The notes under the pieces: model-generated
The model's input: only the letters and a program-made list of their open reading frames with translations
What the model was told of the DNA's origin: nothing
Database searches by the model: none
Part shown: positions 1 through 64,000 of the stretch, piece after piece
Layout: the number at the start of each line of letters is the position of its first letter
Position numbering within the stretch: the stretch's first letter is position 1
Translations under genes and position numbers: made by a program
Virus genome (UHGV): UHGV-1455077
Direction: 5' to 3' (one strand)
DNA from: a virus
Length of the DNA: 64,000 bases

Positions 1-1
1 G

Positions 2-202
2 GTAAATTTATTAAAACCTTATAATAATATTAATTATAGTGTTTTATGTCAATATGCAATGGATTCAAATTCTACTGGAAGATTTTTATCTATTGGAAAT
101 AAAACAAATTCTTCATTCTTAGTTAGAACAGGAGCATCAAATTTAGATTCTTGGAATGGTGGTTATCCAGTACCTTTTTATTGGGAAACCAAAGGATATT
201 AA
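2..202 (+). CDS. 3' end of an upstream ORF (partial, about 66 codons, unknown function)
   Basis: Open frame from the window edge to TAA at 200-202; followed by a palindromic hairpin terminator. Confidence 0.3.
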   Translation, partial: VNLLKPYNNINYSVLCQYAMDSNSTGRFLSIGNKTNSSFLVRTGASNLDSWNGGYPVPFYWETKGY

Positions 203-232
203 AAAAGAGAGGTTTTAAAACCTCTCTTTAAT
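201..232. terminator. Bidirectional rho-independent terminator between the upstream + ORF and nrdD (-)
   Basis: Perfect palindrome AGAGAGGTTTT/AAAACCTCTCT flanked by A-run upstream and T-run downstream, so a U-tract on both strands. Confidence 0.6.
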
Positions 233-2371
233 TTATCCGTGTAACGAATCATCAATAAATGTTCTTCGTTGAAATTCCCAATTTCTTCTTGTTGGATTCC
301 AAGAATCTACTGGAACAAAGAAACCAACAACACGAGTAAAGTATTGCATATGTTCATTATGACCACATTTTGAACAACTTGCAACTTTATGGTCATAAAC
401 TGAACCACACTCTGGACATTTTGAATAAACAGAATTTAATACAAAATGTTCACAACCACATTTAATAGCATATAAAATAATTTTTCTATTTTGTGCCGCT
501 GTTGTTTTAGAACCTAATTGTGCGTGTACAATACCACCACCTGTTAATAACTGATTGTATTTTCCATCAGCTTCCAATTTTTCCCAAATAGTTGCATCTT
601 CCCATAATGGAACAAACTGATTGGCATATAATGGAGCATCAATTATATTATCATTGAAAATTAAATTATCAACTGTTGCCAATCTTACAGCATAGGATTC
701 TCCTGGAATCTGTTCAATATTAGAAAATAAACCTAATTCTTTTGCATATTCTTGTGAATGTTTATTTAAATAAACTAAATAATCATTCATTACATCCTGA
801 CCTTCTTTAATTTCATCAGAAAATTTAGTTTCAAGGATTTTTTTAGCTTCAACAACACCCAGAATACCAAATGTTGAGAATAATCTATCCATACGAATCC
901 AACCACGAGTAATAAATGGTTCAAGACCTTTAGCTTCCATTTTACCAATTAATACTTTATGAGCTTTTAAAACTTTTGCCGCACCACGAATTCTTTTATC
1001 TAAAATTTTATAGAAATCTTCCATTGAATTAGCTTCATATGCAATACGAGCAAAATTAATAGTTACAACACGATGTGAACCCATTGATACAGTTGAGCCA
1101 CCAAATGAATTAACTGTCGAACCCATATCTAATAATTCAGCATCATTAATTAAACGACAACAAGAAGCAACTTTTGTTCCCTTAGAAGTAAAAATATTGA
1201 ATCTTGTAATATCACGTTGGCAAACAAAATCAAAAAAGTTTTCATCTAAGATATTTCCATCATCATCTTTTGAAATATTCATAGTAGTAACAGGAAAACG
1301 ATATGGAATACCATTATTTAATGGGTCACCTTTTTCGTGGAATTTTGCATAAATTTCTTGTAATTCCATAATATAATTAATAACAAAATCTTTCCATTCA
1401 TCAGCAGACATTTTATCTTCTAATCCATTATCAAGAGCAATATCTTTTTTATTTGCAAAATACCATCCATAATTATCTGCACCAACTAAACCTGATAATT
1501 TTACTCTATCAAATAATGAAATATTAGTAAATGGAGATTCTACACCATTTCTCGACAAATGATTTACTGAATGAACAAATGTTTGAAAACAATTTTCAAT
1601 ATATTTTCTCATTGTTGGGTCATTTTTAACAACTTCAAATGGAACACGTTGTTTATAAATTAAAATATGTGCAATATCTAAGAAAAATGTTCCAACAGCA
1701 ATTGCACCTGCTAAATGAGAAGACATCTGATGTACAGTTTCATCTAATGCAGAAATATATGAATCAACACGATGAACAGGGGCAGATGGTAATTGACCGA
1801 ATTTACGACCTTCCATAACTAATTTAGAAGCATCTAATGCCCAACAATATGGAATTAAAATATTAGTTGAATCTGATAAGCCTAATGAAAAATCATATAA
1901 ATCACCAGATAATACTTTAGCTTCGGCTTGACCATATAAATCTTTCATTACTCCATAAAGCATATGATAACCAATCAATTTACGATTAGAAGCAGTAATT
2001 TCATTGTTTACGCCTGCAATTGTCTTTTCATTTTTATTTGAATTATCATCAATTGATACATCATTAACACGTGAATCTAAAATTTTTGCAAAGTTTGCCA
2101 ATGTATCAAAATTGGTAGCATCTAAACCGTGAATATTTAAAATTTTAGATGTTAATTCTTTTAATTCACCATTTGAAAATCCATATTTTTTCTTTAAAGC
2201 TGATGCTAAAGTTTTTTTAATATTTTTAATTGTTCGTGTTGTTTCCGCATTAATTAAAATATCGTCTGAAACTTTATCTAATTCTTTTTTAAAATCTTCA
2301 TCTTCATAGTAAGAATCCACAATAGTTGGACTCTTAACATTTAATATTTTTTTAACTGTCAAATCAGACAT
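233..2371 (-). CDS. nrdD: Anaerobic ribonucleoside-triphosphate reductase (class III RNR) NrdD
   Basis: 712 aa; C-terminal Zn ribbon CGCEH...CPECG and glycyl-radical motif TRVVGFF; AAGGAG RBS; ATG confirmed. Confidence 0.9.
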   Translation of the reverse strand: MSDLTVKKILNVKSPTIVDSYYEDEDFKKELDKVSDDILINAETTRTIKNIKKTLASALKKKYGFSNGELKELTSKILNIHGLDATNFDTLANFAKILDSRVNDVSIDDNSNKNEKTIAGVNNEITASNRKLIGYHMLYGVMKDLYGQAEAKVLSGDLYDFSLGLSDSTNILIPYCWALDASKLVMEGRKFGQLPSAPVHRVDSYISALDETVHQMSSHLAGAIAVGTFFLDIAHILIYKQRVPFEVVKNDPTMRKYIENCFQTFVHSVNHLSRNGVESPFTNISLFDRVKLSGLVGADNYGWYFANKKDIALDNGLEDKMSADEWKDFVINYIMELQEIYAKFHEKGDPLNNGIPYRFPVTTMNISKDDDGNILDENFFDFVCQRDITRFNIFTSKGTKVASCCRLINDAELLDMGSTVNSFGGSTVSMGSHRVVTINFARIAYEANSMEDFYKILDKRIRGAAKVLKAHKVLIGKMEAKGLEPFITRGWIRMDRLFSTFGILGVVEAKKILETKFSDEIKEGQDVMNDYLVYLNKHSQEYAKELGLFSNIEQIPGESYAVRLATVDNLIFNDNIIDAPLYANQFVPLWEDATIWEKLEADGKYNQLLTGGGIVHAQLGSKTTAAQNRKIILYAIKCGCEHFVLNSVYSKCPECGSVYDHKVASCSKCGHNEHMQYFTRVVGFFVPVDSWNPTRRNWEFQRRTFIDDSLHG

Positions 2372-2403
2372 TTAATTCTCCTTAAATCTCAAAAATATTT
2401 TTA

Positions 2404-2919
2404 TTAGTTTTTAAAATAGTATACACCATCTTGACTCAAACAACAATAATTCGAATCAAAAAGTTGCTGATTTGTTGAAGCAAATCTCATATATTCATCC
2501 ATCTTTTCTGAAGGTTGTGCATTATTTTCATCATACAAACCACATTTTACAAATGTAAAATTTTTAACATCCATCATTTTTACATAGTCAATATTATGAC
2601 CAGTATAAACACAAACCTCAAATGGTGATTTTTCAAGAAACTCTTTTGTAAATTGAACATTAAAACAAGATAATGGGTCGCCACCAGATAAAACAATTTT
2701 ATTTGTTCTATGACGTATTGATAATTGTTTTAATTCAGCAATTAATTCATCAACTGAATATTCTTTAGTTTCTGTATTAAAATCTGGATTTTTAAAGTTG
2801 GGGTTTTGACATTTTGGACAACCATTATCACAACCCATCATTACGACAACTAAACTACAATCTTCTTTATCAGGATAATCAAGCCAAGTTGAAGTAATTG
2901 GTTGTAAAATTCTTGTCAT
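2404..2919 (-). CDS. nrdG: Anaerobic RNR activating protein NrdG (radical SAM)
   Basis: 171 aa; CDNGCPKC (CxxxCxxC) cluster near N-terminus; directly downstream of nrdD; GGGAGA RBS. Confidence 0.85.
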   Translation of the reverse strand: MTRILQPITSTWLDYPDKEDCSLVVVMMGCDNGCPKCQNPNFKNPDFNTETKEYSVDELIAELKQLSIRHRTNKIVLSGGDPLSCFNVQFTKEFLEKSPFEVCVYTGHNIDYVKMMDVKNFTFVKCGLYDENNAQPSEKMDEYMRFASTNQQLFDSNYCCLSQDGVYYFKN

Positions 2920-3037
2920 TTTTTATTCTCCCATAGCGAAATGTAATTATATTTATTATTGTTATTGGTTTTTTATTTTATATCAATTTTGTAAAATATT
3001 AAGTAAAATCAATGGTTTAGTGTTTTGTCAATTTCAT

Positions 3038-3448
3038 CTAATTAAAATTTTTTATACTATCAATTAAAACTTGTGAAGTGATAACTTCTTTCAATCTTGG
3101 GTGTAAAGGTTTAGGTGGAAAATCAATATCTACCCACGCATAACCATCATTTTCGTGATTTAACTTTGGAATAAATTCATTATCAGTTAAAAGTAAAAAT
3201 GAATGATATTGAAATTTTTTATCCATAGACGTAAAACAATTAAATGCAATCCATTTATTAATCGGTGGTAAGAACCCAATTTCTTCTTCAATTTCTCTTT
3301 CAAGTCCTTCTAATAAAAATTCATCGTGGTGGACTTTTCCGCCAACTAAACCCCAACGAGAAGGATAAGAACTTATTGAACTTCTCAATAAGAACAAATA
3401 TCTATTTGTATTAACAGATTTAATTAATGCACCTGCCGATTTTATCAT
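3038..3448 (-). CDS. NUDIX hydrolase
   Basis: Nudix box GGKVHHDEFLLEGLEREIEEEIGF (GX5EX7REUXEEXGU); 136 aa. Confidence 0.7.
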   Translation of the reverse strand: MIKSAGALIKSVNTNRYLFLLRSSISSYPSRWGLVGGKVHHDEFLLEGLEREIEEEIGFLPPINKWIAFNCFTSMDKKFQYHSFLLLTDNEFIPKLNHENDGYAWVDIDFPPKPLHPRLKEVITSQVLIDSIKNFN

Positions 3449-3496
3449 TTTAACCTCATATTTTTCTTTATATTAACAAAAATCTTATTTCATTTT

Positions 3497-3534
3497 CAAT
3501 AATAAATATCTATATTATATAAAAGGTTTTAATT
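3497..3534 (+). promoter_or_regulatory. T4-late-like promoter box AATAAATA (3501-3508) plus AAGG leader upstream of the gp13-like gene
   Basis: CAATAATAAATATCTATATTATATAAAAGGTTTTAATTATG; the same arrangement recurs upstream of six other genes. Confidence 0.45.
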
Positions 3535-4308
3535 ATGATAACTGACAATACTAAAGCTCGTGAAAAATTAGCAAATGATATATTAATAAGACTTGGTGAT
3601 ACAATGATTGATGTTGAATTATCACCACAGCAAATTCAAAAATGTATTGATTTAGCATTTGCAAAACTTAAACAGCAAGGTGATGCCTTTGTTGAAGAAT
3701 CATTAGTTTTATTAACTTTAAAGAAAAACCAAAAAGAATATATTCTTCCTGATGAAATAGTTGAAATTCAACAAATTTATCGTAGAAATTATGGAAGAAC
3801 ATATGGTTCTACTGGCGGTCAAAATATTGACCCATTCCAAATGGCTTGGACAAATGTTTATATGGCTGGTGCAATTAATGGAGTTAGAACAGGTGGTTTA
3901 GTAACTTATGAACTTCATAATGATTATTTAAAAACTGCTGGAAAAATGTTTGGTATGTATATCAATTACACTTTTAATGAAAACACACATAAATTAATTA
4001 TTGCTGAAAATCCCCGAGCTGATGATGAAGTTATTCTTCTTCATTCATATGTTGATAAGCCTGAATATGAATTAATTCAGGATAGATATGCTGGTTTATG
4101 GATAGAAAATTGGGCATTAGCTGAAGCTAAAGAAATTCTTGGAACAATTCGTAATCGTTTTGGTAATTTACCAGGGCCAAATGGTACTGTAACTCAAGAT
4201 GGAGCAGAATTAAAACAAGAAGCTAAAACTATGAAAGAAGAATTAACAAAAGAATTAATGAATTTTGTTCCAGGCGGAGATATTCCCTGTATGCCATTTT
4301 TAGGATAA
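3535..4308 (+). CDS. gp13: Neck protein, T4 gp13-like
   Basis: N-terminal ILIRLGDTMIDVELSPQQIQKCIDLAF resembles T4 gp13 [27 protein letters not shown] (recalled from memory); C-terminal region also similar; 257 aa. Confidence 0.5.
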   Translation: MITDNTKAREKLANDILIRLGDTMIDVELSPQQIQKCIDLAFAKLKQQGDAFVEESLVLLTLKKNQKEYILPDEIVEIQQIYRRNYGRTYGSTGGQNIDPFQMAWTNVYMAGAINGVRTGGLVTYELHNDYLKTAGKMFGMYINYTFNENTHKLIIAENPRADDEVILLHSYVDKPEYELIQDRYAGLWIENWALAEAKEILGTIRNRFGNLPGPNGTVTQDGAELKQEAKTMKEELTKELMNFVPGGDIPCMPFLG

Positions 4309-4314
4309 AATATA

Positions 4315-6117
4315 ATGAGATACAACCAAATATTAAATAAAACAATTAACAAATATAATAACTTCCTTTTTAATAAAATATTAAATGAAGGAATTGAAGA
4401 CATAAAAAAATATTTTCCAAAATTAGATGAAAAATCTTTACGTAAATTAATTTCTCTTGACCCAACTTATAAAGGCGGAGAACAATTAGGAAAATATGGT
4501 CAATGGATTATACGTTTATTCTATAATAATATAAAAAATATTGAGCGTAAAAAACAATTTAATGAATTATTACAACAATATCCAGATGGAATTAATCCTA
4601 AAACAGGTCAAAAATTTGAACAACCTAAAATGTTACCTGCTATTAAATCAGAAGATTTAGAAAAAATTCCAAATTCGTTAAAACAATATGAAATATATAA
4701 AAATAAAATTAAAAAGCCTATTGATTTATTTAAAACATTACCAGAATTAGATACGGAACTTGAAAAAATTAAATCATTAGGTATTCCAACAGATAAAAAA
4801 GTATTAGATAGATATAATCTTTTTGAAAAATATGCTGATAAAGGATTAAAGAAAATTTTTGAAAATGCTGATTGGATTATTGCAATTCCAACAAAATTAG
4901 AATGTTCAGTTCCATTTGGTGAATATACTTCTTGGTGTACAACATCACCTCACGGAAAATATTACTATTATTATTCTGATAAAGGATTATTATACATTCT
5001 TTTAAATAAGAAAACAGGGGAATTTTATCAATTCCACTTTGAAACTCAATCTTTTATGGATGCATCTGACAGTAGAATTAATATGGATACTTTTACAGAA
5101 AAATATCCTGACATTGCTAAATTTTTATTTAATTATCAAAAAGATTCTGTTGAAAATAAACCTTCACCTTTAATTCAACTACAAGAAACTTTTTCGGATT
5201 TATTAAAAAATCCAAATGAAATGAATAAAAGATTATTTCCATCAATTCATAATTTTAAAATTGAAGGAGATACAATAACAGGAACTATTGATTCATTTGA
5301 TGAGCTTGAAGATGTATATGATGATAATAGATATTCTATATCATTTGATTGGATTGATAAATTTATTCAAGACCCATATACTACTATAGATTTTCATCCA
5401 AGCTATTCCATTAGTGAAATCCAAAATATGTATATTGGTACCGATTGGGATAATTATGCCAAAAAAAATAATTTAAATATTTCTTTTGATGATTTATGTA
5501 CATTGGTAAGTATTTCTGATGAATTACCACAAAATCTTGAAACATTTTTAAATGAAGAATTTTCAGATTTAGGTGGATTTGTTGATACAGTTACCTCATT
5601 AGAAGAAACAGGAACAATAGATGAAGTTTTTAAACAGATTAAAGATTCTTTAGAATCGAATTTTCCAATATTTAAAAATATTGAATTTATAGATGATAAT
5701 ATTAAAATTTATTTAGAAATGCCTGTTCAATTTGCTTTTACTTATCTTGTTGTTGATAAATTAGGTTTAGATATTTTAGAAAAAGGAAATATTCCTTCTT
5801 ATAAAGAACCTATTCAACAGGAATTTAATTTTAATGAATCTAAATATAAATTTAAAGATGAATGGTATATGCAATGGGTTAAATATGATGACGATGATGA
5901 CCCTTGGGCATATAATGAAGAATATGAAAGAAATTGGTTATATGTTTATCGTTATTCTATAGATGATGGAAATGGTAAATTTAGTATTAGCGAATCAAAT
6001 TATAACTGGTATGGATTTGATGAGTCAGATTGGAAAATTATTTGTAACAATAGCACCGAAGAATTAAAACAATTAATTGGTGATAAAACATTACAAGATT
6101 TTATTAGTCAAGAATAA
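4315..6117 (+). CDS. Hypothetical protein, paralogue family A (SWCT motif family)
   Basis: 600 aa; shares N-terminal and central SWCT...LY.I.NK...DA(S/N)DS regions with minus-strand ORF 29307-31019. Confidence 0.5.
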   Translation: MRYNQILNKTINKYNNFLFNKILNEGIEDIKKYFPKLDEKSLRKLISLDPTYKGGEQLGKYGQWIIRLFYNNIKNIERKKQFNELLQQYPDGINPKTGQKFEQPKMLPAIKSEDLEKIPNSLKQYEIYKNKIKKPIDLFKTLPELDTELEKIKSLGIPTDKKVLDRYNLFEKYADKGLKKIFENADWIIAIPTKLECSVPFGEYTSWCTTSPHGKYYYYYSDKGLLYILLNKKTGEFYQFHFETQSFMDASDSRINMDTFTEKYPDIAKFLFNYQKDSVENKPSPLIQLQETFSDLLKNPNEMNKRLFPSIHNFKIEGDTITGTIDSFDELEDVYDDNRYSISFDWIDKFIQDPYTTIDFHPSYSISEIQNMYIGTDWDNYAKKNNLNISFDDLCTLVSISDELPQNLETFLNEEFSDLGGFVDTVTSLEETGTIDEVFKQIKDSLESNFPIFKNIEFIDDNIKIYLEMPVQFAFTYLVVDKLGLDILEKGNIPSYKEPIQQEFNFNESKYKFKDEWYMQWVKYDDDDDPWAYNEEYERNWLYVYRYSIDDGNGKFSISESNYNWYGFDESDWKIICNNSTEELKQLIGDKTLQDFISQE

Positions 6118-6193
6118 ATAAAATTAATATTGAAACAAATTTTATTTTAGATGTATAGTTTAAATAAAATTTTTGTGTGGGAAATTATAATTA

Positions 6194-8089
6194 ATGAAAA
6201 ATGTATATTTAAGTGATAAATATTTTACGAGCCTTGATGATTTTAATAAGGATTTGATTGCCCACAAGTCAAATTTCTTTAAAGATTATCAAGGCTTTCC
6301 TTTTATATCGCTTTTAAATGCTCTTTCATACAATACTGATTTCAATACAAAAAATTATCGCTGGGGAAAACGTTATTTCAATATGGATAATAAAGATTTT
6401 TGTTGGATAACATCCAATGAGAATAAAAAAATCAATAAATCATTTTGGAATAAAGATACTTTTTCATATGTTTCTAAAGAAATTAATGCATACTTTACAG
6501 ATGTCAATATTAAAGAACATTTTTTATCTTGTTTTAAGCCGCATAGAAAAATTAATTTCTTTTATAAATTATCAAAAAATGAACAAAATGAATTAAAAAA
6601 TTATTCAACATCTTTACAAAATTTATATATGGTATCTGATAAAACCTATGGCTCATCACAACAAATAGGAACAGATATTCTTTTAATTGATATTGATAAT
6701 TATGAAGATAGACACGCTTTAGAAACTTTAAATATGTTTTTAGATTTTGTTAATTTAAAAATTAATGATTTAATTTTTATCGAACAAAATGCATTTACAG
6801 GTGGAATTCACACCGCTTTGAAATTACCTCAAGTAATTTCAAACATAAATTTCTATCCAACTTTAATGAAAGAACTTCAAAAAAATGATATTCGCATAGA
6901 ATGTAATTTCATTAATACCATTTTACGATTTCCATTATCTTTTGAATATGTTGCTATTCAAAAAGATGAACGCATTTTAAATTATGATGAATTTATTCCA
7001 ACACAATTTTGGGAAAATACTTTTGCAGATTATTTAAATAATTTGAATGATAATGTATGTAATTCAAATTATTTAAATGATTTAATTCTTAAAACACATA
7101 ATTTACAACCTGTTAATATATGGGAAAATTATTGGAAAACAAAAAAGAATCTATTCAAAAAAAATCAATCTATTGTTTTTAATAATGAAATTTATAAAAT
7201 TGAAAAAGGCAAAAGATATGAATCAATGTCTAAAATTATTCCATATTGTAAACTTCAAGGAATGAGTTTAGATGAAACTGTCAATACCATATTTGATAAT
7301 AATATTGATTCAAAGGATTTATTGAAATGGTCAAGAGAAAAATTAAAGAAAAATATAGAAAAATTCTTTAATAAATGCCCCGAACAAGCATTTACAACCA
7401 TTAAGAATTATAATAAATCTTTTATTTCTAATTTAGAAAAATTACCAACAATAACTCAAGATTTCTTAAATAATAAAACTTTTAACGAATGGTTTACTAA
7501 CCGTTTTATTAAATTCTATATGAAAGAAAGAAATAAACATAATAATTCTTTTAATTCTTTCTCAACTGAAAAAATAGAAATCTTAAATAAGCAGATACCT
7601 TATTTCTTAAAAGAAATAATTGGTAAAATGTTTTATGAAATTAATACAAATAAAGAATTTATTAATGAAGAATTTAATGTCGTATTGGGTTTTCAAATAT
7701 CTGACACCTATTTAAAAGCTCTACAAGAGCAATCAATTAGTGATTTAGGATTATCTGGTGCATTAGCTAAAACATCATTACAATACCTTAAAAAAGCTCT
7801 TATTAAAGCATTATCATTAACAGAAATTAAATATAAAAATAGAACAAGAAATTGGATGTTAGGTTCTTGTAAGTCATTTCGTATTAAAAACACAAATGAT
7901 TTATACAATCTATTAAACCATCTATTTAGAAGCTGTTTTAATAATATATATAATAAAGAATTTAGAATAAACAAATCTGAATTAAATAATTTACTTATTT
8001 TATATATACAACTCGTTGAAAAATATGACATTGTGCAGTATGATGAAGTAAATTTTATAATTGAAGCTATTCCAAAATATGAAACTTAA
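6194..8089 (+). CDS. Hypothetical protein
   Basis: 631-aa ORF with ATG start; no recognisable motif. Confidence 0.5.
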   Translation: MKNVYLSDKYFTSLDDFNKDLIAHKSNFFKDYQGFPFISLLNALSYNTDFNTKNYRWGKRYFNMDNKDFCWITSNENKKINKSFWNKDTFSYVSKEINAYFTDVNIKEHFLSCFKPHRKINFFYKLSKNEQNELKNYSTSLQNLYMVSDKTYGSSQQIGTDILLIDIDNYEDRHALETLNMFLDFVNLKINDLIFIEQNAFTGGIHTALKLPQVISNINFYPTLMKELQKNDIRIECNFINTILRFPLSFEYVAIQKDERILNYDEFIPTQFWENTFADYLNNLNDNVCNSNYLNDLILKTHNLQPVNIWENYWKTKKNLFKKNQSIVFNNEIYKIEKGKRYESMSKIIPYCKLQGMSLDETVNTIFDNNIDSKDLLKWSREKLKKNIEKFFNKCPEQAFTTIKNYNKSFISNLEKLPTITQDFLNNKTFNEWFTNRFIKFYMKERNKHNNSFNSFSTEKIEILNKQIPYFLKEIIGKMFYEINTNKEFINEEFNVVLGFQISDTYLKALQEQSISDLGLSGALAKTSLQYLKKALIKALSLTEIKYKNRTRNWMLGSCKSFRIKNTNDLYNLLNHLFRSCFNNIYNKEFRINKSELNNLLILYIQLVEKYDIVQYDEVNFIIEAIPKYET

Positions 8090-8188
8090 ATAATAACTTA
8101 AAAAATTGATTGACATAATTAAAAATATATGATTTATTGTAAAAAAAGTAACAATGAATGAGTTTTATAATGTTTAGAGGAAATTAAT

Positions 8189-8446
8189 ATGTCTTTTTTA
8201 AGTTTTGTAATTTTATATTTTTTAATTGGTTTGGTAGCTATTGGCATTATGTATATATGCGATGAGGATAATTTGTTAAATATAAGAAATGATAAAGTTC
8301 TTCAAGAAAGTTTATTTTTAACTTATATATTTTGGATAGTTTTCTTTTTGATATATTTATTATATGGTTTTGTAGGTCGTTTTATGAGATGGTATATAAA
8401 TTTGTTGGAAAATATATGTATAAGAAAAAATAATTTGAAAAAATAG
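8189..8446 (+). CDS. Small membrane protein (2 predicted TM helices)
   Basis: 85 aa; hydrophobic segments FLSFVILYFLIGLVAIGIMYI and IFWIVFFLIYLLYGF. Confidence 0.35.
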   Translation: MSFLSFVILYFLIGLVAIGIMYICDEDNLLNIRNDKVLQESLFLTYIFWIVFFLIYLLYGFVGRFMRWYINLLENICIRKNNLKK

Positions 8447-8494
8447 AAATATATGTGATAAACTTCTCATTATAAAAATATAGAGGAGTTTATT

Positions 8495-8860
8495 ATGTCT
8501 TTAAATAAAGAAATTTTAACATCAATTTTAAAAGAAAATATTTGTGATGTAACATTTACAAAGAAAGATGGAACAGAGAGGGTGATGAAATCAACATTAA
8601 TGGAAGAATATGTTAAGCCATTACTTACACCATCTGATACTAATGATACCAAAACTGAACGTAAAGAAAATCCAAATCAGGTTAGAGTTGTTGATTTAGA
8701 GAAAAAGGCGTGGAGAAGTTTTAATGCTGATACAGTTAAAGGTATAACTTTGACAGAGATTGTTAATGAAGGTGTGGCTTCTATTGATTCAACACAAGAA
8801 ACTGATAAACCTTTAACAGATAATACATCTGATGAAAATATATTAATGGAAGCAAAATAA
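8495..8860 (+). CDS. Hypothetical protein
   Basis: 121 aa; AGAGGAG RBS 7 nt upstream. Confidence 0.5.
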   Translation: MSLNKEILTSILKENICDVTFTKKDGTERVMKSTLMEEYVKPLLTPSDTNDTKTERKENPNQVRVVDLEKKAWRSFNADTVKGITLTEIVNEGVASIDSTQETDKPLTDNTSDENILMEAK

Positions 8861-9154
8861 ATGAAATTAGCGAATTTAAAATTATATCAAATTCGTAAGT
8901 TGCCTGAATGTTATTGGGTTCAACATCCAATGCAGTTAGGTGGAACTAAAGAAACAAATAACGCAAAATATATTAATGCTACAATATTTCAATTAAATAA
9001 TGAAAATATATTATATGGAATGAAACATTATATGTTATATGATGAAGACCATATTTTTACAGAATTACAAGAAGCTATAGATTATTGTACTGAAAATGGA
9101 TGGGTTTATCATCTTAAAGAAAATTATAATTATAAAGGATTAGAGAATGGTTAA
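8861..9154 (+). CDS. Hypothetical protein
   Basis: 97 aa; start abuts previous stop. Confidence 0.4.
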   Translation: MKLANLKLYQIRKLPECYWVQHPMQLGGTKETNNAKYINATIFQLNNENILYGMKHYMLYDEDHIFTELQEAIDYCTENGWVYHLKENYNYKGLENG

Positions 9155-9821
9155 AATAATTGAACCAAGTGTTGAAATCGTAAGTGAAATTAATTCGGAT
9201 AAAATGTTAAAACAGATTGAAAAATGTGTCAGAAATTGTTATAAATCTGAAAATAATATTACTGAAGATACAACATCTGCTGTTAAAATGATTGGTAAAT
9301 TGATTGAAATGGGTCATACTGCAATGATTGAATTTGCTGATGTTATTGTTAATCTTCATTGTGATGTTGGTGTTTATAAAGATTTAACACGTCATCGTCA
9401 TTGCAGTTTTGCTATTGAATCTACAAGATATTGTAATTATTCTAAAGGTAAATTTGGAAATGAAATTTCTGTAATTAAACCTTGTAATATGGATGAAAAT
9501 TCTGGAATTTATCATACTTGGCTTAAAGCAATGAATGATATGGAAAGAGCATATATGCAGATGGCAGAAATTGGTGCAACACCTGACCAATTAAGAATGA
9601 TTCTTCCACACAGTACAGCCGCAAGTGTAATGATGAAAGCTAATATTAGAGAATGGCGACATATTTTTAATTTAAGATGTGCTAAAGCGGCTCATCCATC
9701 TGTTAGACAGATTATGCTTATGACTTTAAATGAATTTCATAATAAAATTCCAGTTTTATTTGATGATTTATATGAGCAATTTAAATTTGATATTGATGAT
9801 GTAAATAATAAAAAAGATTGA
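9147..9821 (+). CDS. thyX: Flavin-dependent thymidylate synthase ThyX
   Basis: ThyX signature LTRHRHCSFAIESTRY (RHRx7S...RY) and GHTAMIEFA region; 224 aa. Confidence 0.85.
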   Translation: MVKIIEPSVEIVSEINSDKMLKQIEKCVRNCYKSENNITEDTTSAVKMIGKLIEMGHTAMIEFADVIVNLHCDVGVYKDLTRHRHCSFAIESTRYCNYSKGKFGNEISVIKPCNMDENSGIYHTWLKAMNDMERAYMQMAEIGATPDQLRMILPHSTAASVMMKANIREWRHIFNLRCAKAAHPSVRQIMLMTLNEFHNKIPVLFDDLYEQFKFDIDDVNNKKD

Positions 9822-9831
9822 CAAATTAAAT

Positions 9832-9865
9832 AAAGTGTGATATTGTAGTATCACACTTTATTTTT
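9832..9865 (+). terminator. Rho-independent terminator after thyX
   Basis: 11-bp perfect stem AAAGTGTGATA/TATCACACTTT, 6-nt loop, then TTTTT. Confidence 0.75.
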
Positions 9866-9877
9866 AGGAAAAAAATT

Positions 9878-11224
9878 ATGAAATTTAATGATTATTTTAA
9901 ATTAAAAGATATAACGGTAAATGTTACAAATTCTTGTAATTTAAATTGTGTATATTGTTTTGAACATAATAAAAATGGAATGAAAATGTCTTCTGAAATG
10001 ATTGAAAAAATCATTGATGTTAGCTATAATAATTATTTAATAACAAATGAAACTAAATTTCCATTTGTTGTTAATTTTTTTGGTGGAGAACCATTTTTAG
10101 CATTTGATGTTATGGAACACGCTATGAAATATGCAAAAAATAAAAAATATCGTATTTCTTTTGGTGTTACAACTAATTTAACAATGCTTACAGACCATAT
10201 GATTGATGTTATTGAAGATTATGAGTTAGGTTTATTGGTATCTGTTGATGGAATAAAAAAAATACACGATAGAAATAGATGTAATTCTTATGATATTGTT
10301 ATGTCAAATTTAAATAAATTGATTGACCGAGGATTAAAGCATTTAGTTGAAGTTAGAATGACAGTTATGCCTGCTGATTTGAAAGATTTATTAACAGGTA
10401 TACAAGAATTATATAATATAGGAATTGATAATATTGCTCCTGTTCCAGTAACTGATACTGAATGGACAGATGCTGATTATATGAATTTACGAGATGAAAT
10501 GCATAAAATTTGGGAATGGGCATTTTCAATTTATAATGATGAAAATAATAAAAGAAATTTATCATTAAAATGTATTGATGATTATTTAGAAATGGTACTA
10601 AATCCAATCTTTTTAGTACCAGACCAACGAAAAGTTTGTACGGCTGGAACATTTTCTTCTTGTTCATTTGGTGTAACTGGGGATATTTTACCTTGTCATC
10701 AACGTCATACTATTTCAGACCATTATGATGAGTTAGTAATGGGCAATATTAATAATACTGATGAGATTAGAGAGGTTAATTTCAATAAACAAACAATTAT
10801 GAATGAAAATCATAATTGTGATGTATGTAATGCAAGAGCTGTATGTAAAGGTGGCTGTCCATCGGAAAATCTTACATTAAATAACGATGGTAATGTAATG
10901 AATGATGTTCAATGTAATGTATTAGCTTATATGGTTGATGTTGCAGAACAATTTCAATGGTATTTAATTAATGATAAAATTCCTAACATTCGTTCAAGAA
11001 AATTAAATATATTAAGTCAAAATGTTAAATTGTTAGACCATATAACAGATATTTTGCTAAATGAAAGAAGCATTAGGGAAAATGAGATTGAATTATTAAA
11101 ATTTTATGAAACTTTGGTTGATATGGAAGGAATTTTATTACCAAGTTTTAGAGAAGCTATAAATTATACTATTTCCCAGATGGTAAATATTATTGATGAA
11201 CAAATTAAAAATGAAGGTGTATAA
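9878..11224 (+). CDS. Radical SAM enzyme with C-terminal SPASM domain (rSAM-1)
   Basis: CNLNCVYC (CxxxCxxC) at aa 20-27; GGEPFL; C-terminal Cys clusters C..C..C / CDVCNARAVCKGGC typical of SPASM. Confidence 0.85.
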   Translation: MKFNDYFKLKDITVNVTNSCNLNCVYCFEHNKNGMKMSSEMIEKIIDVSYNNYLITNETKFPFVVNFFGGEPFLAFDVMEHAMKYAKNKKYRISFGVTTNLTMLTDHMIDVIEDYELGLLVSVDGIKKIHDRNRCNSYDIVMSNLNKLIDRGLKHLVEVRMTVMPADLKDLLTGIQELYNIGIDNIAPVPVTDTEWTDADYMNLRDEMHKIWEWAFSIYNDENNKRNLSLKCIDDYLEMVLNPIFLVPDQRKVCTAGTFSSCSFGVTGDILPCHQRHTISDHYDELVMGNINNTDEIREVNFNKQTIMNENHNCDVCNARAVCKGGCPSENLTLNNDGNVMNDVQCNVLAYMVDVAEQFQWYLINDKIPNIRSRKLNILSQNVKLLDHITDILLNERSIRENEIELLKFYETLVDMEGILLPSFREAINYTISQMVNIIDEQIKNEGV

Positions 11225-12042
11225 TGGCTGATAGTAATATTGTTAATAGACAAGTTTATCAAGATATTCGTGATACTTTTAAACAAAGAGCAATGAATTG
11301 GAATGGTGTATGGAAGGTATGGACAAATCAATCTCCTGATTGGGGTGGTCGTTGGGTATATGGATGGAAAGGAGTAAGAATCCAAATGTATGATACTATT
11401 CCAGAATCTGTCCGTGATAAAATTCAAAAAGAATATACTGGATTATCGGGTGAAGTTAATCAAGTTATTAATGAAGAATCTTCAAAAATTCATACTTTAG
11501 GAAATGAAAATAATATTAGAAGGGCTGTAATTCAATTAAATAATACAACTGATGCAAATATTGGTGTATATATTGGAAGTGAAAAATTACCAAAAATTGA
11601 AGTTAAAACTATTGGTACTGCTGGTAATTTTAATCCAGATGTTAATATTGCTAATACTTCTGATGATTATACTGTTAATAAATACAATACTTCATATGTT
11701 AGAGATATTCCAGCCAATAAAATTGTTAATACAACAACAGGACAGGAAGTTCCTTTAAATGCTGTTATCACTAAGGATATTAATCAAAAAACTCAAATGG
11801 AAGGTTCAACAAATCCAACTGAATCATCTCAAGCAGAAGGTATTGTTAAAAAATCTGATTATGAATTAATAAGAAGTGTATTAGAAAGAATTAAAGATTG
11901 TTTGATTCAAAAGAATTCTTGGTTTACTTATAATGGGATTTGTAGCCGTAGTTGTCAAATTAATTGTCAAAATAGATGTCAAGTAAGTTGTCAAGGTTGT
12001 AATACAAAACAATGTCACGACCAAAATTGTGGGAGTGTTTAA
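11224..12042 (+). CDS. Trp-rich protein with a CxxxC-periodic Cys-rich C-terminal tail (candidate rSAM substrate)
   Basis: 272 aa; TAATG overlap with rSAM-1; last 32 aa CSRSCQINCQNRCQVSCQGCNTKQCHDQNCGSV. Confidence 0.6.
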   Translation: MADSNIVNRQVYQDIRDTFKQRAMNWNGVWKVWTNQSPDWGGRWVYGWKGVRIQMYDTIPESVRDKIQKEYTGLSGEVNQVINEESSKIHTLGNENNIRRAVIQLNNTTDANIGVYIGSEKLPKIEVKTIGTAGNFNPDVNIANTSDDYTVNKYNTSYVRDIPANKIVNTTTGQEVPLNAVITKDINQKTQMEGSTNPTESSQAEGIVKKSDYELIRSVLERIKDCLIQKNSWFTYNGICSRSCQINCQNRCQVSCQGCNTKQCHDQNCGSV

Positions 12043-12045
12043 TTT

Positions 12046-13242
12046 ATGGAATTATTTGAAAAAATTACACGTATTGCAGTTAAACTTTATTCAGGTTGCA
12101 ATATGAAATGTTGTTATTGCTTTCAACCATATAATGATAAAATTAAACCACGAATTTTTTCTGATTATGATAATTTATATAAATTTGTTAAATCTTTGCC
12201 GTTATCTGATATTGTAATTGTTACATTAGTTGGTGGAGAGGTAACATTAAGACCTGATTTAGTAAAACTTTGTATTAAAAAAGTATTTAAAAGAATTGAG
12301 AGAGAACAAGATGTAACTTTTCATTGTGCAACTATTTCCAATGGAACTAATTTAGATATTTTACTTGATTTATGTAATGAAAATTATTTTTATTCTAAAC
12401 ATTGCTGTATTTCTTGGGATGGTTTATTTTCATCAAGTTTATCAAGAAAGATAAATGGAAAATATGATGATGAATATTTTAAAAATATGATACTACAATT
12501 GGGTAAATCTGAATACAATGATAAAATTTCCATAGTTCACGCTTTAACACCTGAAACTTTACCATATTTGGCTGATAGTTTTAAGTTTTGTTTTGATAAT
12601 AATGTTTTAAGTTTGGGTTATTATTATATTCACGAAGCAAATTATAATAGTGATTATATATATAAAGAATTTGAAAAACAAATTAGAAAAATTTGTGATA
12701 TGTATATTCAAAATGATAAAATTAATTTTTATAATTGGGTTAATTATTTTCAACGAAGAAGAAATCCTGATAATTTTTTTACTTGTGTAAAATTAGGAAA
12801 TAATTATTTTATTAATCCAGAAGGAGAAATTTATCCTTGTATTTATTTAGGAGACCATAAAGCATATAACCTTGGTAATATTAAAGATGGAATTGATTTA
12901 AATAAACAAAATGAATTTGTTAAGGAATATTATCATTATCCATTATGCAAATATAAAACTTGTAAATGTTATCAATGTTCTGAATGTCCTGCGGCTAATT
13001 ATGTTAATAATGGAAGTTTACATAAAAGATTTGAAGGGGCGTGTGAATTATATAAAATTGAAAATAAAGTTTTTGAAGAATATTATGAAAAAATAAAAAA
13101 TAATATAATGTTTAATAATGAATATTTAAATGAAATGTTGCCAACTTATGATTTGAATAAATTTACTGAATGTGATTTTGAATTTCATTATTCAGAATCC
13201 AAATCTCCAAATTTGAATATTGTTCAACAATGGAATAAATGA
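12046..13242 (+). CDS. Radical SAM/SPASM enzyme (rSAM-2)
   Basis: CNMKCCYC cluster; GGEVTL; C-terminal CKYKTCKCYQCSECPAAN SPASM-like Cys cluster. Confidence 0.85.
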   Translation: MELFEKITRIAVKLYSGCNMKCCYCFQPYNDKIKPRIFSDYDNLYKFVKSLPLSDIVIVTLVGGEVTLRPDLVKLCIKKVFKRIEREQDVTFHCATISNGTNLDILLDLCNENYFYSKHCCISWDGLFSSSLSRKINGKYDDEYFKNMILQLGKSEYNDKISIVHALTPETLPYLADSFKFCFDNNVLSLGYYYIHEANYNSDYIYKEFEKQIRKICDMYIQNDKINFYNWVNYFQRRRNPDNFFTCVKLGNNYFINPEGEIYPCIYLGDHKAYNLGNIKDGIDLNKQNEFVKEYYHYPLCKYKTCKCYQCSECPAANYVNNGSLHKRFEGACELYKIENKVFEEYYEKIKNNIMFNNEYLNEMLPTYDLNKFTECDFEFHYSESKSPNLNIVQQWNK

Positions 13243-13243
13243 A

Positions 13244-14401
13244 ATGAAGAAAACAACTTTACCGCCAATGATAAATCATTGTTTTTTGATGTTATCTGAA
13301 CAATGTAATTTAAGATGTAAGTATTGTTATATTCAAGGGAGAGATAATCCATATACTATTGATATTTCGGTAATGGAAAAAATTAAAAAAATGTTTACTT
13401 GCTATAATAAGCCACGAATTATATTTTTTGGTGGAGAACCATTATTAAGAGTGAATTTAATTAAAGAAATTGTTAAAAAATATAAAGATGATTTTCAATA
13501 TCAAGTTGTTACAAATGGAACAGTAAATTTTAATGAATTTATGGATGAAGTATATCAACCATTTAATCATATTTTTGATGTTCAAATTTCGTGGGATGGT
13601 AATATTGATACTCGTAAATCTGTAACTAATAAGATTACAAATAATATTGTATATGATAATATTATTACTCAATTAAAAAAAGGGTATAGATTAGAAGGAA
13701 GATGTGTTTTAGATGAAACATCAGTAAAAAATTTTTTTGAAACTTACAAAATATTTAAAGATTTACATCATACATATAAATTTAGTGGAGATTTTACAAT
13801 AGCTCATCAGCCCCAATTTAAAGAATCATATTGGAATGATTTGGAAGTTCAATTAAATTTGATTTTTTCTGATATTAAAAATAATTTAGTTAATGATAAT
13901 AAAATTTATATTCCACGATTTTTATATAAAAACATTACTAATGTTATTGAAAATAAGCCAGTAATATCTTGTGATGTTGGAAATTATGTTGTTATCCGTC
14001 CAAATGGAGATATATATCCTTGTACTATTTTATCGCAAATAGATGAAAGATTTAAAATGGGGAATATCAATGATGAAATTGATACAGAAATTATAGACGA
14101 TTTAAAATATAAATCATCTTGTAAAAAAGAATGTGAATATAAATCTATATGTGATGGTGGTTGTCGTTATGAAAGAATAAAAAATTTTTCAAATAGTTGG
14201 AAAGAAAATATATGCCCATTTACTTGTGAAATTTATAAGGTTATTTATGAATGTACAAACAAATTTTTAAATTCATTAGATGCTGACCAACAGAATAAAT
14301 TGTATGAACTGATTACTCAATATAATTTATGGAGTATTGATTATTGTAATGGTAGTTCAAAATTAAATAAAGATGACGGAATGATAAAATTAAATGTATA
14401 A
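13244..14401 (+). CDS. Radical SAM/SPASM enzyme (rSAM-3)
   Basis: ATG at 13244, 1 nt after rSAM-2 stop (the ORF track starts at an upstream TTG); CNLRCKYC cluster; GGEPLL; C-terminal CKKECEYKSICDGGC. Confidence 0.85.
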   Translation: MKKTTLPPMINHCFLMLSEQCNLRCKYCYIQGRDNPYTIDISVMEKIKKMFTCYNKPRIIFFGGEPLLRVNLIKEIVKKYKDDFQYQVVTNGTVNFNEFMDEVYQPFNHIFDVQISWDGNIDTRKSVTNKITNNIVYDNIITQLKKGYRLEGRCVLDETSVKNFFETYKIFKDLHHTYKFSGDFTIAHQPQFKESYWNDLEVQLNLIFSDIKNNLVNDNKIYIPRFLYKNITNVIENKPVISCDVGNYVVIRPNGDIYPCTILSQIDERFKMGNINDEIDTEIIDDLKYKSSCKKECEYKSICDGGCRYERIKNFSNSWKENICPFTCEIYKVIYECTNKFLNSLDADQQNKLYELITQYNLWSIDYCNGSSKLNKDDGMIKLNV

Positions 14402-14428
14402 ATAATTTATATATTTTAAGGAAATAAA

Positions 14429-15571
14429 ATGATAATTTTTATGCCAGAACGTGTTTATGAATATTTTAAAAATGATGATTTTTTAAATGAAAAAATTAAA
14501 GAAATTAGTAATAAAGTTTATAATGAATCTCAACATTATGATTTAAAAAATTTTTTAAGTATTGATGAACATATTTTTGATGAAGTTAATCAATATATGT
14601 TGAATAATGTTTCAGATGAATTGCGTGATGAATTAAATATTTGCTTAAATGGTTATAATCAAAAAGCTAATTTATTTGCTAAGAATATTGAAAAATATGA
14701 TATTGAAACTCAAATATATTTAATGTATATGCTTAATGATGGAGATATGAGTCCGTCAGAAGATTTATTTAATAGATATAAACGAATTAATGAATTATAT
14801 GAACAAAATGATTTAAATTTTTCGGCTTTTATACATACCATTTATTATTTTACAAATTTATATTTACAATGGGTTGATAGTGATAATTTGAAAAAAATTA
14901 ATGAAAATGGATTTTTTTCATATCAAGAAGTGAAAAAAATGTTAAGCTATGAAGATACATTATTTTCTAAAATGAAAAATAAAGTAAATTCTGAACAATA
15001 TTTTAATATTTTATTTCATAAACGAATTCAAATGATGTATCTTTTTATGTTGTTTATTGGACAATTTAGTGAAAATTTTGATGATGTCGTTGAATTAATT
15101 ATTAGAAAAATTTATGATAATAGATTTAAATATGATAATTTTAATTATTTAAAATTGGCAATTAATCATATCTTTTTTCAAACATATTTTGATAAAGGAG
15201 ATTTTACTAAAGCTAAGAAATATTTAATGTATAATATATCTATGATTAATTATGGATTTGCTCATAAATTTGAAATGGTTAAAGCATTAAACCATTTTAA
15301 TAAGATTTTTAGTAAAGAATTTTGTAATTATTTGTTTTTCTTATATACAATGATTCGTGTTTATATTCCAAGTTTACAAAAAGAATTTAATATTTTAAAT
15401 AGTGAAAATGCCACGGAATTTGAAAAGAGATTGTTATTTGGTAAATTGCAAGATGATGAAAAAATGTTCGGTTTAGATTTAAATCCAAATGAATGGTTAT
15501 CTTTTAAATGGTGTCAACTTAATAAAAGTTCGTTTGATTATTTTAATAAAAATGTTGACAATTTATCTTAA
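14429..15571 (+). CDS. Hypothetical protein
   Basis: 380-aa ORF immediately downstream of the rSAM operon. Confidence 0.5.
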   Translation: MIIFMPERVYEYFKNDDFLNEKIKEISNKVYNESQHYDLKNFLSIDEHIFDEVNQYMLNNVSDELRDELNICLNGYNQKANLFAKNIEKYDIETQIYLMYMLNDGDMSPSEDLFNRYKRINELYEQNDLNFSAFIHTIYYFTNLYLQWVDSDNLKKINENGFFSYQEVKKMLSYEDTLFSKMKNKVNSEQYFNILFHKRIQMMYLFMLFIGQFSENFDDVVELIIRKIYDNRFKYDNFNYLKLAINHIFFQTYFDKGDFTKAKKYLMYNISMINYGFAHKFEMVKALNHFNKIFSKEFCNYLFFLYTMIRVYIPSLQKEFNILNSENATEFEKRLLFGKLQDDEKMFGLDLNPNEWLSFKWCQLNKSSFDYFNKNVDNLS

Positions 15572-15583
15572 ATAATTTATAAT
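15555..15583 (+). promoter_or_regulatory. Sigma70-type promoter TTGACA-N17-TATAAT upstream of the DNA ligase gene
   Basis: TTGACA at 15555-15560, 17-nt spacer, TATAAT at 15578-15583; ATG at 15616. Confidence 0.6.
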
Positions 15584-15615
15584 CTTCATAAAAAATAATT
15601 TATGGAGATTTTTTT

Positions 15616-17550
15616 ATGAAAACTTTAATTGATATTTTAAGAGTTTGTTCTGATTATTATACAAATACAGGCGATTACTATATTTTTGATGATGAAGATA
15701 AACTAATTTTACAAGAATATGGTATTGAAGCAGATATTTCAACAGATGATGTATATGATAGTTTATATGATATTGGAAAAAAGTTTTATCCTAATGATAT
15801 TTTCTTTTTGTCTATTGGTTCTGAAGTTAGAGGTGATAAAGTTAAATTGCCAATACCGCTTGGTTCAATGACAGAATGTAAAGAAGATGAACTATTAAAA
15901 TGGATTTCTCCGAATGAAAAATATATGGTATCAGCTAAATTAGATGGATGCTCTTGTTTATGTTGTTATGAAAATGGACAGTTAAAAATTGCTTATTCTC
16001 GTGGTGATGGAGAAAATGGGCAAGATATTACTCGCATTATTAACACTTTTGAAAATTCGATTACTTCTTTAAAAATTCCTGATAATGTTATGATACGTGG
16101 TGAAGTTATTGTTTCTAAAGAAAATATTCCATTGATGATTGATGAATTATATAAAGAAACTCATTATCGTTATAAAAATGGTCGTAATACTGTTGCTGGT
16201 CAATTAAACTCAAAAGTGTGTGCAAAAACATTTTCAAAATATGCCCATTTTGTAGCTTATAAAATTATGAATTTTAATGGTTCAGAAGAAGAAATGTTTC
16301 AAAAACTTGAAGAATATGGTTTAGAAACGGCACAACATTCAATGGTTGATGGTCAGTATGTAACCGAACAAAGTGCTAAATTAGGTGTTCAATCAGTTAG
16401 AGATGACTATGAATATGAATGTGATGGAATTATTTTTACTGTTAATCGTAAATCTGAAAATTATAATGGTTATGAAACAAGTACATATAATCCAAAGGAA
16501 TCTCGTAAATTTAAAGTTGGAGCAGTAGTTAATTCTGCTGAAACCGAAGTAGAATTTGTTGAGTGGAATGTTTCTAAAAATGCTTTGTTAAATCCACGCA
16601 TTAAAGTTAAACCAGTAGATATTAATGGTGTAACTATTGATTGGGTAACTGGACATAATTATAAAAATATTGTTGATAATAAAATCGGTCAAGGTGCAAA
16701 GATTGTAATTACTCGGCGTGGAGATGTTATACCATATGTTGAAAAAGTTATTTCTCCGTGTGAAGAAGATAAGTTAGGAATTCCAACAATTGACCGTTCA
16801 ATGTGGGATACAACAGAAAATGGTGTATTTGCATTTTATTATGAAGGAACTAATGATGAATTAGATAGAATTGTTTCTTTACAACGATTAGTATACTTTT
16901 GTAATAAATTAAATGTTAAATTTGCTGGAGAAGGTAATTTAACAAGAATTATGAATTTTACTGAATTAAATACAATGAGTCCTTATAATTTAATTAATTT
17001 GCCTGCATCAGTTTTTACACAAACTATTGGAATTAATGGAATTAAATTATATGCTTCTTTACACGAGTGTCTTAAAAAAGCAACAATTCAGCAATTAATG
17101 GATGCTGTTGGAGCATTTGGTGATGGTATTGGTGAACTTAAACTTAATAGAATTGTTGACACTTATGGTGAATTAATATATGATAGAGATAAAATTATGC
17201 AGGTTGATGGTTGGTCGGATATTTCAGCAGACCAATATTGTTCAAGATATGCAGTTTATTTGAATTGGTGTGAGAAATTTCGTTCATCTGGAATTGAATT
17301 AAAGTATGCAGAAGTTCAAATTCAATCTGAAAAATTTAAAAATATTATTGCTTGTTTTACTGGGATTAGAGATAAGGAAATGGAATATAATATTGTTTCG
17401 GGTGGCGGAAAAATTGTAACATCTGTAACAAAAATATGTAATTTGTTAATTACAAAAGAAAATAATAGCACTTCATCAAAAGCTGAAAAAGCAAGAGAAA
17501 AAGGTATTGAAATCATTTCTTATGATGAAGCTGTAAAAAGATTTAAATAA
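15616..17550 (+). CDS. ligA: NAD-dependent DNA ligase (LigA type, with HhH and BRCT)
   Basis: Adenylation motif KLDG and LigA motif SRGDGENGQDIT; C-terminal BRCT-like region; 644 aa. Confidence 0.8.
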   Translation: MKTLIDILRVCSDYYTNTGDYYIFDDEDKLILQEYGIEADISTDDVYDSLYDIGKKFYPNDIFFLSIGSEVRGDKVKLPIPLGSMTECKEDELLKWISPNEKYMVSAKLDGCSCLCCYENGQLKIAYSRGDGENGQDITRIINTFENSITSLKIPDNVMIRGEVIVSKENIPLMIDELYKETHYRYKNGRNTVAGQLNSKVCAKTFSKYAHFVAYKIMNFNGSEEEMFQKLEEYGLETAQHSMVDGQYVTEQSAKLGVQSVRDDYEYECDGIIFTVNRKSENYNGYETSTYNPKESRKFKVGAVVNSAETEVEFVEWNVSKNALLNPRIKVKPVDINGVTIDWVTGHNYKNIVDNKIGQGAKIVITRRGDVIPYVEKVISPCEEDKLGIPTIDRSMWDTTENGVFAFYYEGTNDELDRIVSLQRLVYFCNKLNVKFAGEGNLTRIMNFTELNTMSPYNLINLPASVFTQTIGINGIKLYASLHECLKKATIQQLMDAVGAFGDGIGELKLNRIVDTYGELIYDRDKIMQVDGWSDISADQYCSRYAVYLNWCEKFRSSGIELKYAEVQIQSEKFKNIIACFTGIRDKEMEYNIVSGGGKIVTSVTKICNLLITKENNSTSSKAEKAREKGIEIISYDEAVKRFK

Positions 17551-17554
17551 TCTA

Positions 17555-17582
17555 TTGACAAAATAAAAATTTATGTTACATT
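17555..17582 (+). promoter_or_regulatory. Candidate sigma70-type promoter TTGACA-N16-TACATT
   Basis: TTGACA at 17555-17560; weak -10. Confidence 0.3.
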
Positions 17583-17619
17583 AAACCTATCAATTTATTT
17601 TTGATAGGTTTAATTTATT
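17583..17619 (+). terminator. Rho-independent terminator after ligA
   Basis: 11-bp stem AAACCTATCAA/TTGATAGGTTT, 7-nt loop, then an A/T-rich tract. Confidence 0.5.
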
Positions 17620-17634
17620 AAATTGAGGTATAAA

Positions 17635-18087
17635 ATGACAGATGGATTTATAAAATTATTTGAAGAACTTGATGAATGCTATAGTGATTTTATAGAATTT
17701 GAAGAATTTGAATATAATGAAAATCTTATGAATGAAGTTTATTTTATGCTTGACTATTTAAATAGTTATAATATTGATTTAACTAAGTATGAAATTAATG
17801 ATTTTGAAAGTGATGATGGAGAAAAAGTCGGTGTTGAATATTGGATGAAAAATAAAAAAGAATCTTGGGTTCTTGGAATTCTTATTCACGAACAAGATTT
17901 AAATAGTAGTTTGATTGAAGTTTCTTTTGTCAATGATGCAATTGTTGATGTTTATACAATTGAAATTAATAAAAAAAATTGTTTAAATATTGTTGAAATT
18001 GTTAAAGATATTGAGGAATTATTTCAAAAAAGAAATAAGAGAAACTTAAAAAAATATCTTAAAAGTAAAAATGCGAGTATATTATAA
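17635..18087 (+). CDS. Hypothetical acidic protein
   Basis: ATG at 17635 with GAGG RBS (ORF track starts at TTG 17623); 150 aa. Confidence 0.45.
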   Translation: MTDGFIKLFEELDECYSDFIEFEEFEYNENLMNEVYFMLDYLNSYNIDLTKYEINDFESDDGEKVGVEYWMKNKKESWVLGILIHEQDLNSSLIEVSFVNDAIVDVYTIEINKKNCLNIVEIVKDIEELFQKRNKRNLKKYLKSKNASIL

Positions 18088-18671
18088 TGAAACATTTAAA
18101 AACTAAAATATCATTTTTTGATATTGATGAAACAATTTTTCATACACACGCTCTGATTAATGTTATGAAAAATGAACAAATCATTAAGAAATTGACCAAT
18201 AAAGAATTTAATACATATAAATTACAGGATGGAGAAAGTTTTGATTTTTCTGAATTTAGAGATTCATCTGTTTTTTATAATACATCTGAACCTATTAATA
18301 ATGTTATTAAATTGGTTAAACGATATATTGATAATATTAAAGGTAATGATAGAGTTATTTTTCTGACAGCTCGTGAAGATTTTAAAGATAAAAATAAATT
18401 CTTAGAAACATTTAGAAAATATGGAATCAATATAGACCATCCAAATGTATATGTTGAAAGAAGTGGTAATTTAAAATTTATTGAGAAAGTTCATCAACGA
18501 AAAAATTTTATTGTTCGTAAGTATCTTAAAACGAAACTATATACTGATGTTAAAATGTATGATGATAGTCATAATAATTTATCTAATTTTATGATGTTAC
18601 AAAAGTCATTTCCTAAATGTAATTTTAATGCTATTCAAGTAATTGGAAATGGTAAATTAAAGAAATTTTAG
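18087..18671 (+). CDS. HAD-superfamily phosphatase (possible nucleotidase)
   Basis: Motif I FFDIDETIF (DxDxT); motif II VIFLTAR; 194 aa. Confidence 0.5.
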   Translation: MKHLKTKISFFDIDETIFHTHALINVMKNEQIIKKLTNKEFNTYKLQDGESFDFSEFRDSSVFYNTSEPINNVIKLVKRYIDNIKGNDRVIFLTAREDFKDKNKFLETFRKYGINIDHPNVYVERSGNLKFIEKVHQRKNFIVRKYLKTKLYTDVKMYDDSHNNLSNFMMLQKSFPKCNFNAIQVIGNGKLKKF

Positions 18672-19036
18672 TATCCACACGCATACCACCATCCAGTTGC
18701 ATTGTATGAACCTGAACGACTAAAAGTTATTTGATGGTTATTGACAATTGATACTCTTAAATTAACAGAATTTGAATCATTTCTAATTGCTATGCATATT
18801 GTATAATTAGTATTAGAAAATGCTTTATGAATTGTTTTAGTTTCTGTATTTATTGTATTAGTTCCTAAAAAACCACCTTGTTCAATCCAGCCATCTGACC
18901 AAACACGATACCATTCAGTTCCTTCATTCCAAGTTTCCACAACATATTTCATTGAATTAAGTTTATCAGTTACTTCTTCAAGTTTATCAAGTAATCCATT
19001 AATTCGTTCCATATCAATTTTTGAAACATCAGTCAT
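18668..19036 (-). CDS. Hypothetical protein
   Basis: 122 aa; GGAG RBS; 5' leader hairpin directly abuts the SD. Confidence 0.45.
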   Translation of the reverse strand: MTDVSKIDMERINGLLDKLEEVTDKLNSMKYVVETWNEGTEWYRVWSDGWIEQGGFLGTNTINTETKTIHKAFSNTNYTICIAIRNDSNSVNLRVSIVNNHQITFSRSGSYNATGWWYACGY

Positions 19037-19047
19037 ACATTATCTCC

Positions 19048-19078
19048 TTTGAAGAATATTTAATAAATATTCTTCAAA
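19048..19078. promoter_or_regulatory. 13-bp perfect hairpin, either a +strand terminator or a leader structure abutting the SD of minus gene 18668-19036
   Basis: TTTGAAGAATATT-TAATA-AATATTCTTCAAA; on + strand followed by CTTTATTTTTG; on - strand ends 1 nt before GGAG. Confidence 0.45.
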
Positions 19079-19117
19079 CTTTATTTTTGTTAGAATCAAT
19101 TTTTTAAAAAAATGGGT

Positions 19118-19125
19118 TATAAATA
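19118..19125 (+). promoter_or_regulatory. Exact T4-late consensus TATAAATA upstream of ORF 19165
   Basis: GGGTTATAAATATTTTT; 39 nt to ATG; AAGGAG RBS. Confidence 0.45.
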
Positions 19126-19164
19126 TTTTTATAACAAAATTAAGTTTATTCAAGGAGAAAAAAT

Positions 19165-19785
19165 ATGAGCGGTATAATTAATCCAGAAACTGGTAAGCCT
19201 TTAAGACATTATGCACAGGATTTGGTTACAAGAGCAAGATATATTATCATTTCTTTACAGAATGATACTGATAAAGATACTTGTTCAGTAGTTGATATTG
19301 ATGCATTGGATTCAGATACACGTGCTGAATTAGTTAATTTGGTTAATAGTGAGGAATGCCAGCATCAACCAGAAATTTGGAAAGTTTTAGATAGAAAATA
19401 TTTTATGAATTATCCAAAGCAGACAATGTTGAAAGTTTTAAGAGGATTAAAACAGATTAGAATTGTTAAGTCTGCACAAGTTGCAATTCAATGCCCAGAT
19501 GATGTTGTTAGAACACCAAAAGATATTATTGAAGGTTTGAATGTTTATTATGCAACAAAAGCAAATCAAGGAAAAATTGGTATGTCTAATCCATATATGC
19601 CAACCGAGATGATGCAGACAGCTCCAGTTCAGGCACTTCCAACAGCTATTGACAATCAACCAGCAAATGATTCTGAAATTAAAGAAATTAAAGAAGAAAT
19701 GACTCAAATTAAAGAAACAGTTGGTGCATTAACGACATCAATTTCTGAATTAGTAAAGGCTTTATCAGAATCTAAAAAAGGTTAA
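19165..19785 (+). CDS. Hypothetical protein
   Basis: 206 aa; AAGGAG RBS. Confidence 0.45.
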   Translation: MSGIINPETGKPLRHYAQDLVTRARYIIISLQNDTDKDTCSVVDIDALDSDTRAELVNLVNSEECQHQPEIWKVLDRKYFMNYPKQTMLKVLRGLKQIRIVKSAQVAIQCPDDVVRTPKDIIEGLNVYYATKANQGKIGMSNPYMPTEMMQTAPVQALPTAIDNQPANDSEIKEIKEEMTQIKETVGALTTSISELVKALSESKKG

Positions 19786-20072
19786 TGATGATAACTGATG
19801 AACAATGGAAAAAAATGACAAGCGATGTTTTTTCAATTTTTTTGCCATCATCAGAAATTGTTGAAAAAATAGAAGTAAGCTGGTATAATGGAGAAGTTAA
19901 AGAATTTAATACTTCTGGAGAATTAATGGCTTATTTATATACTTTGCAAGATTATGTAGATTATGATATTTTTCAAATTATAAAAATGAATTTTAAATTG
20001 AAAGATGAAGAAAAGCATAAAAAAGATATAGATTATTTAGTTCAACAAGTTATAAAAAATATTGGGGGTTAA
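19785..20072 (+). CDS. Hypothetical protein
   Basis: 95 aa; ATGATG overlap with previous stop. Confidence 0.4.
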   Translation: MMITDEQWKKMTSDVFSIFLPSSEIVEKIEVSWYNGEVKEFNTSGELMAYLYTLQDYVDYDIFQIIKMNFKLKDEEKHKKDIDYLVQQVIKNIGG

Positions 20073-20090
20073 TTAACCCCCCATTTTTTA
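20063..20090. terminator. Bidirectional terminator between convergent genes
   Basis: TGGGGGTTAATTAACCCCCCA palindrome with T-runs on both strands. Confidence 0.7.
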
Positions 20091-20576
20091 TTCTTCTACA
20101 TCTTCAACAAATAATATTGCCGATGCTGTAATATTCATATTAATACCATTAGTATTTCCGACAACACCAGCAGGGCAAAACATACATAAATATTGAGATG
20201 GATTTAATGTAATATTTTTTTCAATGTAAAAAGATGCACCTGGGACAACCCGAACATCGTGTGCAATATATGTTTGAATATTGCTATTTGAACCATCTTT
20301 GATGTATAAATCTACTGATTTAAAATTTGAAGGTTCATAACGAGGATATGTATGTGTATTTGCATCATATTCTTCAATACGTGGGTCAAAAACATTACAA
20401 ATATATAATGAGTGAATTTGAGCAGTTGAGCCTTCTTCACGTAAAACTTCTCCCATACTACTTGAGCCAGATAAAACATTAGTAGTATTTTGACCAGCTA
20501 AAGCAGAAGGAATAATAATTTTTTCAGTACCAACTTGTTTTGAAACAGATAAAAAGTTTTTAAATATTTCAGCCAT
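20088..20576 (-). CDS. Hypothetical protein with a weak dUTPase/dCTP-deaminase-like signature
   Basis: 162 aa; IIIPSALA and SGSSSMGEV loosely resemble the Dcd/dUTPase HPGE and GRSS motifs; not secure. Confidence 0.3.
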   Translation of the reverse strand: MAEIFKNFLSVSKQVGTEKIIIPSALAGQNTTNVLSGSSSMGEVLREEGSTAQIHSLYICNVFDPRIEEYDANTHTYPRYEPSNFKSVDLYIKDGSNSNIQTYIAHDVRVVPGASFYIEKNITLNPSQYLCMFCPAGVVGNTNGINMNITASAILFVEDVEE

Positions 20577-20638
20577 TTAAAATCCTTAATTTTTAATTAT
20601 AATAATATTTATTGAAAAGAGATTGAATGATGTAGTAG

Positions 20639-20646
20639 AATAAATA
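20639..20646 (+). promoter_or_regulatory. Late-promoter-like box AATAAATA upstream of uvsW
   Basis: 22 nt upstream of ATG 20669; T4 uvsW is itself transcribed late. Confidence 0.4.
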
Positions 20647-20668
20647 ACAAAGTTAATTGAGGATTATT

Positions 20669-22150
20669 ATGGTTAAATTAACAATAATTTATAAAGATTA
20701 TATTCATTGTACTGTTCGTGGTTTATTACCTGATGATATAGCTAAATGTATTAAGGAATTTAAAGTTTTTATTCCTTCAGCACGTTTTCAACCATCTTAT
20801 AAATTGGGTCGTTGGGATGGTTACAAACAATATTTTACTATTACAGGTCAAACTTATGTTAATTTATTGCCACGTATGTTTGAAATTATAAATGTTTCTC
20901 AATATGAAGTTGAAATAATACGTCCTGAAAATGTTATTGAAGACCCAGATTTAGGTGAAGATATTGATAATACTTATTTTTCTTATTTAAAATGGTATAA
21001 AGGTCATTATAAGGAAGATGAACCTATTATGTTGGAAGACCATCAAGTTAGAGTTGTTAATACTTGCTTAAAAAATCACAGATGTATTATTGATGCCGCT
21101 ACTGGTTCAGGAAAAACTTTAATATCAGCAGTTTTAGCAAAAAAGGTACTCCCTTTTGGAAAAACAATACTTATTGTTCCTTCTAAAGATTTGGCTTTTC
21201 AGTCAGCTAATGAATTTAAGCAATGGGGTTTAGATGCTGGTATTGTTGGTTGTAATTTAAGAGAATTTGGACACGATGTAACTGTTTGTACTTGGCAAAC
21301 AATTAATTCAATGGAGCGTTCAAAAACTGAAAAACCATTATCAGTTGAGGAATTAAGTAAATTAAAAGATGGGGTTGTATCTTTAATTTTTGATGAATGT
21401 CATCAATGTAAATCTTATCATATTCAACAAGTTTGTGATTCAACATTTAAAGATGTTCCAATTAAATGGGGATTAACAGGTACTGTACCTAAAGAAAAAT
21501 CAGATTATTATTGCTTATATACTTCATTGGGTGGTGTTGGAGCAGTTGTTGAAGCTAAAGAATTGCAAGATAAAGGATTTTTAGCTAATTGTAATATAAA
21601 TTGTATTCGTTTAGAAGATAATACTTTATGTCAAGATTTTACATCTGAAATTGAATATTTAGAAAGTAACGATGAAAGAATATCTTTTATCACACAACTT
21701 TTACATTCGATTGTACAAACATCTGGTAATACATTGGTTTTATTAAGTCATAAAAAGTTTGGTAAAAATTTAACTGAAAAATTAATTAAGTTAGGAACAA
21801 ATGCCATATTTTTAAATGGCGATGTAAAATCAACTAAACGTTTTGAAGAATATGAAAAAATTAAGACAGAAAATAATAAATGTATTGTTGCAATTGATAA
21901 AATTGCATCAACTGGATTAAGTATTTCAAGATTGTTTAATTTAGTTTTTATTGATTATGGTAAAGCATTTACAAAAACTATTCAATCAGTTGGTCGTGGA
22001 TTACGATTGGCAAAGGATAAAGATTTTGTTGAAATTTATGATATATCATCAACAACTAAATATTCAAAAAAACATTTTAATGATAGAATACATTACTATG
22101 ATGAAAAAAAATATCCATTTAGAATACTTAATATTGACAAATGGAGATAA
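20669..22150 (+). CDS. uvsW: UvsW-like SF2 DNA helicase
   Basis: ATG at 20669 with GAGGA RBS (track starts at TTG 20657); N-terminal GRWDGYKQYF resembles T4 UvsW GNWDGRIRLL; Walker A AATGSGKT; DECH box. Confidence 0.8.
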   Translation: MVKLTIIYKDYIHCTVRGLLPDDIAKCIKEFKVFIPSARFQPSYKLGRWDGYKQYFTITGQTYVNLLPRMFEIINVSQYEVEIIRPENVIEDPDLGEDIDNTYFSYLKWYKGHYKEDEPIMLEDHQVRVVNTCLKNHRCIIDAATGSGKTLISAVLAKKVLPFGKTILIVPSKDLAFQSANEFKQWGLDAGIVGCNLREFGHDVTVCTWQTINSMERSKTEKPLSVEELSKLKDGVVSLIFDECHQCKSYHIQQVCDSTFKDVPIKWGLTGTVPKEKSDYYCLYTSLGGVGAVVEAKELQDKGFLANCNINCIRLEDNTLCQDFTSEIEYLESNDERISFITQLLHSIVQTSGNTLVLLSHKKFGKNLTEKLIKLGTNAIFLNGDVKSTKRFEEYEKIKTENNKCIVAIDKIASTGLSISRLFNLVFIDYGKAFTKTIQSVGRGLRLAKDKDFVEIYDISSTTKYSKKHFNDRIHYYDEKKYPFRILNIDKWR

Positions 22151-22163
22151 TTTTTATTATAAT
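22134..22163 (+). promoter_or_regulatory. Sigma70-type promoter TTGACA-N18-TATAAT
   Basis: Sits at the end of uvsW, upstream of ORF 22184. Confidence 0.5.
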
Positions 22164-22183
22164 TTATGAAAAAAGGATAAAAA

Positions 22184-22744
22184 GTGGAAATATTATTACC
22201 AGAAAATGAACCATTTAATTTAAATCAACCAAAAAGTAAATTAATAGATTCTAAAATATGTGTATTTGATTATTCTGATAAAGATGATAAGGATTTTTTA
22301 TTTAAAAAAATAACATCATTTTTTTCTTATGGGTATCATATGGTAGAATTGCAAATTGGGCAGAAGTATAAATTAGAAGTTCCTTTAAATTGGAGAGTAA
22401 TGGTTATTAATGACCACGATTTAATGTGTCAGCTTGTATCTATTGATGAGTTATTGCATTTTAATCATCAAACAGTTATTTTTAATCCTTTTTATGTTGG
22501 TATACCAAAAATTGTTGACATTAAAATAAATTCTGTTAATATAAACAAAGTTCAATGTTTTGTTCCTAAATTACCAAAGAAAAATTTATTGGTTACGCCT
22601 TTAGGAACAAAAAAGGATTGGGATAATAAAATTATTGATAAAAATACTGGAAAAGTTTCATATTATCCCGATTGTATAATGATGTGTGATGATATTGATA
22701 CGTCAAAATGTGAACTGGATTTATATGACGATATAATCGTTTAA
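22184..22744 (+). CDS. Hypothetical protein (GTG start)
   Basis: 186 aa; AAGGA RBS 9 nt upstream of GTG. Confidence 0.4.
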   Translation: MEILLPENEPFNLNQPKSKLIDSKICVFDYSDKDDKDFLFKKITSFFSYGYHMVELQIGQKYKLEVPLNWRVMVINDHDLMCQLVSIDELLHFNHQTVIFNPFYVGIPKIVDIKINSVNINKVQCFVPKLPKKNLLVTPLGTKKDWDNKIIDKNTGKVSYYPDCIMMCDDIDTSKCELDLYDDIIV

Positions 22745-22771
22745 TTAAACTTTTTTGTGGGAGAAAACATA

Positions 22772-23269
22772 ATGTCTGTTTGTGCAGTACGAAAAACTGA
22801 TAAATTTATTGAACTTAGTTGTGATACACAATTGACTTGCGATACAACGATTTCATCTGAATTTTTAGATTCAAGTAAAATGTTTGAAAAAAATGGAATG
22901 ATTGTAGCAGGAGCTGGCCCGATTCGTGAAATAAATATGTTGAAAATCTTTATGGAAAAAAATTTAATTGGTGAGCCAACCGAAGAAAATATTTTAATGT
23001 TTATGTTTGATTTTCAGCAATTTAAACAGCAAATGGGATTGCCACCAGAAATTGAATGTCAGTTTATTTTAATTTTAGGAAATAAAGTTTTTAGTGTTAT
23101 TCAGGGAGAAGTTTTAGAAATTCCAAGATTTTATGCTATTGGTAGCGGACAAGATTTTGCACAGGCGGCATTGTATCTTGGACATACAACTGAACAATCA
23201 GTAAAAGTTGCGTGTAATTTAAATGTTTATTGCCACGAGCCAGTTAAAACAATAACAAAAGAAATTTAA
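22772..23269 (+). CDS. HslV/proteasome-beta-like Ntn hydrolase
   Basis: ATG at 22772 with GGGAG RBS; FYAIGSGQDFAQAALYL matches HslV LIAIGSGGPYAQAAARAL; N-terminus MSVCAV, so Ser replaces Thr1. Confidence 0.55.
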   Translation: MSVCAVRKTDKFIELSCDTQLTCDTTISSEFLDSSKMFEKNGMIVAGAGPIREINMLKIFMEKNLIGEPTEENILMFMFDFQQFKQQMGLPPEIECQFILILGNKVFSVIQGEVLEIPRFYAIGSGQDFAQAALYLGHTTEQSVKVACNLNVYCHEPVKTITKEI

Positions 23270-23291
23270 TAAAAAATATGAAAATCTTTCT

Positions 23292-23299
23292 AATAAATA
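23292..23299 (+). promoter_or_regulatory. Late-promoter-like box AATAAATA
   Basis: 24 nt upstream of ATG 23324, followed by AAGGATTTTTAATTATG leader. Confidence 0.4.
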
Positions 23300-23323
23300 A
23301 AAATATTAGAAGGATTTTTAATT

Positions 23324-23875
23324 ATGGATATTATTGATACTCGTAGAACTTTTGATGAAGATTATGCTAAAATGCGTTATACTTTGTATATTCAAAAAGT
23401 TAATACTTTATTAGAAAATCATCAAAAACCTCATAACAAAAAATATAAGCAAGGTTTTTTCATTCCAAAAAGACCTCTTAAAGTTATGAATATTATGGAA
23501 ACTACTGAACCACAACCAATTGTATGGAGAAGTAGTTGGGAAAAAGATTTATGTGAATGGTTAGATACAACCGATGCAATTGTTCGTTGGGGTTCAGAAA
23601 TTGTTCAAATTTTATATCGTGACCCAACAAAAAATAAAATGTCTTTTTATACTCCTGATTTTTATGTTGAATATTTGGATGCTAATAAAGTTCTTAGAAA
23701 AACAATGATTGAAGTTAAACCATTAAAAGAAGCTACACTTAAAAAAGCATCAAATGGTTGGGATAAAATTTTAGTTGCAAAAAATGCAATGAAATGGGTT
23801 GCCGCTAATGAATATTGTAAAAAACGAGGAATTACATTTAAAGTTATGCACGAACATAATTTAGGAATTTTATAA
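23324..23875 (+). CDS. PD-(D/E)xK nuclease-fold protein
   Basis: YTPDFYVEY...IEVKP (D...E-V-K) core; 183 aa. Confidence 0.45.
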   Translation: MDIIDTRRTFDEDYAKMRYTLYIQKVNTLLENHQKPHNKKYKQGFFIPKRPLKVMNIMETTEPQPIVWRSSWEKDLCEWLDTTDAIVRWGSEIVQILYRDPTKNKMSFYTPDFYVEYLDANKVLRKTMIEVKPLKEATLKKASNGWDKILVAKNAMKWVAANEYCKKRGITFKVMHEHNLGIL

Positions 23876-25360
23876 TTTTAAATTCATATAGTATTGATAT
23901 GCTCTTTTTATTAATTTTTCTTTATTAGGTTTTGTTAATTTATCATAATTACCACGATATTGTCTAATAAAATCTTCATAAAAATCTGTAAATGACTTCC
24001 AATCTGAAAGATTAAAAAATTCTTTTTTTATCCATTCATCAAATAAAAATGCAGTTTCTTGATAATAGGCATTTTGTTCAACAGGGTCATTCCAATAATT
24101 TGTTGCCGCTTCATCTGAATCAAATTTTTGTTCAGTTGATTTGTATGTTTGTGTACGTCTTAAACTATCAATTAAATGAATACATTCGTGAATTAATGAT
24201 GGAATAACAGTTTCTTTGGAATTTTGAATATATTTAAGGATTTCCTTTCTCATATATTTTGTAAATATATTTTTTGCAAGTTCGGTAGTATCATTTGTGG
24301 TATCTTTTAATTTAATATACTCATTTAAATGTTTTTTCATTATCTTTGAAAACAAATCATTAATAGACATTGTTAAAGCAGGAAATGTGATAACTTTAAA
24401 TTTTCCGTCAATACTTTTACCAAAAGATGGATTTGGTTCAACATTCATATCACAAAAACGAAGTAAGTATTCATATGGTGAATTTTTAATAATTAGTGAA
24501 GTCTTTTTAAATGCCGAAGTCATATTGATAAATGCAGAATCCGTATTAAATAACATTTCATCATTTTTAATAGCTTTAATACAAAGTTTAGCTAATTTGT
24601 TTGCTAATATTCTATATTGTGAATCTTGCTGAATATCTTCATTTAATACAGATTCTTCTAATGATAAATTTTTATCATAATTTTTTGTAATATAATCACG
24701 AAGTTTTTGGATAAAACCATTACTTCTTAATTTTTTAAAAATAAGATTTTCTTCAGATAATTCTCCCGATGTTGTTAATCCTTCTTTTCTCATTGAATAT
24801 AAATTATCTAATAAATCATTGGCTTCTTCAGTATTATATTCAGATGATAAAATATTATCAATTTGTAAAACTAAGTCTTTATATTTTGGTGAATCTTTTA
24901 CATCTTCTACTTCTTTTGTAATTTGTTCAGGTTTTTTAATCCATTTATCAAATTTTAAAGAATATTTTCCGCCTGATTCAGCAGGTTTTGAAGCATCCTC
25001 TACATATAATTCAACGGGATGACCATAAATTGTAATATCGTGGTTTGCATTAAAAATTGTTTTTTTAGCATTAAAGTAATCTTGTAATAATTCTATGTTA
25101 ATATCATAATCACTAAATTTAACAATAATATGCAAATCAATATCAGAATCTTTATTAAAATTGAAGTTAGCCATTGAGCCTGTAAATTGAATATCAGCAA
25201 TATCAAGTGATAAATCTAAATATTGAATAAAAGCATCTGCAATTTGCATAAGTTTATTATATACTTGAGGTTTTAATTCATCTTTTTCCCAAATGTCAGT
25301 ATTTAATGTATCACTAAATTTTATTGTATCTTCTTTTAAATTTAAATCTTCAAGTTTCAT
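23870..25360 (-). CDS. Nucleotidyltransferase-fold protein (Pol-beta-like minimal NTase domain plus a large C-terminal domain)
   Basis: GSMANFNFNKDSDIDLHII = GS-x9-13-DxD NTase motif; 496 aa. Confidence 0.5.
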   Translation of the reverse strand: MKLEDLNLKEDTIKFSDTLNTDIWEKDELKPQVYNKLMQIADAFIQYLDLSLDIADIQFTGSMANFNFNKDSDIDLHIIVKFSDYDINIELLQDYFNAKKTIFNANHDITIYGHPVELYVEDASKPAESGGKYSLKFDKWIKKPEQITKEVEDVKDSPKYKDLVLQIDNILSSEYNTEEANDLLDNLYSMRKEGLTTSGELSEENLIFKKLRSNGFIQKLRDYITKNYDKNLSLEESVLNEDIQQDSQYRILANKLAKLCIKAIKNDEMLFNTDSAFINMTSAFKKTSLIIKNSPYEYLLRFCDMNVEPNPSFGKSIDGKFKVITFPALTMSINDLFSKIMKKHLNEYIKLKDTTNDTTELAKNIFTKYMRKEILKYIQNSKETVIPSLIHECIHLIDSLRRTQTYKSTEQKFDSDEAATNYWNDPVEQNAYYQETAFLFDEWIKKEFFNLSDWKSFTDFYEDFIRQYRGNYDKLTKPNKEKLIKRAYQYYMNLKL

Positions 25361-25459
25361 AAAAAATCCAATATAAATAATGTTATAATAATATTTATTG
25401 AAGGTATAATAAATTATTTAATAACTTACATTCAATAAGAAAATAGAATAAATAAACAT

Positions 25460-26443
25460 ATGAATGAATATAAAATTTATAAATTAATATTCCCAAATGG
25501 AAAAGTATATATTGGACAAACTAAGCAAGAAATTCAAAAAAGATGGGGATTTCAAGGAAAAGGTTATAAGAATTGCCCTAAAGTATATAATGCTATTTTA
25601 AAATATGGGTGGGAAAATGTTAAAAAAGAAATTTTATACGATAAATTAAATCATAATGATGCAAATATGTTAGAGATTAAATTAATAACAGAAGTATATA
25701 ATAGTAATAACAATAATTTTGGATATAATATTGAAAATGGTGGAAATACAATAGGAACACATTCGGAAGAAACAAAAAGGAAAATTGGTGAAGGTAATAA
25801 AGGTAAAATTGTATCATTAGAAACCAGAGAAAAAATAAGACAAAAAAATAAAAATAAACACTATAGTATACAAACAGAAATTTCAACTGGGCAACATTTA
25901 AGTTTTTTAACAGAATTTAAAAAAGGGGATATTCCGTGGAATAAAAATAAAAAATGCCCTCAAATTTCACAAAGGCTATATGGAAGAAAACTTTCAGAAG
26001 AAACAAAGATAAAAATTGGAGAAGCAAATTCTGGAAGAAAAATGTCCAATGAATTAAAATTAAAATTAAAATATATTAATACTGGAAGAAAACTTTCAGA
26101 AGAAACAAAAAGAAAAATTGGTGAAGGTAATAAAGGTAAAATTGTATCATTAGAAACCAGAGAAAAAATAAGACAAGCTAAATTAGGAAAGAAAGCAAGT
26201 AATGAAGCAAAAGAAAAATTAAAAAATATTTGTAAAATGTCAAATATGAAAAGAAATCAGCATTTAATATTTTTTAATGAAAAGATGTATAATTTAAAAG
26301 AATTATCAGAACTATTAAATGTTAAATATGCAACATTAAGAATGTATATCAGTAAATACTCAAAAATTTTAGGTGAACAAGAAGCAATAAATAAAATGAT
26401 TAAATACTATGGGGAAAAATATGACAAGTCCAGCGAAAAATAA
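25460..26443 (+). CDS. GIY-YIG homing endonuclease with duplicated NUMOD3-like DNA-binding modules
   Basis: YKIYKLIFPNGKVYIGQT (GIY...YIG) near N-terminus; repeated SEETKRKIGEGNKGKIVSLETREKIRQ modules. Confidence 0.8.
   Translation: MNEYKIYKLIFPNGKVYIGQTKQEIQKRWGFQGKGYKNCPKVYNAILKYGWENVKKEILYDKLNHNDANMLEIKLITEVYNSNNNNFGYNIENGGNTIGTHSEETKRKIGEGNKGKIVSLETREKIRQKNKNKHYSIQTEISTGQHLSFLTEFKKGDIPWNKNKKCPQISQRLYGRKLSEETKIKIGEANSGRKMSNELKLKLKYINTGRKLSEETKRKIGEGNKGKIVSLETREKIRQAKLGKKASNEAKEKLKNICKMSNMKRNQHLIFFNEKMYNLKELSELLNVKYATLRMYISKYSKILGEQEAINKMIKYYGEKYDKSSEK
25766..25843 (+). repeat. 78-bp direct repeat, copy A (copy B at 26099-26176, 1 mismatch)
   Basis: In-frame duplication 333 bp apart inside the GIY-YIG gene. 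Confidence 0.85.
26099..26176 (+). repeat. 78-bp direct repeat, copy B
   Basis: Identical to 25766-25843 except one base. Confidence 0.85.
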
Positions 26444-26942
26444 AGGTAATTCATTTGAACGAGAAGTTGCCAAATTTTTAACTACTATTTTTAATGAGCA
26501 TTTTAATAGAAATATTAGCGGTAGTGGTTCATATATTGGTGGTAATAATATTTATAGAAAGCAGATATTATCAGATTCGCAGGTTTGGAATAATCAAGGA
26601 GATATAATTTGTCCTGATTCATTTAATGGTAAACTTATAATAGAATGTAAATTTTATAAAGATTTTCCTTTTCATCATTTTTTAATTAATAAATCAATCC
26701 CTTTATTAGATGATTGGATAAAACAACAACTTACTATTGTAGAGGATAATAATATTTGGTTTATTGTATTTAAAATAAATCGTGTTGGAAGTTACATAGT
26801 TATTCCTGAAAAAATAATAGATATTGATGATTCATTGGGAAATCATTCAATATATTATAATAATGGAAATAGATATATCATAGCAGAATTTGAATCTTTT
26901 ATTAAATTATATAAAAATCAGATTAAAGAAAAATGCCTTTAA
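26409..26942 (+). CDS. PD-(D/E)xK nuclease-like protein
   Basis: FEREVAKFL...GDIICPD...LIIECKFYK; overlaps the 3' end of the GIY-YIG gene by 35 nt. Confidence 0.4.
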   Translation: MGKNMTSPAKNKGNSFEREVAKFLTTIFNEHFNRNISGSGSYIGGNNIYRKQILSDSQVWNNQGDIICPDSFNGKLIIECKFYKDFPFHHFLINKSIPLLDDWIKQQLTIVEDNNIWFIVFKINRVGSYIVIPEKIIDIDDSLGNHSIYYNNGNRYIIAEFESFIKLYKNQIKEKCL

Positions 26943-28728
26943 TATTATTTCCATAATATCCATTTAATATTGCTTGTACGCCTTCTTTGGAAATTGATTG
27001 ACCGTCATAGTTTGATATTTTTTGTTTAATGCTTTCATCTGTTCCTGTAACTTTTGTATCATTAAAACGTGATAATAAATGACGACATAAGTTAATAAAT
27101 TTTGGTTTATTTTTATAAAAATTAAAATAAAAATATTCAGTTTTTTGTCCTTGTTTAAAGCATTTTAACATAAATTCATATGATGCTGGGTCACAACTGA
27201 ATAATATAGCATCAGATGACATAATATATTTAATATCTTCTTGTATTTCTGTTAATTTATTTTCTGTTAGAACATTCTTTTTTAATAAGAAGTATTCAAT
27301 AACAATTTTATTATTAAACATATCAATAGTATCTTGTTCCATATGTATTTTAGGAAAATAAGTTTTTAATATTGAATTATTATCTAATTTTTTTGCTTGT
27401 TCTATAAACCATTTTTTGTCATCATCAGTATAACCATCATTTTTTTTAAAATTATAATCTTGAAAATATACATTTCCATTATATGCAAATAAATGTTTGG
27501 TATTTCTAACATCATATTCTTCTTCAACTTGATGATGAAGTAATGGAGTATCGGCTGACCATATAGCAATTCCTGTATTTGATAATAAAATACGATACCA
27601 TTTATTTCTTTTTACTAAATCATTAAATTCTTTTTTTGTGGGATTTAATAATACTTCAATATCATCAATATAATCATAATCTTCCATAATGTTACTTGAA
27701 TTATCAACCATTCTTTGAGGTAATTGGTCTTTTGTATTTAATCCAACTCCTCTTATATCATATTTTTTAAATTGAATATTTTTAAATAATGGAACTTGTT
27801 GCATTTTTTTAAGTTCATCTGGAGCATTATAATAAGATGGAGCTAATTCATTATTTCTAAAAATAACATATTGATTATCATCTAATTTTCCAATAAAAGC
27901 ATATTTATATCCATCAGAACGAGAAAAGGATTTATAATCAGTTTCATCAATTACTTTAAACATTGCACAATTTTTATCCAGATATTCATAAATTTCTTTA
28001 TCAACAATTGGATATGACAAATGCTCTTTTCCATATAATTTCATTTTTTCAATTAAATCTGCGTGAATAACATTATATGCATCGCCAAAAATATAAATTT
28101 TATGTTTTAAATCATATATTCCACGAACAGGGTTTTTGGTTAATAATGTTGAAATCATTTGTTTAGCTTCAGATTCAGAAGATGTATAATAAAGAATAGG
28201 ATTTTCTGAATAATCTTTAACAAAAGATTCATATATGTTATTACTATTGGGATTCCAATCACCATTATTATCAATTGATTTAATTTGATTTGGCTCAAAT
28301 ACAATTATTTCACTTACAAAATCCATACCATTTTCAGGAAATCCAACAATAATACCATCATAATCTTTTAATAATTCTTTATTTCTAAAATAAACAGCTT
28401 TTTCTAATTCTTCTGGCATATCTCTATTAAACCAAAGAGGATTTTCCATTTTTAAATAAACAGATTTTAATTTAGAACCATAAGATTTTCCAACACTATA
28501 ATTAGGAGTAAAATAAATTCCAGCACCAAAATGACCATTTATTGATTTATTAAAAGAATTAAATTTGTTATTTGTTCCGTGATAGCAAATTAATGGATTG
28601 CCATTTTCATCTACGATTTTAGAATTGCCAAACCATTTCCAAAAATTATCATTTAAATTATTATTTAAATCATTTTTAGATTCTTTAACAAGTTCTTTAA
28701 TTAAATTATTATATTTGCCACGATACAT
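26923..28728 (-). CDS. Large protein with an N-terminal PARP-like (H-Y-E) ADP-ribosyltransferase domain
   Basis: CYHGTNNKFNSF...GAGIYFTPNYSVGKSY parallels PARP WHGSRTTNFAGI...GKGIYFADMVSKSANY; C-terminal region homologous to ORF 51068-53182. Confidence 0.6.
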   Translation of the reverse strand: MYRGKYNNLIKELVKESKNDLNNNLNDNFWKWFGNSKIVDENGNPLICYHGTNNKFNSFNKSINGHFGAGIYFTPNYSVGKSYGSKLKSVYLKMENPLWFNRDMPEELEKAVYFRNKELLKDYDGIIVGFPENGMDFVSEIIVFEPNQIKSIDNNGDWNPNSNNIYESFVKDYSENPILYYTSSESEAKQMISTLLTKNPVRGIYDLKHKIYIFGDAYNVIHADLIEKMKLYGKEHLSYPIVDKEIYEYLDKNCAMFKVIDETDYKSFSRSDGYKYAFIGKLDDNQYVIFRNNELAPSYYNAPDELKKMQQVPLFKNIQFKKYDIRGVGLNTKDQLPQRMVDNSSNIMEDYDYIDDIEVLLNPTKKEFNDLVKRNKWYRILLSNTGIAIWSADTPLLHHQVEEEYDVRNTKHLFAYNGNVYFQDYNFKKNDGYTDDDKKWFIEQAKKLDNNSILKTYFPKIHMEQDTIDMFNNKIVIEYFLLKKNVLTENKLTEIQEDIKYIMSSDAILFSCDPASYEFMLKCFKQGQKTEYFYFNFYKNKPKFINLCRHLLSRFNDTKVTGTDESIKQKISNYDGQSISKEGVQAILNGYYGNNIKGIFL

Positions 28729-28737
28729 TCATAATCC

Positions 28738-29307
28738 TTAATAACATAACATAATTTTTTCAACATTTCCTAAGACTGATAAAGACATTCTTCTATCATA
28801 TGCTTGAGTATAATTTGGTGTCCAATTTTCATAATATGCTGGGTCATATTGTGGATTTAAATTTGATGTTGGGTAAGGTGCGTGTGTATATGTTGCATCA
28901 TCAACTTTTGAACTCATAATATATGTTTTAGATTTTATATCAAATGGTGCAAATGGAGAACGAACCAATGGCAGATAACTTCTATCTAATTTTGCTCTTA
29001 ACCAAACATATGAACCATTAATATTATAATAATCAGCTTGTCTTTTAACAAGTATTGGATTATAATTAGAATATTCAATGTATGGAGTTTCATTAGTTAA
29101 AGGAATAATAAACCAATCCAAATCTTCTTTAGGTTCATTTTTTAATGAACCTTCTAACCAAATTCTACCAGTAAAATTTGTTGTATGAATGACGATAGTA
29201 TTACTTCTTTTATTGGTTTTATGTAAATTGTATGCAACTGCTTTAACAGCTTTACCAACAAAATCTGTTTTACCACTCATATTATCTAATAAAACTTGTG
29301 TTTGCAT
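28738..29307 (-). CDS. Hypothetical protein
   Basis: 189 aa; ATG overlaps the stop of the upstream gene (TAATG). Confidence 0.45.
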   Translation of the reverse strand: MQTQVLLDNMSGKTDFVGKAVKAVAYNLHKTNKRSNTIVIHTTNFTGRIWLEGSLKNEPKEDLDWFIIPLTNETPYIEYSNYNPILVKRQADYYNINGSYVWLRAKLDRSYLPLVRSPFAPFDIKSKTYIMSSKVDDATYTHAPYPTSNLNPQYDPAYYENWTPNYTQAYDRRMSLSVLGNVEKIMLCY

Positions 29308-31019
29308 TATAATATTACTCCTGAAATTCTTAAAACTTCTTCAATTTCATCATTTTCTTCATCATCATCTTCTTCAATAAATTTATTATATTCTGGTATT
29401 GACATAAAAATATCTAAAATGTCACCTGCATCTTCTTTTGACCATTCTGTTCCATATTGAGAAAAATCAATATTATTGATTGAAATATCTCCTTCTTCTT
29501 CATCAATGTAAAGATTTAAATCATCATAAACTTCATTTAATGATTTTTGACCATTATTTGTATATTCACGATAAAATTGTTCGACACTATGGCAATCATA
29601 TAATGTATATATGAAGTTATATTCATAATCAGTATATTTGGAACGTGATGGTGGTGTCCAGCCGAACTTACGTAATTGGTCATAAACATATTCATCAATA
29701 ACTTGATTAAATGTAGATTTTGAAATTTTTTTATAAATTAATTCTTCCCATTTATTATCTTTAGATGAAAACCATTTTTCAAGATTTTTATCATTATATT
29801 TTGAATCATTTGTATTAAATAAAGTATTTAAAAATTTTTCAAAATCAATATCATCAGATGATAAACTATTTTCTTTAAGATAAAATTTATATAATGTTTT
29901 TAATTGTGTATCTTCCCAATTTACATCTTCAACAAAACTTATATCTTGAATAGCTTTTTTGTAAAATTTAGAAACGTTATAACCACTCGGATAATCTAAA
30001 TAACCATTCATTGCCATTTCTTTATAATCATTAATATCAGTTAAATAGTTGTGTCTTAATAGTGTTGAATAAGAAATCTGTAAAGCAATTTCTCCAACAT
30101 CTGTACGTGTTAAATCATATTCATATGCAATATCATTTTCTCTGTCTTCATCCCATTCATCGTCTTCTGAAGGGTCTTCAAGATTTTTATATGAATTAGT
30201 TACATCTTCTTGGGTTAAAAAGAAATCTAATAATTCTGGATTTTCGTGTACAAATTCTCTAAATTTAACAGAATCATTATTGGCATCTCTAAATTCACGG
30301 TCTCTGCCTTGATATTCATCAGGGACAAATAATTGCAATTTTTCTTTTTGATTATCTTTATTAATAATAACATATAAAGTTCCATCAGCAGTATAATTAT
30401 CATAATATAAACAATTATCACCGCCAGTACACCAAGATGCTCCTCGTCTTAATGCTTTAGAACCTTCATAAGTATGAGGTGTCCAAACTTCCCAATTATC
30501 TCCATTAAATAATAACTCAACAGCACCGTCCATATACATACCAGGTTTTTTTTCACCTTGTAATTCTTTTTGGTTTCTTTTAGCATCTTTATTTTTTTGA
30601 TTAACAGTTAGATTGTCTTTGGCAGTTGATAATGCATTTTTTAATTCATCAATTGTTTTATAACTGTTAATATCATTGCTAGGTAATAAATTTTTTCTAT
30701 TTTTTGCTTGGGTAAATGCTTTAAGATATTGTTGCATTTTTTCTGGAGATATATTTTTTAATTCTCCAATTTTATTCATTTTTAATAACCAACGACTATA
30801 ATTTTCAGGTGTTGAAGCTAAGACATCATTAGATAAATTTTGGATATTTCCTAAAACAGGGTCAAATGAAATTAAATATTTAAATTCTTCATCAGATAAA
30901 TTTGAAGCATTTTTTTGACGGACATCTAAAAGGGATTCATTTAATATTGAACTAAAATGAATATTATTAATATTAACTTTTTTTCCTAAATGTATTTTAT
31001 TAAAATATGAAAGTTTCAT
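29307..31019 (-). CDS. Hypothetical protein, paralogue family A; C-terminus ends in the shared linker motif EEVLRISGVIL
   Basis: 570 aa; SWCTGG...LYVIINK...DANNDS similar to ORF 4315-6117. Confidence 0.5.
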   Translation of the reverse strand: MKLSYFNKIHLGKKVNINNIHFSSILNESLLDVRQKNASNLSDEEFKYLISFDPVLGNIQNLSNDVLASTPENYSRWLLKMNKIGELKNISPEKMQQYLKAFTQAKNRKNLLPSNDINSYKTIDELKNALSTAKDNLTVNQKNKDAKRNQKELQGEKKPGMYMDGAVELLFNGDNWEVWTPHTYEGSKALRRGASWCTGGDNCLYYDNYTADGTLYVIINKDNQKEKLQLFVPDEYQGRDREFRDANNDSVKFREFVHENPELLDFFLTQEDVTNSYKNLEDPSEDDEWDEDRENDIAYEYDLTRTDVGEIALQISYSTLLRHNYLTDINDYKEMAMNGYLDYPSGYNVSKFYKKAIQDISFVEDVNWEDTQLKTLYKFYLKENSLSSDDIDFEKFLNTLFNTNDSKYNDKNLEKWFSSKDNKWEELIYKKISKSTFNQVIDEYVYDQLRKFGWTPPSRSKYTDYEYNFIYTLYDCHSVEQFYREYTNNGQKSLNEVYDDLNLYIDEEEGDISINNIDFSQYGTEWSKEDAGDILDIFMSIPEYNKFIEEDDDEENDEIEEVLRISGVIL

Positions 31020-31408
31020 TAATTTTCTCCTAATGGATAAACACCAGTTGATGGATTATTAAATTTTTCTAAAGTTATATCTAAATTCCAACTTTCAGGC
31101 AATCCATCTAAATAACTAACTGTACAATCAAACACCCACCCTTTTTCCATATCAATTGGGTTAATATCCAATAAAGTAAAACGAGGTTCTTCTTGAAAGG
31201 TTTCAATTAGTTCATCTTGAATATCATTTCTTACTTGTATTGTTTTTGGTTGAAATAAACGATTACGAATTGTTGTACCAAAATTTGGATTCCAATCGCA
31301 TTCACCTTTGGTTGTATAAATTCTAATTAATAAATCGTGTTTAGCTAATTCTTTATCAATCAAAATTTCCCATTCATCATTTATTGTTGTATAACCTGTA
31401 ATTGTCAT
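31019..31408 (-). CDS. gp25: Baseplate wedge protein, T4 gp25-like (GPW/gp25 family)
   Basis: TKGECDWNPNFGTTIRNRLFQ matches T4 gp25 RKGSRPFDPEFGCDLSDQLFE; 129 aa. Confidence 0.7.
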   Translation of the reverse strand: MTITGYTTINDEWEILIDKELAKHDLLIRIYTTKGECDWNPNFGTTIRNRLFQPKTIQVRNDIQDELIETFQEEPRFTLLDINPIDMEKGWVFDCTVSYLDGLPESWNLDITLEKFNNPSTGVYPLGEN

Positions 31409-31436
31409 AAAAAATCCTTATATAAAGATATTTATT
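31409..31436 (-). promoter_or_regulatory. Late-promoter-like box AATAAATA plus AAGGA leader upstream of the gp25-like gene
   Basis: Minus strand reads CAATAAATATCTTTATATAAGGATTTTTTATG. Confidence 0.45.
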
Positions 31437-31489
31437 GACAAACTTATTGTTTAATGGTAATGTTTTTCATATTAAAATAGAGGTAAAAT

Positions 31490-32515
31490 ATGAAATATAT
31501 AATTTTTACAGATATTCATTTTGGAAATAAAGGAAATAAAGATGACTTTAATAAAGAATGTTTAGATTTTCTTAATTTTGTTGAAGAAAAAACATCTAAA
31601 ATGAATGATATTGATGGAGCAATATTTTTAGGAGATTGGTTTCATAACCGAAATTCTATAAATGTTAAAACATTAAAATATGGTATTGAAGGTTTATATA
31701 AATTCGGTAGTATTGGACGTGGTAATTCATATTTAATTTTAGGAAATCACGATTTATATTATATAGATAGGAGAGATGTTAGCAGTATATTTGTTCCAGA
31801 AGGAGAAATAGGAGTTAATATTGTTGAAGAACCTATATATATGGAAAATGAAAAATTTTTATTTTTGCCGTGGTTAATTAATGAAGAAAAATTAGAAAAT
31901 TACATTAAAAAATATAATCCTGAATATGTATTTGGTCACTTTGAAATTCCATCATTTTCTTTTAATAAATTGATTAAAAAAGAAGGCGAATATAATCCAG
32001 AAAATTATAAAGGGCCAAAAAGAATTTTATCTGGACACTTTCATTTACGGCAAGAAAAAAATAATATTACATATATTGGTAATTGTTTTTCACACGATTT
32101 TTCTGATGTTAATGATTGGCATAATAAAGGATTTGCAATATTAGATACAAATAAAAATGAATTAGAGTATTTTGAATGGGAAAATGCTCCAAAATATTGT
32201 ACAACCTCAATTAGTAAACTAAATTCTATTGAATTTAGTAATAATATGTATTTAAAATTGATTAATGATGTGCAAATGAAACAAATGGAAGTTAATCAAT
32301 TAAAAGAAGAATTAGAAAATTTGCCTAACATTGTTGATTGTTTCATTTATCCAAATGAGTTAGAGTTAGCAAAATCAATCGTTGAAGATGAATCATTGGA
32401 ACATATTTCTAACATTGAAGATTTAATTGTTTCATTGCTAAATGAATTGACAATGGAAAATATTAATAATTCAAAATTAATTGAAATATATAAGAATTTA
32501 GAAATAAATTCTTGA
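31490..32515 (+). CDS. gp47: Recombination endonuclease subunit, T4 gp47-like (Mre11/SbcD metallophosphatase)
   Basis: IIFTDIHFG...LGDWFH...GNHD phosphoesterase motifs; 341 aa (T4 gp47 is 339 aa). Confidence 0.8.
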   Translation: MKYIIFTDIHFGNKGNKDDFNKECLDFLNFVEEKTSKMNDIDGAIFLGDWFHNRNSINVKTLKYGIEGLYKFGSIGRGNSYLILGNHDLYYIDRRDVSSIFVPEGEIGVNIVEEPIYMENEKFLFLPWLINEEKLENYIKKYNPEYVFGHFEIPSFSFNKLIKKEGEYNPENYKGPKRILSGHFHLRQEKNNITYIGNCFSHDFSDVNDWHNKGFAILDTNKNELEYFEWENAPKYCTTSISKLNSIEFSNNMYLKLINDVQMKQMEVNQLKEELENLPNIVDCFIYPNELELAKSIVEDESLEHISNIEDLIVSLLNELTMENINNSKLIEIYKNLEINS

Positions 32516-32540
32516 CATTGATAGTAATAGCTTTTATAGA
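32512..32540 (+). promoter_or_regulatory. Candidate sigma70-type promoter TTGACA-N17-TATAGA
   Basis: Upstream of ORF 32578. Confidence 0.35.
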
Positions 32541-32577
32541 ATGTGTTAATAATTATTTTAAGGATTAAAAAAGATTT

Positions 32578-33102
32578 ATGTATATTAATAAAAAGGATTA
32601 TACGGGAGAATCCGCAAGAATGGGGCAAACTGCCGAAGATTTGTTTGAAAATTGGCTTAAAGAACACCAACGAAAGTATCGTAAAGCAACATTATCTGAA
32701 CAATATAAACATATTGATTTTATCATTAATAGTGAAAAGCTCAATAAAGATATTAAAATAGATGTAAAGGCTTCCAAAAAAGTTAATAGAAATGATACAT
32801 CAACAAATAATGATATATTATGGGTTGAATTTAAAAATGTTCAAGGAAAAAATGGTTGGCTATATGGAGAAAATGATTATATAGCTTTTCATAAATCAGA
32901 TGAAAATTGTTTTTATTTAGTAGAAACACAAGAATTAGCAAAGGTTTGTGAAAATATTTGCAATCAAGGAATTGCATTATATTCTAAAGATGCATTATAT
33001 CATAGATATACACGAAAAGGCAGAAAAGATGAATTATCAATGATATATTTTGATGATTTGAAAAAATGTAATTATACAATTATAAAATTAGGAGAAAATT
33101 AA
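32578..33102 (+). CDS. Hypothetical protein (possible nuclease-like fold)
   Basis: 174 aa; HIDFII...IDVKASK weakly PD-(D/E)xK-like. Confidence 0.4.
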   Translation: MYINKKDYTGESARMGQTAEDLFENWLKEHQRKYRKATLSEQYKHIDFIINSEKLNKDIKIDVKASKKVNRNDTSTNNDILWVEFKNVQGKNGWLYGENDYIAFHKSDENCFYLVETQELAKVCENICNQGIALYSKDALYHRYTRKGRKDELSMIYFDDLKKCNYTIIKLGEN

Positions 33103-34238
33103 TGACTCAAATAAGAGATAGTGTGGAATTGGATTTTTGTGATGTATTGTTTAGACCTAAACGAACAACATTAAATTCACGTAGTGAAGCGGATATAATT
33201 AGAGAATATAAATTTAAATACTATCCAAAAACAATTAAATCTTGTGGAATTATGGCGGCAAATATGGCAACCACAGGAACTTTTAAAATGAATGATGTTT
33301 TGCAAAAATATAAAGCATTTACTTGTTTGCATAAACATTACAAAGAAACAGAATTGCGTTCATATATGGCAACTAATTATATGGATGATGATTCAGAATA
33401 TAATTCTTTTACTTTTATTTCTACTGGATTAAAAGATGATAAAGAAAAGGTGTTTAGTTATTTAGAATCTGGAACACAAATTGATAAAATTTGTATTGAT
33501 ATTGCTAATGGTTATATACCAAAATTAATTGAATTTGTTCGTGAAGTTAGAAATAAATTTCCAAGTTCATTAATTATGGTTGGTAATGTTGTTACTGGTG
33601 ATATGACACAAGATTTAATTCTTAATGGTGCAGATATTGTTAAAGTTGGAATTGGGCCTGGTTCAGTTTGTACCACACGTAAATTAACAGGTGTTGGAAG
33701 ACCGCAGTTATCTGCAATTTTAGAATGTGCTGATGCCGCACACGGTGTAGGTGGATTAATTTGTGCTGACGGTGGTTGTACTTGTGCTGGTGATGTTGCA
33801 AAAGCATTTGGTGCTGGTGCAGATTTTGTAATGATTGGTGGAATGTTTGCAGGTACAGATGAATCTGCTGGAGAATTAATTACTAAATGTTATAAATCTA
33901 ATGAAATACTTCCATCAGGTTATGATGAATATGATGAACCTATTTTTGATGAACCAAGATATAAATTTGAAATTAAACAATTTAAACAATTTTATGGTAT
34001 GTCATCTCAATTAGCACAAGAAAAACATTGGGGTGGAATGGCAAAATACAGAGCTTCTGAAGGTAAAGTTGTTGAAGTTCCGTATAAAGGTTCAGTTGAA
34101 AATGTTATTCAGGAAATTCAAGGCGGCTTGAGAAGTACAATGTCTTATATTGGAGCTAAAAGATTAAAAGACATTCCGAAGTGTACTACTTTTTACCGAG
34201 TAAGCAGACAATTGAATGAAGTATTTGGAAAAAGTTAG
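33102..34238 (+). CDS. guaC: GMP reductase (GuaC/IMPDH family, no CBS domains)
   Basis: VGIGPGSVCTTR, GVGRPQLSAI, GGMFAGTDES, YRASEGKVVEVPYKGSVE closely parallel bacterial GuaC; 378 aa. Confidence 0.8.
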   Translation: MTQIRDSVELDFCDVLFRPKRTTLNSRSEADIIREYKFKYYPKTIKSCGIMAANMATTGTFKMNDVLQKYKAFTCLHKHYKETELRSYMATNYMDDDSEYNSFTFISTGLKDDKEKVFSYLESGTQIDKICIDIANGYIPKLIEFVREVRNKFPSSLIMVGNVVTGDMTQDLILNGADIVKVGIGPGSVCTTRKLTGVGRPQLSAILECADAAHGVGGLICADGGCTCAGDVAKAFGAGADFVMIGGMFAGTDESAGELITKCYKSNEILPSGYDEYDEPIFDEPRYKFEIKQFKQFYGMSSQLAQEKHWGGMAKYRASEGKVVEVPYKGSVENVIQEIQGGLRSTMSYIGAKRLKDIPKCTTFYRVSRQLNEVFGKS

Positions 34239-34248
34239 GAGATGAAAA

Positions 34249-34521
34249 ATGGAACAAATAATTAATATGGTTAAAGAACTTCTTAATAGTGAAATAAAAG
34301 AAGAATTTAAAAATCCATATATTGTAATGCTTATAAATTCCAAAACTCAACAATTAATACATTTGGTATGTTTTGAATCTCAACCACGTACACAAGATAT
34401 ATTATTTCTAGGTGCAGAATTAGCAACTGATAAAGAATTAAATGTTGATTTATCATTAATTGATGACATATATATTGTACAGTATGATGAATTATTAAAA
34501 GAATGGGAAAAATATAATTAA
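34249..34521 (+). CDS. Hypothetical protein
   Basis: 90 aa. Confidence 0.4.
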   Translation: MEQIINMVKELLNSEIKEEFKNPYIVMLINSKTQQLIHLVCFESQPRTQDILFLGAELATDKELNVDLSLIDDIYIVQYDELLKEWEKYN

Positions 34522-34602
34522 TAAAGTTTAAAATTTAAGATTTATATAATGATTTTTTAACAGATTTTAATTATAATATAGAAAATATAAGAGGTATAAC
34601 AT

Positions 34603-36723
34603 ATGAATTTAGAATTTAAATCTATTATTTTAAGAAATTTTTTATCATTTGGAAATGTTGAAGAAACAATTCCTTTAAATAAAGAATTATACCAAGTTAT
34701 TGTTGGTATGAATAGAGATAAATCTGATTCATCAACAGACCGTAATGGTGTTGGTAAATCTACCATTTTTGAAGCATTGCATTATGCGATGTTTGGAAAA
34801 TCAATTGGTAATAAAATTACTTTAGGTGATTTAATTAACAATATTAATAAAAAAAATATGGTTGTTACTCTTGTATTTGAAAAAAATGGAATAGAATATA
34901 CTATTCAAAGAGGTCGTTCGCCAAATTTTTTAAAATTTTTTAAAAATGGTGACCAAGTTGTTTCAGATGAATCTCAAGGAGATTCAAGGGAAACGCAAAA
35001 AGAAATAGAAAAAGTTTTAGGAATGAATGAAGATATTTACAATCAAATTGTATGTTTATCTTGTAAAGTTCCTATCTTTACTGACCAAACAACTGCTAAT
35101 CAAAAGAATATTATCGAGCATATTTTAGGAATTAATATTATTTCTGAAAAGATTGAGTGTTTAAAGGCTCTTATTAAAGAAACAAAAAATTCACTTAATA
35201 ATGAACAGTTTAAATATAATACTATTAAAACTCAAAATGATAGTTTGTTAATGTCAATTAATAAGCAAATTTCAGATATGAATGTTGCAAAAGAAAAATG
35301 GGAATTAGGAATTTCACAACAAATTAAAATTGCTGAAGAACAAATTTTTCAAATGAAAAAGATTGATATTGATGAAGAACTTAAAAACTTTCAGTTGCTT
35401 GAAAATTATTTAAAGCAAGAGGGGGTGAACCAACAAAATCAGCAACTGAAAGATTCTTTAAATAAGCAAATTTCTGAAAAAGAAATTTTTATAAAAAATT
35501 ATCAAATTAGAATTAATGATTTGCTAAAATATGATTTTGTAACTGAAAAACAAAATATTTTGCATAATGAAATTGAAAATGCAGAACAGATAAAATATAG
35601 TATTGAAGAAAATCAATATAAAACAAGAAAGACATTTAAAGAGCAAAATCTTGATTATAATTTTCATAGAATTGCTAAAGAAATTGAAAAAAAAGAAACG
35701 GAGTTAGCAAATATTAAAGAAGATATTTGTCCAACTTGCGGGCATCCAATGTCTGTTGAAGCTGTTAATAAATTAAGAGAAGAAAAGAAAGATGAACTGG
35801 ATAAATTAAGAAATGAATATCATAAAATTGATATGGAGATTTTAGAAACAAATCATTTTTTAAATTCGTTTGTTCCAAGAACTTTTGAATTTAAACCAGT
35901 ATCTTTTAATAATATGAATAGCTTATTAGAAAAAGAAAACGAATTAAATCAATTAAAAATTAAATTGGAAGAAACTGCAAAAGAATATACTGAATTAAAA
36001 GAGCAAGAGAAAAAAATTGTTATTGTTGATTTAGGAATTAAGCCTGTTACTCATTATTCTAATATTCAAGAAGCGTTACAGCATCAGGCAAAATTAGAAT
36101 CATTGAATGTTACAATTAATAGTTTAAAAAATCAATTATTAACAAATCCATTTGAACAACAAGAAAAATCAATTGAAGAATTAAAAAATAATTTACAAGT
36201 ATTAGATGATACTAATTTAAAAAATATTCAAGATGATTTAATGCATCAAGAAGTATTGCTTAAATTATTAAACAGTCCATCATCATTTATTAGAACCACA
36301 ATTTTAGAAAAGTCTTTGGAATTTTTAAATTCTAAAATTATGCAATATCTTGAACAACTCGGTTCTTTACACGTTATTTCTTTTAATAGTGATATGTCAA
36401 TTACAATTGAATATATGGGTATTAAATATGGTTATGTATCAACTGGAGAAATGGGCAGAATAACATTAGCTTTAACATTGGCTTTTAGAGATGTTTGGGA
36501 AACTTTAAATAATTGCAAAATTAATTTATTTGCAATGGATGAAGTGATTGACCGTATAGGTTTAGATACATCTGGAGTTGAGATGACTGTTAATGCTTTA
36601 CAGCGTAAAAATGATAAAAATATTATGTTAGTAACGCATAATGATACTTTAATTAATCAAGCTCCTAAATTGTTAACATTAATTAAAGAAAATGGATTTA
36701 CAGAAATTATTGGAAATGAGTAA
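34603..36723 (+). CDS. gp46: Recombination endonuclease ATPase subunit, T4 gp46-like (Rad50/SbcC)
   Basis: N-terminal Walker A NGVGKST; long coiled coil with CPTCGHP zinc hook; C-terminal signature/Walker B region; 706 aa. Confidence 0.8.
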   Translation: MNLEFKSIILRNFLSFGNVEETIPLNKELYQVIVGMNRDKSDSSTDRNGVGKSTIFEALHYAMFGKSIGNKITLGDLINNINKKNMVVTLVFEKNGIEYTIQRGRSPNFLKFFKNGDQVVSDESQGDSRETQKEIEKVLGMNEDIYNQIVCLSCKVPIFTDQTTANQKNIIEHILGINIISEKIECLKALIKETKNSLNNEQFKYNTIKTQNDSLLMSINKQISDMNVAKEKWELGISQQIKIAEEQIFQMKKIDIDEELKNFQLLENYLKQEGVNQQNQQLKDSLNKQISEKEIFIKNYQIRINDLLKYDFVTEKQNILHNEIENAEQIKYSIEENQYKTRKTFKEQNLDYNFHRIAKEIEKKETELANIKEDICPTCGHPMSVEAVNKLREEKKDELDKLRNEYHKIDMEILETNHFLNSFVPRTFEFKPVSFNNMNSLLEKENELNQLKIKLEETAKEYTELKEQEKKIVIVDLGIKPVTHYSNIQEALQHQAKLESLNVTINSLKNQLLTNPFEQQEKSIEELKNNLQVLDDTNLKNIQDDLMHQEVLLKLLNSPSSFIRTTILEKSLEFLNSKIMQYLEQLGSLHVISFNSDMSITIEYMGIKYGYVSTGEMGRITLALTLAFRDVWETLNNCKINLFAMDEVIDRIGLDTSGVEMTVNALQRKNDKNIMLVTHNDTLINQAPKLLTLIKENGFTEIIGNE

Positions 36724-37465
36724 TATTGAATTAATAAATGATAATTGTTTATCTATTTTAGATGACTTTATTTTAAAAAATCGTAGGGTTGATTGTATTA
36801 TTACATCTCCACCTTACAATATGAATTTAAGAATTATGAAAGGAAAATATATTTCTCGGTGTAATAATAAAAACCATAAAATAGAATTTTCGACAAAGTA
36901 TGAAAATTATAATGATGACCTTTCAATGGAAGATTATTTTAATTTTCAAAAAGAATTTATTGAAAAGGCATTAAAAGTTTCTGATTTGATATTTTATAAT
37001 ATACAAATGATAACAGGTAATAAAATAGCATTATTTCAATTAATGGGTTATTTTGCTGATAAAATTAAAGAGATTATTATTTGGGATAAAGGTTATAGTC
37101 AGCCTGCAATGCAAGTTGGTATGTTAAATAGTCAATTTGAATTTATCATTGTATTTGATAATAATAAACCATATAATAGAGCATTTGATTGTGCAAAATT
37201 TACCAGAGGGACTGAATCAAATGTTTGGGAAATTAAACGTGAAAGAAATAAATTTATTAAAGCGGGTTTTCCAAAATCATTAATTGAAAAAATTTTAATA
37301 AATTTTACAAATGAAAATGATACAATTCTTGACCCTTTTATGGGAAGTGGAACTTGTGGTATTGTTTGCAAAGAAATGGATAGAAATTTTATTGGTATTG
37401 AATTAGATGAAAATTATTTTAATATCGCTAAGGAGAGAATTGAAAATATAAATAATGACAAATAG
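36692..37465 (+). CDS. DNA methyltransferase, beta-class (N6-adenine or N4-cytosine)
   Basis: Motif IV SPPY precedes motif I DPFMGSGT; start may instead be ATG 36716. Confidence 0.75.
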   Translation: MDLQKLLEMSNIELINDNCLSILDDFILKNRRVDCIITSPPYNMNLRIMKGKYISRCNNKNHKIEFSTKYENYNDDLSMEDYFNFQKEFIEKALKVSDLIFYNIQMITGNKIALFQLMGYFADKIKEIIIWDKGYSQPAMQVGMLNSQFEFIIVFDNNKPYNRAFDCAKFTRGTESNVWEIKRERNKFIKAGFPKSLIEKILINFTNENDTILDPFMGSGTCGIVCKEMDRNFIGIELDENYFNIAKERIENINNDK

Positions 37466-37474
37466 GATTTTGAT

Positions 37475-38125
37475 ATGAAAGTTTCAACATTATACTTAGC
37501 AGATATTTCTGAATATGATAATTTTATTGAAAAGCTATTCAATGAAATTAATAAAAAGTTTGTTGGAAAAAAAATAAATTCCATTTTGATTAGTCGTTTT
37601 ATTTCTTATTTAAGAAAAGAATTTTCGGCATATGCTTCAATTAAGTTAAATAAAAAAATTAATGTATTAGTATATATTCCAAGAATATCAACAAATGTTA
37701 TTGAATCAAATATATGTAATGATATTAATAAGATTAAAATTCGTATTAATTATGATAAATTAAATGAAATTTTAGAAGGTAAATGTGAGAATTTAGAAGA
37801 TTATATTAATGAATTAGTAAGTCAATTTAATGATTATGTTTTAGAAAAACCAACTTATAATTTTTCAAATTATTTAAGTTTACAAATTGATAATTTAGTT
37901 GATATATGTTATAATGAATTAATTTGTACATATCAGCCAATGATATTGTTTAATAAAATTATGAAAAATAAAGGATGGCTAACATTATCCAGAAAATCAT
38001 CTATATTTAATGATTATTATAAATTATTTCAACAAAATAAGATTGAAAATAAAAACATTTTTCATAAATTTTTATATAAATTAATTTTAAAAATTAAGGA
38101 AACATTAAATGAAATCACCAATTAA
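37475..38125 (+). CDS. Hypothetical protein
   Basis: 216 aa, between the two methyltransferase genes. Confidence 0.45.
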   Translation: MKVSTLYLADISEYDNFIEKLFNEINKKFVGKKINSILISRFISYLRKEFSAYASIKLNKKINVLVYIPRISTNVIESNICNDINKIKIRINYDKLNEILEGKCENLEDYINELVSQFNDYVLEKPTYNFSNYLSLQIDNLVDICYNELICTYQPMILFNKIMKNKGWLTLSRKSSIFNDYYKLFQQNKIENKNIFHKFLYKLILKIKETLNEITN

Positions 38126-38885
38126 ATATTATGGGGGAAAATCATATATGACAAATATTATTATTAATCATTTTCCAAAAGAGTATGATATTTATGTAGA
38201 AGGTTTTGGTGGTGGAGCATCTGTTTTATTTCAAAAAGATAAAACAGCTCTTGAAGTTTATAATGATTTAGGAGAAAATGTTTATTCTTTATTTAAAGTT
38301 CTTTCAGATAAAGAAATGTTTCTTAAATTAAAAGAAAGAATGGACTTGGCAGTATATTCTGCACAATTACGAGAAGAATATAAAAAAGATTTAAAAACAA
38401 ATTTAAGTTTAGAAGATAGAGCTTATAAATTTTTATATGTAAATAGGTCATCTTTTAACGGTGTCGGTGGTTTTTCTACAACAATGATAGTTAGAAGAAA
38501 TATGAGTAAATCGACATCTGATTTTCTGGCAATGATTGATAAATTGCCAGAAATACATAATCGTTTATCTTCAGTTATCATTGAACATAGAGATATTTTT
38601 GATTTATTAGACAAATATAATAAAGAAAATGTGTTTATGTATTTAGACCCACCATATGTTAAAGAAACAAGATTATCAAATCAGTTGTATGAATGTGAGA
38701 TGACCGATGAACAGCATTTACAACTGTGTGAAAAGTTATTAACATTTAAAGGTAAAATATTATTATCAGGATATGATAATGAAATATATAAAATTTTAGA
38801 TTCTAAATTTAAAAAAGTATCTTTTGAAAGTCCAAATTCAGGCTCAACAGCCATTGAAACATTATGGATGAATTATGATTGTTGA
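38109..38885 (+). CDS. dam: DNA adenine methyltransferase, Dam family (alpha class)
   Basis: N-terminal KYYGGKSY...EGFGGGASV; DPPY motif; 258 aa. Confidence 0.8.
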   Translation: MKSPIKYYGGKSYMTNIIINHFPKEYDIYVEGFGGGASVLFQKDKTALEVYNDLGENVYSLFKVLSDKEMFLKLKERMDLAVYSAQLREEYKKDLKTNLSLEDRAYKFLYVNRSSFNGVGGFSTTMIVRRNMSKSTSDFLAMIDKLPEIHNRLSSVIIEHRDIFDLLDKYNKENVFMYLDPPYVKETRLSNQLYECEMTDEQHLQLCEKLLTFKGKILLSGYDNEIYKILDSKFKKVSFESPNSGSTAIETLWMNYDC

Positions 38886-38989
38886 ATTTAAATTTATTCT
38901 GGGTTTATTATTAATATGTTCATTTATGATGTTTTGTATATATAAATCAATTAATGATGACAAATGGAGACCTTAAGTAAAATAAATCC

Positions 38990-39018
38990 TTGACATTTAT
39001 TTGTTTAACGATTATATT
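38990..39018 (+). promoter_or_regulatory. Sigma70-type promoter TTGACA-N17-TATATT
   Basis: Followed by AAGAGG RBS and ATG 39043. Confidence 0.55.
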
Positions 39019-39042
39019 AAAATAATAAAAAGAGGTTAAAAA

Positions 39043-39285
39043 ATGGATAAAGAAAAATTACTTGATTTTATTCAAAAATATAATATTGTTCCACAGAAGT
39101 ATTATATTTTTGAAGAAGGAAAATTAAAAGTTAAATATACACTTATGAATGGTTCTTATGAATGTGAAAGAATTATGGAACAAGTTCAAAAAGAATTTGA
39201 TGTTGATTTTTATACATTTGCATATGAAGCTTTTTGCTTGTTGAATATTAAATATTCACAAGAAAATGAATTTTTTATTGATTAA
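39043..39285 (+). CDS. Hypothetical protein
   Basis: 80 aa; strong promoter and RBS. Confidence 0.5.
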   Translation: MDKEKLLDFIQKYNIVPQKYYIFEEGKLKVKYTLMNGSYECERIMEQVQKEFDVDFYTFAYEAFCLLNIKYSQENEFFID

Positions 39286-39301
39286 AATTAGGAGAAAATA
39301 A

Positions 39302-39931
39302 ATGAAAGAAAATAAAAATGCATTCAATGATGACGTTACAACTATTGTTTTGCACGTTCCATTGTTGCTTGATGATATGCTAGAAGATGTACAGAATAAT
39401 GATGAATCAAAATGTCATTGTGGATGTTCTTGTTGCGTTGATAGTAATGAAGATGATGTTAATATAGATGACTTGATTGGTGATTTAACTTCTTTTGATG
39501 AATTGCTTAATTCACTTTTAAATGATGAACATAATAAGCCATCTGAAAAAAATGAAGAATATAAGCCATCTAAAAAAGAGAAAAAGATGCTGGTTGATTC
39601 TCCTGTTAATGTTACCAAAAATAATAAATGTTATGAAAGTAAAATTATTACGGCTTCTGAATTAAGGAAAAAACAAAAATCAAATACTAATATTAATAGA
39701 GCTATTGATGAAATTATTAAATGTATTGATACACAATTAGTATATGTTGCAGTACATACTAACGAAAATAAATTAGTTGTATGGCTTGATTCAATTAATT
39801 TTCCATCAGTATTTATGTTGACAAATAAAGAACTTAATGAAGTTATTGTTAAAGTTGTTGACCAGTTAAATAAAGTTGGATATGAAACTGAAATTGAAAA
39901 AGATAAGAAAATAATTACTATCAAATGGTAA
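39302..39931 (+). CDS. Hypothetical acidic protein
   Basis: 209 aa; AGGAG RBS. Confidence 0.45.
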   Translation: MKENKNAFNDDVTTIVLHVPLLLDDMLEDVQNNDESKCHCGCSCCVDSNEDDVNIDDLIGDLTSFDELLNSLLNDEHNKPSEKNEEYKPSKKEKKMLVDSPVNVTKNNKCYESKIITASELRKKQKSNTNINRAIDEIIKCIDTQLVYVAVHTNENKLVVWLDSINFPSVFMLTNKELNEVIVKVVDQLNKVGYETEIEKDKKIITIKW

Positions 39932-39938
39932 AAAGTTC

Positions 39939-39987
39939 TTGACAATAAAAATAAATGCTCTATATTTTGTGTATAGAGCATTTTTTA
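39939..39987 (+). promoter_or_regulatory. Promoter TTGACA-N16-TATATT overlapping a terminator hairpin (39957-39987)
   Basis: Stem GCTCTATA/TATAGAGC, loop TTTTGTG, then TTTTTT; the -10 lies in the stem. Confidence 0.5.
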
Positions 39988-40007
39988 TTACTGAAAGGAA
40001 TTTATTA

Positions 40008-40706
40008 ATGGCTGAAATTGAAATTGCTCAATTGATTACAAAGAAAAAAGGGAGAGAGTTAATAAAAACAATACCTCTTGAGAAATTGGATGTACTGGCA
40101 ACAAGGTCTTTAAATTCATTGTCTTCAAGTAAAAATGATAAACGGCATTTAGTATCTATTATGAACAATAGTATGATTGTAAATGTTATGACACAAATTT
40201 CATTACTTTCACTTTTTAATGATACTTGCCCAGAATGTGGTAGAACATTTACACATTATGCATTAATTGATTCATTATCAAAAATTAACGATAAACCAAT
40301 TTATATTTTACTTCCGTGCGTTTCTGATAATGATAATTTTAAGTTTTTTAATAAAGACCATATTATTCCTCGTTCGTGTAATGGCTCTAATACAATGAAT
40401 AATTTGCAATTTATGTGTTTTGATTGTAATAGAAAAAAAAGCTCTATTGTAACATCAAATGAATTAAAATATGGTTGTTATCGGCAAGGAATTTTTAAAA
40501 CAATTATGGATAATAATATTAAGAAAATTAAAATTAAGCAAACAAATACAAAGAGTTCACAAATAATTAACATAACAGAAATTGAACAAGTTAAAGGCGG
40601 ATTGTTTTATTTAATGAGTCCAAATTTTAATACTTATTTTGATTCAAATGGGATTAGTATTGATAAAAAATTTATGATAAGAGGAATATCAAATAATGAA
40701 TACTAA
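40008..40706 (+). CDS. HNH homing endonuclease
   Basis: ATG at 40008 (track starts at TTG 39939); CPECG zinc motif; HNH core DHIIPRSCNGSNTMNNLQFMCFDCNRKK. Confidence 0.7.
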   Translation: MAEIEIAQLITKKKGRELIKTIPLEKLDVLATRSLNSLSSSKNDKRHLVSIMNNSMIVNVMTQISLLSLFNDTCPECGRTFTHYALIDSLSKINDKPIYILLPCVSDNDNFKFFNKDHIIPRSCNGSNTMNNLQFMCFDCNRKKSSIVTSNELKYGCYRQGIFKTIMDNNIKKIKIKQTNTKSSQIINITEIEQVKGGLFYLMSPNFNTYFDSNGISIDKKFMIRGISNNEY

Positions 40707-40980
40707 AATAAAATTTAAGAAATCAGGTATAATTATAAGTGTTCCAACATTTATAGATAAAGATAATGTTTTAAGATTTGAGAAATCATTTAATCCTAAG
40801 CCGTGGAATGAAAGAGAATGGAATGATTTATATCTTCAATGGTTAAGAGGAGAAATTTCCGATGAAGAATATATCATTGCAAGTATTGTTGACGGTGTAT
40901 CTGTTAATTTTATTGATGAAACATTTGGTTGGGAAGGGAATTTAGATATTATTGAAATATTGGGAGATAAAGATGAGTGA
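40696..40980 (+). CDS. Hypothetical protein
   Basis: 94 aa. Confidence 0.4.
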   Translation: MNTKIKFKKSGIIISVPTFIDKDNVLRFEKSFNPKPWNEREWNDLYLQWLRGEISDEEYIIASIVDGVSVNFIDETFGWEGNLDIIEILGDKDE

Positions 40981-41980
40981 TGAATTAGCAGTATTTTCGG
41001 CATTAAAACATCCATTAAAAATTGGAACGAAGTTGGATATTAATAAAAATATGCAACAAACAATAGAAATTGTGGATTGTAAATGGAATGAACAAGAAAA
41101 TATGTATGTTTATAAATGTTTAGTATTATCAGGAAAAAATAATAATACATATAAAACTTTATATTCTACTTCACCACATTATATTAGAAATTATAAAAAT
41201 TTAACAACTGAAATTGAGGAAAAAACGATGATTCAATATACTGTAAAAAGTGATGATATGCCTGCAATAACTAATGATTGCCCTGTATATAATGAAATTG
41301 AAAAAACACCAGAAGATTTTCTGGTAGACATTTATAATAGTTATTTGGAAAGTAATCATTTTAATAAAATGTATGCTAAATTAGAAGATTTGCAACATAT
41401 TTTATATATTGATAAAAATAAAAATTGTATTTTATCTTATGAAGCAAAATTATTTAAATATGATATGACTGTTACATATGGAGAATTTGGAAAAAGTTTA
41501 TGTTATATTCCACGTCAAGATAATTTAATTTTGAAAGATAAATTTATTTGTTATGCATATAAAGATTTTCTAAAAATTATTCAAGAACATTTTTATGAAT
41601 ATAATATGTATGATGAATATAAATTTATATTGGAAAATGATAAACATAAAAATCTTAAAATTGGCGATGAAGTTTATGTAATTCCTTTAGATTGGAAATA
41701 TGGCGTTTATCGTTTGGAAGAATTAACAGATAATTTGGAATTACAAGTAAAAAAATTAATTTATAAAAATGATTTAGAAAAACATTTAAAAAAATATCTT
41801 ATTTCTGAAATTAGTATATATAATAATATATTATGTTTTGGAGTGCAGAATAATACAGAAAATTTCAAAGTACCTTCAAATCTTATATATAGTGTTAATG
41901 AATTTACTGATAATAAAGATATTATTCTTGAAAAAATAATTAATGATGTAATTAAAAATAATCTTAAAAACTCAAAATAA
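40973..41980 (+). CDS. Hypothetical protein
   Basis: ATG at 40973 with GGGAG RBS (track starts at TTG 40952); 335 aa. Confidence 0.45.
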   Translation: MSDELAVFSALKHPLKIGTKLDINKNMQQTIEIVDCKWNEQENMYVYKCLVLSGKNNNTYKTLYSTSPHYIRNYKNLTTEIEEKTMIQYTVKSDDMPAITNDCPVYNEIEKTPEDFLVDIYNSYLESNHFNKMYAKLEDLQHILYIDKNKNCILSYEAKLFKYDMTVTYGEFGKSLCYIPRQDNLILKDKFICYAYKDFLKIIQEHFYEYNMYDEYKFILENDKHKNLKIGDEVYVIPLDWKYGVYRLEELTDNLELQVKKLIYKNDLEKHLKKYLISEISIYNNILCFGVQNNTENFKVPSNLIYSVNEFTDNKDIILEKIINDVIKNNLKNSK

Positions 41981-42006
41981 TAATTAATATTTATGGAGAA
42001 AAATTT

Positions 42007-43242
42007 ATGGCAAATTTTGAATGTAAAATTGTTAAAATTGAAAAGAAAGCAAATCATCCTAACGCTGACCGTTTGACAATTTATAATATTGGTGGATATA
42101 ATTGTATTTCTAATAAATTGCCAGATGGTTCTGACCGTTATGATATTGGAGATTTGGTTGTCTATATTCCAGAAAATGCTTTGCTTCCTGAATGGTTGCT
42201 TAAGAAAATGGATTTTTGGAATGAAGAAAAAGGTAAGGGTATTCTTGCTGGTAAAGAAGGAAATAGAGTAAAACCATTGAAACTTCGTGGAATTTTTTCT
42301 GAAGGTGTTCTTTATCCTTGCTTGACAATGAGAGAATATGAAGAAGGATTTAGTGTTGATGAGGTTGTTAAATCTTATGGATATGATGAAAATACTAAAT
42401 TCGTATTTCAGGAAAAATCAGCAGAAGGATATGTTGGTTTTACGCCTGCTGTTGAAGGAATAGATGTTGCAGATTTTCTTGGAATTACAAAATATGAACC
42501 AATAATTCCTGCAAAAATGAGTGGTGAAATTTTTAATGGTGGAACTGAAATTGTTGTTCCTTATGATGTTGAACCTATTCAGAAGTATATGGATGCTTTT
42601 GTTGAAGGAGAAATGTTTGAAGCAACAGAAAAAATTCACGGAACTCAAACTCGTTTTATCTTTACTAAAGGTAATGTAAATGAAGAAACTTTTGGTGAAA
42701 ATAAAGATATTTATATTGCTTCAAAGGGTCAGGGAGATAAAGGTTTATTCTTTAAAAATAATCTTTCTAACTCAAATTCTTATTATGTTAGAGCATTTAA
42801 GCTTAATAATATTGAAGAAAAAGTTATTAATTCTGAATTGTATAAAAGTTCTGATATGTTGACTTTGTTTGGTGAAACATATGGTATGCAGGATTTGAAA
42901 TATGGTTTGGAAAATGGACACATTGGGTATCGTTTGTTTGATGTATATGTTGGCAAACCTCGTCAAGGTCGTTTTCTGAATTATGAAGAATGTAAATCAT
43001 TTGCTGAAGAACTTGGAATTGAACGTGTTCCTTCATTGTATATTGGTGAATATTCTTTTGATAAAGTTATGGAATTGACAAGTGGTAAAACAACTCTTGG
43101 TAAAAATAAAGACCAAATTAGAGAAGGTGTTGTTATCCGTCCTTTGAATGAAAGATATGTTGAAGAACTTGGTCGTGTATTTTTGAAATCAGTTTCAGAA
43201 GCATATAAACTTCGTAAAGGTGAAACAACTGAATATAATTAA
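42007..43242 (+). CDS. RNA ligase (Rnl2-like nucleotidyltransferase) fused to an N-terminal tRNA-binding OB-fold domain
   Basis: N-terminal IVKIEKKANHPNADRLTIYNIGG...GDLVVYIPENALLP = tRNA_bind (Myf/Trbp111-like); Rnl2 motif I EKIHGTQ, GETYG, EGVVIRP, KSVSEAYKLRK. Confidence 0.65.
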   Translation: MANFECKIVKIEKKANHPNADRLTIYNIGGYNCISNKLPDGSDRYDIGDLVVYIPENALLPEWLLKKMDFWNEEKGKGILAGKEGNRVKPLKLRGIFSEGVLYPCLTMREYEEGFSVDEVVKSYGYDENTKFVFQEKSAEGYVGFTPAVEGIDVADFLGITKYEPIIPAKMSGEIFNGGTEIVVPYDVEPIQKYMDAFVEGEMFEATEKIHGTQTRFIFTKGNVNEETFGENKDIYIASKGQGDKGLFFKNNLSNSNSYYVRAFKLNNIEEKVINSELYKSSDMLTLFGETYGMQDLKYGLENGHIGYRLFDVYVGKPRQGRFLNYEECKSFAEELGIERVPSLYIGEYSFDKVMELTSGKTTLGKNKDQIREGVVIRPLNERYVEELGRVFLKSVSEAYKLRKGETTEYN

Positions 43243-43252
43243 AGGTTAATTA

Positions 43253-43969
43253 ATGAGAAGTGATATTTTTGAACATCGTATGGTTTTAGGTACGGCTAGT
43301 ATTCCCTACCTAAAACCAGATTTAGAAGATATTAAAAACGTATGTTTTGATGTTATTCAAACAAATTCTGATGTAAAAAATAATGTATGGGGAAACCCAA
43401 CAATTAATTTTTGTGGTATCTGCTTTATATTGGTAAAATATCAATATAAATTTAATAGTTATGAAAGTGATAATCCTTATATGGAATACGAATATAAAGG
43501 AATGGGAATTGCATCTGATTTAACTTTATTTGCATCAGATAAAAAATTAAAATATATTGTTTCTAATTATGAAAATTTAAAATATCATCCAATATCATAT
43601 ACAAATACTGTTCAGACATTAAATGGATATAATGTATGGACGACAGAGCCAACTATTTGGGTAGATAAAACAGAAATTAAAGAAACTAAAAAAGAAGTTA
43701 AGTTTGAGAAATTATCAAATTCTGAAAAATTGTTAATTGATTTGGTTAAATCAATTATTGATAAAAATTTTTCAGATATATTTTATGCGATAAATGAATA
43801 TCGTATATCTCAATATAATAAAGGAAAATTAAAAAATACAAAATTTCCGTTTCATAAAATACATTTAGATGGGATTGATAATTTTTTAGAAAATATTAAG
43901 GAAAATTATCAAAATTTTTCAAATTTTAAAAAATATTGTGATTTTGTTTTCTTTTATCTTGACAAATGA
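43253..43969 (+). CDS. Hypothetical protein
   Basis: 238 aa. Confidence 0.45.
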   Translation: MRSDIFEHRMVLGTASIPYLKPDLEDIKNVCFDVIQTNSDVKNNVWGNPTINFCGICFILVKYQYKFNSYESDNPYMEYEYKGMGIASDLTLFASDKKLKYIVSNYENLKYHPISYTNTVQTLNGYNVWTTEPTIWVDKTEIKETKKEVKFEKLSNSEKLLIDLVKSIIDKNFSDIFYAINEYRISQYNKGKLKNTKFPFHKIHLDGIDNFLENIKENYQNFSNFKKYCDFVFFYLDK

Positions 43970-44001
43970 TAAAATAATGTTATAAAAATATTGTATATAA
44001 T
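43959..44001 (+). promoter_or_regulatory. Promoter region: TTGACA-N16-TATAAA, plus a downstream extended -10 TGTATATAAT
   Basis: Upstream of ORF 44023, which has a GGAG RBS. Confidence 0.45.
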
Positions 44002-44022
44002 TTAATATTATGGAGAAAAATA

Positions 44023-44718
44023 ATGAATAAAATTAAAAGTTTGTTTAATCATATTTTGAATATTCTTGGAACTATTGTTTCATTGCTAACATTTGGAATT
44101 ATTAAACTTAATAAAACACTTCGGGCAGAATATCAAATTGAATTGTTGCAGAAGAAACAAGCAGATTTTGAAATGAAAAGAAAAGAAAATATGGATTCAT
44201 TGGTAGAGTATGTTGCCAATAGAGCCAGTTATAAAAATAAGTTGAAAAAATTGTCAACGGAACGAGAACAGATTTTAGATAATCTTGAAAAAGCTAAAGA
44301 TAAAAATGATAAAATTTTATTTGCTAAATATGCTATTCAATTAAATACAAATAAAGCAATTATGAATGATACAAATAGTTGTTTGAAAAATTGTGAAGAT
44401 ACTATTACAAGGTTTGAAAATCAGAATTTGCAGTATGATTTACTTATTGAAAAACAAAAAAGTGATATTGCTATTATCAAATCTAATAAAGATAGTGTTG
44501 AAATGAGAAAAGCAAGTAATAAATTAAATAGAGAATTGTATATGCCAGATGGAACTGATAATACATTTAATATTGATGAAATTAAAGAAAAATATCAGGA
44601 TGAGCTTATTAAAGAAGAAGCAAAATCTGAATTGATTGAAAAATTTGTACCATTGGTTGATGTTAATGAATTTTCTTCGTTGGAAGATATGGAAAAGTTT
44701 ATTGAAGAAAATAAATAA
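44023..44718 (+). CDS. Membrane-anchored coiled-coil protein
   Basis: N-terminal TM (ILGTIVSLLTFGII) followed by a long coiled coil. Confidence 0.45.
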   Translation: MNKIKSLFNHILNILGTIVSLLTFGIIKLNKTLRAEYQIELLQKKQADFEMKRKENMDSLVEYVANRASYKNKLKKLSTEREQILDNLEKAKDKNDKILFAKYAIQLNTNKAIMNDTNSCLKNCEDTITRFENQNLQYDLLIEKQKSDIAIIKSNKDSVEMRKASNKLNRELYMPDGTDNTFNIDEIKEKYQDELIKEEAKSELIEKFVPLVDVNEFSSLEDMEKFIEENK

Positions 44719-44728
44719 TTAACTTTCT

Positions 44729-44758
44729 TTTAAGGGGGAACAACCCCCCTTAAAATTT
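44729..44758 (+). terminator. GC-rich hairpin, candidate terminator
   Basis: TTAAGGGGG-AACAA-CCCCCCTTAA; weak U-tract. Confidence 0.4.
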
Positions 44759-44773
44759 CAAAGGATAAAATTT

Positions 44774-45235
44774 ATGAATAAAGAACATAAAAAAATTGTT
44801 AACATTTTGATAAAAGATTTAAAAAATTGTGATTATGATGAGCAATATTTATATAATATGTTAATGAAATATAAAATGTCCTGTGTTGAAAAAATGGTTG
44901 ATGTTGAAGAAAATATCAGATATTATTTTAATAATTATGAAATTCGTTATTTAAAATCAATTTATCAATCAAAAAATAATACTGTTAAATTTAATGAATG
45001 GGTCGCAAAAATTTTTGGATTTGAATATAAAAAAAGAATAAACTGGCAGGGAAACATATTATCATATTTAATGTCGTTATTAATAATGTTGTGTGCTTTA
45101 ATACCGACAGTAATAATGATAATTTGTAATTTACCACCAGTATTATTGTTTATATTTTTACTTTTACAAGTATTTTTGCTGTATGTAACAAATGAAATAA
45201 TTACGGGAGATATATTTTACAATGAAAGAGTTTAA
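44774..45235 (+). CDS. Membrane protein
   Basis: C-terminal multi-TM region. Confidence 0.4.
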   Translation: MNKEHKKIVNILIKDLKNCDYDEQYLYNMLMKYKMSCVEKMVDVEENIRYYFNNYEIRYLKSIYQSKNNTVKFNEWVAKIFGFEYKKRINWQGNILSYLMSLLIMLCALIPTVIMIICNLPPVLLFIFLLLQVFLLYVTNEIITGDIFYNERV

Positions 45236-45593
45236 TATAAATGAGTTATTTGATAACGCAAAACAAGATAATAAATTTAATAAAGAAAAAAGTTTAAAAG
45301 AAACATTAATTTATTGTATTACATCAATGCAAGAACATTCAAATTATATGGATGGAATTAATAAAGCTTTAAAGTGTTGTGATTTAATAGGTATTGATGA
45401 TAAATTGTATTCAGTTATTGGGGCATTAATGGAAAAATTGGTTACACCAGAAGGTTATGATTTAATAACTTGGTGGTTATATGAAGATGTTGACCATAAA
45501 TTATATTCAGTAAAGACAGATGAGGTGCTTGCTGATTTGAATAAAATAGAAGATTTGGTTGAATATATCATAGAAAATTATATTAATAAATAA
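45222..45593 (+). CDS. Hypothetical protein
   Basis: 123 aa. Confidence 0.4.
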   Translation: MKEFNINELFDNAKQDNKFNKEKSLKETLIYCITSMQEHSNYMDGINKALKCCDLIGIDDKLYSVIGALMEKLVTPEGYDLITWWLYEDVDHKLYSVKTDEVLADLNKIEDLVEYIIENYINK

Positions 45594-45611
45594 AAAATCC
45601 CTTGACAAATA

Positions 45612-45647
45612 AAATCCTTATGTTAAATTATGAACATAAGGATTTTT
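45612..45647 (+). terminator. Rho-independent terminator whose 3' arm contains the AAGGA Shine-Dalgarno of the next gene
   Basis: 13-bp stem AAATCCTTATGTT/AACATAAGGATTT then TT; ATG 45653 lies 10 nt after AAGGA. Confidence 0.6.
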
Positions 45648-45652
45648 AATTT

Positions 45653-45937
45653 ATGGAGATGCTTATGAAAAGATTAAAAGTTAAAATTAAAGAAATTGAT
45701 TTAAACGATGTTAATATTGGAGATACTGTTTTTGATGGTGTTAAACATATGAAAGTAAGATTGATTGATAAAATCAATGACAATATGTTTTCATTAAGTG
45801 TTTCTCCAGTAACTTATGCTGGAGAAAAGTATTGGGTAAAAAGAACTTACAATGTTGAAGGTAAGATTCTTAATGAAGGATATGAAAATAACATTATTGA
45901 AATTAGGAAGGATAAAAGAAATGTTAGAAAAAATTAA
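45653..45937 (+). CDS. Hypothetical protein
   Basis: 94 aa; alternative ATG at 45665 preceded by GGAG. Confidence 0.4.
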   Translation: MEMLMKRLKVKIKEIDLNDVNIGDTVFDGVKHMKVRLIDKINDNMFSLSVSPVTYAGEKYWVKRTYNVEGKILNEGYENNIIEIRKDKRNVRKN

Positions 45938-46148
45938 AAGTTTGGTTGCTAATTTTGGATTGAAATGTGGAGATGCATTTCACAGAATGATGACTTATCC
46001 AGATGAAGCAAAGAAATGGGCAATGATTGGTGTTGATATTTACATTGTTATTGTTGTTTTGATGTTCTTTGCTGAAATTTTAAAAGTTGCTCTATTGGGT
46101 GGATTGATTTATTTCTTGATTTGGTTTATTAAAAAACATTCTTTGTAA
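45921..46148 (+). CDS. Small two-TM membrane protein (holin-like size class)
   Basis: ATG 45921 with AGGAAGGA RBS (track starts at 45852); 75 aa; two hydrophobic helices. Confidence 0.4.
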   Translation: MLEKIKSLVANFGLKCGDAFHRMMTYPDEAKKWAMIGVDIYIVIVVLMFFAEILKVALLGGLIYFLIWFIKKHSL

Positions 46149-46156
46149 ACATTTAA

Positions 46157-46498
46157 GTGGATGAAAAAATGGTAAAATGTGTAAGATTTTATTCAAGAAG
46201 ATATGCAGATAATTGTCGTATTGAAATTGCTAAATCTGAAACTGGTAACTGGTTTACTCGACAATGGGAATGGACAAAATATGGATATTCTTGTTCTACT
46301 TGGAGTAAATTAGGAAATCTTGTTAAGGTAAATCGTGTAAAATTAAAATGGGAAAATCTCAATGGTAACGAATTAAAAGAACACATACTAGAATTTTATT
46401 TTAAAAATGAAGAAAGCCGTTTTAACCCTACCAAAGTTTTAAGTTTTCATTTACAAGATAAAAGCCAAGGCAAATTAAATTATCGTTTACCATATTAA
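46157..46498 (+). CDS. Hypothetical protein
   Basis: 113 aa; GTG at 46157 or ATG at 46169. Confidence 0.4.
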   Translation: MDEKMVKCVRFYSRRYADNCRIEIAKSETGNWFTRQWEWTKYGYSCSTWSKLGNLVKVNRVKLKWENLNGNELKEHILEFYFKNEESRFNPTKVLSFHLQDKSQGKLNYRLPY

Positions 46499-46512
46499 AA
46501 AGGAAAATTAAA

Positions 46513-47214
46513 ATGTTAATAGTTGATAATTTTGATAAAGTTAAAAATGTTGTTCAATGGAAGCCTGAACAAACTTATTATAAATTTGTTGCTTTAATAA
46601 GAGCAAAGGATTATAAAGATGGTGAATTTCCTGTTTTTCTTGATAAAGAAAAACAAGAATGTTTTGTTCGTCAATGGCTTGTTGATAATGAAGAATATTT
46701 TGAGCGTGTAAAGGAAGATATGAAAACTGTTGTTGAAATGTTTAAGTGTCGTTTATATATGACACTTGATAGAAAATCAACAATGAAAACATTAATAGCC
46801 GCTCGTGATGTTATAAATCGTCAATTAGATTCTTATTTAGGCGTTAAAGAACCACAAGTTTCGGTTAAAATGTTTAATAAACTTGTTCCATCTGTAACTC
46901 AATTAGCTGAATCTTCTGACCGAGATGGTCGTAGATGGATGTTTGATGTTGATACAAAAGATGTTAATGTATTAAATGTTGTCAAGAAATTATGTGGTGA
47001 ATTTTATCTTGAAACTTTTGAAACTAAAAATGGTTATCACGTTGTTGCAGATAAAAAATTTGATGCAAATGCCAGACTTCAATGTGTTAAACATAGAGGT
47101 AAATTAAGAGATTTTGATATGTCATTATATAGTAATGAAGAAAGTGAATTGCTTGAAAATTCAGAAGTTGAAGTAAAAGCTAATTCATTAATTCTTGTTG
47201 CAATGGGAAAATAA
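46513..47214 (+). CDS. Hypothetical protein
   Basis: 233 aa. Confidence 0.45.
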   Translation: MLIVDNFDKVKNVVQWKPEQTYYKFVALIRAKDYKDGEFPVFLDKEKQECFVRQWLVDNEEYFERVKEDMKTVVEMFKCRLYMTLDRKSTMKTLIAARDVINRQLDSYLGVKEPQVSVKMFNKLVPSVTQLAESSDRDGRRWMFDVDTKDVNVLNVVKKLCGEFYLETFETKNGYHVVADKKFDANARLQCVKHRGKLRDFDMSLYSNEESELLENSEVEVKANSLILVAMGK

Positions 47215-47216
47215 AA

Positions 47217-47531
47217 ATGAAATTTTATCATCCTTTTATTAAACAATTTCATATTAAATTTGATTTAACGATATGGGAAAATGAAAAACTGGTATGGTTA
47301 AATAATTTTATAATTCCAGAAAAATATTGTAGAAATAGAATTGGTACAGTAATTATGGAAGAATTTTGTAAATGGCTTGATGAAAATAAAATGAATAGCA
47401 AACTTTTAATTTCAAACTGTTATGGAACACCAGAAGATATTTTAATTAAATTTTATTCACGATTTAATTATAATATTGAAGAAAAGAAAACAAAAAATAT
47501 TTATATGATAAGGAATTTTACAAATGCTTAG
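47217..47531 (+). CDS. Hypothetical protein (possible GNAT-like)
   Basis: 104 aa; RNRIGTVIMEEF loosely resembles GNAT motif A. Confidence 0.3.
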   Translation: MKFYHPFIKQFHIKFDLTIWENEKLVWLNNFIIPEKYCRNRIGTVIMEEFCKWLDENKMNSKLLISNCYGTPEDILIKFYSRFNYNIEEKKTKNIYMIRNFTNA

Positions 47532-47949
47532 AGAAAAGCCTGTTAAATTTAGATTTTATGATTCTAAAGAGAAACAATTATTGTATCCTGAAAATACCTC
47601 AACAGCCAATGATATTTATTATATGGTTGATGGAGAACAAAGAACAATTGGTTATTTGTTTTCACATTCTGAAAGATTTGAACCAAATCAGCTTGTATAT
47701 GAAGATGGTGCTTTAGCTGTTTTTGAAAATGATTTTATTGTTTATATTGATGAAAATGGTAATGATACTGACTTTGAATCTATTGTAAGAGAATTTGGTG
47801 AAGTTGAATTATTGGAAGGATATGCAGATTTTGATTTGACTTCAATCAAATATATTAATGAGTTAGGTTTGGATTTTTATATTGGTGGTAATGTATACGA
47901 GGATGAAAAATATAAAGAATTTGAAAATATTGAGGTGAATAATGAATAA
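47524..47949 (+). CDS. Hypothetical acidic protein
   Basis: 141 aa. Confidence 0.4.
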   Translation: MLREKPVKFRFYDSKEKQLLYPENTSTANDIYYMVDGEQRTIGYLFSHSERFEPNQLVYEDGALAVFENDFIVYIDENGNDTDFESIVREFGEVELLEGYADFDLTSIKYINELGLDFYIGGNVYEDEKYKEFENIEVNNE

Positions 47950-48289
47950 TAAAGAATGGAAAGAATATCTTGATAATAAAAATAAAGTATGTAAATATTA
48001 TGGCGAATTTGCTGAATATATACAACAAAATTTTGACCCATATTTTGGAACTGGTATTGCCGATGGAGAGGAATATAATTTACCACAATTTTCTGTTGAA
48101 CTAAGTGCAGTTAGAAGGGGTAACTGTACTGGATACTTAAATATTCACGCTAAAGATGAAGAACAAGTTCGTAATATTATTAGACAGCAAAAATATGATT
48201 ATGATGATATTGATTGGTGTGAGGAAGATTGTTGGGATTATGAGGATATTAAAATAGAATCTATTTCATTATTGACGGATTTGGAGTAA
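47942..48289 (+). CDS. Hypothetical protein
   Basis: 115 aa. Confidence 0.4.
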   Translation: MNNKEWKEYLDNKNKVCKYYGEFAEYIQQNFDPYFGTGIADGEEYNLPQFSVELSAVRRGNCTGYLNIHAKDEEQVRNIIRQQKYDYDDIDWCEEDCWDYEDIKIESISLLTDLE

Positions 48290-48294
48290 AAAAT

Positions 48295-48630
48295 ATGTAT
48301 GAAGTTAAAATTGCTAAAATAAATATGTTTGCTGAAGAATCTATCAATGAAATGTTTTCACAATTAGGAGAAATTCCACAATTAAATGTTACAATTGATT
48401 TTCATAATGAGCAAATATATAAGATATTTGTATTAAAAACTATTTCAACTTATATTGAACAAGTAATGCCAAATGTTTTAAATAGTTATGTTGCTTATTT
48501 AATTTATGAAAAATTGTTAGAAAAACATCCAGAATTAAAAGACGAAATAGTTAAAATTATGGAAAGTTTAGACAGTAATAAAGTACAAACGGAATTTAAG
48601 AAAAATATTTTACCATTGCCAAAGGATTAA
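48295..48630 (+). CDS. Hypothetical protein
   Basis: 111 aa. Confidence 0.4.
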   Translation: MYEVKIAKINMFAEESINEMFSQLGEIPQLNVTIDFHNEQIYKIFVLKTISTYIEQVMPNVLNSYVAYLIYEKLLEKHPELKDEIVKIMESLDSNKVQTEFKKNILPLPKD

Positions 48631-48639
48631 AAAATATTA

Positions 48640-48677
48640 AAAAGATGTGATAATAATATTGCATCTTTTTTTCTTTT
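48640..48677 (+). terminator. Rho-independent terminator
   Basis: Stem AAAGATG(TG)/(GC)ATCTTT with an A/T loop, then TTTTTTCTTTT. Confidence 0.55.
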
Positions 48678-48719
48678 ACCTCATAATAAATTTACTTATT
48701 ATGAAAAAGGAAAAAGAGA

Positions 48720-49223
48720 ATGGATAAGGATGTAGTAAAAGAAAAATATAATTGGGATAATAAGTTTAGTACACGATTTAAACTTGGAAATGAACAGACT
48801 TTACAAGTCATTCCTGATAATATTTTTATGGTGGAGTTGCCTGATTTGACAGTTGAGAATTATGCTGATATGATGAATGAAAACTGGTCTGCATCAGATA
48901 AAATATTAATATTGACTTTAAGAAGTACGAAAGATGGTTCAGTAGAAAGAGAGTTGTATGATGTATTGATGAGAACATCATTTGATTTTGAATTATCTTT
49001 ATCAAACCCAAATCAATGTCATTCAATTTATAAGGGATGTAGCGTTGAAAAAGTTAAATTTTCACCATTGTTAAATCGTCCAAACAAAGCAAATCCATTT
49101 AATTTAATTGTTTATATTAATGTGGAAGAAATTAAATATTGTGCGGCATCAGATACATTAATTTTTGGTAAAGTATCTAACAATGCATTAATTTCAGATA
49201 ATGAAGGGAATGCTAATGGTTAG
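48720..49223 (+). CDS. Hypothetical protein
   Basis: 167 aa. Confidence 0.4.
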   Translation: MDKDVVKEKYNWDNKFSTRFKLGNEQTLQVIPDNIFMVELPDLTVENYADMMNENWSASDKILILTLRSTKDGSVERELYDVLMRTSFDFELSLSNPNQCHSIYKGCSVEKVKFSPLLNRPNKANPFNLIVYINVEEIKYCAASDTLIFGKVSNNALISDNEGNANG

Positions 49224-49728
49224 TAAATACAAAATATTAATTAATGATGATAAAAATACTATTATTATTCAATTAGAAGATAAAGAATTTTCACAAGTTA
49301 TAGCAAAAGTTGGAAATATTGCTTTTAATGCTAATAAAGAATTAGAATTTGATATGGAATTACCTAAAGGTATGGAAAGTTATTATGATAGTGATTCTTT
49401 TTGTGAAAAAATTCAAGAAGTTGTTGGTGATATTGTAATGAAATCAGTTAATTATGAATGGTCAACTGCTGAAAAAGCAGTCTTAATGGATTTAGAATCT
49501 AAAGTTCGCCAAGCATTTAAACCTTATAACTTTGAACCAGAAGAAAATTCTTCATTTATTGAAATGTTTGGTAAAAAAGGATTTGTTATTTCAGAAGATG
49601 ATAATGACCGTTTGACAGCAATAAAAATCAAAGATAATAAAACTTATTATTTTGATATGCCTGAACAGTTAGCATATTTGAAAAAAGAATTAACAGGCAA
49701 AGGTATTATTTTACTTGGAGATAAGTAA
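49216..49728 (+). CDS. Hypothetical protein
   Basis: ATG 49216 overlaps the upstream stop (ATGGTTAG) with GAAGGGAA RBS; the track starts at 49201. Confidence 0.4.
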   Translation: MVSKYKILINDDKNTIIIQLEDKEFSQVIAKVGNIAFNANKELEFDMELPKGMESYYDSDSFCEKIQEVVGDIVMKSVNYEWSTAEKAVLMDLESKVRQAFKPYNFEPEENSSFIEMFGKKGFVISEDDNDRLTAIKIKDNKTYYFDMPEQLAYLKKELTGKGIILLGDK

Positions 49729-49767
49729 TATATATTTTTGTTAATTTTTACAACAACTAAATTTAAG

Positions 49768-49797
49768 AATCTCCTTGGATTTTTCAAGGAGATTTTT
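49768..49797 (+). terminator. Rho-independent terminator
   Basis: 10-bp stem AATCTCCTTG/CAAGGAGATT, loop GATTTTT, then TTT. Confidence 0.7.
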
Positions 49798-49820
49798 AAG
49801 TAAATGAATAAAAATAATAT

Positions 49821-49828
49821 AATAAATA
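49821..49828 (+). promoter_or_regulatory. Late-promoter-like box AATAAATA
   Basis: 27 nt upstream of ATG 49856, with TATATTAAAGATAAGGAACAATA leader. Confidence 0.4.
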
Positions 49829-49855
49829 CTTTTATATTAAAGATAAGGAACAATA

Positions 49856-50365
49856 ATGAATTTATTTTTGTTACAGCAATATCAATTTATTAATGATATA
49901 TATAAAAATGAAAATTATTTAGATGTTTTAATGAATATTGATGATTTTTTTGATATTTTAAATGTATATGCTTTTCCTAATTGGTTTGATGCCGAAGTTA
50001 TTGAAGTAAAATTTTTAAGACATTTTACTAATATTATATTAAAAACTCCTCGTGATAAAAAACCTGATATTAAAGGAAGTGTGTTATTATCAAAATATGA
50101 TTGTTTAGTTAAATATAAAGAATCATATGAATATCTTCCTAAAGAATATAAGACAGAAAAAGATATTAAATATAATACTCGTACAGGAAAATATGAACCA
50201 ATTATGGAGAAAAAAGATATATGGTTAATTGATATTTTGATTCCAAATAAACACATTATTAATGATAATGTTTATGATTTAGATGCCATTCAAAAGAAAT
50301 TGGATGATGAAGATGATAATGATGAAAATATTGAATCAGTTGTATCAAATGGTGATGAAATTTAA
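49856..50365 (+). CDS. Hypothetical acidic protein
   Basis: 169 aa. Confidence 0.4.
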   Translation: MNLFLLQQYQFINDIYKNENYLDVLMNIDDFFDILNVYAFPNWFDAEVIEVKFLRHFTNIILKTPRDKKPDIKGSVLLSKYDCLVKYKESYEYLPKEYKTEKDIKYNTRTGKYEPIMEKKDIWLIDILIPNKHIINDNVYDLDAIQKKLDDEDDNDENIESVVSNGDEI

Positions 50366-50374
50366 GGATAGTAA

Positions 50375-51064
50375 ATGAAATTATGTGAAGATTTAAGAGA
50401 AAAAGATTTAGCCAATTTAATTTCTTCTTATGTAAGTGTTGATGAATATACTTCAAAAATTGATGAAGATAATATTACTGTTGCTTTTTTTGTTAATGAA
50501 TTAGATGCCGCTGAAGAATTAGAAGATTTTATTGAGAAATTTTATTATATTGAAATTAGAGATATTGAAATTTCAGATTCTTTAACTGATGATAACAAAT
50601 ATATTATTTTTGTTGAATTAGAAAGAAATGATAGTTTTCCTAAAATATTTTTAGATATGATTGATACAATAAATTATGTAGCTGATAATAAAGATTGGAA
50701 TTTTTCTACCTATCAAATGAATAAGCCTGTTGAATTATCATTAGCTAATATTAGAAAATATGTTCGTTTAAGTAAATTAAGAGATACAGCGAATGTAGAG
50801 GAAAAAGAAAATAATCAAGAAGAAGTACAAGAAAGTTATCAACCATTTTTAGTTAATGATAATGGTTGGATAAGAAAATATACTCCAAAACGTTATATTA
50901 CAGAAGATGAATTAGAAAAAATTATTGAAAGTTCTGAAACATTAAATAGTCGTGATGATGGAGAGGTATCTTTATTAGAAAATGCATTTCCTGGTTATGA
51001 AGTTATTACAACAGATAACAATGTATTTTTAATTAAACATAATAAAATTTTAATGATGGAATAA
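50375..51064 (+). CDS. Hypothetical acidic protein
   Basis: 229 aa. Confidence 0.4.
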   Translation: MKLCEDLREKDLANLISSYVSVDEYTSKIDEDNITVAFFVNELDAAEELEDFIEKFYYIEIRDIEISDSLTDDNKYIIFVELERNDSFPKIFLDMIDTINYVADNKDWNFSTYQMNKPVELSLANIRKYVRLSKLRDTANVEEKENNQEEVQESYQPFLVNDNGWIRKYTPKRYITEDELEKIIESSETLNSRDDGEVSLLENAFPGYEVITTDNNVFLIKHNKILMME

Positions 51065-51067
51065 AAA

Positions 51068-53182
51068 ATGAAATTATATAGAGGTTATAATAAAGATTAT
51101 CCAAATTGGGGAATTAGACCAAATCAAAATTATATTTGGACGACTGATGATATTGATTATGCATTAGAGTATACTAAATTATTTGATAATGGCGGTTTAG
51201 TTGAATTTGATGTAGATGTAAATCAATTAAATTTAGCAGATGATTATGATGGTGAAGAATTATTTGGCGATGAATGGTATGATTTTGGTGGTTTGATTGA
51301 TGCTGATAATGATATGATTCAAGTTTTTATAGATAATGGTTTTAATTCAGCATTATTAGATAATAGTGGGATTGATTGTTATTTATTATTTGATAAAAAA
51401 TTAATTAAATCCGCAAAAGAATTACCATTAAATAATATTGAAAATAAATTAAATGAATCTTATCAATTATTTAAAAATATATATTTAAAAGAACATACAG
51501 GATTTATCGTAAGAGAAACACCAGCATCATATCTAACATATATAAAAAATTACATACAAAAAGTTCTTGATTATGAGCCAAATGCAAACAATTATCCCTT
51601 TATTACAGAAGATAAAAAATATTATTGGGATAGAATTGCAGGATATTATAATGTAGATACTAAAGAATTCATTTATATTTCACCCGATGAAACACATCAA
51701 AATGAAGAAGAATTTTATGAAAAAAATTATGTAAGATTTTTTATAGCAGATATAAAACATAGAGCATTATATGTTTCACATATTGATTATAATATTGCCT
51801 ATAAAGGCTATAAAGCTATAAAAGAAAAATATAAAGATTTTGGAATTGAATATTCTGTTGTTGAATGGTATGAAAACAATGATTGGAAAGAAATAACTTT
51901 TGATGATAAAGGACATAAAGTTAAAATAACTCAAATTTATGAAGAATTTAAAAAATATGTAATGCCATTATATGAACAACATTTTAATAAAGAAATTAAT
52001 GAAGTTTTAAGAATTGCTGGGGTTCAACGATTAAATGAATCTTGGACGGATAGTAATAATTTATATAATATATATGAAAATTATACACCATATAATGTTT
52101 TAGTGGCATTTAAAGAAGGTGAAAAAAACATTTGGTTTCCATTGATTAAACCAACAGAATATAAACAAGCGTTATTGGAATTTATGAAAATGGGTGAATT
52201 AGTAAGATTTCCAAAAGATAAAGTATTTAAATGGTTAGAAATAATTATGAAAAATACTTGTATTTTAAGCTCTAATACTTTTTTAGCAGGTCACGAAATG
52301 TATTTTCCATTTGACGATATTATAGATGCTTATCCAGAAGCAGAAAATCTTGAACAAGATTATTATGTTTTTTCTAAATTTTTAGAAGATAAAGGTTTTT
52401 ATAATTGGTGTAAATTGCCAGATGGTTCACCTGCTTGGAGTGATTATGGATTAAAACCATTATGGAATATATTAGATGAATATAAAGAAGATATGACTAT
52501 TGAACAAGTTCTTGTATTGGTTAATAGATGTTTAGATGTTTATCATCAACAAGGAGATTTAGCATCAGCATTTATTGAAGGTGGTTCATCATCATTAACA
52601 AAAATTTCTAATGAATGTGTTAAAAATAATGGTAATATAATTAATGAATCATATTTGAAAACAGATAATGGGATAATTTATTATACAAAATCAGAAAATG
52701 TTTTTATTAATACTATAAATGCAAGATTTAAGAATATACCTGTTAGAGTAATTTATGATTTAAAAAATAGATTATATGTATTTGGTGATGCTAATAAATT
52801 TGTTCATACACAAATGATGAATTATATTCTTATTAACACAAAATTATATTCTACAAAAGGGTGGAATCAAAGTTATTTTAATGAAGATGGTAATTATTGG
52901 CGAGATGGATATATAGAGGATAATTTATTTAATGCACAATGTGCTTTATTTCAAATAATTTGGGATGATGATATTGAAAAATATACAAAATATGATGGAT
53001 ATGATACAGGATATTTTACCACAATAGATAATAAAATGTATGTTGTTTGTAGACAGAATGAATTAAAATATTGTGAAAAAGTACCTTTATTATGGAATAA
53101 TCATTGGTTTTCACAAAAATATGATAATATGAAAGATTTTCAATTAAATGAATCTATATTTGGAGAAACACTTGGTTATTAA
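51068..53182 (+). CDS. Large modular protein; the N-terminus may be an R-S-E (Alt-like) ADP-ribosyltransferase; internal linker motif; C-terminal domain shared with ORF 26923-28728
   Basis: LYRGY...WTTDD...EY at N-terminus; NEVLRIAGVQRLNE at about aa 309-322; VRVIYDLKNRLYVFGDANKFVH resembles VRGIYDLKHKIYIFGDAYNVIH. Confidence 0.5.
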   Translation: MKLYRGYNKDYPNWGIRPNQNYIWTTDDIDYALEYTKLFDNGGLVEFDVDVNQLNLADDYDGEELFGDEWYDFGGLIDADNDMIQVFIDNGFNSALLDNSGIDCYLLFDKKLIKSAKELPLNNIENKLNESYQLFKNIYLKEHTGFIVRETPASYLTYIKNYIQKVLDYEPNANNYPFITEDKKYYWDRIAGYYNVDTKEFIYISPDETHQNEEEFYEKNYVRFFIADIKHRALYVSHIDYNIAYKGYKAIKEKYKDFGIEYSVVEWYENNDWKEITFDDKGHKVKITQIYEEFKKYVMPLYEQHFNKEINEVLRIAGVQRLNESWTDSNNLYNIYENYTPYNVLVAFKEGEKNIWFPLIKPTEYKQALLEFMKMGELVRFPKDKVFKWLEIIMKNTCILSSNTFLAGHEMYFPFDDIIDAYPEAENLEQDYYVFSKFLEDKGFYNWCKLPDGSPAWSDYGLKPLWNILDEYKEDMTIEQVLVLVNRCLDVYHQQGDLASAFIEGGSSSLTKISNECVKNNGNIINESYLKTDNGIIYYTKSENVFINTINARFKNIPVRVIYDLKNRLYVFGDANKFVHTQMMNYILINTKLYSTKGWNQSYFNEDGNYWRDGYIEDNLFNAQCALFQIIWDDDIEKYTKYDGYDTGYFTTIDNKMYVVCRQNELKYCEKVPLLWNNHWFSQKYDNMKDFQLNESIFGETLGY

Positions 53183-53191
53183 GGATTAATT

Positions 53192-53572
53192 ATGAAAATA
53201 TTTTTAAAACTTTTACCATATTTAATAATTATTGCTTTAGGTTTTGGAATTTATGGCGGATTTAAATATATGTCAGATGAAGTATCTAAAGCTAAGGAAC
53301 AGGTTCAAACTCTTTTAATTCAAAAATCTGAATTAGAAAATAAAGTTGATACTTTAAATACAATTAAAGATATTTCTATTGAACAACAAGTTCAACTTCA
53401 ACATAATGAAAAAGAATCTATTAAATATATTAATGATTTCAATAATAAAGTTAATGAATTGACATTTAATGAGGATAAAGACATTATACTTATGAAAATT
53501 AATAACTATGAAGTATGTATGGCAAAAAATTCATTAAATCCTGAAATTAAATGTGAATTAAATTTAAAATAA
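53192..53572 (+). CDS. Membrane-anchored coiled-coil protein (i-spanin-like architecture)
   Basis: N-terminal TM LLPYLIIIALGFGIYGGF then coiled coil; 126 aa. Confidence 0.35.
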   Translation: MKIFLKLLPYLIIIALGFGIYGGFKYMSDEVSKAKEQVQTLLIQKSELENKVDTLNTIKDISIEQQVQLQHNEKESIKYINDFNNKVNELTFNEDKDIILMKINNYEVCMAKNSLNPEIKCELNLK

Positions 53573-53585
53573 TTGATTTTTCCTA

Positions 53586-53613
53586 TTGACAAGTAATTTT
53601 TATATGTTATATT
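53586..53613 (+). promoter_or_regulatory. Sigma70-type promoter TTGACA-N16-TATATT
   Basis: Upstream of ORF 53649; the leader can form a hairpin ATTAACCTT...AAGGTTAAT around GAAAGG. Confidence 0.5.
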
Positions 53614-53648
53614 AACCTTATCAAAAACAACAATGAAAGGTTAATAAA

Positions 53649-54020
53649 ATGAAAACTTCTGATGAATTGAATGAACTGATGGCTTATGCTACTGGAACTG
53701 AAAATTATTATCGTTTCGGTTTGATTAATCCAATTCTTATTACCGATGGAGTTGAAACATTTGCAAAAAATGCTGAAACTGTTTGGTTTTTGAATGACTT
53801 TTGCATTTTTATGAATAAATGGATTAATAAAAATGCTGATGAGTATTTGTTTTCTGTTGAATTAATTTCTAAAAATGACAAAGGAAAAATGGTCATTAAA
53901 GATGGTGAAGGCAATAGATTGTATTCAAAAAATTATGATTATACTGACTGCCCAGAAGGAAATTGGAAATTCTTTTATGATAAAGAATCAAGAGTGTTGA
54001 TGTGGCACGGTGAATATTAA
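53649..54020 (+). CDS. Hypothetical protein
   Basis: 123 aa. Confidence 0.45.
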   Translation: MKTSDELNELMAYATGTENYYRFGLINPILITDGVETFAKNAETVWFLNDFCIFMNKWINKNADEYLFSVELISKNDKGKMVIKDGEGNRLYSKNYDYTDCPEGNWKFFYDKESRVLMWHGEY

Positions 54021-54031
54021 AAAATATAAAA

Positions 54032-54064
54032 ATCCCTGTAATAAATATCATTATAGGGATTTTT
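54032..54064 (+). terminator. Rho-independent terminator
   Basis: Stem ATCCCTGTAAT/ATTATAGGGAT (1 mismatch), loop AAATATC, then TTTT. Confidence 0.65.
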
Positions 54065-54075
54065 AGGATATAAAT

Positions 54076-54774
54076 ATGGAAATATCAAAATTTATGAAGA
54101 CTGTTTTAGAAATGGCTGGCGTTGAAGAACCGTTAGAAGAAATGGCTTATCCAATAAATTTTAATTTAGAAGAATTTTCTCGTATTCCAACATTTAGTGG
54201 AAGAAAAAAATATTGTGATGAGCGTTTGCAAAAAATAGGTACAGGTTCTTCCAGAATTGTTTACAGAGTTGATGATGAAAAGGCGTTAAAAATAGCTAAA
54301 AATAAAAAAGGTATTGCTCAAAATGAACACGAAGCTGATTGGGGTAGAAATAATTATGATATTTTTGCAAAAATTTATGAAGCTGATGAGAATAATTATA
54401 CTTGGATTGAAATGGAATTGGCATCAAAAATTAAACCATCTGATTTTAAAAGATTAGTTGGTGTTTCTTGGGCAGAAGTATGTTTAACAATAGAATATAT
54501 TTATGATATATATAAACCTAATAAAAATCCATATTATGTTAAAAGATATAATAGTGATTTAATGGAAAAATTTATGAATGAAGAAGTTTATTCAGAAAAA
54601 AATGAATTTCTTTTTAATTTATATGGATATATGACAGATTATCAACCAATGATGATTAATGATTGGACAAGAATCGCAAACTGGGGGATAGTTGAACGTA
54701 ATGGGCAGGAATTACCTGTTATTATTGATGATGGATTGGATGAATTAATTTATAAAACTTATTATGGATGGTAG
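54076..54774 (+). CDS. Hypothetical protein whose N-terminus carries the shared linker motif
   Basis: MEISKFMKTVLEMAGVEEPLEE resembles NEVLRIAGVQRLNE. Confidence 0.45.
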   Translation: MEISKFMKTVLEMAGVEEPLEEMAYPINFNLEEFSRIPTFSGRKKYCDERLQKIGTGSSRIVYRVDDEKALKIAKNKKGIAQNEHEADWGRNNYDIFAKIYEADENNYTWIEMELASKIKPSDFKRLVGVSWAEVCLTIEYIYDIYKPNKNPYYVKRYNSDLMEKFMNEEVYSEKNEFLFNLYGYMTDYQPMMINDWTRIANWGIVERNGQELPVIIDDGLDELIYKTYYGW

Positions 54775-54777
54775 AAA

Positions 54778-56175
54778 ATGAAAATAATTGCATATCACGG
54801 AAGTCAAACAAGTAAATTGAAAATGTATAATGGTTCTGCTTTGTATTTTACAACAAGTTATGAACAAGCTAAATCATATGCTAAACGTGAATGGGATGAA
54901 GGGCTAATTGAGGGAGAAATTCCTGTTGTATATAAAGCTGAATTAACTTTTAATAATCCTTACAAAATTGAAAATTATGATGATTTTCAAATGGAATTTA
55001 CAGATAGTAATATGAATGAATATTTTAGAGAAGAATTAATTGAAAAAGGATATGATTCTGCTATTTATAATGATAGAAAATCAACTTTGATATGTATTTT
55101 TTATCCTTCACAATATAAAATTTTAGATATAGAAAAACTTCCACCTTCATTAGACTATTATTATAATGGAGAACTTAATGATGAAGATGATGATATAAAT
55201 GACTATTATTATGAAAACGACTATGAAGATGAATTAAATGAAGTATTAAAATTATCTAATATTAAACTTATTAATGAGCAAAAAGATTTTACAACATTTC
55301 AATTACCTAAAAATATACCAAGTAATTTTTTTAAAATAACTAATTCATTAAAAGATATAAAAAATTGGAAAGCGAGAATTTTAGAAAATAATAGTGGCGG
55401 TGAAGAATTAAAAGTTGGTGATTATGATGAAGTTGGATATGTAATGATTTCATTAAAAGATAATACTATTATTCCAATTGCTCATTCCGATGAACATCAT
55501 CGTGGATATGATATTATGTATGAAATATATGAATCAAAATATAAAATTCATCCGAGTAATTTTTATAGCGTTTATTGCTTACCAAATTCTGCCAATTATC
55601 CATATAGTAAAGAAGAAGCTGATAAATTAAAAGATGCTTTAATTAAATGTGATGAATATGGAATGGATTTGGATACATCTAAAGTTTATTTAAAATATAT
55701 TGATAGTCTTTATAAAAATAAATCATATGATGAATCTTTAATTTCTGCCAGAGATTTTATTTCTGGAAAATATGGGTTGGCATCATTTGGAGAAACTGTT
55801 TCTCTTATTGGTGAGAAGTTGGTAGATGCATTTAAAAATTTATCAAATACATTTGAAAATACAAATGTTCGTGGAGATATTCCAATAACACAATTAAAAA
55901 TGGCTGTTAAAAAATTATATACAGTTGGTAGTCGTATTCAACTTCCAGATAAATTTAAGTTAATCAATCCATTAGATTTAGAAGAAATGATGGATATTAT
56001 TGAACAATATAAATCTAAATATATTGATATACAAAAATTATATAAATTATTTTTTGGATTTAATGGATTTAGAAATATTTTTCATCAAAGACTAAGAAAA
56101 AATATTGGCAATGAAGATTTAAATAAACAATTAGGTTCAGTTAAAGTTGTCATTGAAATGATAGGGGCAATATAA
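54778..56175 (+). CDS. Protein with an N-terminal PARP-like (H-Y-E) ADP-ribosyltransferase domain and an internal linker motif
   Basis: AYHGSQTSKLKMYNGSALYFTTSYEQAKSYA; linker DELNEVLKLSNIKLINE at about aa 152-168. Confidence 0.55.
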   Translation: MKIIAYHGSQTSKLKMYNGSALYFTTSYEQAKSYAKREWDEGLIEGEIPVVYKAELTFNNPYKIENYDDFQMEFTDSNMNEYFREELIEKGYDSAIYNDRKSTLICIFYPSQYKILDIEKLPPSLDYYYNGELNDEDDDINDYYYENDYEDELNEVLKLSNIKLINEQKDFTTFQLPKNIPSNFFKITNSLKDIKNWKARILENNSGGEELKVGDYDEVGYVMISLKDNTIIPIAHSDEHHRGYDIMYEIYESKYKIHPSNFYSVYCLPNSANYPYSKEEADKLKDALIKCDEYGMDLDTSKVYLKYIDSLYKNKSYDESLISARDFISGKYGLASFGETVSLIGEKLVDAFKNLSNTFENTNVRGDIPITQLKMAVKKLYTVGSRIQLPDKFKLINPLDLEEMMDIIEQYKSKYIDIQKLYKLFFGFNGFRNIFHQRLRKNIGNEDLNKQLGSVKVVIEMIGAI

Positions 56176-56957
56176 TGTTTGAAAAAGAAATTAATGAAAT
56201 ATTAAAATTATCAGGTATAGATATTTTAAATGAAATATCCTTATCTGGTTATTTGGAACGTTCACGTAATTTAAAAAATATGTTATTTCACGGAACATCA
56301 TTATTTAATGCTTATAAAATTTTTGAATCAGACCTTATAATAGGTTATACAGAAACAACACCTGTGAATGGTAAATCTTATACTGGTGTATCAACATCAA
56401 GAAATTTTGATTATTCAGCAAAGTTCGCTTTACAATATTCAGATGATTACCATTTTAAAAATTATTATTTAGATAATATATTTAATCCTGTTGTTGTTTT
56501 TTGTTTTAATAAAGATAATTTAAAATCAAAATATAAAATAGTTCCATATGATTATAATAGTACAAATGATAGTTTTTATAGTAAAAGAACCGAACAAGAA
56601 GAAGTTATTGTTGGAAATATTAAAAATATTAAAAATATAACAGAAAAAGTTGTTATGAATAAAGATGCTTTAACTCTTTTTCAATATGGTGCTATAGGTG
56701 AATTTTTAATTAAAAGATATTATTTCTTTAATAATAAAGAAGAAGAATTTTATGATGATATATTTGATATAGCCATAGAAGAAAATTTAACTTATGACGA
56801 AGATAAAGATGTATATATAACATCTGCGGGTGAAACATTATATCCTGATGATATTTATAATATTGGTTTAGAAAAAATGATTCAAAAAATGTTTCCTAAA
56901 ATGAATGAATTTTATGAATTTTTAAAAGATAAAAAATTCGAAATATATAATAATTAA
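56175..56957 (+). CDS. ART-like protein (HGT...GKSYTGVSTS) with an N-terminal linker motif; translationally coupled to the upstream gene
   Basis: MFEKEINEILKLSGIDILNE; FHGTSLFNAY; TAATG overlap. Confidence 0.45.
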   Translation: MFEKEINEILKLSGIDILNEISLSGYLERSRNLKNMLFHGTSLFNAYKIFESDLIIGYTETTPVNGKSYTGVSTSRNFDYSAKFALQYSDDYHFKNYYLDNIFNPVVVFCFNKDNLKSKYKIVPYDYNSTNDSFYSKRTEQEEVIVGNIKNIKNITEKVVMNKDALTLFQYGAIGEFLIKRYYFFNNKEEEFYDDIFDIAIEENLTYDEDKDVYITSAGETLYPDDIYNIGLEKMIQKMFPKMNEFYEFLKDKKFEIYNN

Positions 56958-56966
56958 AGGTTTATT

Positions 56967-57296
56967 ATGAAAAAAATATTAATTATTTTATTAGCTATTT
57001 TATTATGTGCCTGTACAACCGTTAAAACTGAATATGTTTATCAAACTGTTTATCCAGAATTACCACAGCTTGAATCTCCATTAATTTTAGCAAATATTCC
57101 TTGTACATTTATAATGCCTGAAAACCCTGATGAAAAAATTTTTATTGGATTTGATAAAGAAAATTATAAATGTTATTTAAAAAATCAAGAAATAAATCGT
57201 GAACAGAAACTTCTTTTTGAAAAATTTGTATCAGAAATTAACAAAGAAAGAAAAAATTGGAATTTTAAAAACAAAAAGATTGACAATAAAAAATAA
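56967..57296 (+). CDS. Lipoprotein
   Basis: Signal peptide MKKILIILLAILLCAC with lipobox LLCA-C; 109 aa. Confidence 0.5.
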   Translation: MKKILIILLAILLCACTTVKTEYVYQTVYPELPQLESPLILANIPCTFIMPENPDEKIFIGFDKENYKCYLKNQEINREQKLLFEKFVSEINKERKNWNFKNKKIDNKK

Positions 57297-57331
57297 ATGA
57301 TTTAAGATGACCTCAAAATAGAGGTATAAGT

Positions 57332-58009
57332 ATGTCATTTTTTAATTTAAAAAAAATAAAATCCCTGACAAAATTAAATAAAATTTATAGATTACTAAGT
57401 AAAACATATCATCCAGATAATAAAGTAACAGGTAATGCAGAGCAATTTATAGAATTGAAAGAAGAATATGATAATGCTAAAAAAATAGTATCATCATTGC
57501 CAACTTCAATTGTTATCAATATAACTACAACTCAAGCTTTTAAGGGAAAAGAGGTAATTTATAATTCTAAAAATGGCGAAACTGCCATAATTAAAATACC
57601 ACCAAAATTTTATAAACAAGATAATGTATTAATTAAAGATAATAATGGTAACAAGTATATTGTTTCTGTAAATATTAAACCAGACGAAGATGAAAATATT
57701 ACTTATTCTCGGAATGGCGATATAATTATTACAAAATATATTGATGTTACTCCTCTTGATTTGTTAACAGAAAATATCAAAACATTTAAATTATTTGGTG
57801 AAGAAAAGAAAATTCAAATAACTAAAAATTTAATTAATAATATTCAACAACCTTTTATGTTGTTAAATATTGGTTATCCATTGAAAAAAGATAGAAAAAA
57901 ACGTGGAAATGTTAAGATTAAATTTAGAATTAAATCTATTACATTAGATGATAATGATAAAAAAGATATTGTTAGAATGAAGGAAAAATATAAATGTCAA
58001 TTGAATTAA
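57332..58009 (+). CDS. J-domain protein (DnaJ-like co-chaperone)
   Basis: LNKIYRLLSKTYHPDNK with HPD tripeptide; 225 aa. Confidence 0.6.
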   Translation: MSFFNLKKIKSLTKLNKIYRLLSKTYHPDNKVTGNAEQFIELKEEYDNAKKIVSSLPTSIVINITTTQAFKGKEVIYNSKNGETAIIKIPPKFYKQDNVLIKDNNGNKYIVSVNIKPDEDENITYSRNGDIIITKYIDVTPLDLLTENIKTFKLFGEEKKIQITKNLINNIQQPFMLLNIGYPLKKDRKKRGNVKIKFRIKSITLDDNDKKDIVRMKEKYKCQLN

Positions 58010-60270
58010 ATGAACAAAGTATGTTAACTGAAATAGGGTTACAAGCTACCGAATTTCTTAAAAAATCTAAGGCTAAAACATTATTACCTGTGCATTTTTT
58101 AGCGGCTTTGTTACAATTTGATTATATTAAAAATCTTCTAAATAATAAAAAACCAGAAGAATATAAAAAATTGGTTGAAGAAGTTAATGATTTCATTTTT
58201 AATTCAGATAAAATTGAAAAGTTAACTGATGAAGATGACCCAAATGAAATGGAAATTAGTCCTTTAATAAGTGCTTACATTTCATATGTGAGTGTATGCA
58301 GTAAAGGAAGTGCTGATATTATAAAAGTTATTCCTGAACTACATTGGATTGATTTATTAGGAGCATTTTTATTTTTAAAGACTGATATTTCAACAATTAT
58401 TTTAACAAAATATGGAATTAATTTAGAGTTTATTGATGAAGTTTTTGAAGAACTGACCGCTGATATTATTATTGAAGAAAGAATCAAACCAATTATCAAT
58501 AATCAAACCAATGAAAATAATGCGGAAGAAGAATATTTGAAATCTTTTACAATAAATTTAACTGAAAAAGTTAAATCTACTGATTGGATTCCTATTGTTG
58601 GAAGAACAGACGATTTAGATTTAATAAAACAAATTTTATTAAGAAAAGACAAACCTAATGTTTTATTGGTTGGATATTCAGGTGTAGGTAAAACAAAATT
58701 AGTTGAAGGTTTGGCTTATGATTATTTAACATATGATAAGAATACAACATTTTTACAATTAGATACATTATCTTTAATGTCAAATATTGGTATTAAAGGT
58801 GAGTTAGAAAATCGTATTAAAAATTTGTATAGAATTATGATGAAAAAAGAAAATATTATATTATTCATTGATGAAATTCATACAGTATGTAATTCATCTC
58901 CTAATTCTGGGCAAATTGATATATCTAATTTATTAAAACCATTACTAACTGATGGAAAATTAAAACTTATAGGGGCAACAACATTTGAAGAATATAGAAA
59001 ATATATGGAAGATGATGAAGCTTTTACCAGAAGATTTTATAAATTAGTTATTAATGAGCCAACATTTGAAGAAACACAAAAAATTCTTGCTCAAATTTCA
59101 TCAAAATATGAATATTTTTATAAAATAAAATATTTAAAAAGAGCAAGAGATTCAATTTTGGATTTAACAAAAAAATATATGTTTGAAAAACATTTTCCTG
59201 AAAAAGCTATTGATGTACTGGATATGGCAGGAGCATATTGTAAGCATATTAATGAATGTGTATGTGATGTTCCACAAATTCAACAAACAATTGCTAGAAT
59301 GTTAAATCTTCCATTATCAACTGTTTCCCAGACTGAAGAAAATATGTATCAGCATATTGAAGAAAACCTTAAAAAAGAAATCATTGGTCAAGATGAAGCT
59401 GTTAAACAAGTAAGTGATGCTGTAATCATTTCTCGGTCTGGCTTACGAGAATCAAATAAAACAGCATCTTCGCTGATGTTTAAGGGTTCTTCTGGTGTGG
59501 GTAAAACAGAATTATGTAAAGTATTAGCTAAATCAATGAATATACCATTGATACGTTTTGATATGTCAGAATATATGGAAGAACATTCTGTACCAAAATT
59601 AATTGGTGCCCCTCCAGGATATAAAGATGCAGGCAATGGTAAAGCAGGAAATGGATTATTAATTAATGCAATTGATGAAAATCCATATTGCATATTATTA
59701 CTTGATGAGATAGAAAAAGCTCATCCGAAAATTCATAATTTACTTTTACAAGTAATGGATAATGGTAAATTAACATCGTCAATGGGTAAAAGTGTATCTT
59801 TTGAAAATGTATTTTTAATTATGACTTCAAATGTTGGGTCATATAATAGTCATAAAATTCGTATTGGATTTGGTAATACTGATGAAAGTCCATCTGATAA
59901 GGATTTTGAAGATAGCTTTTTGCCTGAATTTAGAAATCGTATTGATTCAGTAATTACATTTAATGATTTACCATTAAATGTGTTAAAAGAAATTTGTAAA
60001 AAATTTCTTAATGAATTAAAAGAAATGTTAAAGCAAAAAAAGATTGATTTTGTTTTTAATGATGATATTATAGAGTATATCATTTCAAAGGTTAAATCAT
60101 CTAAAGATGGTGCAAGACCGATGAAGCACGTTATTACTAATGAAATCAAAAATGAAATAGCAAAAAATATTGTATTTGGAAAATACAATAAAAATGATAA
60201 AATAAAATTATCAATTAAAAACAATATTATTAATTTTGAGGTTGTGAAAAAATGTTTGAAAGAAGATTAA
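57994..60270 (+). CDS. clpA: ClpA-like AAA+ unfoldase (two ATPase domains)
   Basis: 758 aa; Clp-N-like N-terminus; Walker A GYSGVGKT (D1) and GSSGVGKT (D2); LLLDEIEKAH Walker B; no ClpB middle domain. Confidence 0.75.
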   Translation: MSIELNEQSMLTEIGLQATEFLKKSKAKTLLPVHFLAALLQFDYIKNLLNNKKPEEYKKLVEEVNDFIFNSDKIEKLTDEDDPNEMEISPLISAYISYVSVCSKGSADIIKVIPELHWIDLLGAFLFLKTDISTIILTKYGINLEFIDEVFEELTADIIIEERIKPIINNQTNENNAEEEYLKSFTINLTEKVKSTDWIPIVGRTDDLDLIKQILLRKDKPNVLLVGYSGVGKTKLVEGLAYDYLTYDKNTTFLQLDTLSLMSNIGIKGELENRIKNLYRIMMKKENIILFIDEIHTVCNSSPNSGQIDISNLLKPLLTDGKLKLIGATTFEEYRKYMEDDEAFTRRFYKLVINEPTFEETQKILAQISSKYEYFYKIKYLKRARDSILDLTKKYMFEKHFPEKAIDVLDMAGAYCKHINECVCDVPQIQQTIARMLNLPLSTVSQTEENMYQHIEENLKKEIIGQDEAVKQVSDAVIISRSGLRESNKTASSLMFKGSSGVGKTELCKVLAKSMNIPLIRFDMSEYMEEHSVPKLIGAPPGYKDAGNGKAGNGLLINAIDENPYCILLLDEIEKAHPKIHNLLLQVMDNGKLTSSMGKSVSFENVFLIMTSNVGSYNSHKIRIGFGNTDESPSDKDFEDSFLPEFRNRIDSVITFNDLPLNVLKEICKKFLNELKEMLKQKKIDFVFNDDIIEYIISKVKSSKDGARPMKHVITNEIKNEIAKNIVFGKYNKNDKIKLSIKNNIINFEVVKKCLKED

Positions 60271-60770
60271 GTTATGAGGAAACTTTAAAACTCATTGAAA
60301 GGGGTATTTTACAAGTAAATAATGTTCATATTTGTTTAGATAATTTATCTAAACATTCAACAGATGAATGGATAATTGAATCCATTAACATTGATAAAGA
60401 TAAACAAGAGATTATATTTGGTGTTCAGCCGTTGTTCTTTCCAATTACCAGTAGTCAAGAACCAATTCCAGTTCCATATAAAATGATTAAAGAAGTTAGC
60501 AATATGCCTATTGAATGCCTGTTAGAAGCATATGATATGGCAGAAGCAAAAAGAGTTATTGAAGTTTATTTAGAAACTGATATTGAAACTGATGTTATTG
60601 GAAAAGAAGATGTTGAATTCGAAGGATATGAGTTGTATGATGGATTACAATTTATATTACATAATGATAAAACTGCCAAATATAATGATAAGATATTAAC
60701 TGTTAAAGGGGTTGGAGAAGCAATAAGATTTGTTGCAAATAGAGGACGACCTCGTAAAAAAAGAAATTAA
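60252..60770 (+). CDS. Hypothetical protein with a C-terminal AT-hook
   Basis: Ends with ANRGRPRKKRN (RGRP core). Confidence 0.45.
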   Translation: MFERRLSYEETLKLIERGILQVNNVHICLDNLSKHSTDEWIIESINIDKDKQEIIFGVQPLFFPITSSQEPIPVPYKMIKEVSNMPIECLLEAYDMAEAKRVIEVYLETDIETDVIGKEDVEFEGYELYDGLQFILHNDKTAKYNDKILTVKGVGEAIRFVANRGRPRKKRN

Positions 60771-60791
60771 ACGAATAAAATGGTTAAAGAA

Positions 60792-60828
60792 AATCCTTAT
60801 AAATATAATTATAGTTATAAGGATTTTT
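60792..60828 (+). terminator. Terminator hairpin containing an exact T4-late TATAAATA box (60798-60805) and the SD of the next gene in its 3' arm
   Basis: 11-bp stem AATCCTTATAA/TTATAAGGATT, 12-nt loop, then TTT; ATG 60830. Confidence 0.6.
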
Positions 60829-60829
60829 A

Positions 60830-62143
60830 ATGGTTTATTATAGATATGAAAATATTGGATATTGTCAAATAGATAAAAATGTCAGTTGTGACCAAATAGC
60901 TTCAACTAAAAAGCAAGCTATTAACTCAACTCGTAAAAAACCGAGTACCAAAACAACACCAACTCCATTAATACCAGTACAGCCAACAAAACCTCGTTAT
61001 ACTGGAGCAAATCATAGTCATTATGAAAGTTCAGTTACAGATAAACGAGTATATTTAAATGTATCTCCATTAGCAAAAAATAATGAAGAATATATTGATA
61101 GAATTAGATATGTTTTAGGAAGTGAAACTAGAACTTATAATGGTTCAAATATTTATGGCTTTTTATATAAATGTCTAAAGCCAACTGTTGGTATTGTATT
61201 TCCATATACGCCAAGAATATCAATTAATCACCAAGTTAATTATGAACGAACAGAAATTATTCATTCAAATTTAGCGGTGAGCCATTATAAAAATACTCCA
61301 CCACCAACTTATAGCATTGATGCTGTTTTTACTGCTGATTCAAAAGAAATGGCAAGACATATGTTATCTGCTATTTGGTTTCTTCGTGCAGTAACAAAAT
61401 GTGATTTTGGCGAAACAGCAAATAATCGTGGAGATAATAGTGTTGCTGGTATGCCACCACCAATTTTATATTTAAACGGTTGGAATAATTTATTAGATAA
61501 TATACCAGTTGTTGTTAAATCTTTTAGTTATACATTACCTGATGACCAAGATTATGTTGGATTAGGATTAAATTTAAATTTATCAACATTTGAGAGTATT
61601 AATCAATTATATACTGATTCAGTAACGGGAGAATTTTATGATACTGGATATGGTGATAAAATTAATATGAATAATACATCTGAAACAAGATATATTAATG
61701 GTATTCCTGTTAATACTTCAAAAATTATAACTCAACCAACCGCAACAGGTGTTAATAAAAATGATAGATTCTATTTAAAGAATTGGTTACCAGTTGAATT
61801 ACAAATGCATATTGAATTAGAAGTTCAACCAAATTTACAAAAATACAAAAAACGTTTTGATTTAGATTATTATAAAATGGGCGTTATGTATTTAGATAAT
61901 TATAAAGGCGGAACAACTATTTTAGTTCCCGATTCTGTTTTAAATTGTGTACAAAAAGTTGCATATAATGATGATGGAACAAGAAATGATGAATTAACAC
62001 AGAATTTAAAAAATATGTCAGTAAGTTCAATTCAAAAAGACGTTGAAAGTAATTCAAATGTATATGCAGATGATTCCGTTTCAGCAGGATTTGCAATGAC
62101 ACCCCGAAAATATAGTTTTGATAGAGCTGGTTGGACTTGGTAA
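60830..62143 (+). CDS. Putative late/structural protein (unknown function)
   Basis: 437 aa; late-type promoter; followed by tightly packed ORFs. Confidence 0.45.
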   Translation: MVYYRYENIGYCQIDKNVSCDQIASTKKQAINSTRKKPSTKTTPTPLIPVQPTKPRYTGANHSHYESSVTDKRVYLNVSPLAKNNEEYIDRIRYVLGSETRTYNGSNIYGFLYKCLKPTVGIVFPYTPRISINHQVNYERTEIIHSNLAVSHYKNTPPPTYSIDAVFTADSKEMARHMLSAIWFLRAVTKCDFGETANNRGDNSVAGMPPPILYLNGWNNLLDNIPVVVKSFSYTLPDDQDYVGLGLNLNLSTFESINQLYTDSVTGEFYDTGYGDKINMNNTSETRYINGIPVNTSKIITQPTATGVNKNDRFYLKNWLPVELQMHIELEVQPNLQKYKKRFDLDYYKMGVMYLDNYKGGTTILVPDSVLNCVQKVAYNDDGTRNDELTQNLKNMSVSSIQKDVESNSNVYADDSVSAGFAMTPRKYSFDRAGWTW

Positions 62144-62152
62144 GGATAAAAA

Positions 62153-62446
62153 ATGGTAGAATTTAGTGATTATAGTTTATATACAAATACACCTGTTAAT
62201 CAATTTTATCGTGGTTATTATCAACCTATTGATATTCCACAAGATTCAAGTGATATGTTTATGTTAATTCCAAGTGATTATCAATATAAACCAGGTGGTT
62301 TAGCATATTTATTATATGGTTCAGCCAGATTAAGTTGGATATTCTCATATTTTAATAGAGAAAAGATTTCAGACCCAATATTTGATTTTAAAGAAGGTTT
62401 AATTATTCGTTGTCCAACAAAAGAAAGATTAATGACCTATTTTTAA
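62153..62446 (+). CDS. Hypothetical protein
   Basis: 97 aa; AAGGA RBS. Confidence 0.4.
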   Translation: MVEFSDYSLYTNTPVNQFYRGYYQPIDIPQDSSDMFMLIPSDYQYKPGGLAYLLYGSARLSWIFSYFNREKISDPIFDFKEGLIIRCPTKERLMTYF

Positions 62447-62460
62447 AGGATAAAAATTTA

Positions 62461-64000
62461 TGGCTTTTTATGATGAGCAAGTTGATAAAGAATTAAAAAA
62501 ATGGAATTACCAACCTAATTTGTTACAATTTTATGATAATGTAACTTATAATATTCGTTGGTATATGGTACCTCACGATATTCAAGATTATATTATTGAA
62601 CAAAATAAAACAGGTTCTAATTCGGTTTATGTTCCTGATAGCTCTAAAATTATTATAATGGAAACAGGAGTAAGTTCAAACTATTCTTTAGATAGTTTTA
62701 CAATGAAAAATGCATTTGGTGTTGTTGGCTCTGATAATTCAATTAATATTAATATGAATATGACAGTTAAAGAAATTAACGGTTGTTCATTATTTAATAA
62801 AATTACAGCAATTTCTAAATTATTAGGATATGAAAATCCTATGCAAATTCCATTTTTTATTGATATTTGGTTTACTGGTTATGAACCACCAAAAAATAAT
62901 CCTATTAATCCTATTGGTGGATTAATTACTTATAGTACAATTGTAACAAGTTGTGAATCAGATGTCGTGGATTCAGGAACAACTTGGCAAATAAAAATGG
63001 TTGGAACATCAATGGGTATTGTTTCAAAAGATATAAGTTTGTTAAATAATATTGCACCAATAAAAGCAGTAACTGTTGAAGATTTTAAAAAGAATTTAGA
63101 AGAACAAATTAATTTACAATATTTTAATTTACATCCAGAATTAAAAAAATTTTTTCCTTCTGGCGATTTTGTAACTATTAATTTATATTCATCAGAAGAA
63201 TTTTTAGAAGATACTACTCAATATCAAGATAATCAATCAACAATTAATAATGAAAAGGATTTAACTTCAACATACGGATATGAGTGGACATATAAAAATA
63301 CAAAAAATGGGCAGTTATCAAATAATGGAACTTTATATTCAATGACTGAAAATGGAAAATATATTCCTATTGGTTCAGCATTACCAAAATCTACATCTCA
63401 AAAAAGTAAACAATATACTCCTTTTAATAATTTTAAAGATTGTATTTTTGATAAAGTTGGAGAAAATATTGATACTGCGAATAAAGGACAAATAGTTTAT
63501 AAAGTTAATAATAATGATTTATTAGAAAATGTTTTTCAAGAAGTATGTCATCTTTCACCGCAATTAAGAGATAGAATTGCAAAAGTTATTTTTAATGCAA
63601 CACCATTAATTAATCGTGAAGGTCGTGAAGTTTATAAATTAACGATGAATGTATTTTTTAAAAAAAATTATTTTTTAAAATGGTTTATTGAAACAAGTAA
63701 GCAATTTGCATATGAAAATAATCCAAATGATACATCATCTATGGCAATTGATGCATATAATAAAACAATTCAACAAATGCAACTTGATTCATTAAATGAT
63801 ATGAAAATAACTAATGGATTAAAAAAGAGATATAAGTATTTGTTTAATGGAGAAGATACAAGTGTATTAGAATTAAATACAAAAATTGATAAATTATGGT
63901 ATTTAAATTCATCACAAAATTATTTAGCTGATACTGTTGCTAATACACCAAACATAACTACTTCTCTTGAAAATGCCAAACGAGTTCAAGATTTAATTGA
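62461..64000 (+). CDS. Hypothetical protein (partial, runs off the window end)
   Basis: Open frame from ATG 62461 with AAAGGA RBS to the window end. Confidence 0.45.

Follow-up and report, generated by a model that had tools for sequence, protein, structure and literature searches.

The window analysed here, 64,000 nucleotides of the virus genome UHGV-1455077, raises the question of why a phage should end one of its proteins with eight regularly spaced Cys, encode it in the middle of a block of radical-SAM (rSAM)/SPASM genes, and what these enzymes may do to it.

The Cys ladder of protein T and its module

The protein concerned, named here T, has 272 residues (11224–12042, + strand); its N-terminal helix and its C-terminal module are conserved, and the part in between is variable. 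Translation of 11224–12042 gives the C-terminus CSRSCQINCQNRCQVSCQGCNTKQCHDQNCGSV, a Cys/Gln ladder core that, with the stop codon (12040–12042), occupies 11941–12042 (+ strand), the first TGT beginning at 11941. The ladder constitutes the last 33 residues, with Cys at positions 240, 244, 248, 252, 256, 259, 264 and 269 in the pattern C-x3-C-x3-C-x3-C-x3-C-x2-C-x4-C-x4-C, and Gln directly follows four of the five period-4 Cys. Both the spacing and the frequent C-Q-x-x period had been read in this way by an earlier note on the same DNA. With Cys representing 1.6% of the window proteome, 2e-5 five-Cys runs of period 4 are expected by chance per ~20,100 residues, and the T tail is the only run of at least four Cys with this period in the six frames of the 64 kb; a chance origin of the ladder is excluded. 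The description of the upstream part as Trp/Asn-rich is only partly apt: Asn amounts to 10.9% in T versus 8.6% in the window proteome, and six of the seven Trp are confined to residues 26–48. C226 is the sole Cys outside the ladder, and the AF2 model of T (pTM 0.67) contains long helices at residues 9–33, 92–112 and 210–228. At the nucleotide level, TGTCAA recurs with a 12-nt period in the ladder DNA. A DNA-level repeat artefact as the origin of the ladder was rejected, because the protein pattern is kept across sequences that are only 28% identical.

The ladder is part of a 64-residue C-terminal module, composed of a helix, a W-[FW]-D-x-N-G turn and the Cys/Gln core, which is present in 121 protein clusters and is hardly ever found outside large uncultured phages. 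Its first half in T, residues 209–239 (11848–11940, + strand), consists of an amphipathic helix and a W-F-x-x-N-G turn, and this half accompanies the Cys core in every family member, whatever the remaining protein. We propose that it may be what the enzymes recognise, in the manner of a leader peptide. The consensus core of 30 residues reads C-x3-CQ-x2-CQ-x2-CQ-x2-CQ-x-C-x4-CH-x-Q-x-CG. Among 15 T homologues sharing 28% to 99% identity, no variation occurs at any of the eight Cys, at H265 or at four Gln, and 75 diverse modules have nine invariant positions and six further ones conserved in at least 90%. Family-wide, five Gln are nearly invariant alongside the eight Cys and the His, whereas other parts of the protein are replaced. 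The earlier note had considered that absence of the tail from orthologues would speak against its role; quite the opposite was found, the tail being the most conserved part of the family. The spacing C3C3C3C3C2C4C4C is the same in 99 of the 131 retrieved sequences, and variant cores harbour from 3 to 37 or more Cys.

In the helix preceding the Cys run, Leu or Ile is conserved at module positions 12, 15 and 19. With the 75-sequence alignment as input, AF2 places a helix at module positions 2–21 (pLDDT ~95) in an overall order of helix, turn and helix, with moderate confidence for the Cys core (pLDDT 54–82). The resulting model has an extended, coiled-coil-like shape and matched no known fold, and PDB sequence searches with the profiles A1 and A2 were negative as well. 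T itself, named 'hypothetical protein [Myoviridae sp. ctWb16]' in public records, has no match in Pfam, NCBIfam or PHROG. A tblastn search of 50,697 GenBank phage records with T and two other family members was also negative, which indicates that the T gene is absent from the cultured phages therein. Genes of this family are frequent in public metagenomes. Clustered at 90% identity, three of its proteins fall into groups of 260 to 1,062 members, with contigs reaching 293 kb, and all named members of these groups are again called 'hypothetical protein'.

The radical-SAM cassette and its covariation with the tail

Four further genes, all on the + strand, surround T in the window. Enzyme A (448 aa, 9878–11224) is encoded directly upstream, and T is followed by enzyme B (398 aa, 12046–13242), enzyme C (13220–14401; 393 aa from a TTG start, the true start being possibly slightly downstream) and F1, a helical protein of 380 aa (14429–15571) that recurs across loci. 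These genes are tightly packed: the stop codon of A overlaps the start of T (TAATG), and a 3-nt gap and a 23-nt overlap follow, with no terminator-like site among them.

Pfam detects Radical_SAM in A (E 1.4e-16), B and C, and SPASM in B and C, and SPASM Cys motifs are present in all three. The CxxxCxxC motif of the rSAM core lies at residue 20 in A, 18 in B and 29 in C, and the SPASM motif is CDVCNARAVCKGGC at residue 314 in A and CKKECEYKSICDGGC at residue 301 in C; the three enzymes combine CxxxCxxC with SPASM auxiliary-cluster Cys, as do thioether-forming rSAM systems in general. Every HMM score against a named family is below its curated cutoff. Among the NCBIfam models, PapB ranks first for all three enzymes (A 193.8, B 84.7 and C 104.3 bits, cutoff 340), followed in the case of A by QhpD (TIGR03906; 133 bits, cutoff 453, E 9e-39) and by SCIFF-maturase models, the scores of A, B and C against the SCIFF maturase TIGR03974 being 118, 40 and 64 bits (cutoff 425). 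A and C both match TIGR04115 (81.7 and 41.6 bits, cutoff 350), and a sulfatase maturase model matches the same two enzymes. Among solved structures, the SCIFF maturase CteB (5WGG) is the best match of A (E 3.7e-22; residues 9–353 aligned with CteB 96–442), with anSME second (E 3e-8), the best match of C (E 1.1e-13), and the sole match of B (E 2.6e-7). The matches begin at model position ~85–100 of TIGR03974 and at CteB residue 96–99. Since the alignments start past the RRE of CteB, and the CxxxCxxC motif is found as early as residues 18–29, the three phage enzymes have no RRE.

F1 has no match in Pfam, NCBIfam or PHROG, and its PDB profile search returned insignificant TPR/PPR-like matches alone (E at least 0.04). 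A degenerate rSAM was considered for F1 and rejected, hhalign finding it unrelated to these enzymes; it is possibly a scaffold or a chaperone.

The earlier note took the tail to be the target of the flanking rSAMs, and, judging from gene linkage, it very probably is. Same-strand rSAM-SPASM genes were present in all 72 loci for which both flanks are available, usually two to five of them, with an overall range of one to five per cassette. Wherever 2 kb or more of upstream sequence was available (80 loci), an rSAM gene was found there, and in 64 of these loci its distance to the T gene was less than 150 nt; in one lineage (L013, 16 loci), a 140-aa ORF is inserted between the two genes. Paralogue A is present in all 23 representative loci, always upstream of the T gene and adjoining it in most lineages. 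Groups B (20/23) and C (21/23) are usually located downstream, together with F1, which occurs in 18 of these loci and sometimes twice. Counted by distinct full-tail lineages, of which there are 22, A is never missing, and 20 of them have one or more additional rSAMs.

The idea, also put forward in that note, that separate enzymes could act on separate parts of the tail has correlative support, drawn from few and phylogenetically non-independent lineages. Three-Cys tails (L089, L094) are associated with A alone, with no B, C or F1 within 9–10 kb, a fourth enzyme, D, is found in seven of the eight lineages with CGxH-ending tails versus none of the 14 with other endings, and tails ending in GGWS or GGFS are accompanied by at least four rSAMs. 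Across lineages, the enzyme sets form the series A only, A-B-C, A-B-C-D and A-C-E-B. Two full-tail lineages (L002/L098 and L009) have enzyme A alone within 8 kb of flank, which means that adjacency of B and C is not obligatory. A metagenome scan for short-tail loci supplied one more usable case (L094), and IMG/VR scans with P0038 and the alignment A5 yielded none.

Relatives of the module and alternative readings

With regard to the nature of the tail, the module was compared with 25 real SCIFFs. It aligns with them in hhalign at a probability of 90.3% (E 1.5e-6) over SCIFF columns 20–45 only, the leader being outside the alignment, and this score was reached by none of 100 column-shuffled controls. 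The register places phage Cys 1–4 and 6 on SCIFF C24, C28, C32, C36 and C43, and the reported SCIFF acceptor Thr37 falls on a conserved Gln of the phage core. SCIFF is also the only Pfam family matched repeatedly by the modules (6 out of 75, best E 0.0013, ~18 bits versus a cutoff of 27); the window tail itself has no match to PF13165 even at E up to 10, and TIGR03973 gives a best E of 0.035 with family members. The two systems thus have in common the C-x3-CQ-x2-CQ-x2-C register and an origin in anaerobes, and CteB, the best solved relative of A, B and C, has the same rSAM and SPASM architecture. However, SCIFF is a free peptide of ~46 residues with six Cys, found in Clostridia, and is served by a single, RRE-containing enzyme (CteB/Tte1186), whereas the phage core carries eight Cys on proteins of 71–950 residues (272 in T), lacks the SCIFF leader MKHIKTLN and is accompanied by one to five RRE-less paralogues.

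Two other systems, which form thioethers, resemble the phage cassette in part. QhpD acts on QhpC, the small gamma subunit of its target enzyme, and this pair shares with the proposed phage system an rSAM-SPASM maturase directed at a protein and not at a released peptide, although the substrate is unrelated and the system is bacterial, respiratory and served by a single enzyme. Freyrasin, the product of PapA/PapB (NF047865), bears a row of small in-line thioether rings built from six CxxxD units, and we propose this topology for the phage tail as well; PapB is, as mentioned, the leading model for all three enzymes. The freyrasin acceptor is Asp versus the Gln/Thr that we propose in the phage, the spacing differs, the phage enzymes score 84–194 bits and hence under the PapB cutoff, and the phage substrate is a protein. 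CteB, PapB and QhpD all form Cys-to-side-chain thioethers; freyrasin is classed as a ranthipeptide, and QhpD installs Cys-to-Asp/Glu side-chain links in quinohemoprotein amine dehydrogenase, a non-RiPP enzyme (PMC8326336).

The bacterial CXXX-repeat system (targets TIGR04114/TIGR04117/PF27846, maturases TIGR04115 and TIGR04119), known only from comparative genomics as far as we found in the literature, likewise combines a C-terminal period-4 Cys run with neighbouring rSAM/SPASM maturases. The phage module differs from it in its fixed five-Cys run, its C-x2-C-x4-CH-x-Q-x-CG end and its preceding conserved helix. A many-repeat phage variant (P0131) matches TIGR04117 at E 0.07 and PF27846 faintly, another family member (P0014) matches TIGR04114 at E 1.1, T has no match to TIGR04114, and enzyme B matches the CXXX repeat peptide maturase TIGR04119 weakly (36.3 bits, cutoff 150). 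Membership in this family was rejected, as targets and maturases all score far below cutoffs.

The analogy drawn in the earlier note was with sactipeptides such as thuricin CD, and it is not the closest one, given that the enzymes are nearest to CteB, PapB and QhpD and that the core aligns with SCIFF. In a sactipeptide-type staple, the Cys sulfur would be joined to alpha-carbons of the preceding amphipathic helix, giving a helical hairpin like that of thuricin CD, which has three C-alpha bridges (PMC8326336). The CxxxCxxxC donor spacing is the same, a conserved helix with its Leu/Ile positions precedes the Cys run, AF2 predicts helix, turn and helix, and rSAM-SPASM enzymes are common to sacti- and ranthipeptides, thuricin CD and subtilosin A being matured by rSAM-SPASM/twitch enzymes. 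However, these sactipeptides are free bacteriocins, and their maturases are more distant: RumMC reaches 66.5 bits (cutoff 720) and StsB 20–46 bits (cutoff 625), compared with 194 bits for PapB, and the sactisynthase SkfB is barely detected, with enzyme C only (E 5e-4), CteB being at the top for all three. Moreover, a thuricin-type hairpin would not fit into the tail, where just 16 residues come after the five-Cys run, and the near-invariant Gln after each Cys would have no explanation. We therefore regard this staple as unlikely, even if it is the foremost of the alternatives.

Slightly less probable, in our judgement, is a released RiPP, in which the N-terminal 240 residues would be a leader or carrier and the ~33-residue core would be cut off as a signal, toxin or anti-defence factor. 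SCIFF, to which the core is alike, is itself a free peptide, the 64-residue module is laid out like a leader plus core, and F1, which has no assigned function, could be a protease. Against this, the cassette yielded no match to a protease or exporter family, and T is conserved at both ends with its middle swapped. The parts N-terminal to the module vary from 71 to 950 residues in the family and carry carbohydrate-binding and fibre-like domains, features that make no sense in a leader. In one lineage (L034), the five-Cys run is internal and a further domain comes after it.

We give about the same low credence to a different chemistry on T, be it formylglycine or dehydroalanine formation in the manner of anSME, epimerisation, C-methylation, or C–C or C–N cross-links with Gln, His or Trp. 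The anSME and sulfatase-maturase matches described above would fit, the number of paralogues, as many as five in a cassette, suggests that they do not all catalyse the same type of reaction, and the pairing of a terminal His with D, like that of a terminal Trp or Phe with extra enzymes, hints at links other than thioethers. Nevertheless, the closest enzymes are all thioether makers, eight invariant Cys suit a donor role, and the core aligns with that of SCIFF. The least probable reading, the metal or Fe-S part of which had been raised in the earlier note, is an unmodified tail that would bind a metal or Fe-S cluster (for instance on a trimeric axis) or form disulfides after release, the rSAMs being linked to it otherwise or using it as an electron or cluster partner: eight invariant Cys and one His and the coiled-coil-like model would suit it, but there is no ferredoxin CxxCxxCxxxCP motif and just a single CxxC pair, and it leaves unexplained why tail length and ending vary in step with the rSAM set, as well as the conserved Gln and SCIFF-like register, and the adhesin-type domains on a would-be Fe-S carrier.

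A proposed maturation route for T

The presence of the ladder within an rSAM gene block in all related phages examined makes it most likely a protein-borne version of the SCIFF/ranthipeptide system. On balance, we lean towards T being fibre- or adhesin-like, with a tail that would be stapled by ranthionine-type thioether rings and matured by the A-T-B-C-F1 operon. From the sequences, we infer the modification itself, its thioether nature, the residues joined, the roles of the enzymes and that of T in the virion.

According to this proposal, the genes from 9878 to 15571 would form a phage maturation operon with T as its protein substrate, and the last 64 residues of T would resemble a RiPP precursor grafted onto the C-terminus of a full-size protein. 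The amphipathic helix and W-[FW]-D-x-N-G turn would replace the leader for enzymes devoid of RRE, and the core would be a longer relative of the SCIFF core. The rSAM/SPASM enzymes would abstract a side-chain hydrogen from the acceptor, whose carbon would then be joined to the Cys sulfur. The near-invariant Gln may be the likeliest acceptors, along with the Gln/Thr of core position 24, a choice that follows from conservation and one 26-column profile alignment. The thioether acceptors listed in a review of the field are Thr, Asp and Asn, with Asp/Glu for QhpD, and Gln is absent from this list (PMC8326336). This would yield small non-alpha thioether rings of the ranthionine type, arranged in a row and remaining on the protein. 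Enzyme A could form the first rings, on CxxxCQxxCQ, and B and C could act on the distal Cys, the extra paralogues D and E of other lineages being candidates for the lineage-specific ends (CGxH, CGGWS). T would then be a surface-exposed fibre or adhesin scaffold, with fixed ends and a swappable middle binding domain, and its stapled tail, produced within an anaerobic host, may serve as a rigid terminus, proof against proteases and redox changes. The window phage encodes an anaerobic ribonucleotide reductase (NrdD/NrdG), which fits an oxygen-sensitive rSAM chemistry.

In its most far-reaching form, which we put forward as a tentative idea, the system would be exclusive to phages, and up to five rSAMs would each write part of a thioether ladder on a portable 64-residue tag of a virion fibre or adhesin. 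If true, this would be, to our knowledge, the first radical cross-link that an enzyme installs in a structural protein of a virus, Gln would be a new thioether acceptor, and recognition would be leader-like without an RRE. The full-text literature that we searched contains no description of this phage ladder/rSAM system, and no record was found of an rSAM thioether modification of phage proteins, this chemistry being so far that of small secreted peptides and of one bacterial enzyme subunit. Confirmation would reveal, in large phages of anaerobes, a multi-enzyme protein-stapling machinery of their own. It would likewise offer a handle on the function of SCIFF-type cores and a natural modular C-terminal tag of helix and core, accepted by RRE-less maturases on diverse cargo and attractive for protein engineering. 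The tail variants and their matching enzyme sets constitute a natural series for assigning enzyme sites.

The virion role of T is the weakest step of the proposal. The N-terminal region of T contains no recognisable fibre domain, and the genomic neighbours of the window cassette are nucleotide-metabolism genes. A fibre or adhesin character is suggested by the rest of the family: among 108 members, Gly_rich_2 is present in eight, CBM_5_12 in three and F5/8 type C in two, family members match PHROG tail and tail-fibre families, and in some lineages fibre- or adhesin-like genes are located beside the cassette.

Cysteine tail and C-terminal module of T

Translation of the ORF at 11224-12042 (+) yields T, a protein of 272 residues ending in CSRSCQINCQNRCQVSCQGCNTKQCHDQNCGSV, in which Cys occupy positions 240, 244, 248, 252, 256, 259, 264 and 269, i.e. 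five Cys at period 4 followed by spacings of x2, x4 and x4. The tail coordinates (11941-12042) and the eight-Cys spacing read in the earlier note are thus borne out. Gln directly follows four of the five period-4 Cys, and C226 is the sole Cys outside the tail. At a Cys frequency of 1.6%, 2e-5 five-Cys runs of this period are expected in the window proteome and one is seen, the only period-4 run of at least four Cys in the six frames scanned; a chance origin is excluded, and the non-randomness proposed for the Cys period holds. The upstream part, previously described as rich in Trp and Asn, is indeed enriched in Trp, but within residues 26-48 only, and its Asn content is barely above background. 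With regard to codons, Cys is always TGT and Gln always CAA at 11941-12030, so that the hexamer TGTCAA recurs with a 12-nt period, which fits the codon bias of a window of 25% G+C rather than a DNA-level repeat.

Alignment of 15 close homologues (28-99% identity), the check suggested for the Cys period, showed no change in any of the eight Cys, in H265 or in the Gln. Their middle region is variable and in some of them holds an insertion of a CBM_5_12 or F5/8-type-C domain. When 1.84 billion representative proteins were searched with a profile, 121 clusters matched, most of them over the last 60-70 residues only, a stretch that nearly always forms the very C-terminal end; a few (P0033, P0114 and P0117) lack the tail, their match being limited to the N-terminal or middle part. 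Family proteins are between 71 and 950 residues long. Of the 131 sequences retrieved, 99 share exactly the spacing C3C3C3C3C2C4C4C, with just 1-5 residues after the last Cys. The 64-residue C-terminal module comprises an amphipathic helix and a W-[FW]-D-x-N-G turn, followed by a Cys/Gln core of consensus C-x-[RLI]-[ST]-CQ-[VTI]-x-CQ-x-x-CQ-[LVI]-[SA]-CQ-x-C-x3-[QT]-CH-[ND]-Q-x-CG.

Tail variants include a seven-Cys form without Cys 6, a short three-Cys form (...CQRSCQINCQTxVQKS), rare forms with 14, 15 or 37 period-4 Cys, and, in locus L034, an internal five-Cys run followed by another domain. The two L034 paralogues concerned (9306-10508 and 10524-11642; CVVGCQVNCQSTCQLTCQ) carry, in place of the usual C-terminal end, an extra domain of about 125-150 residues ending in CxxC. 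In L041, a 521-residue Gly-rich paralogue (6630-8195) near a canonical substrate gene has its last two Cys replaced (…CQYYTAHNQNSGGWV); it is perhaps a copy in decay, or one with a specialised role.

Almost all occurrences of the module are viral. IMG/VR yielded 122 confirmed matches, mostly on contigs of 100-280 kb, and 185,579 prokaryotic species representatives gave three, on one 283-kb and two short metagenome-bin contigs, which look like mis-binned phage DNA. No cultured phage carries the T system. In public records, copies of T bear the label 'hypothetical protein [Myoviridae sp. ctWb16]', and the contigs that hold them reach 293 kb.

Radical-SAM enzymes of the cassette

In the window, five genes follow each other on the + strand: rSAM-A (9878-11224), whose stop overlaps the start of T (TAATG); T itself, separated by 3 nt from rSAM-B (12046-13242); rSAM-C (13220-14401), overlapping rSAM-B by 23 nt; and, after 27 nt, F1 (14429-15571), which encodes 380 residues and is the last gene of the block. 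No terminator-like site was found at 9000-16000, and neither T nor F1 matches a Pfam, NCBIfam or PHROG family. A sigma-70-like match lies just 5' of rSAM-A (9818-9846; TTGACA, 17 nt, TATTGT, with TG) and another just 5' of a ligase gene (15555-15583; perfect TTGACA, 17 nt, TATAAT); both are leads only, since the scan overall found fewer sites than in shuffled sequence.

ORFs were called in all related loci, and radical-SAM genes were sought with an iterated HMM built from the three window enzymes. A same-strand radical-SAM gene, or more than one, accompanies T in every one of the 72 loci for which both flanks are available, the number per locus being one in 2, two in 12, three in 10, four in 38 and five in 10. 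Where 2 kb or more of upstream sequence is available (80 loci), an enzyme of 406-798 residues is always present there, the two largest bearing inteins, and its gap to T is below 150 nt in 64 of these. The 16 loci of the L013 lineage have a 140-residue ORF in between, and a gap of about 434 nt. Many loci are near-duplicates, and their T proteins fall into 24 clusters at 70% identity. The enzymes were clustered on normalised BLAST score into paralogue groups, of which A occurs in 23, B in 20, C in 21, D in 7, E in 5 and F in 2 of 23 representative loci; F1 occurs in 18. Cassettes of L034, L041, L049 and L065 hold two or three T paralogues. This linkage indicates that the tail is very probably the substrate of the flanking enzymes; that it stays unmodified and binds metal is the least favoured reading.

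Inteins and homing endonucleases were also noticed. Between T and the downstream radical-SAM genes, L005 has one or two genes for HNH_3 homing endonucleases (9254-10961), and homologous ORFs (BLAST family F12) occupy the same position in L033, L043 and L051. Inteins (Pfam Intein_splicing, LAGLIDADG_3 and Hint) split the group A and B genes of L003/L004 (5615-8011 and 9096-11330), whose products have 798 and 744 residues, and L086 encodes an enlarged group B enzyme of 557 residues (from 8211).

All three window enzymes match Pfam Radical_SAM, and B and C match SPASM above threshold. CxxxCxxC lies at residue 20 (A), 18 (B) or 29 (C), and SPASM Cys motifs are present in each. Among NCBIfam models, that of PapB (a ranthipeptide maturase) ranks first and those of QhpD and the SCIFF maturase follow, every score being below cutoff. 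The nearest solved structure is the SCIFF maturase CteB (E 3.7e-22, 2.6e-7 and 1.1e-13 for A, B and C, respectively), the alignments beginning at CteB residue 96-99, past its RRE domain as placed from the published layout (PMC8326336).

The enzyme set varies with the type of tail. Three-Cys tails (L089 and L094, with three short contigs in agreement) accompany A only, B, C and F1 being absent within 9-10 kb. Tails ending in CGxH accompany A-B-C-D in seven of eight lineages, the exception, L002 (= L098), being a 15-kb contig with A only. Those ending in CGGWS or CGGFS (seven lineages) accompany at least four enzymes (A, C, E or a second B, B; or A-F-A...C-B), and those ending in CGSV, CGSI, CGTS, CGMS and similar (seven lineages including the window) at most three, without D. 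Group D is found in none of 14 lineages with endings other than CGxH. Within the closest family of the window, His-ending L001, L003 and L086 have D, whereas the window clade, L011 and L099 have neither. Exceptions are L002 and L009, with full tails and only A nearby. Counted across lineages regardless of shared ancestry, this covariation supports, short of proof, a division of labour among the enzymes, and hence the earlier suggestion that they act on different Cys subsets.

Likeness to SCIFF and proposed chemistry

SCIFF (PF13165) was the only Pfam family repeatedly matched (6 of 75 modules, best E 0.0013, below cutoff). When the module profile was compared with an alignment of 25 real SCIFF peptides, hhalign gave a probability of 90.3% (E 1.5e-6, 26 columns), placing phage Cys 1-4 and 6 on SCIFF C24, C28, C32, C36 and C43. 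The score of 31.5 was reached by none of 100 column-shuffled module alignments (mean 10.3, maximum 21.2), so the match reflects an ordered pattern and not composition alone.

In SCIFF, the thioether runs from C32 as donor to the gamma carbon of Thr37 or Thr34 as acceptor; QhpD bonds Cys to C-beta of Asp and C-gamma of Glu, and NxxcB bonds it to C-beta of Asn (PMC8326336). In the hhalign register, Thr37 aligns with the conserved Gln after phage Cys 4; the tail Gln are near-invariant (occasionally Met, Glu or Leu), and core position 24 alternates between Gln and Thr. On these grounds, Gln and Thr would be the most likely thioether acceptors. Cys thioether cross-linking is fairly likely, with other radical-SAM chemistry on T as an unlikely rival; for a cross-link of the non-alpha (ranthionine) type we put the chances at about even, a sactionine hairpin being a much less likely rival. 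The modification likely stays on the T protein, against the unlikely alternative of a released RiPP. Taken as a whole, a phage maturation operon stapling the T tail by thioether rings is the explanation that we slightly favour.

The phage system would work like SCIFF/CteB, freyrasin/PapB and QhpC/QhpD, yet by curated models it is a member of none; among the defining features of SCIFF, the phage tail shares only the Cys register of the core. It also parallels the bioinformatically defined CXXX-repeat radical-SAM targets, below threshold. Our literature search found no published description of such a system, and its novelty would lie in phage proteins that bear a core resembling that of SCIFF as a C-terminal tag, together with RRE-less, multi-paralogue maturases. 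The comparative evidence is strong, the chemistry being a proposal from sequence, and the natural series of tail and enzyme variants makes the system directly testable.

Nature of T and phage setting

With a 16-sequence alignment, AF2 predicts three long confident helices in T (9-33, 92-112 and 210-228; pTM 0.67) and an unconfident tail. With 75 module sequences, it predicts a helix at 2-21, a second at 35-46 over Cys 2-4 and a small hairpin at 49-58 (pLDDT 70-82 across the helical core and 54 at the end). The search for fold relatives gave none. From lineage to lineage T keeps its two ends, namely an N-terminal helix followed by an N-P-containing motif and the C-terminal module, and the middle is swapped. 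Family members contain Gly_rich_2 (8 of 108), ALK_LTK_GRD (2), CBM_5_12 (3) or F5/8-type-C (2) domains and match PHROG 'tail protein', 'tail fiber' and 'minor tail protein' families, and fibre- or adhesin-like genes adjoin T in some lineages. To read T as a fibre or adhesin scaffold is thus reasonable but unproven, since the window T has none of these domains and its neighbours are ThyX and a DNA ligase; a location on the virion surface is a tentative suggestion.

The window phage is a T4-like myovirus, as indicated by a head-tail adaptor PHROG match (3535-4308), whose counterpart in related loci has Pfam Phage_T4_gp13, and on gp23 and prohead protease in relatives. The phage encodes the anaerobic ribonucleotide reductase NrdD (233-2371, -) and its activase NrdG (2404-2919, -), which point to an anaerobic host, together with a NUDIX hydrolase (3038-3448, -) and the flavin-dependent thymidylate synthase ThyX (9147-9821, +). 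A WYL_2 (Sm-like SH3) protein is encoded at 8495-8860, and L089 keeps the window order NrdD, NrdG, NUDIX ... WYL_2, ThyX, rSAM-A, T. Relatives also keep, upstream of their cassette, two large ORFs without family match (in the window 4315-6117, 600 residues; 6194-8089, 631 residues). In the lineage of L069 (phages of about 240 kb), an RNA-polymerase beta-subunit-like gene (102-1331, -; phrog_2962, E 4e-72) lies just 5' of the cassette, and these phages may encode their own RNA polymerase. The window gene directly 3' of F1 (15616-17550) encodes a LigA-type, NAD-dependent DNA ligase that includes a BRCT domain, whereas relatives have an ATP-dependent ligase (DNA_ligase_A_M) at this position (L001 13518-14825 and L003 14802-16139, with homologous ORFs in L011 and L086), which looks like a non-orthologous replacement.

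Follow-up and report, generated by a model that had tools for sequence, protein, structure and literature searches.

A predicted ADP-ribosyltransferase with a conserved leader and exchangeable modules, encoded in one operon with a gp25-like gene by a T4-related jumbo phage

Introduction

Why would a jumbo phage encode, in one operon with a baseplate gene, a large protein that joins a predicted ADP-ribosyltransferase (ART) domain to three further modules, and might this protein travel in the virion and be injected? Among the enzymes of phage polyvalent proteins that modify macromolecules, ART-PolyVal domains have been described as the most frequent (PMC5512222, PMC9503650), and injection is a published prediction for the family (PMC5512222); no activity, target or packaging proof is reported for any member in the literature searched. 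We addressed the question in a 64,000-nucleotide stretch of the virus genome UHGV-1455077 (hereafter, the window). The source phage is an uncultured T4-related jumbo myovirus of ~289 kb with no close relative among 50,697 GenBank phage records. It is present on hundreds of metagenome contigs and is therefore widely sampled, apparently from the human gut, and the exact ART protein sequence occurs on >70 contigs of up to ~290 kb.

The ART-PolyVal domain and its candidate catalytic residues

The gene starts with ATG and its intact product is a 71-kDa chain; its extent, strand and length are exactly those given in the initial annotation. It comprises the following parts:

26923..28728, minus strand: whole gene of the polyvalent ART protein (leader, ART and modules B, C and D), 601 aa plus stop in the ORF list
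28681..28728, minus strand: N-terminal leader, residues 1-16 (MYRGKYNNLIKELVKE), with [I/V]-K-E twice, at residues 10-12 and 14-16
28228..28680, minus strand: module A, ART-PolyVal ADP-ribosyltransferase domain with an NNGxW...NIYE tail, residues 17-167
27682..28227, minus strand: module B, residues 168-349
27262..27681, minus strand: module C, residues 350-489
26926..27261, minus strand: module D, residues 490-601, mostly helical and usually the C-terminal module in homologue architectures

Module A belongs to the ART-PolyVal family and is a predicted NAD+-dependent ADP-ribosyltransferase. Residues 40-156 match Pfam PF18760 far beyond chance (E = 2e-20, 74.4 bits versus a gathering cut-off of 31.2), the alignment covering model positions 1-137 of 140, and an AF2 model of the ART alone has an ADP-ribosyltransferase fold with a pLDDT of 80.4. 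The domain was modelled separately; in the full-length model (whole-protein rows) the pLDDT of the ART was <50. Together, the Pfam match and the AF2 model support placing the N-terminal domain in the H-Y-[E/D/Q] (PARP/diphtheria-toxin-like) superclade. The N-terminal ART domain proposed by the initial annotation is thus borne out, and the stretch quoted there, CYHGTNNKFNSFNKSINGHFGAGIYFTPNYSVGKSY, is real, spanning residues 48-83. The domain call itself is not new, because a ~100% identical UniRef protein, A0A8S5T0Z5, already carries the name 'PolyVal ADP-Ribosyltransferase'. The candidate catalytic residues, with their conservation in two sets of homologues, are:

28579..28581, minus strand: codon of H50, predicted NAD-binding histidine in strand 1, conserved in 47/47 and 25/25 homologues
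28513..28515, minus strand: codon of Y72, in the GIYF motif of strand 2; Y in 35/47 and 14/25 homologues, aromatic in 45/47
28357..28359, minus strand: codon of D124 (YDGII), the family-conserved acid, in 44/47 and 25/25 homologues
28309..28311, minus strand: codon of E140 (SEIIVFEPNQI), motif-level counterpart of PARP1 E988

In the AF2 model, H50 lies within strand 47-52, Y72 within strand 71-74 and D124 directly ahead of the fifth strand (125-132), so that H50-Y72-D124 matches the published ART-PolyVal active site of H in strand 1, Y in strand 2 and D in strand 5 (PMC5512222). Since this protein has all 3 residues, and the H and D are without exception across 25 diverse homologues, selection on catalysis is indicated. 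Q148-I149-K150 is likewise invariant among the homologues, and one paralogue carries R, W and N instead of H, Y and D.

The PARP-like H-Y-E core originally proposed needs correction in its acid. The initial annotation staked its reading on conservation of the H, Y and E positions among orthologues, and this conservation is found for H50 and, as the acid, for D124, whereas E140 is kept in only 20/41 and 10/25 homologues (~40-50%). In a weak hhalign alignment, with a probability of only 3%, the E140 motif pairs with that of PARP1 E988 (NEYIVYDIAQV). The profile search proposed there likewise recovered the ART model PF18760 and no direct match to the Pfam PARP model (PF00644) at E<=1. Searching the PDB by sequence returned, apart from chance matches, a single marginal one to ZAP/PARP13 (E 1.2).

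Genomic context

The gene had been described as lying next to a gp25 baseplate gene. The 2 genes do share a minus-strand block, but they are not directly adjacent, because a 570-aa gene and a 189-aa gene intervene:

31428..31436, minus strand: AATAAATAT (in TGTCAATAAATATC), motif resembling a late promoter, 28 nt ahead of the gp25 start
31019..31408, minus strand: gp25-like baseplate wedge gene, the first gene of the operon (phrog_261, Pfam GPW_gp25)
29307..31019, minus strand: 570-aa gene of the same operon, with a weak tblastn match (E 2e-8) to a 'structural protein' of PA5oct
28738..29307, minus strand: 189-aa gene, homologous to 'virion structural proteins' of jumbo phages and in every case the immediate upstream neighbour of the polyvalent gene

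The assignment of the gp25-like gene comes from phrog_261 (baseplate wedge, E 1.5e-10) and from Pfam GPW_gp25 (E 3.8e-5), the latter at 23.8 bits, under the cut-off of 27.2. The 189-aa gene matches phrog_14467 'virion structural protein' (E 1e-11) and, by tblastn, the 'virion structural protein' of RaK2 and K64-1. Translational coupling links the genes of the operon (gp25 / 570 aa / 189 aa / ART), which include 2 virion structural protein homologues; the ART gene follows its upstream neighbour after a gap of 9 nt and has an AAGGA ribosome-binding site 7 nt upstream of its start. The order gp25 / 189-aa homologue / polyvalent gene is conserved in 4 relatives (L001, L002, L006 and L007).

The motif ahead of gp25 resembles the T4 late promoter (TATAAATA). 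Of its 16 occurrences in the window, 7 precede start codons by 28-39 nt and are correctly oriented (binomial P 5e-7), the positioned variant being AATAAATAY (CAATAAATAT); among the genes preceded in this way are the gp13 neck gene and one for a homologue of a virion structural protein. The octamer of the T4 late promoter itself, TATAAATA, is under-represented in the window and not placed upstream of genes. A scan of the minus-strand block for sigma-70 promoters and terminators yielded nothing informative. From the motif alone we infer that the operon would be transcribed late, together with the virion genes.

Leader, modules and junction motifs

The 16-residue leader is present in all same-locus variants, independently of the module behind it, and occurs in diverged form in distant relatives (P0067, P0072, P0117, P0125, P0126 and P0134). 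It was sought elsewhere in the window and not found; the paralogues at 51068 and 54778 lack it, which counts against packaging. By analogy with the T4 capsid-targeting sequence (PMC9026906), the leader may have a role in targeting.

Modules B, C and D are found only in such polyvalent proteins. None of them matched a Pfam polyvalent-protein domain (no LPD, MPTase, helicase or other match), an NCBIfam search with the protein gave no match, and a homologue search with residues 160-601 added nothing to the first homologue search; module charge and pI were uninformative. The first ~65 residues of module C are homologous to the start of module B (hhalign probability 93.7%, E 2e-7). Module C has near-invariant residues N362, P363, R379, H398 and P459 and its modelled pLDDT, mostly 74-89 between residues ~361 and 470, dips once to 58. 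Module D is modelled at low confidence (pLDDT ~30-66 by block).

Sites of the L/I-x-E type occur in the leader (residues 10-12 and 14-16) and at every module boundary, the latter aligning with a motif column in the homologues:

28228..28236, minus strand: A/B junction, I165-Y166-E167, followed by S168
27682..27690, minus strand: B/C junction, I347-M348-E349, followed by D350
27262..27270, minus strand: C/D junction, L487-T488-E489, followed by N490

Among homologues, [ILVM]-x-E is positioned exactly at 34/38 ART ends, 23/23 B starts and 23/23 C starts, and [IL]-x-E-N at all 11 of the 11 D starts, where composition predicts 3.0, 5.3 and 1.6 motifs at B, C and D starts, respectively. LNES/INES junctions are also seen in the paralogue at 51068-53182. 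In T4, the protease gp21 cleaves after L/I-x-E and is stopped by a D at the cleavage position, the targeting sequence is 10 residues long, and Alt is cut at both ends (PMC9026906). A search of the window and of 10 kb beyond each end revealed no prohead protease gene; the only one seen is that of a relative which shares the locus and leader (L007), where a T4-type portal adjoins a PF03420 Peptidase_S77 (gp21 family) protease.

The motif alone does not predict cleavage, because [IL]-x-E is short, the proteome is rich in K/N/I/E, and the motif occurs at background frequency inside modules A, B and D. Depletion of [IL]-x-E inside the modules was seen only in module C and is not used as an argument here. 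Conservation of the linkers is also partly structural, since proteins that terminate at the ART tail (...NIYS stop) keep its NIY as well, and it could serve recombination instead of proteolysis.

Module exchange among related phages

At this locus the module order differs among relatives, some of which, such as P0054, have no ART, and related proteins reach 1606 aa, with up to 6 ART copies together with B, C and D modules. Compared with L001 and L002, the sequence has a breakpoint at window position 28230, at the A/B junction, and compared with L001 another near 27714, by the B/C junction; identity rises from ~81% to 97-99% exactly at module junctions. Related phages thus exchange modules by recombination at the linker codons. 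An adjacent homing endonuclease possibly drives gene conversion, which would aid cassette swaps between co-infecting phages.

Proposed role and alternatives

We propose that the protein is an ART effector that is made late, packaged in the head and injected, possibly after being cut into separate domains, and give this reading about an even chance (roughly 0.5). The initial annotation had suggested an injected or early anti-host effector; sequence context favours the former, because of the operon shared with virion-protein homologues and the late-promoter-like motif. The gp25 / 570 aa / 189 aa / ART operon would be transcribed late alongside the virion genes, the 16-residue leader would serve in prohead targeting as the T4 capsid-targeting sequence and the Alt propeptide do, and a gp21-family prohead protease would cut after [I/L/V]-x-E at the leader and the junctions to yield domains of ~13-21 kDa. 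The released domains would be ejected with the DNA. During the first minutes of infection, the ART would mono-ADP-ribosylate a host macromolecule, most likely a protein that serves transcription, translation or defence. Cassette exchange would let the injected repertoire evolve fast.

In structure comparison, the closest match to the ART model is a domain of a capsid-internal ejection protein of cyanophage A4 (PDB 9K3A chain B, a 1071-residue 'Tail protein' of the pre-ejectosome), which we take to be gp28 because PMC12002296 gives gp28 residues up to 1058. The A4 protein is large and multidomain, lies inside the capsid by cryo-EM and is ejected; its assigned domains are a lytic transglycosylase and an M23 peptidase, next to an unassigned alpha+beta domain, and the authors mention no ART (PMC12002296). 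The matched region probably corresponds to this alpha+beta domain.

A bolder form of the proposal, which we advance tentatively and think rather more apt to fail than to hold, is that the protein is an effector polyprotein consisting of a capsid-targeting leader and interchangeable cassettes, each bounded by gp21-type [I/L/V]-x-E sites, with the linker codons as recombination points. With the cassettes so bounded, the prohead protease would free separate injected effectors.

Packaging and cleavage are both denied by the first alternative, an active but unpackaged ART-PolyVal enzyme whose junction motifs are uncut recombination or folding linkers. The leaderless paralogous ART proteins in the window and the background frequency of [IL]-x-E inside modules fit it, as do the breakpoints at the junctions, which show that linkers do serve recombination. 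We nevertheless consider it unlikely, given the coupling to virion structural protein homologues, the late-like motif and the synteny across diverged phages, a leader that is conserved whatever cargo follows, and a nearest structural match in a capsid-internal ejection protein.

Equally, the substrate may differ from the one proposed. The ART could act on DNA or RNA (DarT/Tpt1-like), hydrolyse NAD+ or neutralise a defence complex (AcrIF11-like), and its role would therefore be counter-defence rather than transcription take-over. Such chemistry would fit the lack of family-wide conservation of E140, the residue that in PARPs is tied to ADP-ribosyl transfer, and a hypervariable cassette locus is what arms-race genes would show; the best-scoring enzymes in structure comparison are, however, protein-modifying PARPs and the family was published among protein-modifying H-Y-[ED] ARTs (PMC5512222), which makes this alternative improbable as well.

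A structural or scaffolding virion component, with the ART an inactive pseudo-enzyme kept as a binding module, is very improbable: three quarters of the protein (B, C and D) lack an enzymatic signature, P0054 has no ART at the same locus and a paralogue has lost H, Y and D, but H50, Y72 and D124 are intact here, with H and D invariant in 25 diverse homologues, and the gene content of the locus is too variable for an essential structural part.

The locus is a compact case in which the preferred reading, a packaged and injected effector, can be pursued: a domain of 150 residues has clear candidates for catalysis, variants that possess or lack the ART occur naturally at this one locus, and the cut sites are specifically predicted. 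Should the junction motif indeed be cut by a prohead protease, this would explain how separate effectors arise from polyvalent proteins without a peptidase of their own and would also reveal the route of cassette exchange. If the polyprotein reading is true, the locus would represent a new way for a jumbo phage to build and diversify its injected arsenal, with B, C and D as new effector or packaging domains. The enzymes injected by this phage may also be relevant to the dynamics between phage and host in samples that seem to come from the human gut.

Comparison with known systems

The closest known system is ART-PolyVal (PF18760; Tox-ART-HYD2 clade; Iyer, Burroughs, Anand, de Souza & Aravind 2017, PMC5512222), to which the domain is linked by an above-threshold HMM match. 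As in that family, H is in strand 1, Y in strand 2 and D is conserved, the domain is part of a multidomain phage protein, and relatives have multiple ART copies; the virion delivery predicted for the family is also the reading proposed here. Unlike in other ART-PolyVal proteins, the partner modules B, C and D fall outside the Pfam polyvalent-protein domains, there is no in-cis peptidase, its place being taken by junctions with a prohead-protease-like motif, and the gene belongs to a baseplate-gene operon of a T4-related jumbo phage.

T4 Alt-family ARTs are likewise encoded beside baseplate genes (PMC5512222). Alt has a 7-residue propeptide that is removed by gp21, its C-terminus also being processed (PMC9026906), and the leader described here is similarly short and ends in L/I-x-E; late synthesis, head packaging and injection would follow the same logic. 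By contrast, Alt belongs to the R-S-E (Alt/VIP2) clade, whereas our protein is H-Y-D/E, with H rather than R in the first strand, no STS motif and no sequence similarity to Alt. Furthermore, Alt is a single-domain cargo and our protein a string of cassettes.

PARP catalytic domains (PF00644; PARP1, PARP4 and tankyrases) share the HG[ST], GxG[IF]YF and E-[YI]-I-V-[FY] motifs. The resemblance is otherwise one of fold, at 13-20% identity, with no Pfam match and no helical regulatory domain here, and the ART-PolyVal family has an invariant upstream aspartate (YDG), while the PARP glutamate is not conserved in it. Cyanophage A4, the source of the nearest structural match, is a podovirus, and its protein has no detectable sequence similarity to the ART protein.

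The T4 internal proteins IPI-IPIII, finally, offer a parallel for the overall design: a short conserved N-terminal leader ending in I-x-E precedes a variable, fast-evolving cargo, and the leader is kept while the mature parts diverge, as here. The leader of the ART protein has no sequence similarity to the T4 sequence MKTYQEFIAE.

The polyvalent gene and its genomic context

The ORF at 26923-28728 (minus strand) highlighted in the initial annotation proved sound, with an ATG start, a 601-aa product, a Shine-Dalgarno sequence (AAGGA) 7 nt upstream and only 9 nt between it and the stop codon of the preceding gene. Pfam PF18760, "ADP-ribosyltransferase in polyvalent proteins" (ART-PolyVal), aligns with residues 40-156 (E = 2e-20, 74.4 bits, cut-off 31.2). 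The core proposal of an ADP-ribosyltransferase (ART) domain, made from residues 48-83, was therefore correct, although not new, because the family to which the protein belongs was defined computationally in 2017 and UniRef already names an essentially identical sequence (A0A8S5T0Z5, Myoviridae sp. ctWb16) "PolyVal ADP-Ribosyltransferase". Metagenomic contigs carrying the exact sequence number more than 70 and reach ~290 kb; the assembly names ZEEV15 and CLOO16, judged as names alone, presumably refer to human-gut metagenome cohorts. A search of GenBank phage genomes returned no close relative.

Given its gene content, which covers nucleotide metabolism (NrdD, NrdG, radical-SAM enzymes and ThyX), replication, a T4 gp13-like neck protein and homologues of several "virion structural proteins", the window (G+C ~25%) is clearly phage DNA; it also encodes an NAD-dependent ligase, a UvsW-like helicase, gp46/gp47-like SbcCD, an RNA ligase, DNA methyltransferases and homing endonucleases. 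The following genes were recorded alongside.

9147-15571 (+), cluster of ThyX, three radical-SAM proteins (448, 398 and 385 aa; the 398-aa assignment comes from a Pfam call in the related locus L004) and unknown genes, which may form a nucleotide or DNA-modification pathway
20669-22150, UvsW-like helicase of 493 aa without an intein, versus 838 aa with Hint/LAGLIDADG (intein) Pfam matches in the related locus L001 (13650-16166)
23870-25360 (-), 496-aa protein whose N-terminus has the signature of a Pol-beta-type nucleotidyltransferase (NTP_transf_2, E = 3e-4; phrog_36119, E = 5e-47) and a late-like motif upstream; this enzyme class is another reported in polyvalent proteins
57994-60270 (+), 758-aa ClpB/Lon-like protein with two AAA+ domains ("ATP-dependent protease", phrog_4871, E = 4e-193), directly 5' of virion-protein homologues and unusual as phage cargo

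Modular architecture and a universal junction motif

BLAST and iterated HMM searches divide the protein into a leader and four modules, and at every junction [I/L/V]-x-E precedes a small or polar residue. Counts below are for [ILVM]-x-E in the same column of non-redundant homologues, with expected values derived from composition.

Modules of the 601-aa protein and their junctions
Leader, residues 1-16; ends with I10-K-E and V14-K-E, then S
Module A (ART), residues 17-167; A/B junction I165-Y-E, then S; motif at ART ends in 34/38
Module B, residues 168-349; B/C junction I347-M-E, then D; motif at B starts in 23/23 (3.0 expected)
Module C, residues 350-489; C/D junction L487-T-E, then N; motif at C starts in 23/23 (5.3 expected)
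Module D, residues 490-601; motif at D starts in 11/11 (1.6 expected)

Modules B, C and D had no match in Pfam, PHROGs or NCBIfam. With residues 160-601 as query, HMMER run exhaustively against 1.84 billion cluster representatives matched only 37 clusters; all 8 of those scanned with Pfam (652-1606 aa) contain ART-PolyVal domains, from one to several per protein. Over their first ~65 residues B and C are homologous (hhalign probability 93.7%, E = 2e-7), sharing a strand, NPT/YYTxS, a helix, R, [YF]x[WF]xxA and H. In the full-length model both are for the most part folded with confidence (means of 10-residue blocks mainly 60-90, lower in a few blocks), and D is weaker (about 30-66). We take the three modules to be either additional effectors or domains for packaging.

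The junction motif varies at its middle residue and in the residues upstream. It is short, and within modules A, B and D [IL]-x-E occurs at the frequency expected from composition. Part of the conservation of the ART tail is structural, since ART domains that end a protein retain ...NIY without the E. The leader, MYRGKY(N/S)NLIKE, is retained in all same-locus variants regardless of what follows and is still recognizable in distant relatives, e.g., MFLGKYKNVIKEVLNES and MLLGKYKNIIKEILNES.

Exchange of cassettes at module junctions

The locus is conserved in the related phages L001, L002, L006 and L007, comprising gp25, an optional gene of ~570-700 aa, a gene for a 189-aa product, the polyvalent gene and, convergent to it, a PDDEXK nuclease gene. 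Despite this synteny with virion-gene homologues, the polyvalent gene itself varies, making this a hypervariable site of cassettes.

Module composition of homologous proteins
P0054, B-C-D, without ART
P0058, B-ART-C-D
P0064, ART-ART-C-D
P0066, ART-C-x-D
P0052, A-B-C-x-D
P0072 and P0067 (926 and 960 aa), other modules

Compared with L002, the flanking genes show ~81% DNA identity, which rises to 98.99% from 28230 (codon 167, the A/B junction) across B-C-D and the PDDEXK gene into a homing endonuclease gene, a tract spanning 26145-28230. Compared with L001, identity reaches 97.3% in module B only (28230-27714) and is 77-84% elsewhere. Recombination breakpoints thus coincide with module junctions, and the conserved linkers serve recombination too. 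The long tract enters the GIY-YIG/NUMOD3 homing endonuclease gene (25460-26443), itself absent from L001, which suggests homing-associated co-conversion as a plausible driver of exchange.

Further ART-like genes in the window

Together with the polyvalent gene, three others bring the ART-like domains in the window to at least four.

51068-53182 (+), 704-aa paralogue, encoded 3' of two homologues of "virion structural proteins" (49856-51064); at its N-terminus (MKLYRGY...IWTTDD...) it bears a domain divergently related to ART-PolyVal (hhalign 92%, E = 5.7e-7), in which R, W and N replace H, Y and D; behind this domain come two modules of unknown nature and then a module B copy (523-688, E = 3.4e-53), with LNES or INES at 4/4 junctions (128, 322, 525 and 693)
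54778-56175 (+), 465-aa protein with an ART-PolyVal domain at its very start (MKIIAYHGS...; E = 4e-15 with a local HMM; 31.0 bits in Pfam, where the cut-off is 31.2)
56175-56957 (+), 260-aa protein abutting the 465-aa gene (LFHGT...GVSTSRN...EQEEVIVG; weak Pfam PARP match, E = 0.003)

One peptide recurs, E-[IE]-x-E-[VI]-L-[KR]-[LI]-[SA]-G-[VI] (29310-29350, 52000-52040, 55230-55275 and 56175-56240). It ends the 570-aa protein encoded in the polyvalent operon (EEVLRISGVIL), opens the 260-aa protein (EINEILKLSGIDILNE) and marks junctions within the 704-aa and 465-aa proteins as well as within homologues P0073 and P0144; it may serve for docking or as a linker.

Probable late expression and virion association

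The operon begins with a gp25-like baseplate wedge gene. Its 189-aa product matches PHROG "virion structural protein" families and annotated virion structural proteins of Klebsiella phages RaK2 and K64-1, and its 570-aa product shows weak similarity to a "structural protein" from Pseudomonas phage PA5oct. Located 28 nt 5' of the gp25 start is TGTCAATAAATATC. Its AATAAATAY core resembles the T4 late promoter, TATAAATA, and occurs 16 times in the window, 7 of them correctly oriented 28-39 nt 5' of a start codon (P = 5e-7). These seven sites, candidate late promoters judging by sequence, include those ahead of the gp13 neck gene, gp25, virion-protein genes and all four minus-strand units.

(C)AATAAATAY sites associated with start codons
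2949-2957 (-)
3501-3509 (+)
20605-20613 (-)
25391-25399 (-)
31428-31436 (-), upstream of gp25
49821-49829 (+), ahead of the virion-protein gene at 49856
54040-54048 (+), ahead of the operon at 54076

Instead of this motif, TTGACA-N17-TAxxxT, recognized by eye, stands ahead of many plus-strand replication genes; examples upstream of plus-strand genes lie within 31409-31489, 38886-39042, 45594-45851 and 53573-53648. Iyer et al. (PMC5512222) remark that Alt-family ARTs are consistently associated with baseplate genes, a sign of late synthesis and packaging into the head. Taken with the virion-protein homologues, gp25 and the promoter-like motif, this precedent offers contextual rather than conclusive support for a late and packaged product over the early effector that the initial annotation had offered as one option. 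A non-packaged cytoplasmic enzyme appears unlikely. No prohead protease gene was found in the window or within 10 kb of either end; in L007, where the locus and the type of leader are the same, a T4-type portal and a Peptidase_S77 protein (PF03420, gp21 family) are encoded ~10 kb away.

Candidate catalytic residues of the ART domain

Candidate active-site residues and their conservation
H50, motif YHGT, conserved in 47/47 and in 25/25 homologues
Y72, motif GIYF, Y in 35/47 and 14/25, mostly aromatic; adjacent F73 invariant
D124, motif YDGII, conserved in 44/47 and in 25/25 homologues
E140, motif SEIIVFEPNQI, E in 20/41 and in 10/25 homologues

The published active site of ART-PolyVal, a family placed in the Tox-ART-HYD2 clade with PARPs, Gig2 and cholix/diphtheria toxins as its relatives, has H in strand 1, Y in strand 2 and D in strand 5 (PMC5512222). 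In our model D124 opens the fifth strand, in agreement with this description, and E140 lies within the sixth. The E140 motif resembles NEYIVYDIAQV around E988 of PARP1, and hhalign pairs the two weakly (probability only 3%). The "H-Y-E" label was thus only partly right: the PARP-like glutamate is present but poorly conserved, whereas the family-defining acid is aspartate, and both D124 and E140 are candidates for the catalytic acid.

Proteins listed under the identity of this domain include anti-CRISPR AcrF11, RES toxin ParT, diphtheria toxin, exotoxin A, Tpt1, Arr and DarT. An ART that acts on nucleic acids, works as an NADase or counters host defence seems unlikely to us. With the H/Y/D (+E) set intact, an inactive structural module is highly improbable.

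The best structural match of the ART model is chain B of PDB 9K3A, the cyanophage A4 pre-ejectosome, probably gp28. The published account of gp28 leaves one alpha+beta domain unassigned and does not mention ADP-ribosylation (PMC12002296), so that this domain may be an unrecognized ART within an experimentally demonstrated ejection protein.

Comparison with known systems

The partner modules B, C and D, the single syntenic locus with cassette variation and breakpoints at junctions, and the leader with its prohead-protease-like junction motif go beyond the published description of the family. We hypothesize that the protein is a polyprotein of protease-released cassettes, a testable and more novel reading. 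The gene would be transcribed late, and its product would enter the prohead in a leader-dependent manner and be cut by a gp21-family protease into separate domains; these would be ejected with the DNA, and a host target would be ADP-ribosylated early in infection. The 2017 paper proposed processing by in-cis metallopeptidase domains and did not mention prohead-protease sites (PMC5512222). In T4, the prohead protease gp21 cleaves after L/I-x-E; an N-terminal stretch of 10 residues with such a site at its end directs internal proteins into the prohead, and Alt is processed at both termini, a propeptide of 7 residues being removed from the N-terminal one (PMC9026906).

Follow-up and report, generated by a model that had tools for sequence, protein, structure and literature searches.

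A short peptide is shared by diverse effector proteins encoded in a 64,000-nt stretch of DNA from a human-gut jumbo phage (UHGV-1455077; hereafter the window), and we assign a probability of about one half to the reading, drawn from sequence comparison, that this peptide is a portable cassette for head targeting and cleavage that doubles as a joint for module exchange. The motif comprises about 20 residues, follows the pattern [FY]xxE[IL]xE-xL[KR][IL][SA]G[VI]-x(1-2)-[LI]NE and features a helix-forming stretch with an acidic start ([FY]-x-x-E-[IL]-x-E-x-L-[RK]-[LI]-[AS]), a Gly cap and a short tail that ends in [LI]-N-E. In phage T4, the cleavage site of gp21 is just after L/I-x-E, and a variety of anti-defence proteins, along with Alt, enter the core by means of 10-residue targeting sequences (PMC9026906, PMC3012670, PMC5694885). 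The motif is bracketed by [IL]-x-E and [LI]-N-E and therefore presents two sites, about 12 residues apart, that fit the gp21 rule. The best reading is that the conserved peptide represents a variant of the T4 capsid targeting sequence not previously described in the literature searched. A text search with hexamers from the motif core returned no relevant paper, and the linker motif is absent from the paper on polyvalent proteins (PMC5512222).

Four strong copies of the motif are encoded in the window, within ORFs 51068, 54778, 56175 and 29307 (Table 1). The original prediction quoted peptides from five proteins, all of which were found at the coordinates given, and its consensus is real but too short: it leaves out an aromatic residue that is conserved four positions ahead of the first I/L. 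The fifth peptide, at the N-terminus of ORF 54076, is present but degenerate, and it falls below detection by a motif profile. A profile made from the motif copies revealed no further copies in the window. Using the core pattern [IL]xE[VI]L[KR][IL][SA][GN][VI], which was picked post hoc after inspection of the data, we counted four matches in the 19,839 residues that the genes of the window encode, compared with 1.2e-4 expected, and 1000 shuffles yielded no match to the core. A sixth match to the regular expression, MDLQKLLEMSNIELIND at the N-terminus of a DNA methylase (36692), is probably due to chance. Within the copy in ORF 54778, Asn takes the place of Gly, and relatives that are about 91% identical carry DDEIDEVLKRAGIQINEE. 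A point against the cassette is that L-x-E is short and the proteome is rich in Leu, Ile and Glu: [LI]xE on its own occurs 336 times in the window proteome, with 272 expected.

Table 1. Motif copies, candidate cleavage junctions and associated genes in the window (positions in nt; residues in aa).
Feature	Position	Strand	Details
Virion structural protein (phrog_13138)	50375..51064	+	directly upstream of ORF 51068, same strand; pairing also in L003
LNES junction 1, ORF 51068	51449..51460	+	aa 128-131; border of ART-like domain and module B
Motif copy, ORF 51068-53182	51983..52039	+	aa 306-324, FNKEINEVLRIAGVQRLNE; linker between modules B and C; core peptide aa 309-324, nt 51992-52039, EINEVLRIAGVQRLNE
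LNES junction 2, ORF 51068	52031..52042	+	aa 322-325; 3' end of motif, directly before module C
INES junction 3, ORF 51068	52640..52651	+	aa 525-528; border of modules C and D
LNES site 4, ORF 51068	53144..53155	+	aa 693-696; 8 residues (IFGETLGY) from C-terminus
Degenerate copy, ORF 54076-54774 N-terminus	54097..54141	+	aa 8-22, KTVLEMAGVEEPLEE; directly before MAYPINF
Motif copy, ORF 54778-56175	55222..55278	+	aa 149-167, YEDELNEVLKLSNIKLINE; between N-terminal ART-PolyVal-like domain (aa 4-114) and downstream region; core peptide aa 152-167, nt 55231-55278, ELNEVLKLSNIKLINE
Motif copy, ORF 56175-56957 N-terminus	56178..56234	+	aa 2-20, FEKEINEILKLSGIDILNE; before weak PARP-like ART region (aa 30-88); core peptide aa 5-20, nt 56187-56234, EINEILKLSGIDILNE
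Motif copy, ORF 29307-31019 C-terminus	29310..29348	-	last 13 residues, EIEEVLRISGVIL, then stop; follows acidic run
L-N-E, ORF 29307	30936..30944	-	aa 26-28; end of 28-residue N-terminal leader
L-N-E, ORF 4315-6117	4381..4389	+	aa 23-25, KILNE/GIEDIKKYFPK (slash, candidate cut); paralogue of ORF 29307 module, beside gp13-like neck gene
ART-PolyVal protein without motif	26923..28728	-	PF18760, E=2e-20

ORF 51068 consists of four modules, three of which are confident in the AlphaFold model. The motif linker (residues 298-323) shows pLDDT below 50 and lies between confident domains at residues 190-297 and 326-518, and the sites at 128 and 525 coincide with the remaining domain borders. The ORF contains four [LI]NES tetrapeptides, compared with 0.048 expected. 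The three columns that precede module C show L/I in 47, N in 32 and E in 45 of 50 homologues. Homologues pair the module with GNAT, InPase, ART-PolyVal or WG repeats. Module B occurs in L003 as a stand-alone gene that begins with MKLEESY and lacks the motif. The motif had been proposed to divide an N-terminal ART domain from downstream domains in two proteins, which holds for ORF 54778 but not for ORF 51068 of the window, where it divides modules B and C; in strain variants of ORF 51068, the motif directly follows the ART domain. For ORF 54778, the AlphaFold model built with seven sequences is uninformative (mean pLDDT 33).

The original view that every carrier is an ART paralogue is not supported, as ORFs 29307 and 54076 lack an ART domain. 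For the others, assignments range from borderline (ORF 54778 against PF18760, 31.0 bits with a cutoff of 31.2) to weak (ORF 56175 against PARP, 17.5 bits with a cutoff of 26.7, and no PDB sequence match). The N-terminal domain of ORF 51068 has no Pfam match; among known folds it comes closest to the ART-like toxin MbcT (E=0.08, probability 0.96), and it shares 23% identity with the N-terminal domain of ORF 54778 (E=0.035). Families associated with polyvalent proteins are represented by PF18760 in ORF 26923 and by PF18823 and PF18760 in homologues, and the corresponding multi-domain architecture is present in ORF 51068 and in a 1434-aa protein of L003. The module types include ART, GNAT, InPase, SAM lyase (P0079) and kinase-like modules, which are of the injected-effector type (PMC5512222, PMC7824862). 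The effector genes are interspersed with virion genes on the same strand. The late-promoter-like sequence TATAAATA is depleted in the window (14 compared with 30 expected) and shows no useful placement upstream of the effector genes.

The position of the motif varies among carriers: it is N-terminal in ORFs 56175 and 54076, P0077, P0081 and L013, internal in ORFs 51068 and 54778, and C-terminal in ORF 29307 and in a 314-aa protein of L035. In L003, a complete internal motif and more modules come after a module homologous to ORF 29307, and modules of this type begin there right after ILNE or after the motif. The kinase-like module of ORF 54076 is fused into polyvalent proteins in L003 and P0041, where it is preceded only by ELDE or INE. 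One point against a cassette is that genes may have split at what was once an internal joint, leaving the terminal copies as relics, as hinted by ORF 56175, whose ATG overlaps the ORF 54778 stop codon, and by ORF 29307, which ends within the motif. Another is that some stand-alone module homologues (P0021, P0023, P0032 and module B in L003) and ORF 26923 lack the motif. The ART domain of ORF 26923 ends in NIYES, like that of P0079, where the motif comes next, and module D of ORF 51068 has a paralogue in the middle module of ORF 26923.

Approximately 55 distinct copies of the motif were found in other proteins of AT-rich phages, at N-termini, between modules and at C-termini, and in about 50 of the 55 both ends fit L/I-x-E ([IL]-x-E and [LI]-N-E). 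Single-domain small proteins also carry it (P0081, L017 and L039). P0076, whose gene lies among tail genes with a gp15-like gene on one side and tail-tube genes on the other, contains two copies. The tripeptide [LI]-N-E precedes nearly every effector module, including in homologues that are about 40% identical, and the xNE junctions do not result from codon bias because they are also present in P0041 of a phage with 41% G+C. A 28-position profile run against 1.84 billion protein representatives returned 11 matches, among them a eukaryotic repeat protein (P0073) that we rejected as a chance look-alike multiplied by repeats; a tblastn search of 50,697 phage records with the consensus peptide returned no match. 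Loose matches to an eight-codon core (FabH with ESLKIAGININE, a 229-aa marine virion protein, giant fibre-like proteins and N-termini with MKKEILKIAGVKSE) belong to unrelated families and were set aside because they lack the motif flanks.

The morphogenesis genes of the phage are T4-like (gp13, gp25-like wedge, sheath and baseplate), and its structural proteins are about 30% identical to those of the RaK2 group, of which RaK2 encodes a gp21 homologue. T4 gp20, gp21, gp22, gp23, gp24, gp67 and gp68 had no match among the window proteins, and no portal, protease, scaffold or capsid gene was found in the window or within 10-20 kb on either side of it, in a genome of about 286 kb. The left flank (L005, L008) encodes the terminase halves, sheath, FEN, SHMT and RtcB, and the right flank (L025) encodes the baseplate hub, RNase H and PTH2. 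When the L028 portal served as query, this phage was not among the best 120 of more than 8000 matches. Peptidase_S77 is encoded by relatives that share the modules or the motif: L028/L062 (PF03420), L035 (phrog_207) and L076/L080. The polyvalent gene P0041 of L028/L062 is separated by 9 kb from Terminase, Portal_T4, Peptidase_S77, a scaffold-like gene and Gp23, which all lie downstream of it; the S77 protease has LNE/S in its C-tail, and its neighbours contain many xNE/S sites.

In the contig L013/L035, which has 35% G+C and belongs to a different T4-like lineage, the motif is found on proteins in head positions. The gene order is portal, 421 aa, 124 aa, S77 protease, 314 aa and major head protein. 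The acidic 124-aa protein, in the position of T4 gp68, begins with the motif (MSNYNELLDEMLKLAGIPLNE), and the 314-aa protein, in the position of the gp22 scaffold, ends with it (QELNEMLKLAGVDIED, then stop). Position and composition suggest that the 314-aa protein is a scaffold; it had no match in PHROG. The T4 core proteins gp67, gp68 and gp22 offer a parallel: the genes for a scaffold and for small acidic proteins lie between those for portal, protease and capsid, gp21 cuts at closely spaced L/I-x-E sites, and the 124-aa and 314-aa proteins occupy the corresponding positions; in contrast, the T4 proteins lack the motif, and no homology between the two sets was detectable. This is the one contig with the motif on head-position proteins, and the motif is absent from the scaffolds of two RaK2-like contigs that contain motif-bearing genes. 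No isolate is close to L035, whose capsid protein is at most 33% identical to that of an isolate. Because the motif occurs on head-assembly proteins in another phage, it probably tags effectors for capsid packing and trimming. The original suggestion of a capsid-targeting or processing signal thus gains comparative support, short of proof, from the conserved [LI]-x-E boundaries, the T4-type genes, S77 in relatives and the head-position copies.

According to the mechanism that we propose, effectors with ART-PolyVal-like, PARP-like, kinase-like and other modules would be produced together with the virion genes, and the peptide would bind the prohead scaffolding core or inner shell, like the T4 capsid targeting sequence. 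A prohead protease of the gp21 family (Peptidase_S77) would then cleave at the cassette and at the [LI]-N-E before each module, which would release separate effector domains to be injected along with the DNA. Binding, packaging, cleavage and injection of the motif proteins are all steps that we infer. More tentatively, an AT-rich T4-like lineage may use one position-independent loading peptide, common to scaffold or core and cargo, to fill the capsid with multi-domain effector polyproteins, with the head protease dissecting these at L-N-E joints into injected enzymes and the same peptide serving as the point of module exchange.

The T4 capsid targeting sequence is MKTYQEFIAE, and the cleavage sites of T4 include FLTE/A, LLRE/S and LIAE/A, with GLIE/A...LFAE/A in gp67. 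The motif resembles this sequence, which is carried by IPI-III and Alt and removed by gp21, in that a short peptide is the sole common feature of diverse anti-defence and host-takeover proteins and has a hydrophobic-x-Glu end (MKTYQEFIAE/A in T4). Furthermore, Alt is a packaged and injected ADP-ribosyltransferase, and the T4 cargo genes are hypervariable too. However, the motif is about 20 residues long rather than 10, has two candidate sites and, on inspection of the consensus, shows no similarity to MKTYQEFIAE beyond the I-x-E ending. The T4 sequence is an N-terminal propeptide, whereas the motif is also internal and C-terminal, the cargo here is multi-domain with an additional L-N-E at every module boundary, and the same peptide is found on scaffold- and core-position proteins within one contig.

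An unlikely alternative is that the motif is merely a recombination joint or neutral linker for module swaps among co-infecting relatives, with no role in targeting or cleavage. Strain homology does restart at the motif: the window and L001/L026 become homologous again in their DNA exactly at nt 928 of ORF 51068 (nt 51995), inside the motif, and a 45-nt island of homology in L032 is the motif alone. At least seven architectures at one locus have the motif as their common joint, and the region is plastic in further ways, with deletions in L001 and P0002. These comparisons support, rather than prove, the predicted role as a module-shuffling joint, and because the motif is conserved between otherwise unrelated modules, we consider the cassette a likely exchange joint between strains. 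However, if joints need the cassette for its function, one would expect exchange at the motif just as much, and the observed deletions used other microhomologies (SKYKI and LE[EK]M). The motif had also been described as conserved at the DNA level, and the shared strings GAAGTTTTAAGAATT and TATTAAAATTATC exist, but they reflect the preferred codons of a genome with 25% G+C. Pairs of copies are identical at 16-24 of 30 nt with a longest identical run of 15 nt, and the Gly, Ser and Val codons vary between copies. Because this likeness is no greater than codon bias gives, the motif is a protein-level signal, and DNA conservation was rejected as evidence for a recombination signal. A role as a joint alone also fits poorly with retention of the peptide across phage contigs of 24-35% G+C that use different codons, with copies at extreme termini and in small single-domain proteins, where no joint is needed, and with the copies on head-module proteins.

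We also find it improbable that another partner, such as a ClpA/B-like unfoldase, a dedicated endopeptidase (e.g., zincin-like) or the ejection machinery, uses the motif as its docking or processing signal. A ClpA/B-like double-AAA+ unfoldase (57994-60270) and a J-domain protein are encoded just downstream of the effector cluster, a ClpB-like gene lies close to the polyvalent and head genes in L028, polyvalent proteins have been proposed to be self-processed by metallopeptidase domains (PMC5512222), and the two-copy P0076 sits among tail genes. Yet no carrier of the motif contains a peptidase family by Pfam, the sites at its flanks fit the Glu-specific L/I-x-E rule of gp21-type proteases and not any known Clp degron or zincin site, and in L035 the motif is on proteins encoded on either side of the S77 protease gene. 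Less probable still is a structural linker, a helix with a Gly cap that involves no specific recognition, with L-N-E simply a common domain start. L-A-G-[VL] is a common helix C-cap, and in the model of ORF 51068 a long helix (287-316) ends with the first half of the motif, and the remainder of the motif is coil. Against such a linker, the motif is mostly present once per polypeptide instead of at each joint, about 20 positions are conserved across unrelated contexts and distant phages, unrelated domain families all begin right after [LI]NE, and copies are found at free termini.

The proposed targeting and cleavage cassette also has parallels outside T4. In the giant phages phiKZ, 201phi2-1 and SPN3US, gp175/gp245 cuts propeptides from many head-internal proteins, among them inner-body and ejection proteins and paralogue families, after Glu at a three-residue motif, the removed segments contain multiple redundant sites, and N-termini are kept between diverged paralogues (SPN3US gp53/gp54). 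Their sites are S/A/G-x-E within N-terminal propeptides that often exceed 100 residues, whereas the sites here are L/I-(N)-E as in T4 and what is conserved is a short cassette independent of position. Likewise, polyvalent proteins (Iyer et al. 2017) combine ART-PolyVal, GNAT, InPase and other domains in many architectures and are thought to be delivered with DNA and processed into pieces; their processing is proposed to be done by in-built zincin-like or other peptidase domains, which the carriers described here lack, and the junctions here instead have a head-protease-type site and a shared peptide. Encapsulin cargo-loading peptides and the C-terminus of the P22 scaffolding protein are short terminal peptides that follow a flexible or acidic linker, bind inside an HK97-fold shell and suffice to load unrelated cargo. 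The C-terminal copies in ORF 29307 and in the L035 scaffold-position protein share this layout, a likeness of layout only, and the encapsulin and P22 peptides are not bracketed by protease sites.

If the cassette functions as proposed, it would provide a sequence rule for predicting the packaged and injected proteins of uncultured gut and rumen jumbo phages, a set that would constitute a first-strike arsenal against host defences, and it would show the cut points between the working units of effectors. It would also explain how polyvalent effectors are processed without a peptidase domain of their own and would tie module shuffling to a functional joint. As a compact tag, it could load foreign proteins into phage heads, as has been done with the T4 capsid targeting sequence, and the loading peptide would amount to a phage equivalent of encapsulin cargo-loading peptides, coupled to processing of the kind known from viral polyproteins. 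The phage itself is very common in human gut metagenomes, with one of its virion proteins indexed in 241 assembly blocks.

The peptides quoted in the original prediction are all present in the window at the coordinates given there, and the core [IL]xE[VI]L[KR][IL][SA][GN][VI] occurs four times in its 19,839 coded residues (ORFs 51068, 54778, 56175 and 29307, named by start coordinate), compared with 1.2e-4 occurrences expected. ORF 54076 has a degenerate copy, KTVLEMAGVEEPLEE, that the motif profile missed, ORF 26923 lacks the motif, and a sixth regex match, at a DNA methylase N-terminus, is probably due to chance. Conservation had also been claimed at the DNA level, a claim we abandon: the shared strings exist but consist of the genome's preferred codons. 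Pairs of copies are identical at only 16-24 of 30 nucleotides and their glycine codon varies (GGG, GGT, GGA, GGC), which indicates that the motif is conserved at the peptide level. Using a 28-position profile against 1.84 billion representative proteins, degenerate DNA patterns over IMG/VR, and one metagenome scan, we recovered approximately 55 distinct copies with the consensus [FY]-[DN]-x-E-I-x-E-x-L-[RK]-[LI]-[AS]-G-[VI]-x(1-2)-[LI]-N-E-[ASED]; the peptide is therefore real but longer and more widely distributed than first described. Almost every copy lies in a contig of 24-35% G+C, sampled from the gut, the rumen or, in some cases, aquatic sites. Look-alikes of the core in a bacterial FabH-like enzyme (ESLKIAGININEVNWYVPHQ; ~50% G+C; L068 and ~25 other metagenome loci) and in a eukaryotic repeat protein (P0073; FLQEVLKVSGL, 14 repeats) were dismissed as chance. 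The core strings were not found in a literature text search, and the polyvalent-protein paper describes no linker of this kind (PMC5512222).

A shorter signature marks module borders. In ORF 51068, where modules B, C and D follow an N-terminal ADP-ribosyltransferase (ART)-like domain, [LI]NES occurs four times (0.048 expected), at residues 128, 322, 525 and 693, which correspond to predicted borders and the C-terminal tail. An AlphaFold model of this protein (51 sequences) has confident domains at 1-120, 190-297 and 326-518, and the motif lies in a linker, residues 298-323, with pLDDT <50. Among 50 homologues of module C, with identity down to ~25-40%, the last three positions ahead of the domain have L/I (47 sequences), N (32) and E (45), amid otherwise unalignable sequence. 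Other modules carry the same border (DSEK-LNE-NYDG, ESNT-LNE-EIAF, EKSN-LNE-SISF, SQQ-LNE-GKYT), and it is also seen in the polyvalent protein P0041, from a 41% G+C phage, which indicates that it is not a codon-bias effect. The site is kept at the start of a module that is a separate gene, as module B begins MKLEES-Y in the related locus L003 and NKLNES-Y in the window; the motif itself is absent from some stand-alone modules.

Architectures at the ORF 51068 locus differ among closely related strains, with examples, among further variants, of ART-B-motif-C-D (window), ART-motif-C-D (L001), ART-B-motif-E (P0008; E being an alternative module), ART-motif-ART-E (P0022) and ART-motif-E (L032, L033). 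DNA homology of L001 and L026 to ORF 51068 starts again within the motif, at gene position nt 928, and L032 matches nt 1-378 and then just a 45-nt island, which is the motif. Strain DNA homology thus breaks at the motif, which bears out the suggestion that module boundaries coincide with it. L003 has a match to the module B DNA (nt 379-907) in a gene that stands alone. Elsewhere, the motif lies between ART-PolyVal and SAM lyase in P0079, and P0074, another between-module example, has three copies. Deletions between ORFs 54778 and 56175 give fused genes, which points to structural instability of the cluster among strains.

We also considered a link to head assembly. The cleavage site of T4 gp21 is L/I-x-E, cut behind the Glu, and Alt and otherwise unrelated internal proteins enter the T4 scaffolding core by means of a 10-residue capsid targeting sequence (CTS) (PMC9026906, PMC3012670, PMC5694885); T4's own gp21 sites were read from its genome. 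Jumbo phage RaK2 encodes, in this order, a portal, two ORFs, a gp21 homologue, ORF093 and gp23. One contig of another lineage (L013/L035), whose head module surfaced through the motif scan itself, has the order portal (phrog_213), 421 aa, 124 aa, head maturation protease (phrog_207), 314 aa, major head protein (phrog_138). Its 124-aa protein, which is acidic and occupies the place of T4 gp68, starts MSNYNELLDEMLKLAGIPLNE, and its 314-aa charged protein, a putative scaffold by its gp22 position, has QELNEMLKLAGVDIED at its C-terminus, directly before the stop codon. We regard this contig as the most telling case for a head-assembly link. ORF 29307, whose C-terminal copy comes behind an acidic run, shares the layout of the 314-aa protein. 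A relative sharing module C and a kinase-like module with the window phage (L028/L062) encodes Terminase, Portal_T4, Peptidase_S77, scaffold-like and Gp23 genes 9 kb downstream of its polyvalent gene; LNE|S is present in the protease tail, and xNE|S sites are numerous in adjoining acidic proteins. Searches of the window and 10-20 kb to each side did not turn up a protease, scaffold or capsid gene of the phage itself, and scaffolds of two RaK2-like contigs lack the motif.

The best-supported reading, at a probability of about one half, is that the motif is a portable cassette through which, we infer, its carriers would be bound, packaged and cleaved. The cassette would direct late-made effector polyproteins to the prohead, where a gp21-type protease would remove it (stretch VLRIAGVQRLNE) and would also cleave the L-N-E joints, and it would also serve as the place where modules are swapped. 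ART, PARP-like, kinase-like, SAM lyase, GNAT and InPase modules belong to types presumed to be injected (PMC5512222, PMC7824862). As proposed, the cassette would work like the T4 CTS and giant-phage propeptides, but it differs from both in length and sequence, in having two bracketing sites, in its independence of position, and in occurring in multi-domain cargo as well as in proteins at head-assembly positions; it is not a short N-terminal propeptide of the T4 type. An in-built peptidase has been proposed for polyvalent proteins, whereas the motif carriers here have none.

That the motif is a joint only, as the strain comparisons might suggest, seems unlikely to us; the region has also been rearranged at microhomologies other than the motif. 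We give similarly low odds to a signal read by a different partner, for instance the ClpA/B-like ATPase encoded nearby. That the motif is a plain structural linker we consider slightly less likely still; it directly follows the start Met in P0077, P0081, L017 and L013, and other copies are C-terminal. A point against the cassette reading is that copies at protein ends may be left over from genes that have split.

The source is a jumbo phage (window G+C 25%), nearly identical to IMGVR_UViG_3300045988_152892 (216.8 kb) and to 285-289-kb human-gut metagenome contigs. It encodes T4-type parts (gp13-like neck protein, gp25-like baseplate wedge, SbcCD, RNA ligase, NrdD), its virion proteins share ~30% identity with their RaK2-group jumbo phage counterparts, and effector-module genes are placed among virion genes. 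A 25-residue leader in ORF 4315 ends KILNE before GIEDIKKYFPK, and the 28-residue leader of ORF 29307 ends ILNE. ORF 54076 matches only phrog_4301 (function unknown), and its kinase-like module is also fused inside a 1434-aa L003 protein and at the P0041 N-terminus. The ThyX/radical-SAM region and two DNA methylases may form a DNA-modification gene set. A ClpB-like gene also lies near the polyvalent and head genes of the distant relative L028. The window as a whole is depleted in the T4 late-promoter-like octamer TATAAATA (14 observed, 30 expected from shuffles), with one copy 25 nt upstream of virion gene 60830.

Coordinates of additional features in the window and in related loci
Location	Feature	Remarks
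window 4315-6117	600-aa ORF after gp13-like neck gene	paralogue of ORF 29307 module
window 9147-14401	ThyX, then radical-SAM proteins	radical-SAM at 9878-11224 and 13244-14401
window 12046-13242	weak Fe-S oxidoreductase-like ORF (PHROG E=8e-5)	beside unannotated ORF, between radical-SAM proteins
window 36692-37465; 38109-38885	DNA methylases	
window 53649-54020	DUF6876 protein (PF21781, E=5e-19)	between effector genes
window 54076-54774	ORF 54076, protein kinase-like	glycine-loop and Lys pattern (GTGSSRIVYRV...ALKIAK)
window 54778-56957; L001 10001-11290; P0002	ORF 54778/56175 deletion in close relatives	at short peptide/DNA microhomologies: LEEMMDIIE/LEKMIQKMF (L001), SKYKI (P0002)
window 57332-60270	J-domain-like protein (YHPD) and 758-aa ClpA/B-like double AAA+ ATPase	directly downstream of effector cluster
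L005 18289-19365; L008 15755-16882	large terminase, left of window	apparently split into a pair of ORFs, several kb apart, that flank the sheath gene; second piece holds intein or homing-like stretch
L055 267-4076; L058 8129-10039	large Gln/Gly-rich marine viral-contig proteins	start MK(A/K)EILKIAGVKSE(K/A)EFYKK, motif-like without L-N-E ending; may be analogous signal or chance
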